Assembly: GCF_006345805.1 (NCBI RefSeq)
Contig: NC_043001.1
Coordinates: 38,874,001-38,938,000, forward strand
DNA length: 64,000 nucleotides
Origin: Octopus sinensis
Lineage: Eukaryota
Direction of reading: 5' to 3'
The position numbers and the translations under genes were made by a program. Numbering within the stretch: the stretch's first letter is position 1; each line of letters opens with the position of its first letter. Under the pieces are notes generated by a model. That model was not told the DNA's origin. It ran no database searches and worked only from the letters and a program-made list of their open reading frames with translations. Of the stretch, positions 1-64,000 are shown one piece after another.

Positions 1-800
1 TAAGGAGCATTGTCATCATGAAGAATCAACTTCTGTGTGCTCAAAAGATCTGGTTGCTTTCGGCGAATGTCCTCCCTCAAATGCTTCACAACATCGCAGT
101 AAAATTCTACATTGACTGTCTGGCCTTGGGGGATGAATTCTTTATGCACAATACTGGTTATGTTGAAAAAACAATGAGCATGCTCTTGATTGAGCTGTAG
201 CTCTGTCATGCCTTCTTTGGTCATGGTGATGAAGGCCTCTTCCATTGGGATAATGGTTGGTTCATCTCAGGGTTGTACCCATAGACCCAACTCTTATCAC
301 CGGTGATGATCCTTGATGTAAAGGATGAGTCATCAGTGGCATGCCAATGGAGATCTTGACAGACTTTGACATGATGTTCTTTCTGTTCAGTAGTCAGCAG
401 GCAGGGAACAAACTTGGCAAAGACACACTACATGTTCAATTCAGATGTTAGGATTGCCTCGATGAACCAATATGACAAACCAGCATCAGCAATGTTGTTC
501 TCTTCAGATGATCCTCATGCACAAACTGATGAATTTACAGGCTGACATTCATGGTAGGTCACCCAGATTGCTCCCTATCTCCTAGGATGTTCTTCCACTT
601 TTGAAGCACCCACACTACTTGAAACTTTGCATACGACTTATTGCCTCATCGCCGTAAGATTGCCAAAGCATGATCAATGTCTCTGTAGCAGACTTCCCAA
701 GTTTAATGCAAAATTTCAGATTGGCCCTTGGTTCCAACTTTCAGTTTATGACAAAATTGCAAACTATAGCACAAACATGATCACAAAAACACAAATTTCA
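1..800 (-). mobile_element. Degenerate mariner (Tc1/mariner) transposase, runs off the window edge
   Basis: Minus-strand translation gives KLEPRANLKFCIKLGK, IITGDKSWVYGYNPE and IVHKEFIPQGQTVNVEFYCDVVKHLREDIRRKQPDLL...LILHDDNAP, with stops and frameshifts. Confidence 0.9.
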
Positions 801-814
801 CAACTTGCGAAGTA

Positions 815-2110
815 AACACTAGCGCCGCTAAGGGTAATATTCTCTGCAGATGCACAAAAGCTTATTTCAGAGTTATTTACTTTGAATTGTTATTATCTCC
901 TATCTGATTAGCCTGTCCTTACATAACATGCTTCATGATTTTAGTATACATACCTTATTAGTGTTTCCTCTTAAGTTCTATATACTCTGGGAATGTATTA
1001 AAGCCATTTTGGGGCTACTTTGTTTGAAATTTTACTATCGGGTAATTAATTTCATGTTATTACATAACTGCCTTCAAAATTTGGGATTCCTAAAAACAGA
1101 ATCCGGTGTAAGACAGTTTGGTATTCTCAATAAATGCACAAAAAACGTTTTAACGGTTACATACTTTGTATTATTGTTATTGGATAAGCGAAACAATTAT
1201 GAGAATGGAACCATGGGATAATCCCCGATTTCCAAGGAAATACTGGGTACATCAGCTAGTACTACATATGTGGGAAATTCTGTCTGTGGGTGTGTTTGTG
1301 GAGTTGTTAGCTAACTCCTCCTACATAGTTTTATCAATTTTGATAAAACTTGACATGAGAGTAAAACACATGTCTGAAAACCTCATGGCACCCTCAGATT
1401 GTTGCAAAATCGATAATAGGGTCCCTGGAAGTGATCCTTATATATATCTAATATATTCTATTTTAAAAACCAAGGGAAATAACCCATTTGCCCCTGGAAG
1501 GGGTCCTTATTTAAAGCCAAGAGAAATAACCCTTCCATTTTCCTAAATTATTTAGCAAAAATGAAATTGAGTATGTTTATTTCTTAGTATTTGAACCGAC
1601 AGAGTTATTTTCGCAATTTATCTAGTACAACCCTGAAACAAGTAAATAGTATTTTCCTATACAATAGATCTACTTAATTCAGTTAGTGAATTATTCACGA
1701 ATATACCAACACTAGTGCCCCTGAGGGTAATATTCTCTGGGAACATACAAAAGCCATTTGCAGAGTTGCTTAATTTTGAATTGTTATCATCTCATATATG
1801 ATTAGCCTGTTCTTATGTAACATGCTTCATGATTTTAGTATACATACCTTATTAATATTTTCTCCTATGTTCTATATAATTTAGGAATGTATTAAAGCCA
1901 TTTTCAGGGATACTTTACTTGAATTCTTACTATCAGGTAATTAATTTCATGTTATTACATAACTGACTTCACAATTTGGGAATTCATAACTTATTGGGAA
2001 TTCCTAAAAACAAGATGCTGTGTAAGACTGATACTTTGTATTGCTGTTATTGGATTAGCGAAACAATTATGAGAATGGAACAAAGGGACAAGCCCCACTT
2101 TCCCGGGAAT
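815..2110. repeat. Diverged direct repeat pair (about 815-1240 and 1705-2110)
   Basis: Collinear shared blocks such as agggtaatattctctg, catgcttcatgattttagtatacataccttatta and gcgaaacaattatgagaatggaac; spacing about 890 bp. Confidence 0.8.
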
Positions 2111-2249
2111 GTCAGCTAGTATATATATATATATCCATATGTATTTAAAGAATGTAGTTGAGTAAAGATGGAATAATGTGAGATGTTCACCCCTTCACAG
2201 GAAGGAGTATATTGCATACATAAAAAATTCAACTACATTGACAGTCACA

Positions 2250-3070
2250 TAAATTTGAAAATGAACACCCAGACAAGTCTGGAACCCTCTCTCTGTTGGA
2301 TTTCCAAATCAAGATCACAGAGGATGGTTACATCCACATGAATCTTTACAAAAGGAGCAGTGACTAGGAATCTATTCATGCATTATGATTCGGCCCAATC
2401 CACCAGAGCCAAAACTGCACACATACAAAATGAAATAACATGCATAAGGGACAGATGCAGTGAAGTAAGTGACAAAGCCATCAGCATGAAGCGGTTCCTC
2501 AAGAACTTAGCATGCAATGGCTATCCACCATCAACAGCTAAAAGACTGCCTCTGTGAATCATGAAAGTGGGTAAACTACACAGAGAAGCCCAAAACATCA
2601 GATCAGAAACGTGCTTCCTTAGACTGCCCTACTTTGAAGACAGAACATCAGCAGCTATCCAACATGCCATCCGCAGGGAGAGACTTAACATACAGCTGGT
2701 ACACACCGGTCTATCCCTGAAGAAAGCTCTATCAAGGAAAAATACCAAAGAGAGCACTGTGGGGTGCACACTCACCAACTGCCCCATCAATGACATCAAA
2801 ACATGTAGTATATGAGGTCATCTGCAATAAATGTGGGGCACCCTACATAGAGAGCACTACTAGGAAACTACACATTCAAATAAACAAGCATATGCAGATA
2901 GACACTTTGATAAAGAAACACCACAAGAAGTGCTAAACCCAGAATTTCAAAGTTTCCATCAAGGCAACCTAACACAACAGGGGTAATCTCAAAATTATGG
3001 AAGCCCTCCTTATAAATAAATTGAAACCAGCCATTAATGACAGGAAGAAACTACACGAAGCAGACTAGTT
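2250..3070 (+). mobile_element. Penelope-like element fragment (RT C-terminus plus GIY-YIG endonuclease), disrupted
   Basis: FENEHPDKSGTLSLLDFQIKI, NLFMHYDSAQ..NGYP, FLRLPYF, then ICNKCGAPYIESTTRKLHIQINKH. Homologous to the copy at 38245-39135. Confidence 0.85.
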
Positions 3071-3180
3071 GTTATAGCAACAACAACCTGCACATGTCAC
3101 TTCTTCCCACCTTCACTGCCCCACCACACACACACACATACTTCTAAGCAACAAACTTTTTCCAACCACCACTTTTCTGA

Positions 3181-3220
3181 ATTTCTTGAAGAATGGGTCT
3201 TCGTGCTAAAATATAGAAAT
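3181..3220 (+). ncRNA. Decayed type I hammerhead ribozyme motif downstream of the Penelope ORF
   Basis: atttc-TTGAAGA-atgggtcttcgtgct-AAAA-ta-TA-gaaat. Helix I (atttc/gaaat) and the palindromic ATAT helix III are present, but C3 is T and G12 is A. Confidence 0.5.
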
Positions 3221-3504
3221 AAAAGGTAAAACTGCAACTTTGATCTTTTTCCTTTTCCATTTGTAGTTTAATTTGTACCTTCTTGCATTGTTCTGGCTTT
3301 ACACAACCACATTCTTTAAATCATACCTCAAAGTGCTTCACGAAATCTACCTCATTTTAACACACACACATACACACATGCACACTCACACACACACATA
3401 TATATACATACATATATTTTTCATAAAATCTAGTTTCAGCTCACGAGCTGTGGCCATGCTGGGGCACTGCCATTCAGTGTTGCTACATAATTTTACTTCA
3501 CGAA

Positions 3505-3915
3505 TGCTTTTTAGCAATTGCCATTTGGTGCATGAGAGTTTGATGCTGCTGCCCTCATCTGCACTTCCTGCTGTGAAGTTGGTTCATCTGGGACACCTGA
3601 CAGGAAGAGGTCCAGTTTTATTTTAAAGACATCTGCATCCACTCCATGGAGGTCTCTCAGGTCCTTCGGGAGGCTATTGAAGAGCTGTGGACCCCTAAAG
3701 CCCAGGCTATCACAGTATCTTGTCCTACATCTTGATGGCAAATTTGGAGTCCTTGGCACTATGCAGTGACACCCAGTTCTAGTATTTGTGTAACTCTCAA
3801 TGCCAAAGTTTGGGACAAGTCCTTCCAGGATCTTCCAGATGTATATTATGGCATATCTTTCTTGCCTACGCTCTAAGGAATACAGTCTTAATCTCTTGAG
3901 TCTTTCTTTTCTCTG
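3505..3915 (-). mobile_element. CR1/L2-like LINE 3' fragment
   Basis: LYSLERRRERYAIIYIWKILEGLVPN and RTRYCDSLGFRGPQLFNSLPKDLRDLHGVDADVFKIKLDLFL, typical of CR1-group ORF2 C-termini. Confidence 0.8.
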
Positions 3916-4403
3916 ATTTTCCTCTCGATTTCACTTGGGCTGTGTAAATTGTAGAATGGAAATATTATATATATTTTCCGACAGAAAAGAATTTTATTGA
4001 TAAATTTGAACCCAAGCTAAATAAGCAATAATAATGATAATACTTAGAGGTACTACTTCTACTGCTACGACCATGACCACTAACAACAACAACAATACTA
4101 AAGGTGATCCAGATGAAGATAGCAGGAAAATTATCTTATTTAGGGTTAAAAGTTCTATTGCCACCACCATCACCACAAGCAACAATAATTAAGGTCTTGA
4201 CAATGATGATGATGACAATTGAAATATAAAAATCCCTGACAAAGGCTATTTACAACATTTCTAAAAATAGCCCAACAATTGCTACCTGGGCCAGGGTTAA
4301 GATACAGGACTCTTGACATGTTCAACAAAGCGTGACACCTAAACCAACCAATCAGCTTAAGTAATTGAGTGATGCTACACACTGATTGGTCAGAATACAT
4401 ATA

Positions 4404-5350
4404 CTAGCAGCATAGCCCGGCGTTGCCCGGGTATGTAAGAGCCCCTAGTAGGCAACGACTAATCCCAATCTAGTCCTTTCCCTCTAGGGAAGGAAGGTGC
4501 ATGTGTAGGTTGCAATGTCTTCTCTTCACTCGAATACTTCTGTGTATACAATGTTCCTAGCTGTCCCTTTGGGCGAAAACATGAAAACATCATTGCGCCT
4601 CCCAACGCGTGAACAGCCCACGTAGATTTGAACGTGGGCGAAGCACTGTTCGCCCAACTGTAACCCAGCAACTTGTAGCGTTTGGCCTTGGGATTTATTG
4701 ATGGACATTGCGAAGCAGAGTTTAACAGGAAACTGAGAACGCCTGAAGTCGATTGGTAGGTCAGCGCCCGACGGTTGAAGGTGCATGCGTGGAATGAAGA
4801 CGTTCTCTCCCTTCCCACAACCGGTAAGTATTGTGGCCGTTATTAAATGTGGTGGCAAATGTTTCACAACCAGACGTGTGCCGTTGTACTGTTTAGGTGG
4901 AACCAAATTCCTGATGAGCATAATGGGCGCACTGACTTTTAACTTCAGGATGTGTGGCGGCAGGCCTGGCGGTTCAAGTGAATTCAGGAATTCAACAGGA
5001 TAATCGGCAAGCTCGGTGGGGTCTGCTGTCCTATCAATAGATTTGTAGAAGTGGACATCACCAGGAATAGCTTCAAGTAGCTGGATATTGATGGAGTTGA
5101 GAGTTAAAATGGTCGAGTTGCGTCCCCTAGACAGTCTGTGGTTTGTGTTTCTGATTCTCAACCCCATGTTGAATTTATCGATTTTTTTCAGAACTGGGGG
5201 AACTTTTCAAAATTTTCGCTGGTTAGTTTTGAATTATGACATTGGGCTATGTGTGTGTCAAGTTTCATCAGAATCGGTTGAAAGCCGTGGTCAGGGTGAG
5301 GGTACAACCTGACAGACACACAGACAGACAAACTGCCGTTTATATATATA
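4404..5350 (-). mobile_element. Internally deleted Helitron retaining both ends and the PIF1 helicase C-terminus
   Basis: 3' hairpin cccgggcaacgccggg then CTAG (4404-4407) followed by T; ORF 4526-5167 with PIF1 motifs (GTRL, FAMSINKSQGQT, YVGCSRV); 5' end tatataaacggcagtttgtctgtctg merges into (TA)n. Confidence 0.92.
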
Positions 5351-5351
5351 T

Positions 5352-5413
<62 letters not shown>

Positions 5414-5430
5414 AATATATATATAAATAT

Positions 5431-5795
5431 ATAGAATGGTTGTATACTGTCAATCTAACATGAACGTGACAGTAGGGGAGGGTACACCACCGCTGTTTAG
5501 CCCTAGGAAGCATCGACGCCTCCTGATGGCTTTGACACATTTTTCCTGTGTCCTTATATACATTTACGAAGGGGAGACAAATACCCCCAGCCGCCAGGGC
5601 TGCATCTAGAGACACGCGTGTTTCAGGATCATTGTCCTTTGTCGGCCTAGACTAGCAGACACCGGTCAGCTATTGATATCTGCCTCGACTCGTAATGTAT
5701 ATTTCTAATTTCAGTGAAGTCTATTCACTGGTTATCAAAATCCCCCCCTCCTACTGTCACGTTCATGTTAGATTGACAGTATACAACCATTCTAT
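5431..5795. mobile_element. 365-bp MITE with 45-bp terminal inverted repeats
   Basis: atagaatggttgtatactgtcaatctaacatgaacgtgacagtagg at 5431 and its exact reverse complement ending at 5795. Confidence 0.85.
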
Positions 5796-5852
5796 CGCCC
5801 CACCACTGTACACGTCTCTACGAGAGATTTAGAAATTTAGTATTTCTGATTT

Positions 5853-6990
5853 CAGAGTTTCTACAGCTGGATGCCCTTCCTAACACTAACCACTCTGAGA
5901 GTGTAGTGGATGCTTTTACGTGCCACTGACATGAGGGCCTTTCAGGCGGTACTAGCAATGGCCATGCTCAAATGATGTTTTTTACGTGCAACCTGCATGG
6001 GAGCCAGTCCGGCGGCACTGGCAACAACCACGCTCGAATGTTTTTCTACATGTCACTGGCACAAGTGCCAGTAAGGCGACACTGCTAATGATTACGCTCA
6101 AATGGTGCTTTTTACGTGCCACCGGCACAGAAGCTAGTCAGCTGCTCTGGCAACAATCATGCTCAGATGGTGCTCTTAGCGCCCCACTAGCACTGATGCC
6201 AGTCATCCAATTTCATTTCAATTTCATTTACCTCAACAGGTCTTTGCAAGCATAGTTTAGTGTCCAGTGAAGGAAAGGTACTCATAAGTGGGCTGGTTAT
6301 ATCCCTGGCATAGGCCACGGGTTATGGTCTCACTTGGCTTGCCGAGTCTTCTCATGCACAGCATATTTCCAAAGGTCTCGGTCACTAGTCATTGCCTCAG
6401 TGAAACCTAATGTTCAAAGGTCGTGCTTCACCACCCCATCCCAGGTCTTCCTGGGTCTACCTCTTCCACAAGTTCCCTCCACTGTTAGGGTATGACACTT
6501 CTTCACACAGCTGTCCTTATCCATACGCAACGCATGACCATACCAGCTATCCTCATCCTTTCTCACCACATGACCATACCAGCGCAGTCATCTCTCTTGC
6601 ACACCACATCTGATGCTTCTTAGGCCCAACTTTTCTCTCAAGGTACTTACACTCTGACATTACACATCAATTGGAGCATACTGGCTTCATTCCTTGCCAG
6701 CTTATGCATGTCATCAGCAGTCATGGCCCATGTTTCACTGCCGTATGGCATGGCTGTTCGTACACATGTGTCATACAGCCTACCTTTTACTCTGAGCGAG
6801 AGGCGCTTTGTTACCAGCAGAGGTAAGAGCTCTCTGAACTTTGCCCAGGCTATTCTTATTCTAGCAGCTACACTTTCAGCGCACCTTCCCCCGCTACTGA
6901 CTTGGTCACCTAGGTAATGGAAGCTATCAACTACTAGTTTTTCTCCCTGGAATGTTGCGGAAATTGTTCTCTGCATATTTTCAGTGTTTA
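5853..6990 (-). mobile_element. RTE-clade LINE 3' fragment with repeat-containing 3' UTR
   Basis: VVDSFHYLGDQVSSGG..AWAKFRELLPLL..YGSETW (6647-6976). The UTR matches the tails at 47350-47870 and 59533-60003. Confidence 0.9.
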
Positions 6991-7166
6991 TTGCTCTTGA
7001 GCATCTGCCAAATACAAAAACTATCTTCCCAGTTGGCCTTCCTTTGATATTGCTGAACCACTTATGTGTCCATAGCTTATACTGGGTACATCTTATAAAG
7101 TCTCTACCTATGCCTTTCCTACAGATCGAGCAGAGCCATCTACCTGAAGGGATTTATATATATATA

Positions 7167-7523
7167 CTAGCAGTATCACCTGGCGTTGCTCAGGTTTGTT
7201 TCGACCCGCTGGAATTGGAATTTTTGAAAAGTAAAAATTTTGCATTATGTAGCTTGTTATTCCCTTCAAGTGAACATTTTTGTGGTTGAAATACACCGAA
7301 AAGTGGCGACACAGCAGTGAAAAATGCACCTTTTTGATGTAAATAATTTTTGGTGTTAACATGGTCCGATTTGAATTTTATCTTCTACGGAAGGAAGAGC
7401 AACCCTTCTATCATACTCTCAATTTTGGTCAACTTGCGCCGCAGGGTCTCGGAGGAGATAGTGTTAGTTGAAGGCTACCAAACCTGGCGCACACAGACAA
7501 CTTCAGCTTTATATAGAGAGAGA
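7167..7523 (-). mobile_element. Non-autonomous Helitron (357 bp)
   Basis: Minus strand A|TCtctctatataaagctgaag at the 5' end; hairpin cctgagcaacgccagg plus CTAG|T at the 3' end. Confidence 0.85.
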
Positions 7524-7524
7524 T

Positions 7525-8749
7525 AACACACACACATTAATACACATACATACAAACACACACACACACACACATGTATGTATGGATGTATGTATATATA
7601 TATGTACATCTGTCCACTTCTTGCCATATTTTTATCCTTCACTTCCTACACACACTCACACACACACGCACACACACACACCTTCTTAGCTTACAATTTT
7701 CTTTCAACAATTGACAACTGAAGTACGCTCACAAATTAATACTACGAAAACTTAGCGACAGAAAGTAAATTAAAAACCAATTTACCTTTTCTGTTGAGTT
7801 ATCATTCTAATTCGACCGTCTGATTTCCTTAAATCCGTCTCTTTTCTTCAACTGAACTTACTTCCTATCGTTTCTTAAAGTCCTTTGTGAAATCTAGGAG
7901 TGTTTTTTTTTGTTCTTTCTCGAGAAAGTTTTGTTTTCTCGACACTAAAAACTAACGGGAAGTAGACAACAGTCCCAGTACAATTGGTGTAATAGTGTAA
8001 CTCATTAATGTGAGCGGCTAGCATCTACTCACCATATGTCAGTGAATTGTTGCTGTGTGTTTGCAAATGTGTTCGAATGAGAAAGTGAATTGTGTTTGGT
8101 GCCTTTTTTACTAATAACAAACACACACGTGTGTGTGTGTGTGTTTGAGTATTTGTATGTAGTTGTTTGAAACGTTTGTGTTTGTCACTGTCATATATGT
8201 ATATGTTTGCGTGTCTATGTGTGTAAAGAGAAAGTAGGAGAAAGTGTGGTAATAGGCGGAGTAAAGCCTTTGAAGTGAGAGAGGGAAATCGTAAAATATT
8301 GAGTTTTCTCAAATTTTTGCTTAATTGGGGGTCAAATTGAAAGAAATTTATATGCCATGTCCGAATGGAATGTACTTCGAAAAATCATAGGTAAATTCCA
8401 ATTGAAGAAATTGTGTGAGGAGTAAATCGTTATGTATTTATTTGTTTCTGTTTGCTCTGTATTTTTTTGAGTACTGTTTAAGGTACACTTGCAAAGAGAA
8501 AGTAGGAGAAAGTGTGGTAATAGCAGGCGTGTAGCAGTTGAAATTAGAGAGGCAAATCGTAAAATATTTACTTTTCTCGAATTTTTGCTTAATTGGGGGT
8601 CAAATTGAAAAAACTTTATACGCCATGACCCAATCAAATCTAGTTCGAAAAATCATAGGTAAATTCCAATTGAAGAAATTCTATATTGTAGAATTGTATT
8701 AAATACGAACATGGTAACAAGCAGAGAAAATCTGCCTTTTATCATAAGA
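7525..8749 (-). mobile_element. Helitron-like family C element (5' end TCTTATGATAAAAGGCAGATTTT)
   Basis: Same terminal module at 28771, 30697/30705 and 50982; contains an internal duplication (about 8225-8415 and 8495-8680). Confidence 0.6.
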
Positions 8750-8769
8750 TATATATATATATATATATG

Positions 8770-8910
8770 ATGGCCTTTCAGTTATATCTGCCACATCTAC
8801 TCAGAATGCTTTGGTTGATCTGGAGCTATAGTATAACATACTTGCTTAAGGTGTCATGCAGTGAAACTGAACCCAAAGCTACAATGTTTGGAACACGAAC
8901 TTCTTAGCCA
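8770..8910 (-). repeat. Degenerate tRNA-derived SINE
   Basis: Reverse complement resembles the SINE head at 42336-42411 (aagaag..ggttcagt..ggcacc). Confidence 0.6.
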
Positions 8911-11889
8911 TGTCTGCACTTAACTATTAAATCACACAGCTATAACTGTGCCAATATATAGTAGATATGAAAATAGATGTAGGCTAGTCAGGTTCAAATC
9001 AATCTGCTAGAAATAGCAGCCAAATTCTATGACAATTAAAAATTCTGAATAAAAATGTTTATATAAGAAACATATTGTTACTTACCACAGAAGCATTGTG
9101 CAAGGAACAAGTATTTCAAATATAACGGGTTAAATTCCATTATCTACAAAGAAAATGATAAATACTGATAGGAACAATTTCTACAAATAGTCCATGATGC
9201 AAAATAATAGTGTAAAAAATAATTTAACATAAATCATAGGAACTTGTCTTTGCAAAATCAGGAACCCATGAGCAAGTAGAATCATGGTGAAATTATGAAG
9301 AGCAGTATAGAGGATAAGTAATAAAAATACTAGACACAGTTAATCTGAAAAATACAAAGAAAAAACAAAAAGCAACATCAGTGTTTTGTTTAGTCATATT
9401 TTTAGCATCTTCCATTACACTCTCTCTTTCAAATACCTCAGAACATCCAAGTAAAATATGATTTTCTATAGGGGTCACTATGAATTTTTGAAACTTTTTA
9501 AATGTAATTTCTACTGTACATTTTCTTGGAGAGCATCCAAAAACAAACATTTTGATACCTCATTTGTGAAATTTGAATGAATATTTTATGAGACATGACG
9601 ACTTGGGTGGCCAGTAAATTTGTTAAAATCTTGCCTAATTAGCCTACATGAATAATTGACCATTTTGTAATATATCTTTGAAACTGAGGTGATAACCAAC
9701 TTTGTATTACACAAATAGGTGCCTTTCTTTTTCTTTCTTTTTTTTTTTCAGGTTTTTGAAAATAAAACTTTGTTTTGGGAGCAATTTTTAAAATATTTAT
9801 GTAAAACCTATTTTGTTACATGTAACAGTCAATTTCAGTGTTTTCAGACTTAGCTAAATTCAAAAGTACAAGTCACAAGGACTTGAGTTTTGGCATATTT
9901 GTAATAGATACAAGCTAAATAAATCCTGAGATTTGGGATCATAACACCATTTCAATACAATTTTAATGGACTATTAAAAATGGCTATAAGCAGCAGAGTT
10001 TGGGATCAGGATGTCCATTTAAGCTGAATTTTTATGGGGATTTTTCCAATTTTCTTTTCACCACCGCCTTGGAAATGACAGGGCAAGGTATATTATAGAA
10101 AAATTTCTTGAAAATCTATGATTTTTTCCAGCCTCCTTCCCTCCCCTCTGGACTGATTTTGGCCTCTTTTTTTTTTTGTACAATGCACTTAAAAAAACAA
10201 GAGAAACGTTTTAATTATGAAATGATCTTTGAAAACATTTTCAAATGAAAAAGTGTGTGATTTACAGAAGATTTAGCTGTTGCTTCTAGCACATGACATG
10301 ATGACCTGACACCTTTCTCAAAATTGCATGTAGACCCAGATTAAAAGACAAACAAAATGTGAAATCTAATTCCTTGCTTTGGCATTAAAAGCTTGAATTA
10401 AAGATATTAAAAACATATGTACCATAGCAAACTTGTTAGTAGGAGAGAGAGACAAAAACCTAAAATGAATATGTAAACACTACTACAAATTATCCAACTA
10501 TATTCAAAATTGGGAAAGAAAATGCTTCATATTGAACCTAAATAGTCTACAAAATAATATTCATTGTACAATATAATTGTGTTTGCAAAATTTATCCAAT
10601 ATTTCTCAAAGGACAATGAAATTTACATGTACAAGAATATCCACAAGGTATAATTCAGACATCAATCTCCACACTTTGTTACACAAGAGGGAATAAAGAT
10701 TCACAATACAATCATTCTATGCTAATTATGGGTTCTAGAAGTCCGATGCAGCTCAATTTAGTGCATTTTTCTATAGAAATATGTTTACTTAGTTCATTTC
10801 TTGAAACTCTGGCTCAAACCAGAGCCTTGGATTCTGAAACCTCAGATTTGTGTTCTATTACCACAGAGGAATATGTCACTTTGACTAGTAGTGTCAGTGT
10901 ACCACTCTCTTTATTGACTTTGCACTTTTTCACCATACTGTGGACAGATTCAGCAATGATCAATCTAACTGGCAAGTAATTTTTCTTTCTTATGACATAA
11001 AAATCTTGAAGAAAATGTATTATTTTCTAAGTGAAAGTTGATGATAAAATTTTGACCTTTCTATGTCATAGGGATTATTTAACCTACTTTCATTGATTTT
11101 TATATCAAAATAAAGCAGTAAAAGTCCTTTTCATGACAGTGTTATCTCTAAAAGAATCAAGTTATAGTGCTCCAGCACACTGAACAAAGATGAGAGTTAC
11201 CTTTCAGTAGTCAAAAAAAAAAAAAAATTGGACAAACTTTGTGAATGAGTAGAAATACCAGGGTGATTGAAGGAACATGGCATAATATGCCATGAGTCTG
11301 ATTTTGATTCAAATTATATGAGAAGAAAGTTCACATAGAAAACTTTCAAATGAAATATGATTTTGACGAAAAAATGATCAAGCAAACTGTATTCTTGTAT
11401 TGTCAAACTGTACTTGTTTCCCTCCTAAGGTGCTTTATAGTGATAGCTTTCCAGAGTCAGCACTGCCAGTTACAATATTTGCGAATGAATATGTCTATGT
11501 AAACAATGCATTTGAAGAGAGAAAAAGCAGGTAATGGGTGTATTTACATATTTCAAGAGTTATAGCTCTTTCATTAACTCCACATCCAACCAACCAACAG
11601 TCCATGGACACATTGCTTAAATACCCAATAAGTTGAACAGTGTGACACAACTGGATAGATTAATTTACATATTAAACACATTTCTGGCAAACAGTACATG
11701 CATATAAATTGGTATCAAGGTCAGAGTATTTCATTTTGCAACCATAATATATGATACTATATTTACACTAGTATAGTATATGCTATACTTACACGAGTAT
11801 AGTATACTATTACACATCCAACAGACTATGTTCGGTTCATTTAATTCTACTCTTCATAAATCTGCACTCAAAGAGGCCCATGTCTCACT

Positions 11890-12050
11890 TTTAAACAGCA
11901 TCACACTTCATATACAATCATCATGTAATCCATCTTACACTCTGAGAAAAAACCCTTTGTTGCCAGTAGAGGTAATAACTTCCTGAACTTCTTCCAATCA
12001 GTTCTTACTTTCACTACTATGCTCTCTGATCCCCTGCCCTTTTCATTAAT
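11890..12050 (-). mobile_element. RTE LINE fragment
   Basis: SESIVVKVRTDWKKFRKLLPLLATKG, homologous to 6647-6976. Confidence 0.75.
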
Positions 12051-13034
12051 TAGGTAATATAAGTTATCAACTAATCCTAGACAGTTCATCAACCACTTTA
12101 TAGAATGATATGAGTGGAATTTTAGTAGTGATTGCCTTCTACACTGTAAGGTGAAAGAGACTCTGCCAGCTGAATAGTTAGATAGAACAGTGTTGGAGGA
12201 AATAGCATGAGTGAGAGAGGATAGTAAGAGTGTGACTGGGATAAGAGGGCAAGTAGATAAGTAAGTGATAGCCATGGATTAAAAAATCTGATACAAATGA
12301 ATTGTTCAATGTTCCCATCCCACAATGTTGGTCTACACCTAAACAATGGATTGGGAATTTCTCATGGCCGCAATGATCATACTCACTACCTTTAGTCAAT
12401 TAAGCCTCAAAATCACAGTCATGACTGATTTGTTAAAAGTCAATTTTAAGATGTTTCCCTAGATCTAAACTTTCACTCTAATAAACCATACCATAAGCGC
12501 AACAAGAAATTTAACTGCACTCACAAACAGTTTCGCTACCAGGTTTAGAAACCTGATAGCTAAACATTAATAGCAGGATATTCAACCTCTCTCCTCTAAA
12601 GAGATTTTTGATAAGCCTCTTACTATGAAAATGTCCTAGGTAATAGTAGCTTCAAAGATAATTTATATTGCAACATTTCTAGTAATAATACGAATAATAA
12701 AAATGCACCTTAGAATAGGAAATTCATTTAGTTTGCCCTCACTCTCCCAAAATGTTAAAGCTAATTTAGTTTAAAAATTCCTCTCTCTCTCTCTTAGATA
12801 AGCGTTTCCCAGAAAATCACAAGTACAGAAAGATCTTTAACAGATAAATAAATTATCATAAAGCTGCTGCCCCCAATATAAAGAGCAGCATCATCCATAA
12901 CCACCACCAAGAGCCCACTTCCAGTTATAACTGCTGAGACTCTGAAGCTTGTCCATTCATTGTCCACTCAACTAGGGGTGCACAATAAACTTCATCTTAT
13001 ATGAAGCAGAAATTATAGTTACACTATATGATAA

Positions 13035-13370
13035 CATAACTAAAAAGAAGAATTACATCAGGTTGTATAAAGGCAACTTAAAAAAATGCCACACTGAACA
13101 CCTATGTTTTTCCGGCACATAGACAAAACTAAAGCTGCTCAGTCAGCTGGCCATATACGGGTTTTAAGACATACTCCACACCACATACAATCAAGTGGAA
13201 AACTATAGAAAAATCCATGTCATATGTTAATGGATAAAACAAATGCAAGTTATGCAGTTTTACACATCCTTTTTAGATCTAAAACTTCCACCACACTGTT
13301 GAATTCCAGATCAGAAATTTTCAGCAAATGTAAACATATGGCAAAGTTTCTTTTGGCAAACTGGAGAATA
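13035..13370 (+). mobile_element. Penelope-like GIY-YIG C-terminal fragment
   Basis: Frameshifted TIKWKTIEKSMSYVNG.NKCKLC and LLNSRSEIFSKCKHMAKFLLAN, similar to 61958-62248. Confidence 0.75.
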
Positions 13371-14109
13371 CCAACCTCACCAGACTGAGAAGCTGTTTTG
13401 CACACTTTAGACCCCTTCCATTGATTCTGCCCCATCTAGCCTTATGATTCTACAGTTAAAAGGGGGATGTAACTAATTCTTTTTTGCCTTTCTTTTTCCA
13501 TTTTTTTCACCAAACATAGGCATACTTTAAAACTTGACAAGATAATATCTTCAGTATATAAAACTATATACTGCGTACATTAAACAACATACATATATAT
13601 ATGATATATATATATACAAGCATTAAACCAATAACATAGTTATCAAACTTTCTTTCTTCTGGCGTTGACCTTTTTAACGTTTATTTTCTTTAAACTATAT
13701 ATGTTTGTGTGTGCAAGTGTGTGTGAGTGTAGACTCACTATATTTTTTAGATTGAAACCAGGATTATAGGAACTGAAACTTGGGACAGTGGAAATACCAT
13801 GAATGATGAAGAGTTACAGCATATGGGATGGGTGTTAAAGAAGAGTGGGCCATCGGGAGGACTTTTCACTGCAACTGTATTAACATAACTGCCTATTTTG
13901 TTCTTATATGAAGGCAATTCCTAGCAAGTACGCAAGTGATACATGTGAACTGGTAAGATTGATCTTTCTCACTTAGAAGGTTGAACAGCTGGGTATGAGA
14001 CAAAGGGACAGGAATCAGATGTACAAAGCTGCTAGTTCCGTACCTGATAGAATCAGTGTATACAATTATCTGTCTCTATTGACAAGTAACATCTTATTCA
14101 ACTGCCAAC

Positions 14110-15500
14110 TGTTCTTTTGGAAATATTTTCATGAGAAATTTGATATTTTAAATTTTATCAAAAATATCTGAGCAGCTTAGGTGAGTGTTTATTTTAGTAA
14201 TTAGAAAACCACTGACCTCTTTTCTGACCACATATGCACTGGTGCAGAAGTACTATGTAGATAGTGAATGAATACTACAGCACTAAGATTTTCTCTTAGC
14301 AATGAGCAAATAATTTGGCCACTATTTTACATGCATAAAGTTTTGTGTTGCCCAAACTTCTGCTTTAGAAGCTCAAAGACTTTGCAATAACAGCCACATC
14401 AAATAACTGACCAATGTTTACTACTTGGTTTTCAATCCTTTGATTTTAACTGTAGACTGTTGAACAATTGGCCAAAATATCTACCCACAACAGTCTTCTG
14501 CTGGTTTAAAGTTCTCTTTCCATAGGTTAGGTATGGGAGACATCTTTCATAAAACCTTTTACACTCTTTCTTCACTTTTCCAATGCTTTTCCTAATTTTT
14601 TGTCCTGGTTTCTCTGCAAAACCTTTCCATTTTGAGGTACAAATTCAGAGTTTTTTCTCCTGCTACTTAGTATTGTACTCCTGTTTCTTGAAAAAATTGA
14701 GCTATCCATATTCAAACTAAAAACATATCTTTCTGTTTTGCCAGTCTCAGCACAATTCTGCTAGAACAATTGTGAAGAATTATTTCAACTGCTGATATAT
14801 TACCATGTGGTCTCATGTTTTTGTATCCCACACTGGCAAAGTCACAAAATTCTTTTAGAGACATTAAATGACCTGTATATATAAGAAAATATTTTAATAT
14901 TTTCAGGAGTTATTTGATATTAATTGGTATGAAGTTGTACACAATATGTACACCTCAGCTTCAGTTAATGCCAATATAGCACCTTCCAAATTTTGCATAA
15001 AAATTTACAGGTTCCCATTTTGTCAGGACTAGCAACAACTTTGGCTAAAATGTGTGGAGATCATCTTTCATATAGTCAGATGTTTTGAAATTCAAGTCAT
15101 GTGAAACAGTATGAAAAGCAAAATTAACTTCTTCAGCAGCCACTTTTGGTGAGATACTTGCAAGACAAATTAAATCAAACAAGCTTTGCAGTGTTTCTGC
15201 CTTTCTCATGGAAAATGTATGTAATAAAAGGCCTAATTTTAACAATTATAAATACTTGAACATGTCATAGTTCAGAGAATGCCATTGTTTGTCTCAACAC
15301 AAGAATCTCAGTCACTAGTTAGTTTCTCCAGGGACAATCTGGTTTTCCAATGGTCATCTGTTTCCTTCATTTTTGAAACAGAGGGAACAATTCTAAATAT
15401 TTGGACTTTTTCCGTGTGTATGAATGAAGTACAAGATTTTAATTTCAAGTTACAACAGGGTTCCTGCTACAAGTGTTTCATTATGGTTTAGTAAGACTAA
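14110..15500 (-). mobile_element. Highly decayed hAT transposase
   Basis: KVAAEEVNFAFHTVSHDLNF, LKEFCDFASVGYK, KECKRFYERCLPYL and STSAPV..MWSEKR fragments in the expected order. Confidence 0.65.
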
Positions 15501-15908
15501 TTAGCACCAATGTCTTGCACCTTTCTGTCAAATAATAAAGATAGTAACAAATAAATATTTCAAGATTATTAAAAACTGGGACAGACTTTCAAATTGGCTG
15601 GAAAGCCAGAACAAGGAGTTAAAATAGGATAATTTAGGTCAAACCAACAAATAAATATTGTCTACAAATATATGAAGTACTTCATCATCATTTTAATGTC
15701 CACATTTCCATGCTAACATGAGTGAGAAAGAATTCACCGAGACAGATTTTCTCTGATTGGATTGCACTCTTTTCCCCAACCTTCCCTTGATTCCAAGAAT
15801 GTTGTTTTCTGCATGACAAGACATGTTTTTATGGATGATTGGAAATGAGCAACACCAAATGTATGATGGTGACACATTCATGAGTAATGTGCAAGGTTGA
15901 GACAAGGA

Positions 15909-15950
<42 letters not shown>

Positions 15951-16444
15951 TCACAGTATATAGTTTATATATCCCTGCACATTTTTTCTCTCTCCATTTT
16001 CTTCCTCTCAATATTTTCTGTCAAAGAGCATGAGCTTGAAACATCAAAGACTTTTCCATTCTTCCTGAGCGTTAAATTCATACATCTACTTGTTGTTCCC
16101 TCAGCTGTCTTCCTCTTTTGTTTTCTGTAAATTTGAAATATTATATATCCATCGTGGCCAATCTTACAAATTGGTTTTGCACTGGGGTTCAGTAGGATGT
16201 CAGATAAAAGCCTGACTCTTCTAAGTTGGCAGATATGTAAGAAAATATGGTGACTGTTTTTCAAATTTTCTTCCATACCAAACAACTCTGAAGAGTACAG
16301 GGTAACATAATCAATATACTGCATATTTTTTGTGATTTGTGGTGGGTTTGTGTAAGTAGGTAGATAGAGAAACAGATAAACTGACACACACAAACAGGCA
16401 GATAGTTAAACACATTTACACATATATATATATATCCTCACCAC

Positions 16445-16872
16445 TATCCTCACTGCCCTTGCCAGAGCATATTCTGTGGACCATGCATCTGCTCTCTCCC
16501 CCTGCACCCGCCCCACTGTCTCCCGTTTCTCCTCACCTACCACCCCACCATCCTACCTCTCCAACGCACCATTCTCCAAGCCTTCCGGTGACTCCAGTCT
16601 GACCCCTCCACTTCGCACATCTTCCCTAACTGACCCCTCCCCTCCTTCAAATGAGCCCACAACCTACAAGACCTCTTGGTCCACAGCTTCTTCCCTAACT
16701 CAACCCCCCAACCCAGCTCATTACCCTGCTCCCGCCCATGCCCTTACCTCTCCAACACAACGCTCCTCACCAGCACCCATCATCAACACTATCATATCAC
16801 CGACTCCTTCACCTGCATTTCTACCAATTTCTACTGTATCTCCTGCTCTCTCTGCCCTTCTCTATATATCTG
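16445..16872 (+). mobile_element. Penelope-like (Poseidon-type) fragment ending in the GIY-YIG domain
   Basis: PFLLTYHPTILPLQRTILQAF..LQSDPSTSHIFP..HNLQDLLVHS, then HITDSFTCISTNFYCISCSLCPSLYI. Confidence 0.8.
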
Positions 16873-17850
16873 CTAACCTAGAAAAAGCCTTTGATTTATT
16901 CTCTCATACTGCGATAGAGTGGTCTCTGGGGAAGTTAGAGGTAGATGAACAGCTGGTGAAAGCCATACAAGTTATGTACAGGGGAGCTATCAGTAAAGTG
17001 AGAGTTAACCAGGAGATCAGCAATGGATTTAGAGTATAGGTAAGAGTTCACCAGAGCTTGGTTTTCAGTCCCCTCATATTTCATATATTGCACCCCCAGG
17101 CCATAGTAGAGACTGGATCTCCCTGGGGAACTACTATAGGCTAATGGTCTCATTTCTCAGAGCAAGAATATAGACAAGACACTATTCCCTTCAGGTAAAT
17201 GATCCTGCCTGATATGCAAGAAAAGTATAGGCAGGAATTCCATACAGTGCACCCAGACAGGTTATAGACACACAAGTGGAGCAGTGGAATCACAGGATGG
17301 CTAATGGGGAAGGCTTGTATGTGGAAGATACACAGTAGCCATAAACACTAAGAGTATATATCCCTGAAGGTAGTAGATAGTTTTTATAAATTAGATGACC
17401 TAATTAGCAGTGGTGGAGGCTGTTCTGAAAATACAGTTGCTAGAACAATAGGATGAATAAAGTGCAGAGAAATACTGGTTCTGTTTGCAACAAAAGGTTG
17501 CTCTCTCTCTCTCTCTCTCTCTCCCTGAATGAAAAGTAGATTGTTTAATGCTTCACTATGAACAACAATGTTAAATGGTGGTGAGATATGGACTCTGAAT
17601 ATAGAGGACATGCAAAGACTACAGAGGAATGAAACTAGTATGCTCCATTGGATGTGCAATGTCAGTTTTCATGTACAGCAAATTGGCATACAAAGAATCA
17701 AATGTAACATGTAAAAATGAAGACTGCACTGGTTTGGTTATGTGATGTATATGGATGAGAACAGTTGCATAAAGAAATGCTGGTCATTTAAAGTGGATGG
17801 AACTTGTTGAAAAGGGTGACATAGGAAGACAAAGAACTGAATGATTGGTG
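16873..17850 (+). mobile_element. RTE LINE reverse-transcriptase fragment, decayed
   Basis: NLEKAFD..WSLGKLEVDEQLVKAIQVMYRGAISKVRV..VRVHQSLVFSPLIF, followed by more RTE-like sequence. Confidence 0.85.
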
Positions 17851-20134
17851 ATTCATTATACTTGAGAAGATCCATCCATCACAGCAAATATAAGGTCCTA
17901 AGATCACCTTGATTATGCTTGCTTGTGCTGGGCCCTGTCAAACATCCTCACATCTCAGCTCCCCAACATCAATCCCTCCTTGATATTATAACATCCCCTA
18001 ACACTATGTGTTACCAATTATGGCCTTCCCTCAGCTTCCATCTTTCCTTCTAATTATTGTCTCTTTCAACAAGCATCCGTTCCCCAGCTCTTCTCTGCCA
18101 TAAATCAATAAATAAGGAGTTAATAGCTTTTAAAGTTTGCAAATTTGGAGTAATTTTAGCCAATCAAAAGCCAAAGATAAATATAGGAGCCTGTTTCCAT
18201 AGTAACCAGCCAAGCTGTTAACTCATGCAGTCATTTTCTGTTTATTAAATGGTAGTCATAAGACGTGCTAAAAATAATAACTAAATAGGCCTTAAATCAT
18301 GCACCCTATTTTTCTTTCCATTTTTGCATAATTGTATGAATTCCTGTGTGTAGAATACAAATTCACAAAAAGTTTCTGAAAATTCCAAAATATAAAAAAT
18401 TTATGAGGGTTCTTATGGTGTGCATAAAGCAGAATTTCGTCAATATTTCATTTGTTTACAGTTGACATCACGTGCTGGAACATACAAAATTATAGCTTCC
18501 AAATTCTGTTTTATGACTGGATAAAAATGATGAAACTTTAAACTTCTATAACTTTTTTTTTTTTAATTTCTGGAAAAGGTGAATTAGCCCCTGAGATTCA
18601 GTGTGGAGAATTGCATCAATACACCAAATTTTAAAATTTTCAATAAACTTTAAAATTACCATAGAAAAGACTCCAGCTCAATCTGAATGTATACCTCACA
18701 GCACTATCATAAATCTACAAACTGTAAATAAAGTAAAATCTATTAACACATCTGTTTCAAGATGCACAATTTGTACAAGCAGTATCAGCAAATGTCAAAG
18801 CACACATACCATCACCACCATCAAAACTCCACCCCCACTAGGTAATAATTAAACTTTACAGCTTCCACATACATAACCAGGAATCCTAAAATCTGTCAGT
18901 ATTCTCAACGTGACATTGTAGAAAAATGGAGAGCTTCTGATGTTGTTTTTCATTCTAGTATGCTACAAGTGTTGATGCTAACACAACTTATTCTGTCTTC
19001 ACCTGTGTCTATAGCATCAAATGAGCAAACATCCAGCACATTCACCATTTGAAGAACTGGATCTGTACCACAATGACACAGCACCATGTAGCACATAGTG
19101 CCATAATGCATAATAAAAATGTATTGCACATCCTTGTAGAAAGTTTCATTACAAAAACGAGTGCACGCAGAAAAGTTTTTGGAATGCTTTGAGACACTTT
19201 TCCATGTGCACGAATGTGGGATGAAATTTTCATAGGCTGACTATAAAAGAGTGATGCAAGAGCTGTGAAATCTTGCTTGCATTAATTTCAATTCTCCTAT
19301 TTAATAAATGCATTGTTTCTTTCCAGATATAATGATATCTGACTGTCCGTAGAAAACTTCAAAAGTAACTATTAGCAACTTCTCTGGAAAACAGACAAAA
19401 TTTGGCATCGTGCTGTAATCAAGTACCTGCAGGGAAAGGTTTTAGCACTCAAGGACATTCATGCCGACGTTATTCATGTAGACATGATACATTAAGGGTT
19501 GACACTCCTGCCTTATTGTCAGTACAAAAGTGGCAGCTAAATTTAGCAAGGGAAGAGATAGTCTTCAGAAAAATCATGGTTTGGATGTCCTGCAGCTACT
19601 GCTGCCACCACGGAAAACATTGTGTTCATCACATAATGATGAATGATTGGCGATTGACTATAACTTAAATACCCAGTGCTATTAGCATATCCTGTCTGAG
19701 AGTTGAGACTATTCTGCAAAATGAACATAGCATGATGAAGGTTTCTGCTCGCTGAGTGTCACATGTTCTGACACCTGATCAAAAATGCACCAGGTTGATC
19801 ACATGAGAACATCTGACACTGAGGTGGATCCAGCATGTTTCCTTGATTGTTTCCTAACCCAGGATGTTTTTGGGTTCATCACATTGAGCCAGAGATAAGA
19901 AGCAATCCATGCAAGTGGAAAGAAACACCTCTCTTCACCTGCTCCACTGAAGGACAAGGTTGTTTCATCTACAGAGAAGGTGATGGCCCAGATTTTTTGG
20001 AATATAAAAGACATTGTGCTTATTGACTGTCTTCATAAGGGTCACACTTTCAATGGAGAGTGCTATGCCAACTTGCTAAGGCAGTTACGAAAGGCTACTA
20101 AGACCAAACGCCCAGGAAAACTGATGAAGAGGGC

Positions 20135-20375
20135 TGTTGTGCATTCTTTCATTCATGATGGGATGATAGACAACTTACTGAAGGCATTGTTATTGTTTTA
20201 CGTGTTTATTTTGCTTAACCTGTTTACAAGCTGTCAATATACCACGGAGTGATACACATTGTGCGCATCTGCCCTAGACGCAGTTCACACTGTTTACTAA
20301 CAAATTGTGCCAATAGTGGGGATGCACTCATACATACGCATACCTACGTATACACATAGATATGAATGTGTAACA
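20135..20375 (-). repeat. 3' LTR (241 bp), preceded on the minus strand by PPT aagaagggg (20376-20384)
   Basis: 21 substitutions and no indels versus 24714-24954, by manual alignment. Confidence 0.97.
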
Positions 20376-20779
20376 CCCCTTCTTGAAAAAAAAATAAAGG
20401 GGTCTTTGGCAGTGAAGAAAAAATATAAGTAATCTCCCTTACTCTAATGGATTGTCAGTGCAAGGGTGGCAATCCTGCAGCAGAAACCGTGAGATTATTC
20501 TGCCCAATCACGTGGATTTTAGCTTTGTAATCTAGCAGAATTAGTTAAATCCTTAAATCCTTAAAAATGTTTTAGCCCGAAGGCCGCAGCCATGCTGGGG
20601 CACCATTTTCTTTTTCTTTTTTCTCTTTAACGGTATCGAACCGGTGGTAAAATGTTAGATCTCCATCTGGTGTATCTTATGCTCCACACTGGTGTCTGAG
20701 GTGTGTTGTTGGGCTGCTGATGAGTGATTGGTGCCCATTGGGGTGATGATTCTGTAGGTGTTGTCACTGATGTGGTAGG

Positions 20780-23760
20780 TGTTGTACATGTTATCCTCGA
20801 CAGCTTTGGTGCTGGGCAGATGTGGCCCTGTTGTGTCTCAGCTGCCTACCAGGTTCCATTTCTATAATATACGATCTTGGAGTTTCAGCTCTACTGACAA
20901 CTTGTGCTGGGATCCATGTTTTGGTTATAGGATCTTGAGTATGCACATGTTGTCCTCCAAGTATCTCAGGTAAGTATTGTGCATGTTTGTTGTAATATTT
21001 CTGTGATTGTTCTTGAGTGGCTACTAGCTTTGCCCTTGTCTCTTCCTGGTCAATAGGAGGTTGGATCTTGGTTGGTAGGGTAGTTTTGTACTTCCTGCCA
21101 TTCAGCAATTCTGCTGGGGATTTCATGTCAGCTCTCAGTGGTGTCGCTCGTAGGGACAGAAGTACCAGGTGTGGGTCTTCCTTAGTCTCTCAGCATTTGA
21201 CTAGTGTTCTCTTCACTGTCTGCACTTGTCTTTCTATAAACTCATGACCTTTGGGGTAGTGTGGAGATGAGGTTGTAATATTGAACCCATACTCATCAGC
21301 TAGTGTTTTGAATTCTTGCGATGTGAACTGGGTTCCATTGTCACATATGATCTGCTCTAGTATTCCTTGCTCTGCTAGAACTCCTCGAGCCACTGTAGTT
21401 ATTGTTTTGGCTCTCAGGTCTATCACTTTTCTCACAAATGGAAATTTGAAGTAGTAGCAGATCATAATCAAATACCATTCTTGGCTCTCTGTGAACAGAT
21501 CTACTCCAATAGCTTGCCATGGCCTTCTTAGGATGTCACTGGGTATCATTTCCTCCTTTTGTTGTGAGTTTCTGTACTTTTGACAAATATGGCGTGTAGA
21601 AACTATCTTTTCTACGTCTTTGTACATGCCTACCCAATATACAGCTGACTTGGCTCGGAGCTTGCATTTTTCCATTCCTAGATGCTCTTGGTGGATCTTG
21701 TCAAGAATCTCTTTTTGCATTGATTTGGGTATAATTATTCAGGATACAGCCATCAGGATTCAATTCTCCACTGATATATCATCATGGATGGCCCAATATT
21801 AACGAATGAGGGGCTGCACCTGATGTCTCTTTTCTGGCCACCCCTGAATCACCATCTGAATAAGGAGCTGAAGTTCTTCCTCTCTGCTGGTCTCCTCTTT
21901 TATTTGTGCTAGCTTTGTGTTTGTTACATTTACCATGTGGTGGGCCTTTACGTTTAGTCCTTCCATCTCCTATTTATCATGTGAGGATGGTCTGGAAAGA
22001 GCATCTGCCAATATCAGGTCTTTTCCTGGCTTGTACCTGATATCGTAGTTGTACTTTTGGAGCCTCAACAGTAATCTTTGCAGTCTGACTGGTGCTTTCG
22101 TGAAGTTTTCTCTGTGTATTTGTTCTAGTGGGCGATTTTCTGATTCAATATTGAAATGTCTGCCATACAGGTATGTATGGAACATTTCACAGACATATAC
22201 TAATGCCAGGAGTTCGCTTTCAATATTTGCATACCTTGTCTCTGTGGGTGAGAGAGCTTTCGAGGCATATGCAATGGGTTTACCTTCCTGTATCAATGCT
22301 GTACCAACTCCTCTCATAGAAGCATCGACTTGGAGTGTTACTGGTTTGCGTCTGTCGTAGTACTGCAGAGTTTTCTCCTTACTGATAAACTTTTTGATTG
22401 CTTGGAAATCCTATGTGTGTGTGTGAAGCACACCAAACTCTACGTCATCTTTGTTTAGTTCTCGGAGATTTGCAGTGTGATCAGCCAGCTTGGGTATGAA
22501 GGCTCCCATGTAGTGGATGAGTCCCAGGAAGCTCCTGAGTTCCTTCTTATCTTTGGGTTCTTTGATGTCTCAGATGGCTTCCACTTTAGCGGGGCCTGGT
22601 TTCACGCCCTCTGCAGAGTATATAATTCCAAAGAATTTGCACTCCTTTGCTTTTATCACACGCTTATCTGCATTGAGTTTGATACCTGCTTGTCGGGTTT
22701 TCTCCATGGCTTCATGTAAATTGAAGTCATGTGTGATTTCATCCTTGCCATGCACTTGGATGTCGTCTGCTATGCCAAATGCTCCCTTGCTGCCTTGGTA
22801 GGTCTCATCTATTTGGCACTGGAAAAAATCTTGGCTCACCTTCAATCAAAATGGGAGTCGGTTGAATCGGTATCTGCCTTGCCTATCTTTACATTCCAGT
22901 ACCCATTACTGGCATCCAGTTTGCTGAATATCTTGGATCCAGCTAATGATGGTGTGATTTCTTCAAGGGTTGGAATTGGATGGTACTCTCTTTGTTCAGG
23001 TCCCTTGGGTCGAGGCATATCCGTAGGGTACCACTGGGTTTTTCTTTGATTACAATTGAATTCACCCAGTCTGTTGGTTGTGTCACTTTGGTGATTATTT
23101 CTCTTTTTTCCATTCTGTCCAACTCAGCCTTCAGCTTCTCTTTTAATTCTTGAGGAACGTGGCGAGGTGGGTGAACAATTGGTTTGGCATTGGGGTCGAT
23201 GTTATACGGTATCGACATTTCACCAAACACCCGACTGTATCATCAAAGCATTCTGGGTACATGCTTATCAGTTCTATATTTGTGATTAATGGTCGGTCTT
23301 TGATAGGCATATCTCTGTCAATCCTGCTTGGAGCTGCCTTCACTTCACCATTGATTGACACAATATTAAGCTTTTGACAGGTATTAAGTCCATTAATTGG
23401 TGGTCCTTCTGTTCTTGTGACATAAAAAGAACACTTGATTATTTTTCCTTTGTGTGTCCCTGTGATTGTTGTTTTGCCCAGTTGTGGAATCTTGGCACCT
23501 CCGTATGCAGTGAGGATTACATCACTTGGTGTGAGGATTCCTTCTTTGACTTTATCCTCTCATGTCATGTATTCTGGGAACATCTTTTTGTAGAGGTTGA
23601 CAGGCAAGATATCACTCTGGGCTCCAGTGTCAATCTTTAGTCTTAAGTCAATGTTTATTCGTTTCTTGCCTGACTTCTTTTGTATTTGTATCATTGTGTA
23701 TGCCTCATTTTTTTTTCTGGTTGTCATTTCCCATCTCATGCACATTTATTGTGCCGACAG
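20780..23760 (-). pseudogene. pol: Gypsy pol (protease, RT, RNase H, integrase) with stops and frameshifts
   Basis: LKIDTGAQSDILP (protease), LRICLDPRDLN and GIADDIQV (RT), GVGTALIQEGKPIAYASKAL (RNase H), HQEHLGMEKC..ICDNGTQF..FIERQVQTVK (integrase). Confidence 0.95.
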
Positions 23761-24604
23761 CCAAGAATTCCACCTCTGAGGTGTTTTGTTCCTGTTGTTG
23801 GGCATGTATATCTCTTTGTTTTCTATTTCCGCTCCTCTTCGAAAATTGGGGCTTGTATTTCTGAGATTTTGTTAGTCTACATTTTTCCCCAGTAGTTAGG
23901 TTTTCCACATGCTTTGCAGTGTGTACCGAATGCAGGACATTTCTTCTGGTCATTGAACTCATGCTCTGTACCACAGTACTGGCAGGTTCTCTGTTTGTAG
24001 GTATGTTTCGTTCTATGTCTAGATACAATTTCTACACTGCTACCTATTGTGTTTGTTTGTAAAGTGAGAACATTTGTTTGGTAGTAACTTCGAATGCTCT
24101 TGCAGTGTCTACTGCTTCTATTAACTGGAGAGCGTCCTTACCTATGAGGGATTTCTGAACTTCTTTATGAGTACACCCCCATATTAGTTGATCAACAATC
24201 CTTTCATTCTTGTCTTTGAATTTGCATTTCTCAGCAACATTCTTTAGTCTGGACAGGAAGTTGTCAATTGTTTCTTGTGGGTCTTGTTTCCAGCCCTGGA
24301 ATTCGTATCTATGAATTCTATGGTTTGATCTGGGCTCTAGGTGCTTTTCAAATTTCTCAAAAAGTGTGTCTGGGTTATTGCAATCTGATTCTGACATGTC
24401 CCAGCTATTGAATTGGTCTAGGCCCTTCTCTCTCGTCCATAAAAGGATGTAGTTTACCTTTTCATTGACAGTTGTACCTTTCAGGAAGCTTTTGAAAGCC
24501 AGTTGAGTTTTCTGTTTGAATTTCTTGAATGCTTCCACGATATCATCGGCGTCCCAGTTCATGGTTGGATGTAGATTCATCTGTACAGCGACGGGTGTCG
24601 CCAT
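23761..24604 (-). pseudogene. gag: Gypsy gag (capsid ORF 24044-24604 plus frameshifted zinc-knuckle region)
   Basis: 186-aa ORF MATPVAVQMNLHPTMNWD..ERIVDQLIWGC, typical of K02A2.6-like Gypsy gag. Confidence 0.85.
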
Positions 24605-24700
24605 TTTGGATCCTCGTGTGTGTGTGTCTGAAGACGAAGCGATATTCAGTTTATTAAATTTCTGGTTTGTTGTAAAGGCACAGTTTCCGATTAATTATTT

Positions 24701-24713
24701 ACCGCTGCCACCA
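24701..24713 (-). promoter_or_regulatory. Primer-binding site complementary to the tRNA-Leu 3' end
   Basis: TGGTGGCAGCGGT directly abuts the 5' LTR; it is complementary to the ACCGCUGCCA-CCA end of tRNA-Leu(UAG/AAG). Confidence 0.85.
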
Positions 24714-24954
24714 TGTTATGCATTCTTTCGTTCGTGATGGCATGATAGACAACTCACTGAAGGCATTGTTATTGTTTTACGTGTTTATTTTGCTTAAGCT
24801 GTTTACAAACTGTCAATATACAGCAGAGTGATACTCATTGAGCGCATCCACCCTAGATGTAGTTCACACTGTTTACTAACAAATAGTGCCAATAGTGGAG
24901 ATGCACTCATACATATGCATACCTTTGTATACACATAGATATGAATGTGTAACA
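24714..24954 (-). repeat. 5' LTR (241 bp)
   Basis: About 91% identical to 20135-20375; TG..CA termini. Confidence 0.97.
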
Positions 24955-25910
24955 AGGGCCATGTTTCATCAGGAGAATGCTCTAGCACTCAGGTCCTGTT
25001 CAGTCGAACCTCATAATAAAAAAATTATTATTATTATACTTTTGTTTTGGTATTAAGAATGAAAAAGTCTCTCTTGTTCGTAAAAAAGTTTGGACCTTGG
25101 TTTCCACACCCCAAGCAAATTTAGTTCCTGATCACTGGATGTGTGTCTGAGCTAATGTATGCATATACAGACTTGAGATGGATATATTTCTGTATGTATG
25201 TGTGTCACACACATCCGTCTGAAGACTGCATACACATCATAGCAGAGTATCTCTAATGTACATATATGCATGCGCCGCGCACAAACACAATTTATAACTT
25301 CTAGGTGGATGTAAACACTTCATATATACATATATATATACCAGCAGTATAACCCAGGCTTGCCTGGGATTAAGTTACGATTATTAAACTAATCAAGTTC
25401 TTTATTTCAAACCAAACTAAGTAATATAGACGTCAAATGTGGGCGAAATCAACTACTCTGACCTCAAAACCCTTTTTGTGGTCCGTGAAACGGAGTGGGG
25501 TGTGGTGGAAGCCTCGCAAATTGTACCCATTTATATTGTGTAATTCACTAACAAATTATTACTCACCTCTTTGTTTTTATGTTGTTAAATAAATAGATTG
25601 TCAACAAAACACTTTTTTACTTGGCATAAAATAAAAACAAAACTCTTTCGCACCCAAAGTAATGTGTGTGAGAGGGGAGAGAAAGATGAACGATTTAAAA
25701 TAAGGGGCTAAATGCAACAGTAACACCCCACCACCCTGCCCTGTCCCTAGCCATATTCAGATGGCTTTAGTCCCTTATGTTATCGAGCAGTTACTGTCTA
25801 TATCTCTTTTAGAGAATTATTATTGCTGTCGAACAGATTTTCGAAATCAGCAAATGTATTTTGCTTGAAAATCTATATATGAATATCCTGCAGAGTGAGA
25901 TTTCGTCAAG

Positions 25911-25984
25911 GAAGCGGAGGCCTACCACACGTTGATGATAGGCAATACACCTTGAAACCATGGTCCGTGTGTGGTTTCCGCTTC
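25911..25984 (+). ncRNA. Type I hammerhead ribozyme motif, copy 1
   Basis: gaagcgga..cacacg-TTGATGA-t agg caataca cct t-GAAA-ccatgg-TC|-cgtgtg..tccgcttc; predicted GUC cleavage after 25965. Non-canonical U3 and a U-U pair at 10.1/11.1. Confidence 0.8.
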
Positions 25985-26271
25985 ATCGGGGAATTATCTC
26001 CCTTTGCAGGTTAAAGGACACCGTGACGGTGTCGGGCCTATCTGGCGACGTCGATGTTCGCCTGGGGCTAAATGCAGCAGTAACACCCCCACCACCCTGC
26101 CCTGTCCCTAGCCATATTCAGATGGCTTTAGTCCCTTATGTTATCGAGCAGTTACTGTCTATATCTCTTTTAGAGAATTATTATTGCTGTCAAACAGATT
26201 TTCGAAATCAGCAAATGTATTTTGCTTGAAAATCTATATATGAATATCCTGCAGAGTGAGATTTCGTCGAG

Positions 26272-26345
26272 GAAGCGGAGGCCTACCACACGTTGACGAT
26301 AGGCAATACACCTTGAAACCATGGTCCGTGTGTGGTTTCCGCTTC
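26272..26345 (+). ncRNA. Type I hammerhead ribozyme motif, copy 2
   Basis: Identical to copy 1 except core TTGACGA (N7 position); predicted cleavage after 26326. Confidence 0.8.
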
Positions 26346-26980
26346 ATCGGGGAATTATCTCCCTTTGCAGGTTAAAGGACACCGTGACGGTGTCAGGCCT
26401 ATCTGGCGACGTCGATGTTCGCCTGGGGCTAAATGCAACAGTAACACCCCCACCACCCTGCCCTGTCCCTAGCCATATTCAGATGGCTTTAGTCCCTTAT
26501 GTTATCGAGCAGTTACTGTCTATATCTCTTTTAGAGAATTATTATTGCTATATTGTAATTGTTGTGTGAGAAAGTATATATACTATGAATGTAAAATATA
26601 GTGTCTTTCAAAAACAAAAAATTTTACTTTTTATTTTTTATGAACATCGTCACTTACTTTCTCTCTCTCCCTCTCTCACTTTGTCTTTCCCGTGAAACTC
26701 TCTGCTTCCTTCTTCCACTTTTCTTAATCTTATTTTTTTTGTTAGACGCCATCAAAAATGCTATGGCTGATATTTTTTATGGCTAAAAGCTAAGGTCGAA
26801 AACAGATTTTTACGCTATCCGCGGGTGGCTTGGGAAAAAATAAGTTGAAAAAACCCAGATAGGGTGTCGACAAATATCCACCTAAAATTTGAGCGACATG
26901 CGTGCTAATTTTTGGATGTGCATAAATTACAATCACGTACACACACATCATGCTTTTTATAGATATGATATATATATATA

Positions 26981-27823
26981 CTAGCAGAATTGCCCGGCGT
27001 TGCTCGGGGCTGAATTGCTTGAAAGTACTGTTAATGATTGCACTGAATTATGATGATTATTCAGGCAAACATTGATATAAGTTTACGGTGGGAGATAAGG
27101 ACTTAACGATCAAGCGTGTGCCATTGCATTGTTTTGGGGGAACCAAATTTCTGATGAGCATTATAGGGGCACCAACTTTAAGTTTGAGAAAGTGTGGTGG
27201 TAGTCCGGGGTGCTCAAAGAAATTGAGTACCTCTATTGGATAGTTGATGACGTCCCCTGTGTCAGGAGTTGTATCGATAGACTGATATACATAGACTTCC
27301 CCAGGAATGAGTTTTAGCATTTCATCATTAATATGGTGAACAGTTTTATTCCTCGGGGCCAGTATAGCCTTTTTGCCAATCCAATCCATATTCTGATAAT
27401 TAGCTTGTAGATCTGGGAACACTGCATCTCTGAGATCAGAAGGCGTCTTAACAATGGTACAAATGGAATCGATGGCAATATTACCATTTTCATCCCCTGG
27501 TATTTTGCCTTCGCCAAGTGCAAGGAGGGTGTGAGAAAATGCTGCTTATGTGATATTACGTCGCATATGAGCACGCATATTGGTGTGAAGTTTGAGAGTT
27601 ACTTCCCTTTATTAAAAAAAATATGCATTAAAATGGAAAAAATGATGGTAAATTATTTGTAAAATCATAGACTCATCGTAGACGCGCGCTAATACCCAGA
27701 AGGGCTCGATATGAATCACGACTATAAGATACCCGGTTTTGGTTAAACTGCATCGCAAAATGTGGGAGTAGTTAGGAATCTAAATCGGAGTAGACGGACA
27801 CACAACCTTTCTTTATATATAAA
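26981..27823 (-). mobile_element. Chimeric non-autonomous Helitron (family B 5' part, family A helicase fragment and 3' end)
   Basis: 26981-27597 matches 48584-49200; 27595-27823 matches 28930-29166; hairpin plus CTAG at 26981. Confidence 0.85.
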
Positions 27824-27824
27824 T

Positions 27825-28330
27825 ATTTTCGTCCTAAAAAACTTTGTATGGATTGAATGGTTACCTCTATGGAAATATATACACGCACATTATACATACA
27901 TGTGTGTATAGATGAATATATAAATACATTTAAATATCTATATACACTTTTGGGCGATCTTTCTGTTTCTTAGTGATAACTTTAGATCTTATTTTCGTCC
28001 TAAAAACTTTGTGCGGAGTGAATGGTTACGTCTATAGAAATATATACACACACGTTATACATACATGTGTGCATAGATGAATATATAAATACATTTATAT
28101 ATCTATATACACTTTTGGGCGATCTTTGTGCTACTTGTATATACTTTAGATGTTATATTCGTCCTAAAAACTTTGTATGGAGTGAAAGGTTACCTCTATG
28201 GAAATATATACACACACATTATACATACATCTGTGTATAGATGAATATATAAATACATTTAAATATCTATATGCACTTTTGGGCGATCTTTCTGCTACTT
28301 GGATATAGGTCTTATATTCGTCCTAAAAAA
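27825..28330. repeat. Tandem repeat, about 3 copies of a 159-166-bp unit
   Basis: gtcctaaaaa recurs at 27831, 27997, 28161 and 28320 with collinear downstream sequence. Confidence 0.9.
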
Positions 28331-28771
28331 ACTTTCCTGTCACACACTCACGCACACGCACACACACACACACACACACGCACCCTCACACACACACACA
28401 CGCACGTTAGCTTACAATTTTATTTATATATTTGCGTGTCTATGTGTGTAAAGAGGAAGTGGGAGGCAGAGTGAAAGAGTCACTCAGTACAGAAAGTGAA
28501 TTACTTTTGCTTTATTCATTGCACACTGTGAGTGTGCGTTTGCGTGTGCTGTATCCCATACTAAGAGAAGCATTTGACTCATACACCACAATGTGAGTTT
28601 TCTGTAAATTTTGCTTAATTGGGGTTGAAATTTTAAAAAGTGGACCTGGCAAAACCCGATGCATTCTACTCTTAAAAATGCTAGGTAAATTGTAATTGAA
28701 GAAATCCTATATTGTAGATTTCTATAACTGACAAAGGGAGGCAGATAAAATCTGCCTTTTATAATAAGAGA
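28330..28771 (-). mobile_element. Family C Helitron-like element
   Basis: 5' end TCTCTTATTATAAAAGGCAGATTTTATCTGCC at 28771. Confidence 0.65.
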
Positions 28772-29166
28772 CTAGCAGTATCGCCCGGCGTTGCTTGGGT
28801 TTGTAAGGGAAATAATTATATAAGCATTTTTAGAGATGTAAAGTATAATAGCCATCTCAATATGTCTAACCACAAAGGAGGAGGGGTGTTACTGTAGCTT
28901 TTTACGTTCTGAGATTTAATAATAAATTTTAGAGAGTTACTTCCTTTATATATGTCAAAAATGGATTAAAAATGGGAAAAATTGATGGTAAATTTTTTTT
29001 TAAATCGTAGACTCATCGTAGACACGCGCTAATACCCAGACGGTCTCGATATGAATCACGTCTATAAGATACCCGGTTTTGGTTAAACTGCACCGCAAAA
29101 TGTGGGAGTAGTTAGGAATCTAAATCGTAGGAGACAGACACACAACCTCACTTTTATATATAAAGA
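28772..29166 (-). mobile_element. Family B non-autonomous Helitron (395 bp)
   Basis: A|TCTTTATATATAAAAG at the 5' end; hairpin plus CTAG at the 3' end; homologous to 31929-32324. Confidence 0.9.
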
Positions 29167-29324
29167 TTTCCTCTATTTACATAATATTGAGGTCTCTTTC
29201 TTTCTTTTGTTATCTTACTGTTTTTACCAATATACATATATATATATAAATATATATATAGTTACAGAGATGTACTTGCATAGCAAGTGACTTGATCTGA
29301 GATCGTGTGCTGGAACGAAAACAG

Positions 29325-29582
29325 TTGCAGCGTTGAAGGTGTTTATAAGCCATTTAAGAAACACACAAAAACCGTTAGATTCACTTCAACATTTAAATTT
29401 AATTTGTCAAAATATTTTCGTCGCTTTGAGACCGCAACCTGTTAGCACGATATTTTTGTCAGTGAACAGGTCGCGGTCTCAAAGCGAGGAAATATTTTGG
29501 CAAATTAAATTTAAATGTTGAAGTGAATCTAACGGTTTTTGTGTGTTTCTTAAATGGCTTACAAACACCTTCCACGCTGCAA
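29325..29582. repeat. 258-bp palindrome (118-bp arms, 21-bp spacer), MITE-like
   Basis: 29325-29443 is the reverse complement of 29465-29582 with few mismatches. Confidence 0.95.
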
Positions 29583-29659
29583 TATATATATACACACATA
29601 TATATATATGTATATATGTATGTGTGTGTATATGTGTATGCATGTATGTGTGTGTGTGT

Positions 29660-29880
29660 GCGTGTCTGTGCTTGTGATTGTCCTCCACCACTGCTTGACA
29701 ACGAATGTTGGTTTGTTTACATCCCTGTCACCTAGTGGTTTGACAAAGGAAACAGATAGAATAAGTACAATGCTTACAAAAATAAAACTGGAGTTGATTC
29801 ATTAAACTACAATTCTTCAAGGCATTGCCCCAGCATGGCCACAGACCAATGGCTGGAAAAAGCAGAAGAATAAAAGAATA
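29660..29880 (+). repeat. SINE 3' part
   Basis: Homologous in reverse orientation to 39950-40160. Confidence 0.7.
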
Positions 29881-29945
29881 CATTCTCTGCTTTGGTCTTA
29901 TGTTCAAGGCATGAGAAAGCTTGAGTTTACATGAGAAGGCCTAAC

Positions 29946-30230
29946 AGACCTGGTAGAAACAGCAGCCAAATCTCCCTCAAATCACACCTTACTGTCTTAT
30001 GTATGTATATATATATGAGCCAATGAGGGGGACCTCTACATGGTAGCTAGACCTGGTAGAAATAGCAGTCAAATTTCCCCCAAATCACACCTTACTGTCT
30101 TATCTATGTATATATGTATGTATGAGCCTATGAGGGAGACCCCTACATGGCAGCTAGACATGGTAGAAATAGCAGCCAAATCTCCCTCAAATCACACCTT
30201 ACTGTCTTATGTATGTATATATATATATAT
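29946..30230 (+). repeat. Three tandem copies of a 103-107-bp unit
   Basis: agac(c/a)tggtagaaa at 29946, 30049 and 30156. Confidence 0.9.
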
Positions 30231-30424
30231 ACAAGCCACTACAGTTATTTAATGTAAAGTCTTCCTCAAATCACTCTCGCTATTTACTCTCTTCCAAGAA
30301 CATTTTCACTCACTCTTATCTCTTAGCTTCCCATACATTTTACTCATGTATCTATCAGCGTCATAGACAGAAACAAATATTACATCGCCATCGCATTCTA
30401 TTTCCTACCTGTCAACACACAGTG

Positions 30425-31022
30425 AATTAGTTTCACTTTATTCGTTGCACACTGTGTGTGTGCGTTTGCGTGTGCTGTAAACCAGACTAAGAAAAGCATT
30501 TGACATACACACCAGAATGTGAGTTTTCTGTAAATTTTGCTTAATTGGAGTTTAAATTTTAAAAACTGGACCTGGCATGACCCGATGCATTCTACTCTTA
30601 AAAATGCTAGGTAAATTGTAATTGAAGAAATCCTATATTGTAGATTTCTATAAGTGACAAAGGGAGGCAGATAAAATCTGCCTTTTATAATAAGAGATAC
30701 TGTATCTCTTATTATAAAAGGCAGATTTTATCTGCCTCCCTTTGTCAGTTATAGAAATCTACAATATAGGATTTCTTCAATTACAAGTTACCTAGCATTT
30801 TTAAGAGTAGAATGCATCGGGTCATGCCAGGTCCAGTTTTTAAAATTTCAACCCCAATTAAGCAAAATTTACAGAAAACTCACATTGTGGTGTATGAGTC
30901 AAATGCTTCTCTTAGTATGGGCTACAGCACTCGCACACACACACACAAAGGGAGCGATCTCATTCACTCACGCTATCACTTATTTCTACGACTTTCTCTT
31001 TGCAAGTAAAGTGAAACTAATT
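30425..31022. repeat. Head-to-head pair of family C ends forming a palindrome centred on 30701
   Basis: Centre gagatac-t-gtatctc; the inner 145-bp arms differ at about 2 sites. Confidence 0.95.
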
Positions 31023-31927
31023 CGATAAAACGAGAGAAGTGTACCTTAAAACACTACTAAAAAAAAAAACAGCAAACAGAAACAAATAAATACATAACGA
31101 TTTACTCCTCACACAATTTCTTCAATTAGAGTGTACCCATGATTTTTCAGAGTACTTCCAGTGGGTGATGCCATAAAAAATTTCTTTCAATTTTACCACC
31201 AATTAAGACAAAATTAGAGAAAACTCAATATTTTAACATTTCACTCCGAAAGCATTGATGTACATGTGTGCGTGCGTGAGTGTGTGTGTGTCATTCCTCA
31301 CACACACGCATACACATACATATATGAGAGCGGCAAACACAAACGTTTCAAACAACTACATACAAACACCTGTGTGTTTGTTATTAGTAAAAAAGGCGCC
31401 AAAACACAACTCACTTATCATTCCAACACATTTGCTATAACAATACAGAAAAGGTAAATTGGTTTTTATTTTACTCTGTATATATTTTATTATATAATAT
31501 TATATATAGATATATGTATATATAATTGCAGTATGAAACAGTGTTTATGTATAAACAGACGACACTTATATATAGTTATTAATAAATGTATGCATCCGTT
31601 TAACCCTTTCGTTACCAAACCGCCCGAATTTACCTATTCATATTTAAATGAGAATATCAGAGTAAATCTCTTTAGTACATTCGTGAAAACACGTATCATA
31701 CTTCGTAAAGAGTTCAACTACAGTTTTGTACAAAAATCGAAGTGTAATTTTAATTCCGTGAATTATGGGAGATTTTTTTCCGAAATTTGTTCCTATTGTG
31801 TTTTCAAAATTTGTAATTCTGACAAAAAATGGATACGAATTTCATTATATCAAGCAGCGAGTCAGAATTCGAAGGATTTTCTACTGAAGACCTTCATAAA
31901 TCTAACTCTATGACTGAAAAAAAAAGC
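30705..31927 (+). mobile_element. Family C Helitron-like element, plus strand
   Basis: Starts TCTCTTATTATAAAAGGCAG; the interior (31080-31460) is the reverse complement of blocks in 7770-8450. Confidence 0.6.
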
Positions 31928-31928
31928 A

Positions 31929-32324
31929 TCTTTATATAAGAGTGAAGTTGTGTGTCTGTCTCCTACGATTTAGATTCGTAACTACTCCCACATTTTGCGG
32001 TGCAGTTTAACCAAAAGCGTGTATCTTATAGTCGTGATTAATATCGAGCCCTTCTGGGTATTAGCGCGCGTCTACGATGAGTCTACGATTTAAAAAAAAT
32101 TTACCATCATATTTTTCCATTTTAATGCATTTTTTTCGCTTTTATATAAGGGAAGTAACTCTCTAAAAATATCTACGATGTGTCAACGATTTAAAAAAAA
32201 ATTTACCTTAATTTTTTTTCAATTTTTAATGCATTTTTTTGCTATTTTTTGGCTATAACTCTCTAAAAATGCTTATATAGTTATTTCCCTTACAAACCCG
32301 AGCAACGCCGGGCGATACTGCTAG
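31929..32324 (+). mobile_element. Family B non-autonomous Helitron (396 bp)
   Basis: A|TCtttatataagag...cccgagcaacgccggg-cgatactg-CTAG|T. Confidence 0.92.
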
Positions 32325-33203
32325 TTGTATATATGGTGTACCTACACAATTGTGCCCCACTACCGATTTATTTCCTCATAACTTACTTTTTCGAATGAAA
32401 TGCTTTACAATTGGAATTCAGATGGTGTGGATTTCGATTATATCGAAACTTGTCGCGAAAAAGGTTTTCCGAGTGTCGGGAGAGCAGTTTCGGAAAATTT
32501 ATACGAGTTGGCTTTGTTTCTACCTAACATTCAGTAAAATAGATTTTCATTTAGGAAATTTTCTATAAATACCTTTCAAATAGTGTATATTACGATTGTA
32601 TCGAATTTAAAATGAAAGAGTAATTGGCGGTCTCGCACGCATACACACTGATATAAATCACAAAATGAAACTCGAAAGTTCAATAAGATTTGTGATGTTT
32701 GTCATTATAAATTGGGAGCAAGCCCACATCTTTTTACTTTCTTTTACATATTAAATTCCAATACAAACATAATCTACACTATCTGAATGGTGTTTATAGA
32801 AAATTTCATTTTAAAAAAATGCGCAGTTTCCTGAAAACAAAAGAGACTTTTGTAAATTTTCGGAAACTCCCCTCCCTACCTTCAGGAAATTTTTTCCTAT
32901 AACTAATGCCGATATAACTAGAATCTGCACCATCTGAAGTATATTATAACATTTCATTAAAAGATATCAATTTTTCAGGACGTGACGAACCCCTGTACAG
33001 GAACCCCTGTACAATAATTTAATAGTCTTATGCACACATATCTGCACAGGAGAATTAAAAATTACTGCCGATTTTAGCAGTTTTGTAACTTCTTGCGGAA
33101 CCCTGGTTGAAAACCACTGGTCTAGCATAACAGTATGTTTTGCTGAGAATTAATCCACTTTTTTGACAGCAAGAGGTAAGTTTGTCTGAATTTTATCCAT
33201 TAC

Positions 33204-33363
33204 ATTATCCATTATAGTAATATTTGTCTGTTGAAACCCGTTTTAAGGCGGTCAATAGTTTAATTAAAGATGTGTCTATACATGTATATATATATACATG
33301 TGTATATATATATATTTATATATACATGTGTATATATATAGACATGTGTATATATATATATTT

Positions 33364-33394
<31 letters not shown>

Positions 33395-33414
33395 CACATG
33401 TATATATACACCTG

Positions 33415-33445
<31 letters not shown>

Positions 33446-33519
33446 AGATACATCTTTAATTAAACTATTGACCGCCTTAAAACAGGTTTCAACAGACAAA
33501 TATTACTATAATGGATAAT
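33204..33519. repeat. Inverted repeat (about 80-bp unique arms) enclosing a TA/TG microsatellite
   Basis: The arms differ at 2 sites; near-identical ORFs are called on both strands. Confidence 0.95.
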
Positions 33520-33879
33520 ATAAGCATATAACTACTTATACACACATACAATAAATACAGACACACACATTAGTCAGACATATAGCCACATATACACACA
33601 CTGCAAGAATATATTTATTTATAAAGTTTAAACAGAACATGGAATGAAATGTATTTATTTATAAACTTTAAACTGAACTTCTATTGTTTTATAAGCCTAA
33701 CAGCGAACCTGACGCAAATACACGAAGTTGACGACTTTCACTTCTGACAGCTAAAAGCATGACAGTATGCCAAATCTTCTTTTGCCCAATGATTTGTTCA
33801 CACTTCAATTTTGCCCAATAATTTGTTGACACTTCAATTTACTATTTTCTAGAAATGTTTCTTTTCTAAATTATTGATA

Positions 33880-34530
33880 TGTTATTTTTTTTTTCCTTGT
33901 GAAAATTCCGGGGAAGGGGGTTACCCCCCCTTTCCGGAGCAATTCCGGACCAAAATATGGGATTTGCAGCATATTAGGAGGTCAGGGTACTTGATTCCAC
34001 GCAAAAAATCTGATTTTTTTTTTCTTGTGAAAATTCCGGGGGTGGGGGTGTTACCCCCCCTTTCCGGACCAAAATATGGGATTTGCAGCATATTAGGAGG
34101 TCAGGGTACTTGATTCCACGCTAGAAATCTGATTTTTTTTTTTCCTTGTGAAAATTCCGGGGAAGGGGGTTACCCCCCCTTTCCGGAGCAATTCCGGACC
34201 AAAATATGGGATTTGCAGCATATTAGGAGGTCAGGGTACTTGATTCCACGCAAAAAATCTGATTTTTTTTTTCTTGTGAAAATTCCGGGGGTGGGGGTGT
34301 TACCCCCCCTTTCCGGACCAAAATATGGGATTTGCAGCATATTAGGAGGTCAGGGTACTTGATTCCACGCTAGAAATCTGATTTTTTTTTTCCTTGTGAA
34401 AATTCCGGGGGGGGGTAATACCCCCCCCCCCCTTTCCGGAGGAATTCCGGACCAAAATATGGGATTTGCAGCATATTAGGAGGTCAGGGTATTTGATTCC
34501 ACGCAAAAAATCCGAGTTTTTTTTTTTTTT
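33880..34530. repeat. Minisatellite with ABABA higher-order structure (128+121-bp dimer)
   Basis: gaaaattccg at 33901, 34029, 34150, 34278 and 34398; A units carry agcaattccgg and B units lack it. Confidence 0.95.
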
Positions 34531-34544
34531 TCTTAGTGAAAATG

Positions 34545-34770
34545 TGAATAGTGACGAGGGGATAATCCACGAGGATGATGGCGATACCTGAGTTTGAGAC
34601 TGGTCTCAAAGTCTGGTTGTTTCACAGTAGAGCCTGCGCAGGCGTGGAATATTTGGGATTATTGGACGGAGAGCTTGGTTTTTTGTAGGATGGGAGGAGG
34701 AGAAGTTATGGTGATGAGTGTGAGTTGGTATGCTTGTAGTGATGGATGTGAGAGAGCAGAGTGGTACAGT
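34545..34770 (-). mobile_element. Penelope-like RT thumb fragment
   Basis: NFSSSHPTK..SQIF..RLRRL resembles the YLHFSSSHP..YSQFLRLRRLCS motif. Confidence 0.5.
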
Positions 34771-34847
34771 CCCACACACCACACACACACACACACACAC
34801 ACGACACACACCCACCGACAACACAATAACACACACACACACACACC

Positions 34848-34887
<40 letters not shown>

Positions 34888-35295
34888 AAAGAGTGGATTT
34901 TGGTGTGTGTAACAATTGAATCCTAGAGGAATCCGTGATGTTTCCGGTATAAAATGAGATCATAAGTTAGTTTTTCCTCATCTATACTATTCTCTATGCG
35001 AATTGTTTTATATAATGTATGTTGAAATATATTGTAGTATATCGTTTGGAATGTTGAAATTATAATTCTATATGGAGAAGATTATGAACAGTTGTAATCA
35101 TAAATGAAATAAATATTAATAAACAAATTAATAAATCTGTATGCATCTATCAGACATCTTTAGTAATATTTATTATCTATTCTCGTGGAAACATTTTCTG
35201 ATTGCAGTCCCTAGATTCTCGGTGCATGAACATCGTTAAACTACATAGTAATCTAATTTCTATGTAAAATGATAGCCGATTCCTTTCGAGTGTCA

Positions 35296-35331
35296 TATCT
35301 ATCTATCTATCTCTATCTATCTATCTATCTA

Positions 35332-35394
<63 letters not shown>

Positions 35395-35415
35395 ATCTAT
35401 CTATCTATCTATCTC
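35296..35415. repeat. (TATC)n microsatellite
   Basis: Read directly from the sequence. Confidence 0.98.
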
Positions 35416-35629
35416 TCTCTCACATGGACGGACGCTAGTCATATCGGCTCCACGTAAGTTGGCCACTTTTACATGTTTAAAACTCCTTGTTGTCAAATAT
35501 TTTGTTTAATCGTTGTGCAAGTTCATTCACTAAAAAACCTGAGAATTATTCACGTAGAATTCCGCCCCTGTATGGGCGAAATTACAAAAAACTTTCAAAA
35601 CTTTCGTGGGTTTTTTAGCCATTTTTCAT

Positions 35630-37592
35630 TTTGAAAATGGCAACTAGAAACCACGTGGCTAGCCCGCCAGTCATGCAGAACGGTAGCAAAACACTATTGC
35701 TACCACTAGCTGCTAAACATCGCAGCGTGAACACCGCTGTCACCACCATCACCACCACCACAACAACAACAACAAATCTAACGTCGCATTCACCATCGCC
35801 GCGACCAAAGACATTACTTAGATTTCCCCTCACTCCCCACACCACTTGTTGATGATAAGGGACAGAGAAAGGGATTTCAAAAATGAATACAAACGAAACA
35901 TGAATGCCAGCACCACCACCATCACCACCACAACAACAACACAACGAATTGGCACAAAGCCGCCTACCAAGACACACCGCCAACAACACACCACTACTAC
36001 GACGTCAAATGCTACATCCAAGCCTTCTGCTGCTAATACCGCCAACACCAACACCACTACCATGACTTCAATACACTGCCACAATTAACACTTCTACTGC
36101 CAAATTCAAAACGAATTTTGCGGACGTAACAAAACAAAAGAACAATTGTAACATTCACCACACAAGAGATAACCGCACAAAGGCACTCTTCTCAAAGAAG
36201 GAGACAAATTGCACCTTCATATTCCACAACACATCGTGGAAAACACACAAAAAAACAATAATTTATAAAGTAATAACAAAAAAACAAGAAGAACAGAAAA
36301 TGCACCGCAGGAAAAAATCGATAAATGCCTTCGTCCTGCATGGGACTCCAAGGAATATATCAGTTGGGGAAACAAATTTGGTACAGTCCAAGTACGTTTC
36401 CTCAACGAAAGTTTAGCAAAACGTTTTTCCACATTGGAGCTGCATTCGGACGACTTGGTAATGATACCAGTCTATTTAAACAAAAGGGTCACGAAAGTCA
36501 AAATAAAACATACCATTTGATGTCGAAACACAATGGTTGGTCTCTGCCATCTGCTTTGAAATGTCAGAGACAAACATCCTGGAAATCGCGGTTCTAGGAG
36601 AGAAAGACTATGGGGCAAATCAATCGAATTCCTGCTTCAATTGGATGAAGCAGCAAGAGAGAAGATACCCACCGCTATAGAACTGCCAGGAGGCTACAAA
36701 CTCTATATAGTGGTAGAGGGCAGGCGACCACGCTGCTATTTGTGTGGAAGCGAAACACACTTGAAAAAGACGTGCCCAACCACTGCACACCAAGAGCAAC
36801 AACAACAACACTACCACAACCAAAGCACTCCGGAAAAAAAGCTCTACTACCCACACCACCATCAACACAGAAGACGACAAGAGAAGCACACCAAGCTAAT
36901 CCGTCATCAACCAAAACCACTCGACACCTGAAAAATACCAACACCACCATCAACAGCAAAAACCAAGGAACAGAAAAACAAAGAAACACACACAAACTGA
37001 TCCCCCATCCCTTATACCGCACTCAACACACACAAACACTCAACAACAACAACACGAAAACAACAACACAACCACTTACACAGACATACATAGAAGCCCA
37101 CAACACTACCCCTACCCCTTCTGATTCCTCAGAAATTTCGTCGGAAGACGAAACCAGTGAGGAATGGCAAATAGCTACAAAAAGAAGGAAAATAAAGAGC
37201 AGAAACACAACCAACCAATGCAAACACGAACAAAGCAGGGGGAATACATCTCCCGAAGACATTTCAAACCCAACGCAAACAACAGCCACACCAACACCCA
37301 AAAAACATATACAGCAAACATGCTCACAGCCATAGACACCAAAAACACAAATTTGATGGAATACATCCAATCAAAACAAACATAACAGAAGATGACATAA
37401 AACAAACATCACCCATACACAACACCACCAGACCACATCAAATATTACACATCTCCAAAAGTCTGCACCACACACTCAAAGGCATTTTCCCCAGTGCGTT
37501 GGTAAATGCCAAAAATATCTCACAAAGAAACTGTACTGGGATCTTCTCGAGGACAAACCACGGAGGAGAAAGCAAAAACTTTCGAGCAGTAA
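35630..37592 (+). pseudogene. LINE ORF1 (L1/Tx1-like RRM plus CCHC knuckle), frameshifted and truncated by the gap
   Basis: GTVQVRFLNESLAKRF..VTKVKIK..IELPGGYKLYIVVEGRRPR-CYLCGSETHLKKTC (CX2CX4HX4C at 36734-36775). Confidence 0.75.
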
Positions 37593-37692
37593 NNNNNNNN
37601 NNNNNNNNNNNNNNNNNNNNNNNNNNNNNNNNNNNNNNNNNNNNNNNNNNNNNNNNNNNNNNNNNNNNNNNNNNNNNNNNNNNNNNNNNNNN
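37593..37692. other. Assembly gap (100 N)
   Basis: Run of N. Confidence 1.
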
Positions 37693-38244
37693 AGGTATGT
37701 CATATTTTCCGCTGTTTGTCTTTTTATTTAATCCTGAAAATATATTTATATATATATACATACACACACGCACATATAGTCTGATATAATAATAATAATA
37801 ATTATAATATTTTGGAATACAAAAATTCCTTTTTCAGATATCGCTAAGAATTGTTCGAATCACTGCTATAATTGGTTTTCCAGTGGTTACTGAAATGTTT
37901 TTTCTTTTCCCGGAAGCATCTCTGCAGTGATCTCATGAAGTTCCTTCTGGAATTCCTCATGGGAAGTGCGTGAGGGCAGCCATGTCTCAAGCTCGTGTGT
38001 ATTGGCACATCTGTGGCACTGCTTCTAGGTATTGTACGTGCAATTTCTTTTTCTTTTCTTTTTTCTTCTTTCTTTTTTTTTAAATGACACACCAGCATGT
38101 TATCAAAAATGAACCTACACACATCCTGATGTAGCTAAATAATATATTGATTGCCAATCTCCAGTCTGTTGGTAATTTGGGTCTCTAGTCTGTTTGAGGA
38201 TCATCATCATCATTATCGTTTAACGTCCGCTTTCTATGCTAGTA

Positions 38245-39135
38245 TGGGTTGGACCTATGGATAGCTTCCTTAATTCTTAGATTACCCAAATTTCTTTCAT
38301 TGGCCTCAGTTGTGACTGTTATGCTTTTGTCATTGTTCCAGCATCTATCTAGTTGTTTTCTGAAGGAGGAGGCTCTTGTGTTCAGATGTTCTTTGATGCG
38401 AATGTGTAACGGTCTTGTTGTGCCACCCACATAGAATTTGTTGCATTTGTTATATTGTATCCTGTACACAATATTTACCCGTTGGCATAAATCTGTGGCA
38501 TGGATGGGGCTGTTAGCTAGTGTGCATTGATTGCTGTCCCTTGCTCGTTTCTTTGCTAGGTATCTTCCCAGAGAGGGACCAGAGTGGCTAGTTGTATGTC
38601 TAGTCTTTCTCTTCTTATGGCTCTTCAGATGGATGTAGTTATCCTCTCACTAAAATAGGGTATTTTAAGGAAGTATGTGTAACTGGATTTTCTGTGTTCA
38701 GCTTGTTTGTCATCTTGGGTACTTAAGCTGATTTACAAGGGATATAAGGTACCCGTTGGTTTTCAATATCTCTAGGAAGCATGTAGTGTGGGTCAGCTTG
38801 TCCTCTGTCCTGCTGCACTTGCTCTTGATGCGTACAAGTTCATTACTGGTGTATCCTATTTTGGCACCGAGTGGAAGGGCTGAACTGTACTGAAAAAACA
38901 TATCTTTACTGGCTGCTTTCTTGTAGAATTCAGTGTGGATCTTTCCTTCCTCCATTATTTTCAGTTGGAAGTCAAGTAGTGATAGTGACCCAATGTTGTT
39001 GGGATGCTCTATAGTGTACCATATGTTCATGTCCATGTCCATGTATGTTGCGAATATTCTGTCTGCCTTTTCACGGGTGAAGAGAGCACATGAATGGCAG
39101 ATGTTGAGTGCTTGACGTTCCAGATGGTTCATATA
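38245..39135 (-). mobile_element. Penelope-like element fragment (RT C-terminus plus GIY-YIG)
   Basis: IEHPNNIGSLSLLDFQLKI..NGY; CNKFYVGGTTRPLHIRIKEHL..LRIKEAI. Confidence 0.9.
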
Positions 39136-39544
39136 AGTGATGGCTACTAAGCCCCATTATCCTCTCACTATTTTTCAATGCTTCCTTCGATCTTTCCACC
39201 ACCACCACCAAGAGGGCAAAGACATCCACTTTAGGAACCACTGTATTAGATTAACACTCAGTGACAGTTTTAGATGGGGAAAATAGGAGCAGAAATGATG
39301 TTTCAAGCATGGCTTTCCATCAGACAGAGGAAAAAGTGATGAGAAGATAAAAAGGAGGAAAGAGCAGATAGTCTGGAGAAAAGGAAGGAATGAGGGGCAG
39401 ACAGGGAGAGGAAGTGGAGGTGTAGAGAGAAGAGAATGAGCTGGAGATAAGGGAAGGAGCACCATTCACCAAATGTCTTAATAATGGTCAATCACTCAGT
39501 AATTTCCCTTTGTATAATGGTCATTTTTCATAGCATTTTTCCGA

Positions 39545-39618
39545 TGGCCGGATAACTGAAGAGATGGTGGCGTAGATTTCCACCTCGGCATCCGAAACTC
39601 AGAGTTTTATCATGGCTA
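39545..39618 (+). ncRNA. Type I hammerhead ribozyme in a Penelope-type terminal repeat fragment
   Basis: gataa-CTGAAGA-gatggtgg..ccacc..catcc-GAAA-ctc a gag-TT|-ttatc; all core nucleotides intact; predicted GUU cleavage after 39606. Confidence 0.85.
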
Positions 39619-39718
39619 CCGAATAACTGTCACATATAACATTTACAGATAAATTCCTCTATTTACATAATATCGAGGTCTCTTTCTTTTGTTGTCTTAC
39701 CATTTTTATCTATCTATC

Positions 39719-39750
<32 letters not shown>

Positions 39751-39769
39751 AGTTAATCCAAACAAGAAA

Positions 39770-39826
<57 letters not shown>

Positions 39827-39949
39827 TCAGTACAATTAAAGTTTACAAACTTCATTCAGGGATAGCAAAATCCTATGAAAATACTGGTTAGTTACCTAAA
39901 GAATATTGAATATTACATATAATACTCAACTGCAAGGTAACTACATAAA

Positions 39950-40160
39950 CTGTTACTCTTTTATTTGTTTCAGTCATTTGATTGTGGACATGCTGGAGCA
40001 CCGCCTTTAGTCGAGCAAATCAACCCCAGGACTTATTCTTTATAAGCCTAGTACTTATTCTATCAGTCTCTTTTGTCGAACCGCTAAGTTACGGGGACAT
40101 AAACACACCAGTATCGGTTGTCAAGTGATGTTGGGGGCACAAACACAGAGACACAAAACA
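39950..40160 (-). repeat. SINE copy
   Basis: tactcttttatttgtttcagtcatttg..catgctggagcaccgcc..ggcacaaacacag; homologous to 29660-29880. Confidence 0.75.
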
Positions 40161-40991
40161 CACACATCCTGCTGCACTTCCAACATCATCTTCTTCTGTC
40201 TGTCTTTCACTCTGACTCTAACTCTCCTTTCTTTTTCTACTGGTGTAGCCAAGTATGGTAAGACATCTCTCTATCTCTCTATTACACTTTAACCTCTCAA
40301 CTGGCACAATGCTTCTTTGCTTACTCCCAGCCAAGAGGTTTTTGTCTTGCATGTTACTTTGCAATCCAATGTAAAGTGGTTAGAATTAGGAAGGACGTCC
40401 AGGCATAGAAATCTTGCCAAAGCAGACAATGGATCCTGATGTAGTTCTCCAGCTTGCCATTTCCTGTCAAACCATCTATTCCATGCTAGCAGGAATATAG
40501 ATGTTAAAACATGATGACATTGATGATGATGATGGTGCTTGCATTCATGCAGATGTCTGAATGTATATATATGTATGTATAAATATATATTTTTGGCTTA
40601 TACCTAAATACTGCTTGGTGCTAATATTACTGTAACTTTCATGACCTTGGTGGTCTACTGGCGCACATCAGTAATTGTTGTTGACTGTGTTTTAGTTAAA
40701 GGTCTGTCCAGAGTTGTCTCTCTTTGGTATTTCACATTGATAATGGCTAGAAGCTAAAAACATCCATGTCTGAGAATCTGACAGGTGACAGCACTGGATA
40801 GATATGGTGTTTTTACACCTTTTTTTACAGTAAGAGAGAATTTTTCTCTCTGGTAACTGCTCTGAATTTGCCTTTTGTATTTGAAATATGTCACAAACAT
40901 AAATTTAGCTTATACCTAAACTGCTTGGCACAGATACTACAGTAATACATACACATACACACACACACACACATATATTGTGTGATACAAA

Positions 40992-41378
40992 CAAAAGTTG
41001 ATATTTTTTTAATGCAGTGTTATCATTTGAACAGCGGAAGTAATGGGTAAATACCCTTAAAAGGTGGAAAAAGTTGTTGACAAACAGCCATGGGACTTGA
41101 ATCCACATCCCCCAAGACTCCAGCTGAGTGATTTGCCATTAAGTTAAACTGCCTGCTGACAAATTCATCTGCCGATTTAGATGCTAAATAACTTATTGAA
41201 CAACCACGCATGTTGCTTTTATTAGAAGTGTCAAAATGTGCATTGTACAATACAAATAAGATGTTGATATTTTTTCAAACAAAGTTTGTTGACAACTTTT
41301 TTCGCCTTGTAAAGCTATTTACCCATTATCTCTGTTGTTCTGACAGCAATACTGCAATAAAAAAACATCAGCTTCTTG
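40992..41378. repeat. Diverged inverted repeat (about 95-bp arms) around a tRNA-like head
   Basis: 40992-41085 versus 41284-41378; the ORF track shows homologous peptides on opposite strands. Confidence 0.8.
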
Positions 41379-42335
41379 TTTCTTTCATAGAATACATATT
41401 TCAATGCTCCAAATAAAAATTACCATTAGTTTGTTTATATTTATATGCATGCACACACACACACACACACACAGAAGTATATAAGTATAGATATATGTGT
41501 ACATATGTATGTGTGTACATGTATATACATAAATATATGTATTTTCTCTATCTTGTTTTCACTCCTCTTAATATTTTAAACTCTTTGAAGAATTATAGAC
41601 AGAGGTTCTATACATTTTTCAACATGTATACTTTTGTGACACCAATTCTATAATGAAACATGCGTAACGTAAAATTAAATTATACCAAACATTTTCATTC
41701 TTCTGTTTTGACATTTGTATTTGTGCGTGTGTGTGTATGCATGCATATGTTTGGGTGTGTGTAGTGTACATATTACTATTATATATATTAACTGTATATA
41801 TATAATTCTGAAAGTAATGGCATTAATTATACTTACTGTTTGGCTTGGATGAAATTGCATTAGCACGTGCCGCATCTTTAAAAGAGAAAATGAAAAATTA
41901 TTTATTGTTTGTATGTGTGAGTGTGGTGCATGATATTTGAAATGAACTACTTCTAAGATGCATTGAAAAATATCAATAATATAATATTATAATAAAATAT
42001 ATGGATATAGATGATACAGAAAAGTCAAATAAAAATAATTGACATATATAGGAGTGCATAATAAATTTAACTATCATTGCAAGTGTGATAAATCAAGAAA
42101 AAGAGCATTTTCTCTTCCACTTTTTCATACTCAGCATTAAAAGTGGATAGATGATCAAGTCCTTTTGTTGTTGTTTACACCCAAGTCAGACATATGATCA
42201 AATGCATTTCCTTCATTGCATCAAAACACTGAAGTAAGATCTGGACCTCCAATCCATTGAATCCTGTCAATCCATCCAATTCATATCACCATAGAAAGTA
42301 GAAACAGCATGATGTTATATTATATGTGTAGAGGA

Positions 42336-42411
42336 GTAGACATGGCTGTGCGGTTAAGAAGCTTGCTTTGCAACCATGTGGTTTGAGGTTCAGTCCCACT
42401 GAGTGGCACCA
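42336..42411 (+). repeat. tRNA-derived SINE head
   Basis: A-box-like tggctgtgcggt and B-box-like ggttcagtccc. Confidence 0.7.
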
Positions 42412-42630
42412 TCTTTCTTTGTTTTCACATTTTGACTTCTTTTCAGATGGCAAGTTACCAATAACCTTTGTTACAACATTTTTTGAAATAGTTTGTGTAA
42501 ATAATCAATATGTTTACTTAACTGAGAAATGTGTGGAAAAATAAAATCAACTGATTCACTATTAATTCAATTCTGAATTTGATCTGCAAGAATTTCAAGA
42601 ACTTTTACCTATATACATATATACATGCAC

Positions 42631-45600
42631 CAGGGGCGTGCACTCTCAGCAATGCAAGGTATGTGCTGCATGCCTTCCTTGTTTCAAAGAAAATACGTCC
42701 AGTTGTTTTAGAAATATTGTCTCCACTTCGTACATCTGCTTTGATAAATGCTTTTAGAAGATCGCATGATACACACTCCCTCTCTGTCTGTATTAGTTTG
42801 TCCTTCCTTCCTCTCTCTCTCTCTCTCTCTATCTTAGTGACTCGATAAATTTATCGCTTGTCATGCGTTGGGAAGACAGCATGAGTCCCTTCTCTCTGTC
42901 TTTGATAGTTTGTCCCTTCTCCCTCTTTCTTTGTTTAAAAGATATACTACGAGGAATGGTCACCCCCTTCTCTCTCAGCGATTCGACAAATTCAGTTTGG
43001 CGTGTCATGCTGTGCTTAGATCGCATATCACGCCTCTGGCTATTTTGACCGGAACACGAGCCGTCCCATAATTCTTGTTTTAGCCAGCTGAAATGTTGGA
43101 ATAGCCTTCGCATGTAAGTTTGAAATTTTTTATCCAAAACATCCGTTTGCACTATCATATTTTTAGAAAGTTTTGAAAGCAAAAATATCTACATTATATT
43201 TCTTATTTCAGAAATAGCTAATTAATCTTAAATTAATTTAACAAAGGGTATTTTTCCGTTTTGTTGAAATTGACTTAAAATTTACGCCGGCGCTTCCACG
43301 TGGGTCCTTAAATAAGAGCAGCCTTTTTAAAAATGAGTGAAATGTGTGCTATAAACGATATTTTGAGAACTAGTTTTTCTAAAAGGGACTTCGATGGGAA
43401 AAAATTAATTATAAATCGCGGGAGACCAACACCGAATTTACCTAATTTGCGAAGCTACAACAAGAAATTCACGAGACAATTTCAGGTTAATTCGTATGAA
43501 AAGAAGAAATGCTTTACTGGAAGTGTTGCTCTTAATAAATTATTCTGTTGGCCGTGTTTACTTTTTGGCTTAGAAAAAAATGTTTGGAATGATAAAGGCT
43601 ATGATGATTTAAATAATTTACATATGGCTATGCTAAAGCACGAGCGTTCTCAAAGGCATATAAAATGTTTGATAGACCTTAAAATATTCGGGAATGTTCG
43701 CATAGACTTACAATTAGATGCACGTAAAAATCAAAGCATACAACAGCATAATGAGAAAGTTCGACGAAACAGATCCATTCTGCAACGATTGATCGATGTT
43801 GTTATATTTTTAGGCCTCCAGGAATTATCGTTTTGGGGTCATTTTGAATCTGAAGGCTCTAATAATCGGGGAAATTATAAAGAACTCGTTTATTTGATCA
43901 GTAAGTATGACAAACAAATGGAAAGTCATTTAGATACAGCTTCTATCTTCACTGGTCTGTCGAACAGAATTCAAAATGACTTGATCGAAGCAATTCATAA
44001 AGTTATGTTGAATGAGATGCAGAAGGAAATTGACCAAGCTAAGTTTGTTTCTATTCTTGTTGATGAGACATCTGATGTCTCAGCATCTTCACAACTGTCA
44101 ACAGTTTTACGTTATGTTACAGAAGACTGTGTGACGAAAGAACGATTTATCGGTTTTAGTGATGTTAGTGCAGATCGATCTGCAAATGCTTTATCTGAAC
44201 ATGTTTTTAAATGCATTGAGACGTGGGAATGTGGAAACAAATTGATTGCGCAGACATATGATGGTGCCGCTACAATGGCAGGACAACTAAATGGGTTACA
44301 GGCAAAAGTAAGAAAGAAATATGAATGTGCGATCTTTATTCATTGTTGTGCCCAAATCCTAAATTTAGTTCTTTCACAATCATGCTCTGCTATGAAAGAA
44401 TGCAAGATATTTTTTTCTACAATAAATGGACTCGGTACATTTTTTACGAAATCACCGAAAAGGACTAATGCATTAGATAATATTGTTAAAAAAAGATTTC
44501 CGAAAGCAACAGCAACTAGATGGAATTACTCCTCACGTCTTATTATTACCATAAAGGAAAATTATAATTTCATAATCAGCCTTTTTGAACACATCATTGA
44601 AAATCCTGAAGCATGGGATGAGACTACCATAAATTCAGCAATTGGATTCTTACATATTTTAAAAGCTCCTGATTTCTTATTTTTGTTAGAGGTATTCAGT
44701 GACATTTTTTCTTTTACTGACGTCTTATTTAACATACTCCAGAGTAAAAGTCATGACATAGTGTATTGTAAACAGCAAATAGATAAAACTAGAACTGTAC
44801 TCGAAAACAAACTTGATAATTTTTCAGTCTTTTATGATAGGTTAGGGGAAAAATATGGAGTCGATGCAGGAATCGGAATTCAGAGATCCAAGAATATATC
44901 TATTGATCCCCAACGACATTATAGAACGCTTTATAACAAAATTATAAGTACAATAGTTGACCAAATAAAAGCACGATATTCATCCTTAGAAGAGTTTAAA
45001 TTCATGGAACTTTTGAATTTCAACAAAGTTGATGAGTATTGCAAACAATTTCCTGTGGACTCTTTAGATTCTTTAAGAACAACTTATGGCAGATTTTTTG
45101 ATGTAATACGATTACAAAGTGAGCTCAATGTGATGTATTCAATGAAAGATTTTAAAAAACCAAGTGTAAGTCATTTAATGAGTTACATTAACAGCACTGA
45201 TCTTGTTGAAGCTATGCCAGAACTCTTCAATCTGTGCAAGTTGATTTTGACAATTCCGTCTACCACTGCTTCTGTAGAGCGATCCTTTTCTGCATTAAGT
45301 AGAATTAAAACATACCAAAGAAATGCGACAGGAGAAAGAAGACTGTCTGGGTTAGCACTAATGTCAATTGAAAAAGATTTATTACAAGAATTGATGAAAA
45401 GAGAAGATTTCTATGAAAATGTGATAGATATATTTGCCCAGAAAGATCGAAGAATTGAATTAATTTATAAATGAGCTAAGTAACATTTTAAAACATTAAA
45501 AAAAATATATATTAAAGAGCATATATTACAGGTTTTGCTTAGTGTTTGTTATAACGTAAGGTTCGACCTTCTTACATCAGTATTGTTTCGCAGGAGAAAT

Positions 45601-46433
45601 GTTTTGATTTCTTCGTGAAACCTACCTACATAGATTTCCCTTTCTGTGCTGCTGGGTGTAGTCTATTTACGGCCGTAAATAAGTGTTTTGTTTCACTTTC
45701 AATAAGTGTCTTGTTTCAATCTCAGAGATGTTGACTTCTGCCACAACAGTTTTGGGAGGCTTTTTACAATGTTGAATTTTCGCTGTCTTTCATTGTGTGC
45801 GTATTCATGTATATGCGTGTATTTTCAATGTTTGTGCGTGAGACGTAGTCCTTTAATGTACGGAGTTCAGTAAGTCTCAGAACAGTCAATAATTTTCCTG
45901 GAATTGACAAGTAGCATGATAAAGAACCTGACTTGTCTTCGAGAGCGTAACGATCTAAAACCATGGCCATATAATGTAACTAAATGTGTTCTTTTAATTA
46001 AATCATTTCATTCAGCTCAACCGATAGGTATAGGGGCTAATGCAGAATCGCACCCCTTTGAAAAACGAATTTATGTGAAAATTTTTTTTCGGATTCCTAC
46101 CTTTAACAGAGATTCTGAATATGCAAAAATATTGACAGAATCCAATTTCATCTTTATTACATTTCACTTATGATTTTTAGACTTTTCTAAGGGAGAATGA
46201 GGATGGGAAAGTACTGACGTTTTGAAGAGCAAAGAATAATACAAACAATACACTTATTTCAGGATCATCTCTGCACAGCCATTTTTTATTCCCTGTTTAT
46301 TCTGCATATTCAGAATCTCTTATATGTAAATCGTAGGAATACGAAAATGTTTTACTGAAAAATTGCCGGTGGGAGGTGGGGGGGCAATGAAATTAATTGC
46401 ATGCCCAACGCCGGAAGTCACCACACGCCACTG
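42631..46433 (+). mobile_element. Complete hAT DNA transposon, 3803 bp
   Basis: TSD ACATGCAC at 42623-42630 and 46434-46441; TIR CAG(G/T)GGCGTG; single long transposase ORF. Confidence 0.97.
43333..45474 (+). CDS. hAT transposase, 713 aa (ZMYM1-like, DUF4371 plus hAT dimerization domain)
   Basis: CWPC zinc-finger-like start; LVDETSD (D), YDGAATMAG (D), ATRW, TTASVERSFS (E). The CxxH motif reads CCAQ. Confidence 0.93.
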   Translation: MSEMCAINDILRTSFSKRDFDGKKLIINRGRPTPNLPNLRSYNKKFTRQFQVNSYEKKKCFTGSVALNKLFCWPCLLFGLEKNVWNDKGYDDLNNLHMAMLKHERSQRHIKCLIDLKIFGNVRIDLQLDARKNQSIQQHNEKVRRNRSILQRLIDVVIFLGLQELSFWGHFESEGSNNRGNYKELVYLISKYDKQMESHLDTASIFTGLSNRIQNDLIEAIHKVMLNEMQKEIDQAKFVSILVDETSDVSASSQLSTVLRYVTEDCVTKERFIGFSDVSADRSANALSEHVFKCIETWECGNKLIAQTYDGAATMAGQLNGLQAKVRKKYECAIFIHCCAQILNLVLSQSCSAMKECKIFFSTINGLGTFFTKSPKRTNALDNIVKKRFPKATATRWNYSSRLIITIKENYNFIISLFEHIIENPEAWDETTINSAIGFLHILKAPDFLFLLEVFSDIFSFTDVLFNILQSKSHDIVYCKQQIDKTRTVLENKLDNFSVFYDRLGEKYGVDAGIGIQRSKNISIDPQRHYRTLYNKIISTIVDQIKARYSSLEEFKFMELLNFNKVDEYCKQFPVDSLDSLRTTYGRFFDVIRLQSELNVMYSMKDFKKPSVSHLMSYINSTDLVEAMPELFNLCKLILTIPSTTASVERSFSALSRIKTYQRNATGERRLSGLALMSIEKDLLQELMKREDFYENVIDIFAQKDRRIELIYK

Positions 46434-46484
46434 ACATGCACACACATACACACACATACATTCATGTATTACTACTGGCACTTA

Positions 46485-46780
46485 GTCAGTTACAATGACA
46501 AGGGTTCCTGTTGATCCTATAAATTGAACAGCCTGCTTGTGAAATTAACATGGAATCAGCTGAGCATTCCGCAAACACACCCACCCTCAATGTAGTTCTC
46601 AGGAAGATTCAGTGCAACACAATCTGACACGTCCAGTCTGTTGAAATATAAGTACTAATCATTTTTGTCAGCTGAGTGAACTGAAGCAATGTGAAATAAA
46701 GTGTCTTGTTCCACCAGGAATCAAACACACGACCTTACAATCAGTAGCCAGATACCCTAACCACTAAGCAACATGCCTTT
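46485..46780 (-). repeat. Degenerate tRNA-derived SINE
   Basis: Same family as 57010-57115 and 57687-57830 (gaaattaac.tgcaag..gagcactcc). Confidence 0.7.
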
Positions 46781-47349
46781 GTAGTGAGTCAAGGAGGTGC
46801 TATATACAGTCGTGCTTTGGCAATTACAGCCAATCACAGCTGGTTGCATAGTTATAAATACAGCATCATCCATCCAGAAATGAATTCTGTTCCAGTCAAT
46901 CAGACAGCAGTTAGCAGAAGACTTTGACGAGAAAACAGCTATTTTCAGTGGGACTTCGGAAGGACACTACCCCTGATGGCATTACATCAACATAAACATC
47001 ATCATCACCATCATTGTTTAATGTCCGCCTTCCATGCTAGTATAGGTGGGACTCATTATAACACTGTAATCTTAGGGATATACATTAAGTTCACACAGCG
47101 AATCCCATTATTCTCTATGGATGGAACCTGCCTGTTTAAACTTCTTCCTACCTTTATTGTGGTATGCTTCTACTCATTTCTGTAATAGTAAGTTCAATGG
47201 CCTTCCTTGATTCCTACATACAACAATTGCCTACTCTCATTGCCATCCTAATAAATTACGATGTTTGTTCTAATATAGCCTTCTGATGTATTTTCTCAAT
47301 GCCTCACAGCTGCAGCTGTTTCATTGACTTTCCACATTGTGTATTTATT

Positions 47350-47870
47350 TGGCAACATGCTATTCTGAGACCTTTGGAGATATGCTGTGATTGAGAAGAC
47401 CCGGCAACTAAAGTCAGATTGCAGCCACACATGTCCAGCCCAGTTAAGAGTACCCCTGATGTATCGTGTGATATGATATGCTTGAAAAGACCTGTTGAGT
47501 CAAGTAAAACCAATATTGTAGCTGTGGCTAGTGCCCCCTGACTGGCTCCTGTGCCAGTGGCACATAAAAAGCACCATCTCAATGCAGTTGAAGCCAGATC
47601 TGCCTGACTGGCTCCCATGCTGGTGGCATGTAAAAGGCACCAACTAAACATGGCTAATGCCAATACCCGCTGACTGGCCCCCCTGCCGGTGGCATGTAAA
47701 AAGCACCCACTGCACTCTCGGAGTTGTTGGCTTTAGAAAGGGCTTCCAGTTGCAGAAACATTGCCAGATCAGATTGGAGCCTGGTGCAGCTGCTGGCTCT
47801 CCAGACCTCAGTCAAACAATCGAACCTGTGCATGCATGGAAAATGCACGTTAAATGATGATGATGATGAT
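47350..47870 (+). mobile_element. RTE 3' end and UTR with (GAT)n tail
   Basis: Repeated tgcc.gtggca..taaaaagcacc units, then gaaacattgccagatc and atgatgatgatgat. Confidence 0.8.
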
Positions 47871-48120
47871 ATATATATTGAATGGAGGAATAATTCACGA
47901 GAATTTTTCCCAAACTTAAAATACAAGCAGAAATAAAACACATAGGCAAAATGTTTTATGTTATTTGAAAGAGAACTTTTTGCTCTACAACCTTGGTTCC
48001 CAAACTTTTTCAAAATTTTCGTCCTATGGACCACCCTGCATTTTTTCGAGGCTTTGCAGAGCCACACCTCTGCTACAAAATGAGAAAACTAGGGTAGATG
48101 AACAAAAGAAAAAGACCTTG

Positions 48121-48450
48121 TCTATATATATAAAACGGAGAATGCGTGTCTGTCTGTCTGTCTGTCTGTCTACGTGTCTGTAGGTGTGGATCACTAAAAT
48201 TTGAGAAGCACCCAACTGATTTCATTCAAATTTTACACATGCATTACTTTGGGTCCATGCTGTGTCATAGGCCCAAAAAGTTTTCAACTTCTTGCCTAAC
48301 GCAAGCCTGGAGCAATCTCTTATCTTGTACGCTATTTCAGTATCATGTGTCAAAAGTGAAACAATAACATCTCCATTATTGTAATGTGAGATAATACTTT
48401 CAGGTTTAATAGTTTCATTATTAATACTGAAACTATTATCTCACTTACAT
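48121..48450 (+). mobile_element. Helitron-type 5' fragment (family F)
   Basis: TCTATATATATAAAA..(gtct)n..gatttcattcaaatttt; homologous to 62595-62830. Confidence 0.65.
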
Positions 48451-48464
48451 ACATGCATATATAC

Positions 48465-48496
<32 letters not shown>

Positions 48497-48532
48497 GCAT
48501 GTATATATACATTTGTACATTCATATGTATGC

Positions 48533-48583
<51 letters not shown>

Positions 48584-48584
<1 letters not shown>

Positions 48585-49922
48585 TAGCAGAATTGCCCAG
48601 CGATGCTCGGGGCTGAATTGCTTGAAAGTACTGTTAATGATTGCACTGAATTATGATGATTATTCAGGCAAATATTGATATATAAGTTTACGGTGGGAGA
48701 TAAGGACTTAACGATCGAACGTGTGCCATTGCATTGTTTTGGGGAATCAAATTTCTAATGAGCATTATAGGGGCACCAACTTTAAGTTTGAGAATGTGTG
48801 GTGTTAGTCCGGGGGGCTCAAAGGAATTGAGTACCTCTGTTGGATAGTTGATGACGTCCTCTTGGTCAGGAGTTGTATCGATAGACTTATATACATAGAC
48901 ATCCCCAGGAATGAGTTTTAGCATTTCATCATTAATATGGTGAACAGTTTTATTCCTCGGGGCCAGAATAGCCCTTTGGCCAATCCAATCCATATTCTGA
49001 TAATTAGCTTGTAGATCTGGGAACACTGCATCTCTGAGATCAGAAGGCGTTTTAACAATGGTACAAATGGAATCGATGGCAATATTACCATTTTCATCCC
49101 CTGGTATTTTGCCTTCGCCAAGTGCAAGGAGGGTGTGAGAAAATGCTGCTGATGTGATATTTCGTCGCATATGAGCACGCATATTGGTGTGAAGTTTGAG
49201 TCTTCACCAGTGGCCACAATGTGGATGACTTAAGACACGCACATACTGCATCAGTTGTAGTCCCTTTGGGAATAACGGGAAGTGTTTGTCGAAAGTCCCC
49301 TGAAAGAAGAAGTGTTATGCCTCCCATGGGAGCTGAAGAATGTTTGATGTCTCTGAGAGATCTATCTAGTGCCTCAAGAGCACCTCTGTGGGCCATCGTG
49401 CATTCATCCCAAACGATAAGCTTGCATCGTCTGAAGACTTCTGCCTGATCGGAGCTGTTACTGATGTTGCAAGTTGGTGTCTCAGTCTTCGTTAAGTCAA
49501 GCGGAAGCTTGAAAGTGGAGTGAGCTGTCTTGCCGCCTGGCAACAAAGTAGCCGCAATTCCAGGTGATGCCACAGCTAGGGCAATGCCTTGTGTTCGCCT
49601 AATCTCAGCCAATATTAATTTGTTGAGAAAAGTTTTCCCAGTGCCCCCAGGAAAAATATCCCCACAGCTTTGGCCCGGACTGAATTAACAACGGAGTTGT
49701 AAGCGAACTTCTGTTCTGGAAGGAGCTTTGGCTCATTGTCGGCTATGTACTCGGCAAGCTCGTCAACATTAAAACATGTCTCACGCAGCAAATGGGAAGA
49801 CAGAGTGTTTGTGCCTTCCCGGTTTGTTGAAGGTAGGCCATAGACCGGCAAGGCACTACTGCCCATATCAAGTACAGTATCTTCGAACGTAGTTTGTTAC
49901 CACACAGCCACATCTGCCCCTA

Positions 49923-49966
<44 letters not shown>

Positions 49967-50570
49967 TGTGTGCGTATGGGTAGATATGTTATGCATGTAT
50001 ATATGTGTATATATATATGTGTACATATTACATGTACATCTATATATATATATACATCTACACATAAAATACAAAATAGAAAGTTATATCTTGATATCGC
50101 TAGTGATAACAATACTCAAAATATATAACAGACTGGAATTGTAGGCCCGTCTCTTGCAATTTCGATCAATTGGATCTTGTCCTCCCTCTTGTATAGAAGT
50201 GTACGGCTGCAGCGAAATTCATTTTTGGACTTTCTTCTATCGAAGGCATTTTAACAAAAATGCTTCCGTAAAGACAGTGAAAATATTGTCAATTTCCCCA
50301 AACAGGGACGCAATTCAATTTTAAAACAATAACCAAAGCCCCTTCTCCGAAAGGGGGGGGTTACGATTTACAATTATTTAACAAATGCAACACAACAACG
50401 TTTCCCTGACGAGGAACCAACAAACATGATTACAATAGTCAAACAGTAATAATAATAACAACAAACCTTTTTAATGTATCCCCATTTATGTGAAACCACT
50501 TATTCAAGTTCAAGTCATTGATGCAATTTTATACGAATTGCTAATACACACACACATAATAAGGGTGAAA
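48584..50570 (-). mobile_element. Family A Helitron derivative with decayed PIF1 helicase (48660-49870)
   Basis: CTAG plus hairpin at 48584; ORFs with VASPGIAATLLPGGKTAHSTFKLP, LIVWDECTM, LLSGDFRQTLPV and ILAPRN. The 5' limit is approximate. Confidence 0.88.
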
Positions 50571-50643
50571 AATTGAATATTAATTTGATTAATATGAATT
50601 GAAAACCAGTGGTGTAGCATATAAGACCACAGCGGATCTTCTT

Positions 50644-50982
50644 CTAGCAAAAAGGATGACCAGTATTAATTGCTCATCCCTTTTATATAAATACTTTCAC
50701 TTTAATTGTTGCACACTTGCAAAGAGAAAGGAGGAGAAAGTGTAGTGGTAATGGTAGGAGTGAAGCACTTGAAATGAAAGAGGGAAATCGTAAAATATTT
50801 ACATTTCTCGAATTTTTGTTTAATTGGGGGTGAAATTGAAAAAAACCTTACATGCCACAACCCGATGGAATCTACTTGTAAAAATGATAGGTAAATTCCA
50901 ATTGAAGAAATTCTATATTGTAGAATTGTAAAAAAACGAACTGTTTGGGAGGCAGAGAAAATCTGCCTTTTATCATAAGAGA
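50644..50982 (-). mobile_element. Short family C element with a possible own 3' hairpin (ggatga..tcatcc) and CTAG
   Basis: 5' TCTCTTATGATAAAAGGCAG at 50982; CTAG at 50644-50647 is followed by A rather than the expected T. Confidence 0.55.
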
Positions 50983-51182
50983 TGTATACATGCATATGTG
51001 TAGATGCATAGGTATATACGTACACATACACATTTATATGTATGTATAGGTATATATGTATGTATATATACATGCATATATATATGCATGTATATATATG
51101 TATATTTATATATACATATATATACACATATATATATACATATATATACATACATACATATATATATCTATAGATATATCTA

Positions 51183-51246
<64 letters not shown>

Positions 51247-51514
51247 CATGTATGTATATAAAGTATCAAACCGAGGAAAAGAAATCCTTCAAAGGATTGT
51301 GTTAAACATCAAATTCACTCGTACATCAGTAGGATACTATATAAATATTGGTATAATTCAATTATAAAGATAAATTAAATACAGAGATATGCTCTTGACA
51401 ATCCTATAATTTATTTATATAACAACATTACATTAAACATTATGAATATAATATATAACGTAACATAATATTATATAACATAAACAATTACTAAAACCAT
51501 AAAAGGCCAACAAA

Positions 51515-51794
51515 TTGTTTCGACTTGTATATAATTTTTCTTATATACATAATAACAGTTCCCTTATATATAAAGTCATTTCAGGGTCATGATTTAGAAA
51601 TAGACGAAATTCTGTGTGAAAAGATGGCTGGATTGTAAAAATTAATTCCAATGTCCATTAATTCAAATTTTTACAATCCAACTATCCTTTCACACAGAAT
51701 TTCGTCTATTTCTAAACCATGACCCTGAAGTGACTTTATATATAAGGGAATTGTTATTATGTGTATCAGAAAAAATACATATAAGTTGAAACAA
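51515..51794. repeat. 280-bp palindrome (about 128-bp arms, 22-bp spacer)
   Basis: 51515-51643 is the reverse complement of 51666-51794 at about 90% identity. Confidence 0.93.
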
Positions 51795-52961
51795 GCCTGG
51801 CAATATGTTTGATATACTGTGTTATCAACCGTACGTAAGGCTGTATATGATGTGGGTCTCTTGACATGGTGTAATAGAAGCCTTAGATAGTAGCACTCTA
51901 AGTAGTTGGGATGGACAACATAGACTCTGATTTCTTGATTCCTGGATGATGTGTGGGTACTCCAAGTGCAAGTCTTTTCCATTTGTTTTGGTACCAGGTA
52001 TAGAATTGTGGACTTCATTGTATAGCAGTCTTGTAGCAATTTCCTCCTCTTGACAGAGCTTGAAGACTGCTGTGAGTATGGTATTTTGGAGAGCTTCCAT
52101 TTGTAGTTGGACTGTGTCTGTCTGTGTGCTGTCTCTGAGATGGAGAACAATGTCACGCTTGTCATATTCTTGCCCAACCAGAAGTACAGCTATTTCATTT
52201 GCTGTTGGCGCATTAAACCTCCCTACATGTTGACAAGATGGTTTCTTGTTTGATCTGATAACTATCTTGTAATTCATGGAGTCAAGTGGAATTGTTTCAA
52301 GTGCAGTCTTGAAGCTTTTGATCAGGTTGCTGTTGTTGTTATGCAGCATCTTTTGCAGAGATACTACAATGTTCATTGTGATGCTGGAAATGTTCTTGCA
52401 CCTCTCTTGCCCTTCTTGTTGAGAATCATCCATTAAAAATATTTGAAGGAATTTTGGTGATTCATTTGATAGAGGTAGTTGAGAGCCAATCTGATGATAA
52501 ATCTGACATTGGATCTTGAAAGTTTGCATGAATCCTGGCTCAGTTATATCTCTAGTGGCTCCAAATGATGTCTTCGAGTGCAGCATTGTATTGTCTAATT
52601 TTGATTTGGAAGTGCTTGGAATCTTAGTGAGTTGATGACAGCAGTTTCTTCACAGTGCAGGCATATCTCCAGACTGCTTCTTTGCTTTACAACGTATGCA
52701 CCCAGTTGTCATTGCATGAATGGAAACTCTAGTGTCATCTGCATAATGAACTGCTGGATCATAATTGAAAGCTACTTCATAGAAGTTGCTTCTCTGAGCT
52801 ATTGCAACTACTCTTCGTTCTGCAGTGGAGATCCTATACCTTGTCAGTTGTGCATACCTCAGCTCATCATTTGAGATGCTCTGTATTTTGTAGTGCAGTC
52901 TGTTCATTTCTTGGCATGCTTCCATTTCTGCAGCTGTCTCACCTTCCCTGGATAGAGACAT
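51795..52961 (-). pseudogene. Helitron Rep region, internally deleted
   Basis: AFNYDP..CIRCKAKK, TFKIQCQIYHQIGS..PKFLQIF, HVGRFNAPTANEIAVLLVG..DIVL and YYLRLLLHHVKRPTSY. Confidence 0.9.
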
Positions 52962-53027
52962 TATTTTGGCTGACCAAAATTGGCATAACTAGGGATTTCT
53001 GCACCCTGCCACCCATGACTTTGTAGA

Positions 53028-54190
53028 CAAATTGGCATAACTACAGATTTCTGCACCCCAACCACACAACTTTCGATGATTGTAACTTTCTGAAAAATGG
53101 ATATTTTTATTGAAATTTTCTACAAATATATGTTATATGATATAGATTCTGAATACACAAAAACTTTGGGGGAAGTGTTTTAGGAGAATGTGGGGTGGGG
53201 AATTTCAGAAAATTCACCAGAGTCCACTTCAATTCATTTTAACTTTCAAGAAAATGAATATTTTTTAATGAAATTCTCTACAAATATACATCCTACTATG
53301 AAGATTCTGAGGACAAAGGAATTTGGGGGAAAAACAACTGGGGGTTACTTTTGAGAACTGCTCCTCACTCGGAGGTGTTTCGAAAAAATTCATCCATATT
53401 TGTTTCATTTTCTCCATTTTGTGCATTTGTGCATCCATAGATATATACCACACACACACACATAATTAAAAAAGTTCAAATGGAAACTTATTCCATTCAA
53501 TACCATGTTTATTATAGAGATTATGTAAAAATTATACTTTACACTTCTATATTTAACTGCACATGTATATTCCTTATTTTTGCTTCTGGTGTCTTCCGCC
53601 TTTCAATTAGGAATGTTTACCTGGGAATTTACTTAAAATGAGAAAAAAATCGTATGCAACAGATAAGTCGTTTTAGTAAACTGTTTCTGTGTACCAAACC
53701 TTCAGATGTTATTTTTAGCATAACGAGTTTTCTGATGAGAGCTTCATTTGTCTTAATTGCCTGTTTGGTGCTTCGGTAGAAATCTACGGATGCACAAACG
53801 GAGAAAGTGAAACAAATATGGATGACTTGCTCTGAAATATCTCTGAGGGGAAAACAGTTCTCAAAAATAACCCCCAATTGTTTTCCTTGCCAAATTCCTA
53901 TGTCCTCGGAATCTACATAGTCAAAGGTATATATGTAGAGAATTTCATTAAAAAATATCCATTTTCTTGAAAGTTAAGATGAACTGAAGTGGACACCAGT
54001 GAATTTTCCAAAATTCCCCACCCCACCCCTCCTAAAACAATTACCCTACAAAATTTTGCATATTCGGAATCTACATGATATAACACATATTCATAGAAAA
54101 GTTTGATAAAATATATAGATTTTTCTGAATGTTATGATCATCAAAATTGGTGGGTGGGGTGCAGAAATCTGTAGTTGTGCGACAAATTTG
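53028..54190. mobile_element. Fold-back element with about 410-bp diverged terminal inverted repeats
   Basis: 53028-53442 is collinear with the reverse complement of 53782-54190 (for example ctacagatttctgcacccca and gaaattctctacaaatata). Confidence 0.85.
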
Positions 54191-54577
54191 ATACCTTCCT
54201 TCTAGGCATGGTTGTATATGTATACAGAAATACTTAAGTGCAGAAGATAGTAAACAATGAAAATAACTTCGTAACGTTAATTATATTACTTAATAAGATG
54301 GGAAGAAAGTAAATAAAAAATTTTAATGGAAAATAAAGTATTGTATGGGATGAAACTAGTCTATAGATGCCAGACCAGCAAGGGGAAGTGGCTGACCTTC
54401 CCTTTTCGAAGGTTATAATGGACACAGGTTCGTGTGTCACATAGCTTGCTAGAGGCGATGGCCTCTTGGAGCTAATCAACGGCAGCATTCATCCTATTTT
54501 TCTGGACTGCCATGTTAGCTTGGCGATAACTATTAATGTGTGTGTGTGTGTGTGTGTGTGCGTGCGCGCGCACACAG

Positions 54578-54612
<35 letters not shown>

Positions 54613-55024
54613 AGATGTATTTCAAAGCACAGTAAGTTCTTATTCATGCAGAAGTTACTTTGAAATTGGTTAATTTTGTTTTACTTCAATATCCTCATTT
54701 TAGTCATTCAGTTTGACTTAGGTCAAGTTTCTTACCATTGTAATGTTTTGTAGCTACTTGAAAAAAGTTCAGCTAAAAGTCACTAAATACTTTATGTGGA
54801 ATGAATGTCTTAATTCTGACAGCACTAGTAGCTTATCTTTTTATTGGCCTATTAGGTCCATAATTATTGACGCTTAATAAAAAACATAAGTAAAATTAAG
54901 AATGAACTTATGATGATAAATATGTTGAAAATATAGGCGTTCGTAAATGTATGATGGTGAAAACAAATTGCAATCTCTTCATAAACCACTCTTGCAGACC
55001 ATGTCATGAATGTGCTAGTGTTAC

Positions 55025-55675
55025 GGCCACTGTAACAGCCCAGAATATACCCCTGCCCAGACTATACCTGTGGCCCCCTCCAGACAGCCAGCCTTGGATA
55101 TAACCCTGTTCAGACTATACCCCATGCTTGTAGACAAATGACACAGATATACCTCACTTATAAAAGTTGTCTCAGAACATATATAAAATTTGATGACAAT
55201 CGATGAAGGATTTTGATTTAAACATAGGAATTTAAAATTATCAAATGCAAATATTCCATGTACCAATATAAACCCAATGTATAGGTAGACTGGGAAAAGC
55301 TGATGACTCATGCATGCTTTGCAGCATGCTGATACTATGAGTCATAGCATAGACTCGCACAAATGTGGCCATTCATGCTGGGTTTACATTGGTACATTTT
55401 AAAAGTATTTTGCATTTGATAATTCTAAATTGCTGTTTAAATCAAAATTTATATGTAACTTTTAATTCTTCATCCAGTGATATCAAATTTTACATGTGTT
55501 CTGAAGTAACTTTTATAAGTGAGGTACATCTGTATTATTTATGTGCAAGCCTGGGGTATAGTCCTGACAGGGGTATATTCTGGCCAGGTTGTTTGGATGG
55601 GGTATAGTCAGGGCTAGCCCAGACTAGCCCCAAGTACAGTCTGGGCAGGAGTATATTCTGGGCTCTTACACTGCC
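55025..55675. mobile_element. MITE-like element with about 250-295-bp inverted arms
   Basis: agcccagaatata..gcccagact at the left end, its reverse complement at the right end, and collinear inner blocks. Confidence 0.85.
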
Positions 55676-55998
55676 AATTTTCAGACAATGTTTAGACTTG
55701 TTGCACCCATACTCTGGCACTGATTGATTAAGCCACAGAGAGACACTTACATTTAAGTATGTGTATGTGTGTGCATTAACTCAAATGCATTCTATCTGTA
55801 AGGTTTTTGCTTAATCGTAAATTAGGGGTTCTGTGTAGTGCGTGTATGTTCAATGATTTTAGTTTTAGCTAAAACTGGAAAACCTAGATTTTTGAATATT
55901 AAATATCTGAAAATTGTCGAACCAAGACCCCCTAATTTTGCTTTGCAGACCTCGGAAGTCCACAAACCCCAGTTTGGCAGCCAAGGCTCTACAAAACA

Positions 55999-56643
55999 GT
56001 GTTTTGATTTTTTAAATTTTATTGATTTTTGTGTATTGTCAGATCATTAAAAGGGAATGTCAAGTGGACAAAATGAACATTTTTAACACCATTTGTTCTT
56101 TGCATTTAATTGAGGTGTTAATACTAAAGCTGCTCGTGAGATTTGTGATGTGTATGGAGAAGCAGCACTTTCTCAAAGTACTGTTTGCCATTGGTTTACG
56201 TGCTTCAAAAATGGGCATTTTGACTTTAAGGACAGATCACACACTGGTCAACCAATTGAGTTTGATGAACCTTGCCCATTGGGTGAAGTTGTTTCACCAC
56301 AGCTTTTTTTATTACAATCCTTCTGCTCTGCCAATTCTCTGGTCATTTTATGTGAATTTTTGTGAAGAAGATGATTCAATCACTCTTCATTGAACTGAAT
56401 TGGTTGACTGCTGTGTAATTCATCCTTGAGGTCGAAATTCCCATTTTTGAAGCTCAAAAACCAATGGCGGGTAGTAGTTTGAGAAATTGCTCCTTCTCAA
56501 TACACAGGACAAATCTCAAAAGCAGCTTTGGCAGGATTAACAAATTGATTAAATGAAAAAGTGAAAGTTTTGTCCTCTTGAAAGTGCATTTTAATGATCT
56601 GAAAATGCACAAAAATCAATAAAATTAAAAAAAATCAAAATAC
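55999..56643. mobile_element. Fold-back made of two mariner 5' halves joined tail-to-tail at about 56268
   Basis: Plus strand AAREICDVYGEAALSQSTVCHWFTCFKNGHFDFKDRSHTGQP (mariner HTH); a homologous segment lies on the minus strand from 56643. Confidence 0.85.
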
Positions 56644-57161
56644 ATTATCTTGTTGAGCAGAAACTTCTCTCAAATAACATAAAACGTTTTGCCAATGTAT
56701 TTTATTTCCGTGCACATTGTTAAATGTGAAGAAAAGGCCTATGAATTATTCCTCAGCCCAATGCGTTAAGAGCTGGCCAAAAGTCACCGGACAGCAAATC
56801 AAACCACTTAATTCCAAGATTTATTTATGTTTAACAACTGAATGGGTTTAATAAAAGCAACTAAATGTAAAACATCATGAAAATTGTTCCAACTGAAGTC
56901 CTTCTTGAGTAACACATTTTTCCATTTGAGTAAATACAGAATTACAGATAGTATTTATGGAAATTTGATTTGCTGTTGGGTAACTTTTCATCAAACTGTA
57001 TATATATATGCTGGTAGTACTCTGTCAGTTACGACAACGAGGGTTCCATTTGATCTGATTAATGGAACCGCTGGCTCATGAAATTAACGTGCAAGTGGCT
57101 GAGCACTCCACAGACGTGACTGCAAGTATGCTGCCCTAACAACTGGGCTATTGTGCCTCCA

Positions 57162-57193
<32 letters not shown>

Positions 57194-57686
57194 ATATATA
57201 TATATATATATATATACATACATACATATATACACACATATACATAAAGTAAGTACAGATTGAGCAATGGGGTTGATGAAATTGATTTCTCCCTCCTAAA
57301 AAATTGCTGGCCTTGTGCCAAACATTGAAACCAATGCAAAATTATTTGTCATTTGGTGTTAATTATACTTACTGAGAGCTTCATCTGGAATAGTTGCATA
57401 ATTATTTTCAGCACCTTGAAGAAAAGAAATGGAAAATGCAAAACTTATTATTTCAGTGTGTAGTGCATGGTATCTAAAATTAAATGTAAGTATATATATA
57501 TATATATATATATACATACACATATACATGCACACACACACATGAAGTCCTTCTTGAGAGACACATTTTTCCATTAGCCAATACAGAATTACAGATAGTA
57601 TTTATGGAAATTTGATTTACTGTTGGGTGACTTTTGGTCAAATTGTGTGCGTATATATATTATATATATATATGTATATATATATG

Positions 57687-57830
57687 ATGGTGGTACTCTG
57701 TCAGTTACAACAACGAGGATTCCAGCTGATCTGATCAATGGAACAGCTGGCTCATGAAATTAACATGCAAGAGGCTGCTGAGCACTCCACAGACATGTGT
57801 ACCCGTAACATAGTTCTCGGGGAGATTCAG
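57687..57830 (-). repeat. tRNA-derived SINE body, also at 57010-57115 and inverted at 58387-58518
   Basis: Direct sequence comparison. Confidence 0.75.
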
Positions 57831-58027
57831 TGTGACAGAAACAGGAAGTAAGAGTGAGAGAAAGTTGTGGTGAAAGAGTATAGCAGGGTTGCCCCCACCC
57901 CTGCTGGAGCCTAATGGAGCTTTAGGTGTTTTCATTCAATAAACATTCATAAAGCCCGATCTGGGAATTGAAACTGCAATCCCATGACTGCAAGTATGCT
58001 GCCCTAACCACTGGGCTATTGCACCTC

Positions 58028-58064
<37 letters not shown>

Positions 58065-58529
58065 ACACTGGTCAACCAATTGAGTTTGATGAACCTTGCC
58101 CATTGGGTGAAGTTGTTTCACCACAGCTTTTTTTATTACAATCCTTCTGCTCTGCCAATTCTCTGGTCATTTTATGTGAATTTTTGTGAAGAAGATGATT
58201 CAATCACTCTTCATTGAACTGAATTGGTTGACTGCGGTGTAATTCATCCTTGAGGTCGAAATTCCCATTTTTGAAGCTCAAAAACCAATGGCGGGTAGTA
58301 GTTTGAGAAATTGCTCCTTCTCAATACACAGGACAAATCTCAAAAGCAGCTTTGGCAGGATTAACAAATTGATTAAATGAAAAAGTGAACTATGTTACGG
58401 GTACACATGTCTGTGGAGTGCTCAGCAGCCTCTTGCATGTTAATTTCATGAGCCAGCTGTTCCATTGATGAAATCAGCTGGAATCCTCGTTGTTGTAACT
58501 GACAGAGTACTACCACCATAATGACATTT

Positions 58530-58900
58530 TGTCTGTCTTCACACTCTGAGTTCAGATGCTGCCGAGATCAATAAAATAAGCCCCACTTGAGTACTGGGGG
58601 TCGATGTACTCAACATATCCCTTCCCCCAAAATTTCAGGCCTTGTGCCTATACTAGAATGGATTATTATTATTATTATTATTAAGGCAGCAAGCTGTCAG
58701 AATTCTTAGCAGTATTTTTCCTGCCTTTACATTGAGTTCAAATTCTGCCAAGGCAACTTTGCTTGTCATCATTTCAGGGTCAGTAATATATATACCAGTT
58801 GAACACTGGGTCGATGTAATCAATTAGCCCCACTTCCTCTCCACTCCCCTCAGATTTCAGGCCTTATGCCTATAGTTGAAAGGATTATTATTATAAGAGT
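58530..58900 (+). repeat. Two tandem degenerate SINE copies with (ATT)n tails
   Basis: Shared gagttca..., ctggggtcgatgta and atttcaggccttgtgcctata..ggattattatt. Confidence 0.65.
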
Positions 58901-59103
58901 ATAAGAGATTATTTCTTTTCATGGAGTGGTTGGCGTTAGGAAGGGCATCCAGCCGTAGAAACATTGCCAGATCAAACTGGGCCTGGTGCAGCCTTCTGGC
59001 TTCCCAGACCCCAGTTGAACCGTCCAACCCATGCTAGCATGGAAAGCGGACGCTAAACAATGATGATGATGATGATGATGATATATATATATATATATAT
59101 ATA

Positions 59104-60000
59104 TTGTATGATGCATGTGTACGAACAGCCATGCTACATGGCAGTGAAACATGGGCCGTGACTGCTGAGGATATGCATAAGCTCACAAGAAATGAAGCCA
59201 GTATGCTCCGATAGATGTGTAATGTCAGTGTTCATACTCGACAGAGTGTAAGTACCTTGAGAGAAAAGTTGGACCTAAGAAGCATCAGTTGTGGTGTGCA
59301 GGAGAGACGTTTGCGCTGGTATGGTCATGTGGCGAGAATGGATGAAGATAGTTGTGTGAAAAAGTGCCACACCCTAGCTGTTGAGGGAACCTGTGGAAGA
59401 GGTAGACCCAGGAAAACCTGGGATGAGGTGGTGAAGCACGACCTTCGAACTTTAGGTCTCACTGAGGAAATGGCTAGAGACCGAGACCTCTGGAAGTATG
59501 CGGTGCATGAGAAGACCCGGCAGGACAAGTGAGACCATAACCCATGGCCTCAGTCCACTTATGCATACCTTTCCTTCTTGGGACACAAAACTCTAGTTGT
59601 GAAGACCTGTTGAGGCAAGTGAAAATCAAAATCAAAATCAAAAATCAAAATCGATCAACATCAATGGAAATTGTAGCTGTGATACCAGTGCCGGTGGCAC
59701 ATAAGAGAACCATCCGAACGTGGCCGTTCCCAGTGCCGCCCCGACTGGCTTCCATGCTGGTGGCACGTAAAAAGCACCATCCGCTCGTGGCCGTTTGCCA
59801 GCCTTGTCTGGCACCTGTGCTGGTGGCACGTAAAAATCACCCACTACACTCATGGAGTGGTAGGCGTTAGGAAGGGCATCCAGCTTTAGAAACATTGCCA
59901 GATTAGACTGGGCCTGGTGCAGCCTTCTGGCTTCCCAGACCACAGTTGCACCATCCAACCCATGCCACCATGGAAACCGGATGCTAAACGATGATGATGA

Positions 60001-60003
<3 letters not shown>
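59104..60003 (+). mobile_element. RTE LINE 3' fragment (ORF end at 59532, UTR and (GAT)n tail)
   Basis: LYDACVRTAMLHGSETWAV..QERRLRWYGHVARM..GRGRPRKTW. Confidence 0.92.
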
Positions 60004-60065
<62 letters not shown>

Positions 60066-60324
60066 TATATACACGCACACACACATAAAGTAAGTACAGA
60101 TTGAGCAATGGGGTTGATGAAATTGATTTCTCCCTCCCAAAAAATTGCTGGCCTTGTGCCAAACATTGAAACCAATACAAAATTATTTGTTATTTGGTGT
60201 TAATTATACTTACTGAGAGCTTCATCTGAAATAGTCGCATAATTATCTTCAGTACCTTTAAGAAAAGAAATGGAAAATGCAAAACTTATTATTTCAGTGT
60301 GTAGTGCATCATACTAAAATTAAC

Positions 60325-60447
<123 letters not shown>

Positions 60448-60596
60448 GGTTAAGTAATTGAGATTCTAGTGAATTCTAAAGAATTCACATGAATATGGTC
60501 CTTAACTAGGATGCACCGGATATCTATATGGTGTTAACCATACGACAAGTGGGGTGATTATAAATAGGAAAAAAGCAACAAGAATGGATTAAAATC

Positions 60597-60680
60597 TCGG
60601 TACGATCGTTTCGTACGAGGACATCTTTAATAAGCTACAAAAAATGCAGTGAATACAGATGGCTCGTACTCGTCAGCCGA
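60597..60680 (-). ncRNA. Canonical type I hammerhead ribozyme
   Basis: Minus strand tcgg-CTGACGA-gtacgag..ctcgtac-GAAA-cgatcg-TA|-ccga; perfect core and helices; predicted GUA cleavage between 60601 and 60600. Confidence 0.93.
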
Positions 60681-61949
60681 AAAAATATCAGAGAATTCCC
60701 AAACATCAAAAGGGGTAGATCCAAAAGAGGTTGTAAGATTAACTGCATTGAAGAAAGTTCGATTCATGGAGATCCGATGAAAGGTTTTAAACATATAGAA
60801 TTTATGCATGTCTACATATAGCTCATATTGAATATTTGATCAAGTTGTATAAAGAAATTTTCGGATACAGTCATGCAAAATTTCTGAAAATCCAATTAAG
60901 AGGCAAAGTGACTGCCACATCATGTAGAGGAAAGTCTGAGTAAAAACATAGTGACTGTCATATCGTGTGGAGGAACAGATTGTTATTGAAATTTACAAGA
61001 ATCGCAGATAGGTTCGATTTTTTGGAGATCCGATGAAAAAGTCTTGAACTTACAAAATTTGTGTATGTCCTTATAGTTCGTAATCCAGTTTTGTGGAGAG
61101 ATTTAGGGTACAATCATGCGAAAATATCAGGGAGTCCGAATGAGAAGCAAAAATGACAGTCTTATATTGTAGTGGTTCAGGTTGTTAATGAAATTTTCAA
61201 GAATCACAGAAAGAGGAGGAAGGGGGTAGGAATTTAATCAGTTACTGCTATTTAAGCTGTCAAAGAGAAAGGGGAAGCTAAGGGGATGGGCACAATTTGA
61301 TACTAACAAAAAGTCTAAGTTTGTTTGGAACAAATTCGAACTGAGGTCAACAATTTATTTCTTTATTTATAAATGTTACTATTAATAGATTGTCAGGTTA
61401 CAAAGAGGTCATTAGAAAGGAAAGAAAAATGGGGTTGTTTTTAAATGAAATTAAACTATTATATTATTATTATACTAAACTATAATACATACATAATGTT
61501 TTTAAATGAAATTAAACAATTATATTATTATTATACTAAACTATAATACACTACACTATATTATATTATATTATTTAGATATATTATATCACATCACAAT
61601 ACACTACGATAGGTCTGGTATTAGCAGAATTAATTTTTAAAAGTTTAAAAGAAATTAAGAGAATTAACTAACTAATATTAATAATGGGATAAAAAATAGA
61701 CTAAGAAATGGAGATAAAAATAGAGCAAAATTTAATTTATTAATAATATGGTCCAATAGAAATAAATCAAATAATTTAAGTCAATAAGTATTAAATAGTA
61801 CCATCAGAGAGAGAAAAAATTATAATCATAGCTAGTTAGAACTTATCTTTCCAGTTAAATATATAATATACTATGTAGGAGTGATATGTAAGTCAAAATG
61901 AATTTTATGTAAAATGATTCCAGTATACAGTTATCAATTGAGATATGAT

Positions 61950-62555
61950 TTAAAATATCATTTAAAATATTTAAGAGTCTTAAACCGAGCATGTATACAA
62001 GATTTTCCAAGTTCAATTCTGCTGTTTAATTGAATTTCTCCATTATTTTTATACATTAGTATTTCAAATGCTTCCATGGAGCAAAGTTGGCAGCCTACTC
62101 TGCTATTTTTATAGGGTTTTGCTCTTCTGACTAATTCCAAAATAAGGTTATATTTGATATTATTGTTTTTTAGTTCCCAAATTTTACTAGAAAGAGAAGT
62201 GCTATCAGCCTTATGACGTAATTTAAAAGATGAGAGATGGTTATTCAATCTCTGTTTAAAATTTACAGTGCATCCAACATAAGAGAACTTATTATTATCT
62301 GTGGTTACGGAGCACTTATAGGTTATGTTAATTAACCCGCATAAATCAGGGGCCGGGCATTTTGATTTAATTCTGCAGTTACATCTAGGGGCATTATAAT
62401 TAGAGGTGGAATACCTTGAGGATAGAAGTCTTATATTAATGGCAATTATGTAAATTTTTTTGAATTCATACTATTCTATGTTACTTTTGACAAACTTTTT
62501 CCAAAGAGTGAAACCGGTTAAGTAAATAAACATCTTTTAAATTGCATTTTCAAAC
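61950..62555 (-). mobile_element. Penelope-like GIY-YIG C-terminus
   Basis: CNCRIKSKCP..TYKCSV..YVGCTVNFKQRLNNH..STSLSSKIW..CQLC..LNSRIEL..C.H. Confidence 0.88.
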
Positions 62556-62594
62556 CTTCTTTCGTATATATATATGTATATATATATATAAATT

Positions 62595-62915
62595 TCTATA
62601 TATATATAAAACTGAGAATGTGTCTGTCAGTCTGTCTGTGTGTTTCCCTAAAACTTGAGAACTACACAACCAATTTCATTCAAATTTCACACATGCCTTA
62701 CTTAGGGTCCATGTACTTTCATGATCAAAAAAACGTTCGACTTCTTGTCTAAGGCGAGCCCATAGCAATATCATATCTTCTCCACTATTTCAGTATTACG
62801 TGTTAAAAGTGAAACAAAAACTGACAATATTTTCACCATTTATACGGAAGCATTTTTGTTAGAATGCCTTCGATAGAAGAAAGTCCAAAAATGAATTTCA
62901 CTGCAGCCGTCAGCG
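62595..62915 (+). mobile_element. Helitron-type 5' fragment (family F)
   Basis: TCTATATATATATAAAACTGAG...; homologous to 48121 onward, and 62825-62910 matches the reverse complement of 50205-50295. Confidence 0.65.
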
Positions 62916-63214
62916 AGTGCGAACTCTGGATCTGTATTATGTCTGTTTGGGTGTGTACTCATAATTGTGAGGTTTCACATATCTTTCACATAATTCATGT
63001 GATACTTATGGTGTTATGGGTTCATAAGTTTGTATATAACTTGTAATGTCATGGATATGTGTGAGACCCATATATTTCTGTGAGGGGAGCTCAGCATAAG
63101 TTTATGAGGTCATGTGTTTTTTTATGCATGAAGTTCATATAATGCATATAACTGATGTTTGGAATGAAAATTTATCCAGGTTGCACAGGAGGCAGAGTAG
63201 GTGGGGATATTTGC

Positions 63215-63615
63215 TGGAAATTTCAGAGTGTGAAATGCTGCTTATGCATGCAAGGGAAGAAGGTTTCATCCCTAATATTTAAAATATTCACTTTTGGTGT
63301 GATAATGTATAATTTTTCAGTGATGTAAAGCATGCATTTCCTGCCCTGTCCTCTGTACTTGTTGGCCTTAGCAATAATACTCCAGGTCATCTGGATGTTG
63401 CTCACACCTCTCTTTTTCAGTCTCTATACTATATTGGCTAGGATTATTGTGTGTTTTTTTGTTTTTGGCTCTGAACAAAGCCAGGTGCAATGTATATCTT
63501 TATTTGAAGGTGTTCCCTATCATTCCAATATATGTATTTGTTACTGTTCAAACCCATGATTTTGGTCTTATATACTAGTTCTTTTTCTGGGCACCCATTG
63601 TTCAGGAACAGCTAT
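63215..63615 (-). mobile_element. Penelope-like GIY-YIG fragment
   Basis: ELVYKTKI..TYIGMIGNTFK.RY..H and WSIIAKANKY..KCML..EK..I..LN.R.E...C.H. Confidence 0.8.
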
Positions 63616-63626
63616 GTGAAGATCTA

Positions 63627-64000
63627 GAGGGGTTGGACAAAATAATGGAAACATGTAGCATCATAATTTTGAAATATCTATAAAACCATCAAAAGCTTGT
63701 TTATATTTATGTTATTTGATTTATTATTAGTATTGCTTAATATGTTTTGCTAAAATTGCTGTTTCTTTTCAGATATCAACAGAAAAAGTTAATTGAAATT
63801 CATTAAAATAACAGATCTATTGGACTTTCAAAGAGGTCAAATTGTGGTATGCGTATAGCAGGCGCTAGCGTAATGAAAACAGCCAAAATGTTTGGTGTAT
63901 CATGAAGTCCTGTCTCAAAAGTAATGACAGCCTTTGAGGAAGTGGGAAAAACCTTCTAGTCAAAACAAAACTCTGGAAGAAAACCAAAACCTTCAGATAA
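63627..64000 (+). mobile_element. Tc1-like transposon 5' end, decayed
   Basis: TA followed by gaggggttggacaaaataatggaaac (TIR-like), then DLLDFQRGQIV..AGASVMKTAKMFGVS...VSKVMTAFE..NSGRKPK. Confidence 0.85.

What the first reader, a model, noticed from the sequence alone, without database searches (positions are those of the whole stretch)
25704..26549. Retrozyme-like tandem array: a type I hammerhead ribozyme every 361 nt
Seen: each 360-361-bp unit contains a 6-bp helix I (cacacg/cgtgtg) extended past an internal loop by an 8-bp perfect helix (gaagcgga/tccgcttc), the core TTGANGA, helix II agg/cct, GAAA, a palindromic helix III (ACCATGGT) and a GUC site. The only difference inside the motif between the two copies is at N7 (T versus C), the one freely variable core position. 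Established: tandem 150-400-nt monomers bounded by type I HHRs (newt satellite 2, Schistosoma Sm-alpha, cave-cricket pDo500, metazoan non-LTR retrozymes) are processed into monomer RNAs that can circularise. Inference: cleavage after 25965 and 26326 would release an exact 361-nt monomer (25966-26326). Caveat: U3 (a wobble with G8) and a U-U pair at 10.1/11.1 deviate from the consensus and may lower activity.
Basis: partly seen in the sequence, partly recalled or inferred. Interest (0 to 1): 0.93.

Follow-up and report, generated by a model that had tools for sequence, protein, structure and literature searches.

The report
Octopus mobile hammerhead-ribozyme tandem repeat
This 846-bp stretch of octopus DNA is a mobile tandem repeat of the known "retrozyme" kind, each 361-nt unit carrying a self-cleaving hammerhead RNA motif with an unusual change in its catalytic core, and a related genomic site without the repeat shows that it arrived by insertion.

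Summary
The array spans 25704-26549, has a 361-nt period and 2.3 copies. It carries two type-I hammerhead (HHR) motifs, with predicted cleavage after 25965 and 26326.

The host is Octopus vulgaris or a very close relative.

Rfam finds no hammerhead here. It also misses fully canonical octopus hammerheads, so that negative carries little weight. A covariance model built only from four experimentally validated retrozyme hammerheads ranks the two copies 1st and 3rd in the whole window (19.7 and 17.0 bits).

Three further results support a mobile element:
- **Empty site:** a homologous O. vulgaris locus is collinear with both flanks and lacks the array, so the 2.3-mer was inserted as one piece.
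- **Second array:** another array of the same family, 84-88% identical and on another chromosome, keeps U3 in all three of its copies.
- **Substitution pattern:** its 11 substitutions in the HHR domain break no base pair and hit no core position (0 of 50,000 random placements do as well). Two of the changes are compensatory.

U3·G8 is therefore a family trait, not a private defect.

Verdict: a non-LTR retrozyme-type element with a variant hammerhead core. Self-cleavage and circular RNA remain untested. Interest is moderate.

The parts
25704..26549 (+). Whole inserted tandem array, 2.35 units of 361 nt. In cleavage-site coordinates it runs from monomer position 99, through two HHRs, to monomer position 223.
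   Evidence: TRF; unit alignment A1; absent from the homologous locus L003 with both flanks contiguous.
25966..26326 (+). Predicted 361-nt monomer released by cleavage at both HHRs. GC is 46.5%.
   Evidence: Coordinates verified. The circular fold is -120.9 kcal/mol, z = -5.5 against 200 dinucleotide shuffles, and lower than all 43 control 361-nt segments of the window.
25911..25984 (+). HHR domain, copy 1. In order: distal 12-bp helix, UAC/U internal loop, helix I, core UUGAUGA, helix II (U.U plus 3 bp, loop CAAUACA), GAAA, palindromic helix III ACCAUGGU, C17.
   Evidence: Model R1 gives 19.7 bits, E = 0.0019, the top hit in the window.
26272..26345 (+). HHR domain, copy 2. Identical to copy 1 except N7 = C (UUGACGA).
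   Evidence: Model R1 gives 17.0 bits, E = 0.012.
25965..25966 (+). Predicted self-cleavage site 1, after C17 of GUC.
   Evidence: Descriptor scan. Position inferred from the hammerhead consensus; cleavage was not tested.
26326..26327 (+). Predicted self-cleavage site 2.
   Evidence: inferred.
25694..25703 (.). Left insertion junction: ...TTTAAAATAA | GGGGCTAAATGC.
   Evidence: Empty site in L003 reads ...TTTAAAATAA-AT-ATATTGTAATTG.... No target-site duplication; 2 nt (AT) are missing.
26550..26565 (.). Right insertion junction: ...TTATTATTGCT | ATATTGTAATTG. The element's 3' end is the same as in the L007(-) and L004 copies.

Best explanation
The array is an insertion of a non-autonomous, non-LTR retrozyme-type retroelement in an Octopus genome.

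**Shown**
- The 846-bp 2.35-mer is present here and exactly absent from a collinear homologous locus.
- The unit belongs to a dispersed family found on at least three chromosomes.
- Each unit carries a type-I hammerhead fold. Its helices and core have been kept intact between two family lineages that differ by about 15%.
- U3 (a wobble with G8) is shared by all five copies seen.

**Inferred from the described retrozyme pathway (PMC7229834)**
1. A multimeric transcript is cut by the hammerheads after GUC, giving a 361-nt RNA with 5'-OH and 2',3'-cyclic phosphate ends. The two motifs probably pair through their 8-nt palindromic helix III to act as a dimer.
2. A host tRNA ligase circularises the monomer.
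3. The reverse transcriptase of an autonomous element, most likely a Penelope-like element, copies the circle more than once round and integrates the multimeric cDNA into AT/TA-rich DNA.

Features that fit target-primed reverse transcription of a template without ends at the cleavage site:
- A shared 3' end (...ATTATTGCT) in 3 of 4 arrays.
- Variable 5' ends.
- Array ends that never coincide with the cleavage site.
- Head-to-head partner arrays.
For: **Motif and chance:**

**Independent model:** R1, built only from coral, mussel and axolotl validated HHRs, puts copy 1 first and copy 2 third in the window with filters off. Obvious junk hits stay at or below 12.5 bits across about 340 kb searched.

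**Architecture matches the published description of metazoan type-I HHRs:** helix I 6 bp, helix II 4 bp, short helix III with a palindromic loop, and action as dimers. U.U at the base of helix II plus 3 bp plus an 8-nt palindrome equals the active axolotl Ax353.

**Empty site:** L003 matches window 13589-25703 and 26549-26980 (95.7% and 91.7%) with the junction closed.

**Family:**
- L007 holds arrays at 84-88% identity with three HHRs reading CAUACG UUGACGA G AGG CAAACA CCU U GAAA CCUGGG UC CGUAUG.
- L004 holds a 69-74% identical relic.

**Constraint on the fold:**
- 25 pairs are 97.5% paired, against 37-54% when partners are slid. Two pairs changed on both sides and three changed compatibly on one side.
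- 11 substitutions break 0 pairs and hit 0 core positions. Under random placement P(no broken pair) = 0.002, and both conditions together occur in 0 of 50,000 trials.

**Stable circle:**; the L007 monomer folds at -123.3 kcal/mol.

**Same genome holds canonical HHR arrays:** L005, 490-nt unit.

**Penelope-like insertion traits in the literature:** tandem and inverted copies, (TA)n targets, target-site duplications often not discernible. Retrozymes as derivatives of Penelope-like elements.
Against: - No hammerhead family of Rfam matches, even at E <= 10.
- U3 replaces the near-invariant C3. I found no activity data for a U3.G8 core. The published natural variant is the covariant U3-A8.
- Helix II is weak: 3 bp plus U.U. 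The monomeric HHR fold is 7.9 kcal/mol above the minimum-energy fold of the 89-nt domain.
- The covariation rests on only two lineages, which is one pairwise comparison.
- Core conservation alone is not significant (P = 0.06).
- Outside the HHR domain, substitutions do not spare the pairs of the single-sequence fold (22 broken against 23.9 +/- 2.9 expected, P = 0.31).
- The UAC bulge that resembles the Schistosoma-derived N79 ribozyme is UGC in L007.
- No target-site duplication and no Penelope-like reverse-transcriptase gene were seen next to any copy.
- No RNA evidence of any kind is available here.
Confidence: 0.65

Rival explanations
1. Fossil retrozyme. The element descends from a hammerhead retrozyme, but the U3 core (with weak helix II) is catalytically dead. 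These copies spread, or were merely duplicated, as uncleaved linear multimers. The fold survives through recency or because a reverse transcriptase recognises the structure.
For: U3 and non-G-C 10.1/11.1 in every copy. Insertions are longer than one unit, and their ends are not at the cleavage site. 3 of 4 arrays share a 3' end, as expected for a linear RNA with a fixed 3' terminus. Other core-defective HHR relics are common in this genome.
Against: The family kept transposing after U3 arose: U3 is shared by lineages about 15% apart, while the window insertion is younger than the roughly 4% divergence of its flanks from L003. Substitutions avoid all 24 standard pairs and all 12 core positions, which decay would not do. 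A U.G wobble keeps the 3-8 pair that is known to tolerate replacement.
Confidence: 0.2
2. Generic short retroposon mobilised by a LINE or a Penelope-like element. The tandem structure comes from template switching or repeated priming, and the hammerhead-like fold has no role in its life cycle.
For: 3 of 4 arrays share a 3' end and the 5' ends vary. Inverted partner copies occur (L007, L004). Targets are AT/TA-rich. LINE-type reverse-transcriptase fragments lie in the window.
Against: No poly(A) tail or target-site duplication, which LINE-mediated insertions typically show. The HHR domain is the part that shows selective constraint, while the rest of the unit does not under the same kind of test. 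The architecture matches validated retrozymes in every peripheral feature.
Confidence: 0.1
3. Ordinary local minisatellite in which a hammerhead-like string occurs by chance.
For: Only 2.3 copies. No Rfam hit. Relaxed descriptors do give chance hits in large genomes (caution).
Against: The homologous empty site has no founder unit, so the array did not expand in place. The same unit and motif recur on another chromosome with compensatory changes. The expected chance rate is 0.013-0.053 per window before counting the 12-bp distal helix.
Confidence: 0.03

Closest known systems
Metazoan non-LTR retrozymes with type-I hammerheads (Cervera & de la Pena 2020, PMC7229834: coral Amil224, mussel Mg353, axolotl Ax353/Ax330; also newt satellite 2 and Schistosoma Sm-alpha)
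   Same: Tandem units of 150-450 bp, with GC below 50%. One type-I HHR per unit. Helix I of 6 bp with an internal loop and a distal helix. Helix III is short and palindromic. No LTR, primer-binding site or polypurine tract. Dispersed multimeric insertions. A highly base-paired predicted circular monomer.
   Different: The core reads UUGANGA (U3.G8) instead of CUGANGA in all five family copies. The host is a cephalopod, for which I found no report. 3 of 4 arrays share one 3' end. Expression and circles are untested.
Axolotl HHR_Amex2 (retrozyme Rtz_353)
   Same: U.U mismatch at the base of helix II followed by 3 bp. 8-nt palindromic helix III (ACACGUGU versus ACCAUGGU). Unit of about 350-360 nt. 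The axolotl motif is weak as a monomer (22% in 1 h) and efficient in dimeric constructs.
   Different: Amex2 has C3. There is no sequence homology outside the motif. The host is a vertebrate.
Penelope-like element hammerheads (minimal HHRs in pseudo-LTRs; Cervera & de la Pena 2014, PMC4209133)
   Same: Type-I topology, a palindromic helix III region, and proposed action as dimers. The natural core variant U3-A8 was first seen there. The insertion style (tandem and inverted copies, TA-rich targets) matches Penelope-like elements.
   Different: This motif has a full helix III and a long helix I, not the minimal form. It has no extra nucleotide between 9 and 10.1. No reverse-transcriptase/GIY-YIG gene lies next to it.
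Plant LTR retrozymes
   Same: Non-autonomous elements whose RNA is cut by hammerheads and circularised.
   Different: Plants use type-III HHRs inside LTRs, with a primer-binding site and polypurine tract, 4-bp target-site duplications, units of 600-1000 nt and GC above 55%. None of these is present here.

Membership tests
Hammerhead ribozyme, type I | Three-way junction with helices II and III closed by loops and helix I open | tested here: met
   R1 aligns all 13 model pairs as standard pairs except 10.1/11.1.
Hammerhead ribozyme, type I | Core C3 U4 G5 A6 N7 G8 A9 | tested here: not met
   Position 3 is U in both window copies and in all three L007 copies. U4, G5, A6, G8 and A9 are present.
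Hammerhead ribozyme, type I | G12 A13 A14, the A15.1-U16.1 pair, and H17 (not G) at the cleavage site | tested here: met
   GAAA at 25954-25957, U16.1 at 25964, C17 at 25965. Same in copy 2 and in L007.
Hammerhead ribozyme, type I | G10.1-C11.1 pair (highly conserved, not absolute) | tested here: not met
   U.U in the window and G.U in L007. U.U is tolerated in the validated axolotl HHR_Amex2.
Hammerhead ribozyme, type I | Match to a curated covariance model (Rfam hammerhead families) | tested here: not met
   No hit at gathering score or at E <= 10. Canonical octopus HHRs are missed too, so the test has low power here.
Hammerhead ribozyme, type I | Covariation supporting the helices | tested here: met
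   Compensatory changes: C-G to U-A in helix I and G.U to U-A in the distal helix. No pair is broken by 11 substitutions, P = 0.002. Only two lineages were available.
Hammerhead ribozyme, type I | Loop 2 / helix I internal-loop tertiary contact | tested here: inconclusive
   A UAC bulge lies 6 bp from the core and loop 2 is CAAUACA, which resembles the Schistosoma-derived N79 (GUAC ... CAAAUA). The bulge is UGC and the loop CAAACA in L007.
Hammerhead ribozyme, type I | Site-specific self-cleavage | not testable with these tools
   Needs transcription assays.
Metazoan non-LTR retrozyme | Tandem repeat of 150-450 bp with at least two consecutive units each holding an HHR motif | tested here: met
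   361-nt period with two complete motifs. The published pipelines require CUGANGA, so they would skip this family.
Metazoan non-LTR retrozyme | Low GC (<50%) and no LTR, primer-binding site or polypurine tract | tested here: met
   GC 46.5%. The insertion consists of the array alone. The nearby LTR element at 20135-24954 is separate and is also present at the empty site.
Metazoan non-LTR retrozyme | Mobility: dispersed copies and insertion polymorphism | tested here: met
   Empty site in L003. Copies on OX597814.1 (L007) and OX597838.1 (L004).
Metazoan non-LTR retrozyme | Expression as linear and circular monomer RNA | not testable with these tools
   No transcriptome access. The 89-aa ORF of the unit found no match among predicted proteins, which is uninformative.
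Penelope-like element pseudo-LTR | HHR in terminal repeats that flank a reverse-transcriptase/GIY-YIG gene | tested here: not met
   The insertion holds nothing but the array. No such gene was seen among the long ORFs of the window.
Plant LTR retrozyme | Type-III HHR within LTRs, with primer-binding site and polypurine tract | tested here: not met
   Type-I topology and no LTRs.

The most novel reading that the evidence does not exclude
The U3.G8 hammerhead is catalytically competent. It would then be a natural, transposition-proficient intermediate between the two known active cores, C3-G8 and U3-A8. Both of those also occur in this genome: C3-G8 at window 60676-60601 and in L005, U3-A8 at L002 7117-7162. 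Octopus would then carry active, core-variant retrozymes that current CUGANGA-based searches and Rfam models overlook. The 3' end shared by 3 of 4 arrays would mark a specific site on the circular RNA where reverse transcription starts.
Probability: 0.35. Interest if true: 0.6.

Novelty: new variant of a known kind. Interest (0 to 1): 0.48.

Why it matters
Retrozymes are the natural route by which animals make small circular RNAs with ribozymes. They are thought to be mobilised by Penelope-like elements.

- **Host range:** this locus extends them to a cephalopod.
- **Evidence of insertion:** it provides a filled site and an empty site, which shows that a multimer was inserted.
- **Detection gap:** this family has a non-consensus catalytic core (U3.G8, with G.U or U.U at 10.1/11.1), yet its fold has been preserved by selection. 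Surveys that require CUGANGA, and the Rfam models, therefore undercount such elements.
- **Ribozyme evolution:** if the U3.G8 core cleaves, it is a natural wobble intermediate between the C3-G8 and U3-A8 cores.
- **Mechanism:** the shared 3' end, variable 5' ends, head-to-head arrays and TA-rich targets give concrete features for testing how retrozymes are reverse-transcribed and integrated.

Tried and rejected
- **Rfam:** gathering and E <= 10 searches on the array, on the canonical HHR at 60.6 kb, and on L007 and L005 found no hammerhead anywhere. Rejected as a decisive negative.
- **Target-site duplication:** the look-alike strings GTAATGTGTGTGAGA... on both sides are not significant (P about 0.05-0.07). 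The empty site shows there is no duplication.
- **LTR hypothesis:** the neighbouring LTR retrotransposon (LTRs at 20135-20375 and 24714-24954) is a separate element and is also present at the empty site.
- **Helitron insertion:** the target is A|T-like, but the termini are not TC...CTRR. Rejected by reading the ends.
- **Protein route to more copies:** the unit's 89-aa ORF has no match among 5.8 billion predicted proteins.
- **Exact-pattern scans for the HHR:** 0 hits in metagenome and viral contigs.
- **Homology between the array HHR and the U3-A8 HHR at 40.7 kb:** none beyond the motif.
- **Whole-monomer structural constraint:** not supported (P = 0.31). Only the HHR domain passes.
- **Penelope-like reverse-transcriptase genes** near the minimal HHRs of L007 and L010: none found.
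- **Papers not held in the library:** Nelson & Uhlenbeck 2008 and Martick & Scott 2006. No quantitative figure for C3U is therefore cited.
Full report
**1. Observation**

Tandem Repeats Finder reports one array at 25704-26549 with period 361, 2.3 copies and 98% matches. Aligning the units shows six differences between units 1 and 2.

- Helix I: CACACG 25926-25931 with CGUGUG 25966-25971.
- Core: UUGAUGA 25932-25938 (UUGACGA in copy 2, a difference only at N7).
- Helix II: U10.1, AGG, loop CAAUACA, CCU, U11.1.
- GAAA: 25954-25957.
- Helix III: the palindrome ACCAUGGU, 25957-25964.
- C17 at 25965, and at 26326 in copy 2.

Cleavage at both sites would release exactly 25966-26326, which is 361 nt. 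The distal helix is longer than reported. It is 12 bp (25911-25922 with 25973-25984) and lies beyond a UAC/U internal loop.

A descriptor relaxed to accept Y3 and any 10.1/11.1 finds only these two sites on the + strand. In 150 dinucleotide shuffles of the window it gives 0.053 hits, or 0.013 with helix I of at least 6 bp.

**2. Host and setting**

A hAT-type ORF at 43333-45474 is 99-100% identical to Octopus vulgaris proteins. Window 40166-55523 matches O. vulgaris chromosome OX597818.1 at 98-99% (locus L002). The window is therefore O. vulgaris or a very close relative.

The region is dense with transposons: gypsy-like, hAT, Helitron-like helicase and LINE fragments. The LTR element at 20135-24954 is a separate unit.

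**3. The Rfam negative**

No Rfam family reaches its gathering score anywhere in the window. No hammerhead family appears even at E <= 10 on 25600-26700.

My descriptor also found a fully canonical type-I hammerhead on the minus strand at 60676-60601: CUGACGA, a 7-bp helix II, GAAA, palindromic ACGAUCGU, A17. Rfam misses that one too.

It also misses five identical canonical CUGAUGA hammerheads in a 490-nt array of locus L005, and the family copies in L007. The Rfam models are blind to this class, which has a very short palindromic helix III and often a long loop 2. The negative therefore says little.

**4. An independent model**

Supplementary Table 2 of Cervera & de la Pena 2020 (PMC7229834) gives four retrozyme constructs whose self-cleavage was shown experimentally: coral Amil224, mussel Mg353, and axolotl Ax353 and Ax330.

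I aligned only their hammerheads (A2) and built covariance model R1. I searched the whole window on both strands with filters off.
- Copy 1 is the top hit (19.7 bits, E = 0.0019).
- Copy 2 is third (17.0 bits, E = 0.012).
- The remaining hits above 16 bits are themselves hammerhead-like relics.
- Obvious junk hits stay at or below 12.5 bits here and in 277 kb of further octopus DNA.

E-values from this short calibration are rough.

**5. Fit to the described class**

The literature describes canonical metazoan type-I hammerheads as follows. Helix I is 6 bp and helix II is 4 bp. Helix III has 1-2 bp capped by a small palindromic loop. The motif is inefficient alone and active as a dimer in tandem repeats (PMC4209133).

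Non-LTR retrozymes are tandem units of 150-450 bp with GC below 50% and without LTR, primer-binding site or polypurine tract. The unit here is 361 nt with 46.5% GC.

[quoted passage not shown] Its sequence reads CUGAUGA U GCC CACUA GGC U GAAA CACGUG UA, which has the same layout as here. It cleaves 22% in 1 h as a monomer and much better in dimeric constructs.

The mussel (ACGCGCGU), axolotl (ACACGUGU) and coral (ACAGUACUGU) helices III are palindromes of the same kind as ACCAUGGU.

**6. The array is an insertion**

Locus L003 is O. vulgaris OX597818.1:28,404,506-28,428,498. It is collinear with window 13589-25703 (95.7% identity over 12.2 kb) and resumes at window 26549 (91.7% over 26549-26980).

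At the junction L003 reads ...GATTTAAAATAA-AT-ATATTGTAATTG.... The window reads ...GATTTAAAATAA|GGGGCT...TTATTATTGCT|ATATTGTAATTG....

No trace of the unit exists at the empty site, so the array did not grow in place from a founder unit. The 846-bp 2.35-mer arrived as one piece. There is no target-site duplication and no poly(A), and 2 nt (AT) are lost.

I could not settle whether L003 is the orthologue or a paralogue. It lies 360 kb from L002 in the reference but only about 15 kb away in the window. The inference of insertion holds either way.

**7. The family**

In 277 kb of further octopus DNA, fetched through neighbouring transposon genes, two more family loci turned up.

*L007 (OX597814.1)* carries two head-to-head arrays at 84-88% identity, embedded in a (TA)n microsatellite:
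- Minus strand, 19075 to 18435: monomer positions 298-361, then 1-361, then 6-223.
- Plus strand, 19089 to 19460: monomer positions 166-361, then 1-179.
- Its three hammerheads read CAUACG UUGACGA G AGG CAAACA CCU U GAAA CCUGGG UC CGUAUG.

*L004 (OX597838.1)* holds a 69-74% identical relic. A gap of about 38 nt removes the 5' half of the hammerhead, and an inverted partial copy lies beside it.

Three of the four arrays end at the same unit position: ...TTATTATTGCT in the window and in L007(-), and ...TTAATTATGCC in L004. Their 5' ends differ.

**8. Selection on the hammerhead fold**

U3 is present in 5 of 5 copies, so it predates the split of the two lineages. It did not stop later transposition. 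The window insertion is younger than the roughly 4% divergence of its flanks from L003, whereas the lineages differ by about 15%.

On the five-copy alignment A6, the 25 pairs of helices I, II, III and the distal helix are 97.5% paired. With partners slid, the figure is 37-54%.
- Two pairs changed on both sides: helix I C-G to U-A, and distal helix G.U to U-A.
- Three pairs changed compatibly on one side.
- The centre of helix III changes from AU to UG, which keeps the self-duplex through two G.U pairs.

I placed the 11 observed substitutions at random within the 74-column domain. P(no broken pair) is 0.002 and P(no hit in 12 core positions) is 0.06. Both conditions together occurred in 0 of 50,000 trials.

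Limits of this evidence:
- It is one pairwise comparison of two lineages.
- Across the whole monomer, substitutions do not spare the pairs of the single-sequence fold (22 broken against 23.9 +/- 2.9 expected, P = 0.31). Constraint is shown for the hammerhead domain only.
- RNAalifold on four monomers gives 83 pairs, 4 compensatory and none broken, but that method favours consistent pairs by construction.

**9. RNA structure**

The circular monomer folds at -120.9 kcal/mol. That is z = -5.5 against 200 dinucleotide shuffles, and lower than all 43 control segments of the same length from the window. The L007 monomer folds at -123.3 kcal/mol with the same long rod closed by helix I.

The monomeric hammerhead fold is 7.9 kcal/mol above the minimum-energy fold of the 89-nt domain. 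The 8-nt palindrome alone forms a duplex of -11.2 kcal/mol. Both results fit action as a dimer, as described for this class.

**10. Mechanism and what remains open**

Shown:
- The motif and its coordinates.
- The insertion.
- The dispersed family.
- The constraint on the fold.

Inferred from the published pathway:
- Cleavage after GUC.
- Ligation by a tRNA ligase.
- Reverse transcription of the circle for more than one turn, then integration.

Four features fit target-primed reverse transcription by a Penelope-like element:
- A 3' end shared by 3 of 4 arrays.
- Variable 5' ends.
- Adjacent inverted 5'-truncated copies.
- TA-rich targets without a discernible duplication.

The same traits are described for Penelope-like insertions (PMC8557442). 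A 2026 preprint argues that animal retrozymes derive from Penelope-like pseudo-LTRs.

The main unknown is catalysis with U3.G8. C3 and G8 form a pair, and the covariant U3-A8 occurs naturally and is active. A U3 followed by UGACGA is mentioned only for saltern variants that also carry an insertion. I found no activity data for the plain wobble.

The rival that these are propagating but catalytically dead copies keeps about 0.2.

**11. Novelty**

The kind is known. What is new:
- The cephalopod host. No paper in the held library links octopus with hammerhead retrozymes.
- The family-wide variant core, which fails the CUGANGA criterion used to define and detect retrozymes.
- The filled-site and empty-site pair.
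- The 3' end shared by 3 of 4 arrays.

I file it as a new variant of a known kind, of moderate interest.

Noticed in passing
window 60601-60676 (- strand): A fully canonical type-I hammerhead, single copy: UUUCGG CUGACGA GUACGAG (loop of about 47 nt) CUCGUAC GAAA CGAUCG UA CCGAGA. Chance expectation for the strict descriptor is 0.007 per window. Rfam misses it even at E <= 10.
   Followed up: partly
window 40731-40776 (+); orthologue L002 7117-7162: A hammerhead with the covariant U3-A8 core: UUCACA UUGAUAA UGGC UAGAA GCUA GAAA CAUCCAUG UC UGAGAA. It is intact in the O. vulgaris reference (R1 20.8 bits). In the window copy G12 is mutated to A (16.1 bits).
   Followed up: partly
window 5605-5651 (- strand); L008 13069-13115: A hammerhead-like family with C at position 4. 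L008 reads UCUAGA CCGAUGA U GGG CAAAGA CCC U GAAA CAUGCGUG UC UCUAGA (R1 29.3 bits). The window copy reads CCGACAA (18.0 bits) and looks decayed. A second non-consensus core family thus sits in the same genome.
   Followed up: no
L005 5111-7359 (O. vulgaris OX597837.1): Head-to-head arrays of a 490-nt unit (2.9 and 1.7 copies, 99% identical). They hold five identical canonical CUGAUGA hammerheads with a loop-2 domain of about 58 nt and a 12-nt quasi-palindromic helix III. This is a second, unrelated retrozyme-like family in octopus.
   Followed up: partly
L007 43440-43588; L010 12771-12805; L002 5929-5970: Short Penelope-type hammerheads, including an inverted pair about 70 nt apart in L007: CCAC CUGAUGA A UGUC ... 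GACA U GAAA CAAUUG UA GUGG. L002 holds a relic with G12 mutated to A (R1 24.6 bits). Hammerhead-like motifs occur roughly every 25-30 kb in the octopus DNA sampled.
   Followed up: no
window 13589-32988 and 40166-55523 versus OX597818.1: The two halves of the window match places 360 kb apart on the O. vulgaris reference chromosome (about 28.41-28.42 Mb at 95.7%, and 28.78-28.79 Mb at 98-99%). This is either a structural difference between assemblies or a segmental duplication.
   Followed up: partly
window 20135-24954 (- strand): A gypsy-type LTR retrotransposon with 241-bp LTRs 91% identical. It has a gag ORF at 24044-24604 and an integrase fragment at 21190-21720. It is also present at the empty-site locus L003.
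   Followed up: partly
window 25329-25368, 26969-27008, 28760-28799: Three copies of a 40-nt motif, (TA)n-ACTAGCAGAATTGCCCGGCGTTGCTCGGG, at 75-100% identity. It is probably the head of a SINE-like repeat. Two of the copies bracket the array at a distance.
   Followed up: no
window 25960-26229 (+): An 89-aa ORF starts at the ATG inside helix III and runs through most of the unit. It has no homologue among 5.8 billion predicted proteins and is probably fortuitous.
   Followed up: yes
window 27824-28329 and 33884-34526: Two other tandem arrays with no hammerhead motif: a 164-bp unit in 3.1 copies and a 249-bp unit in 2.6 copies.
   Followed up: no
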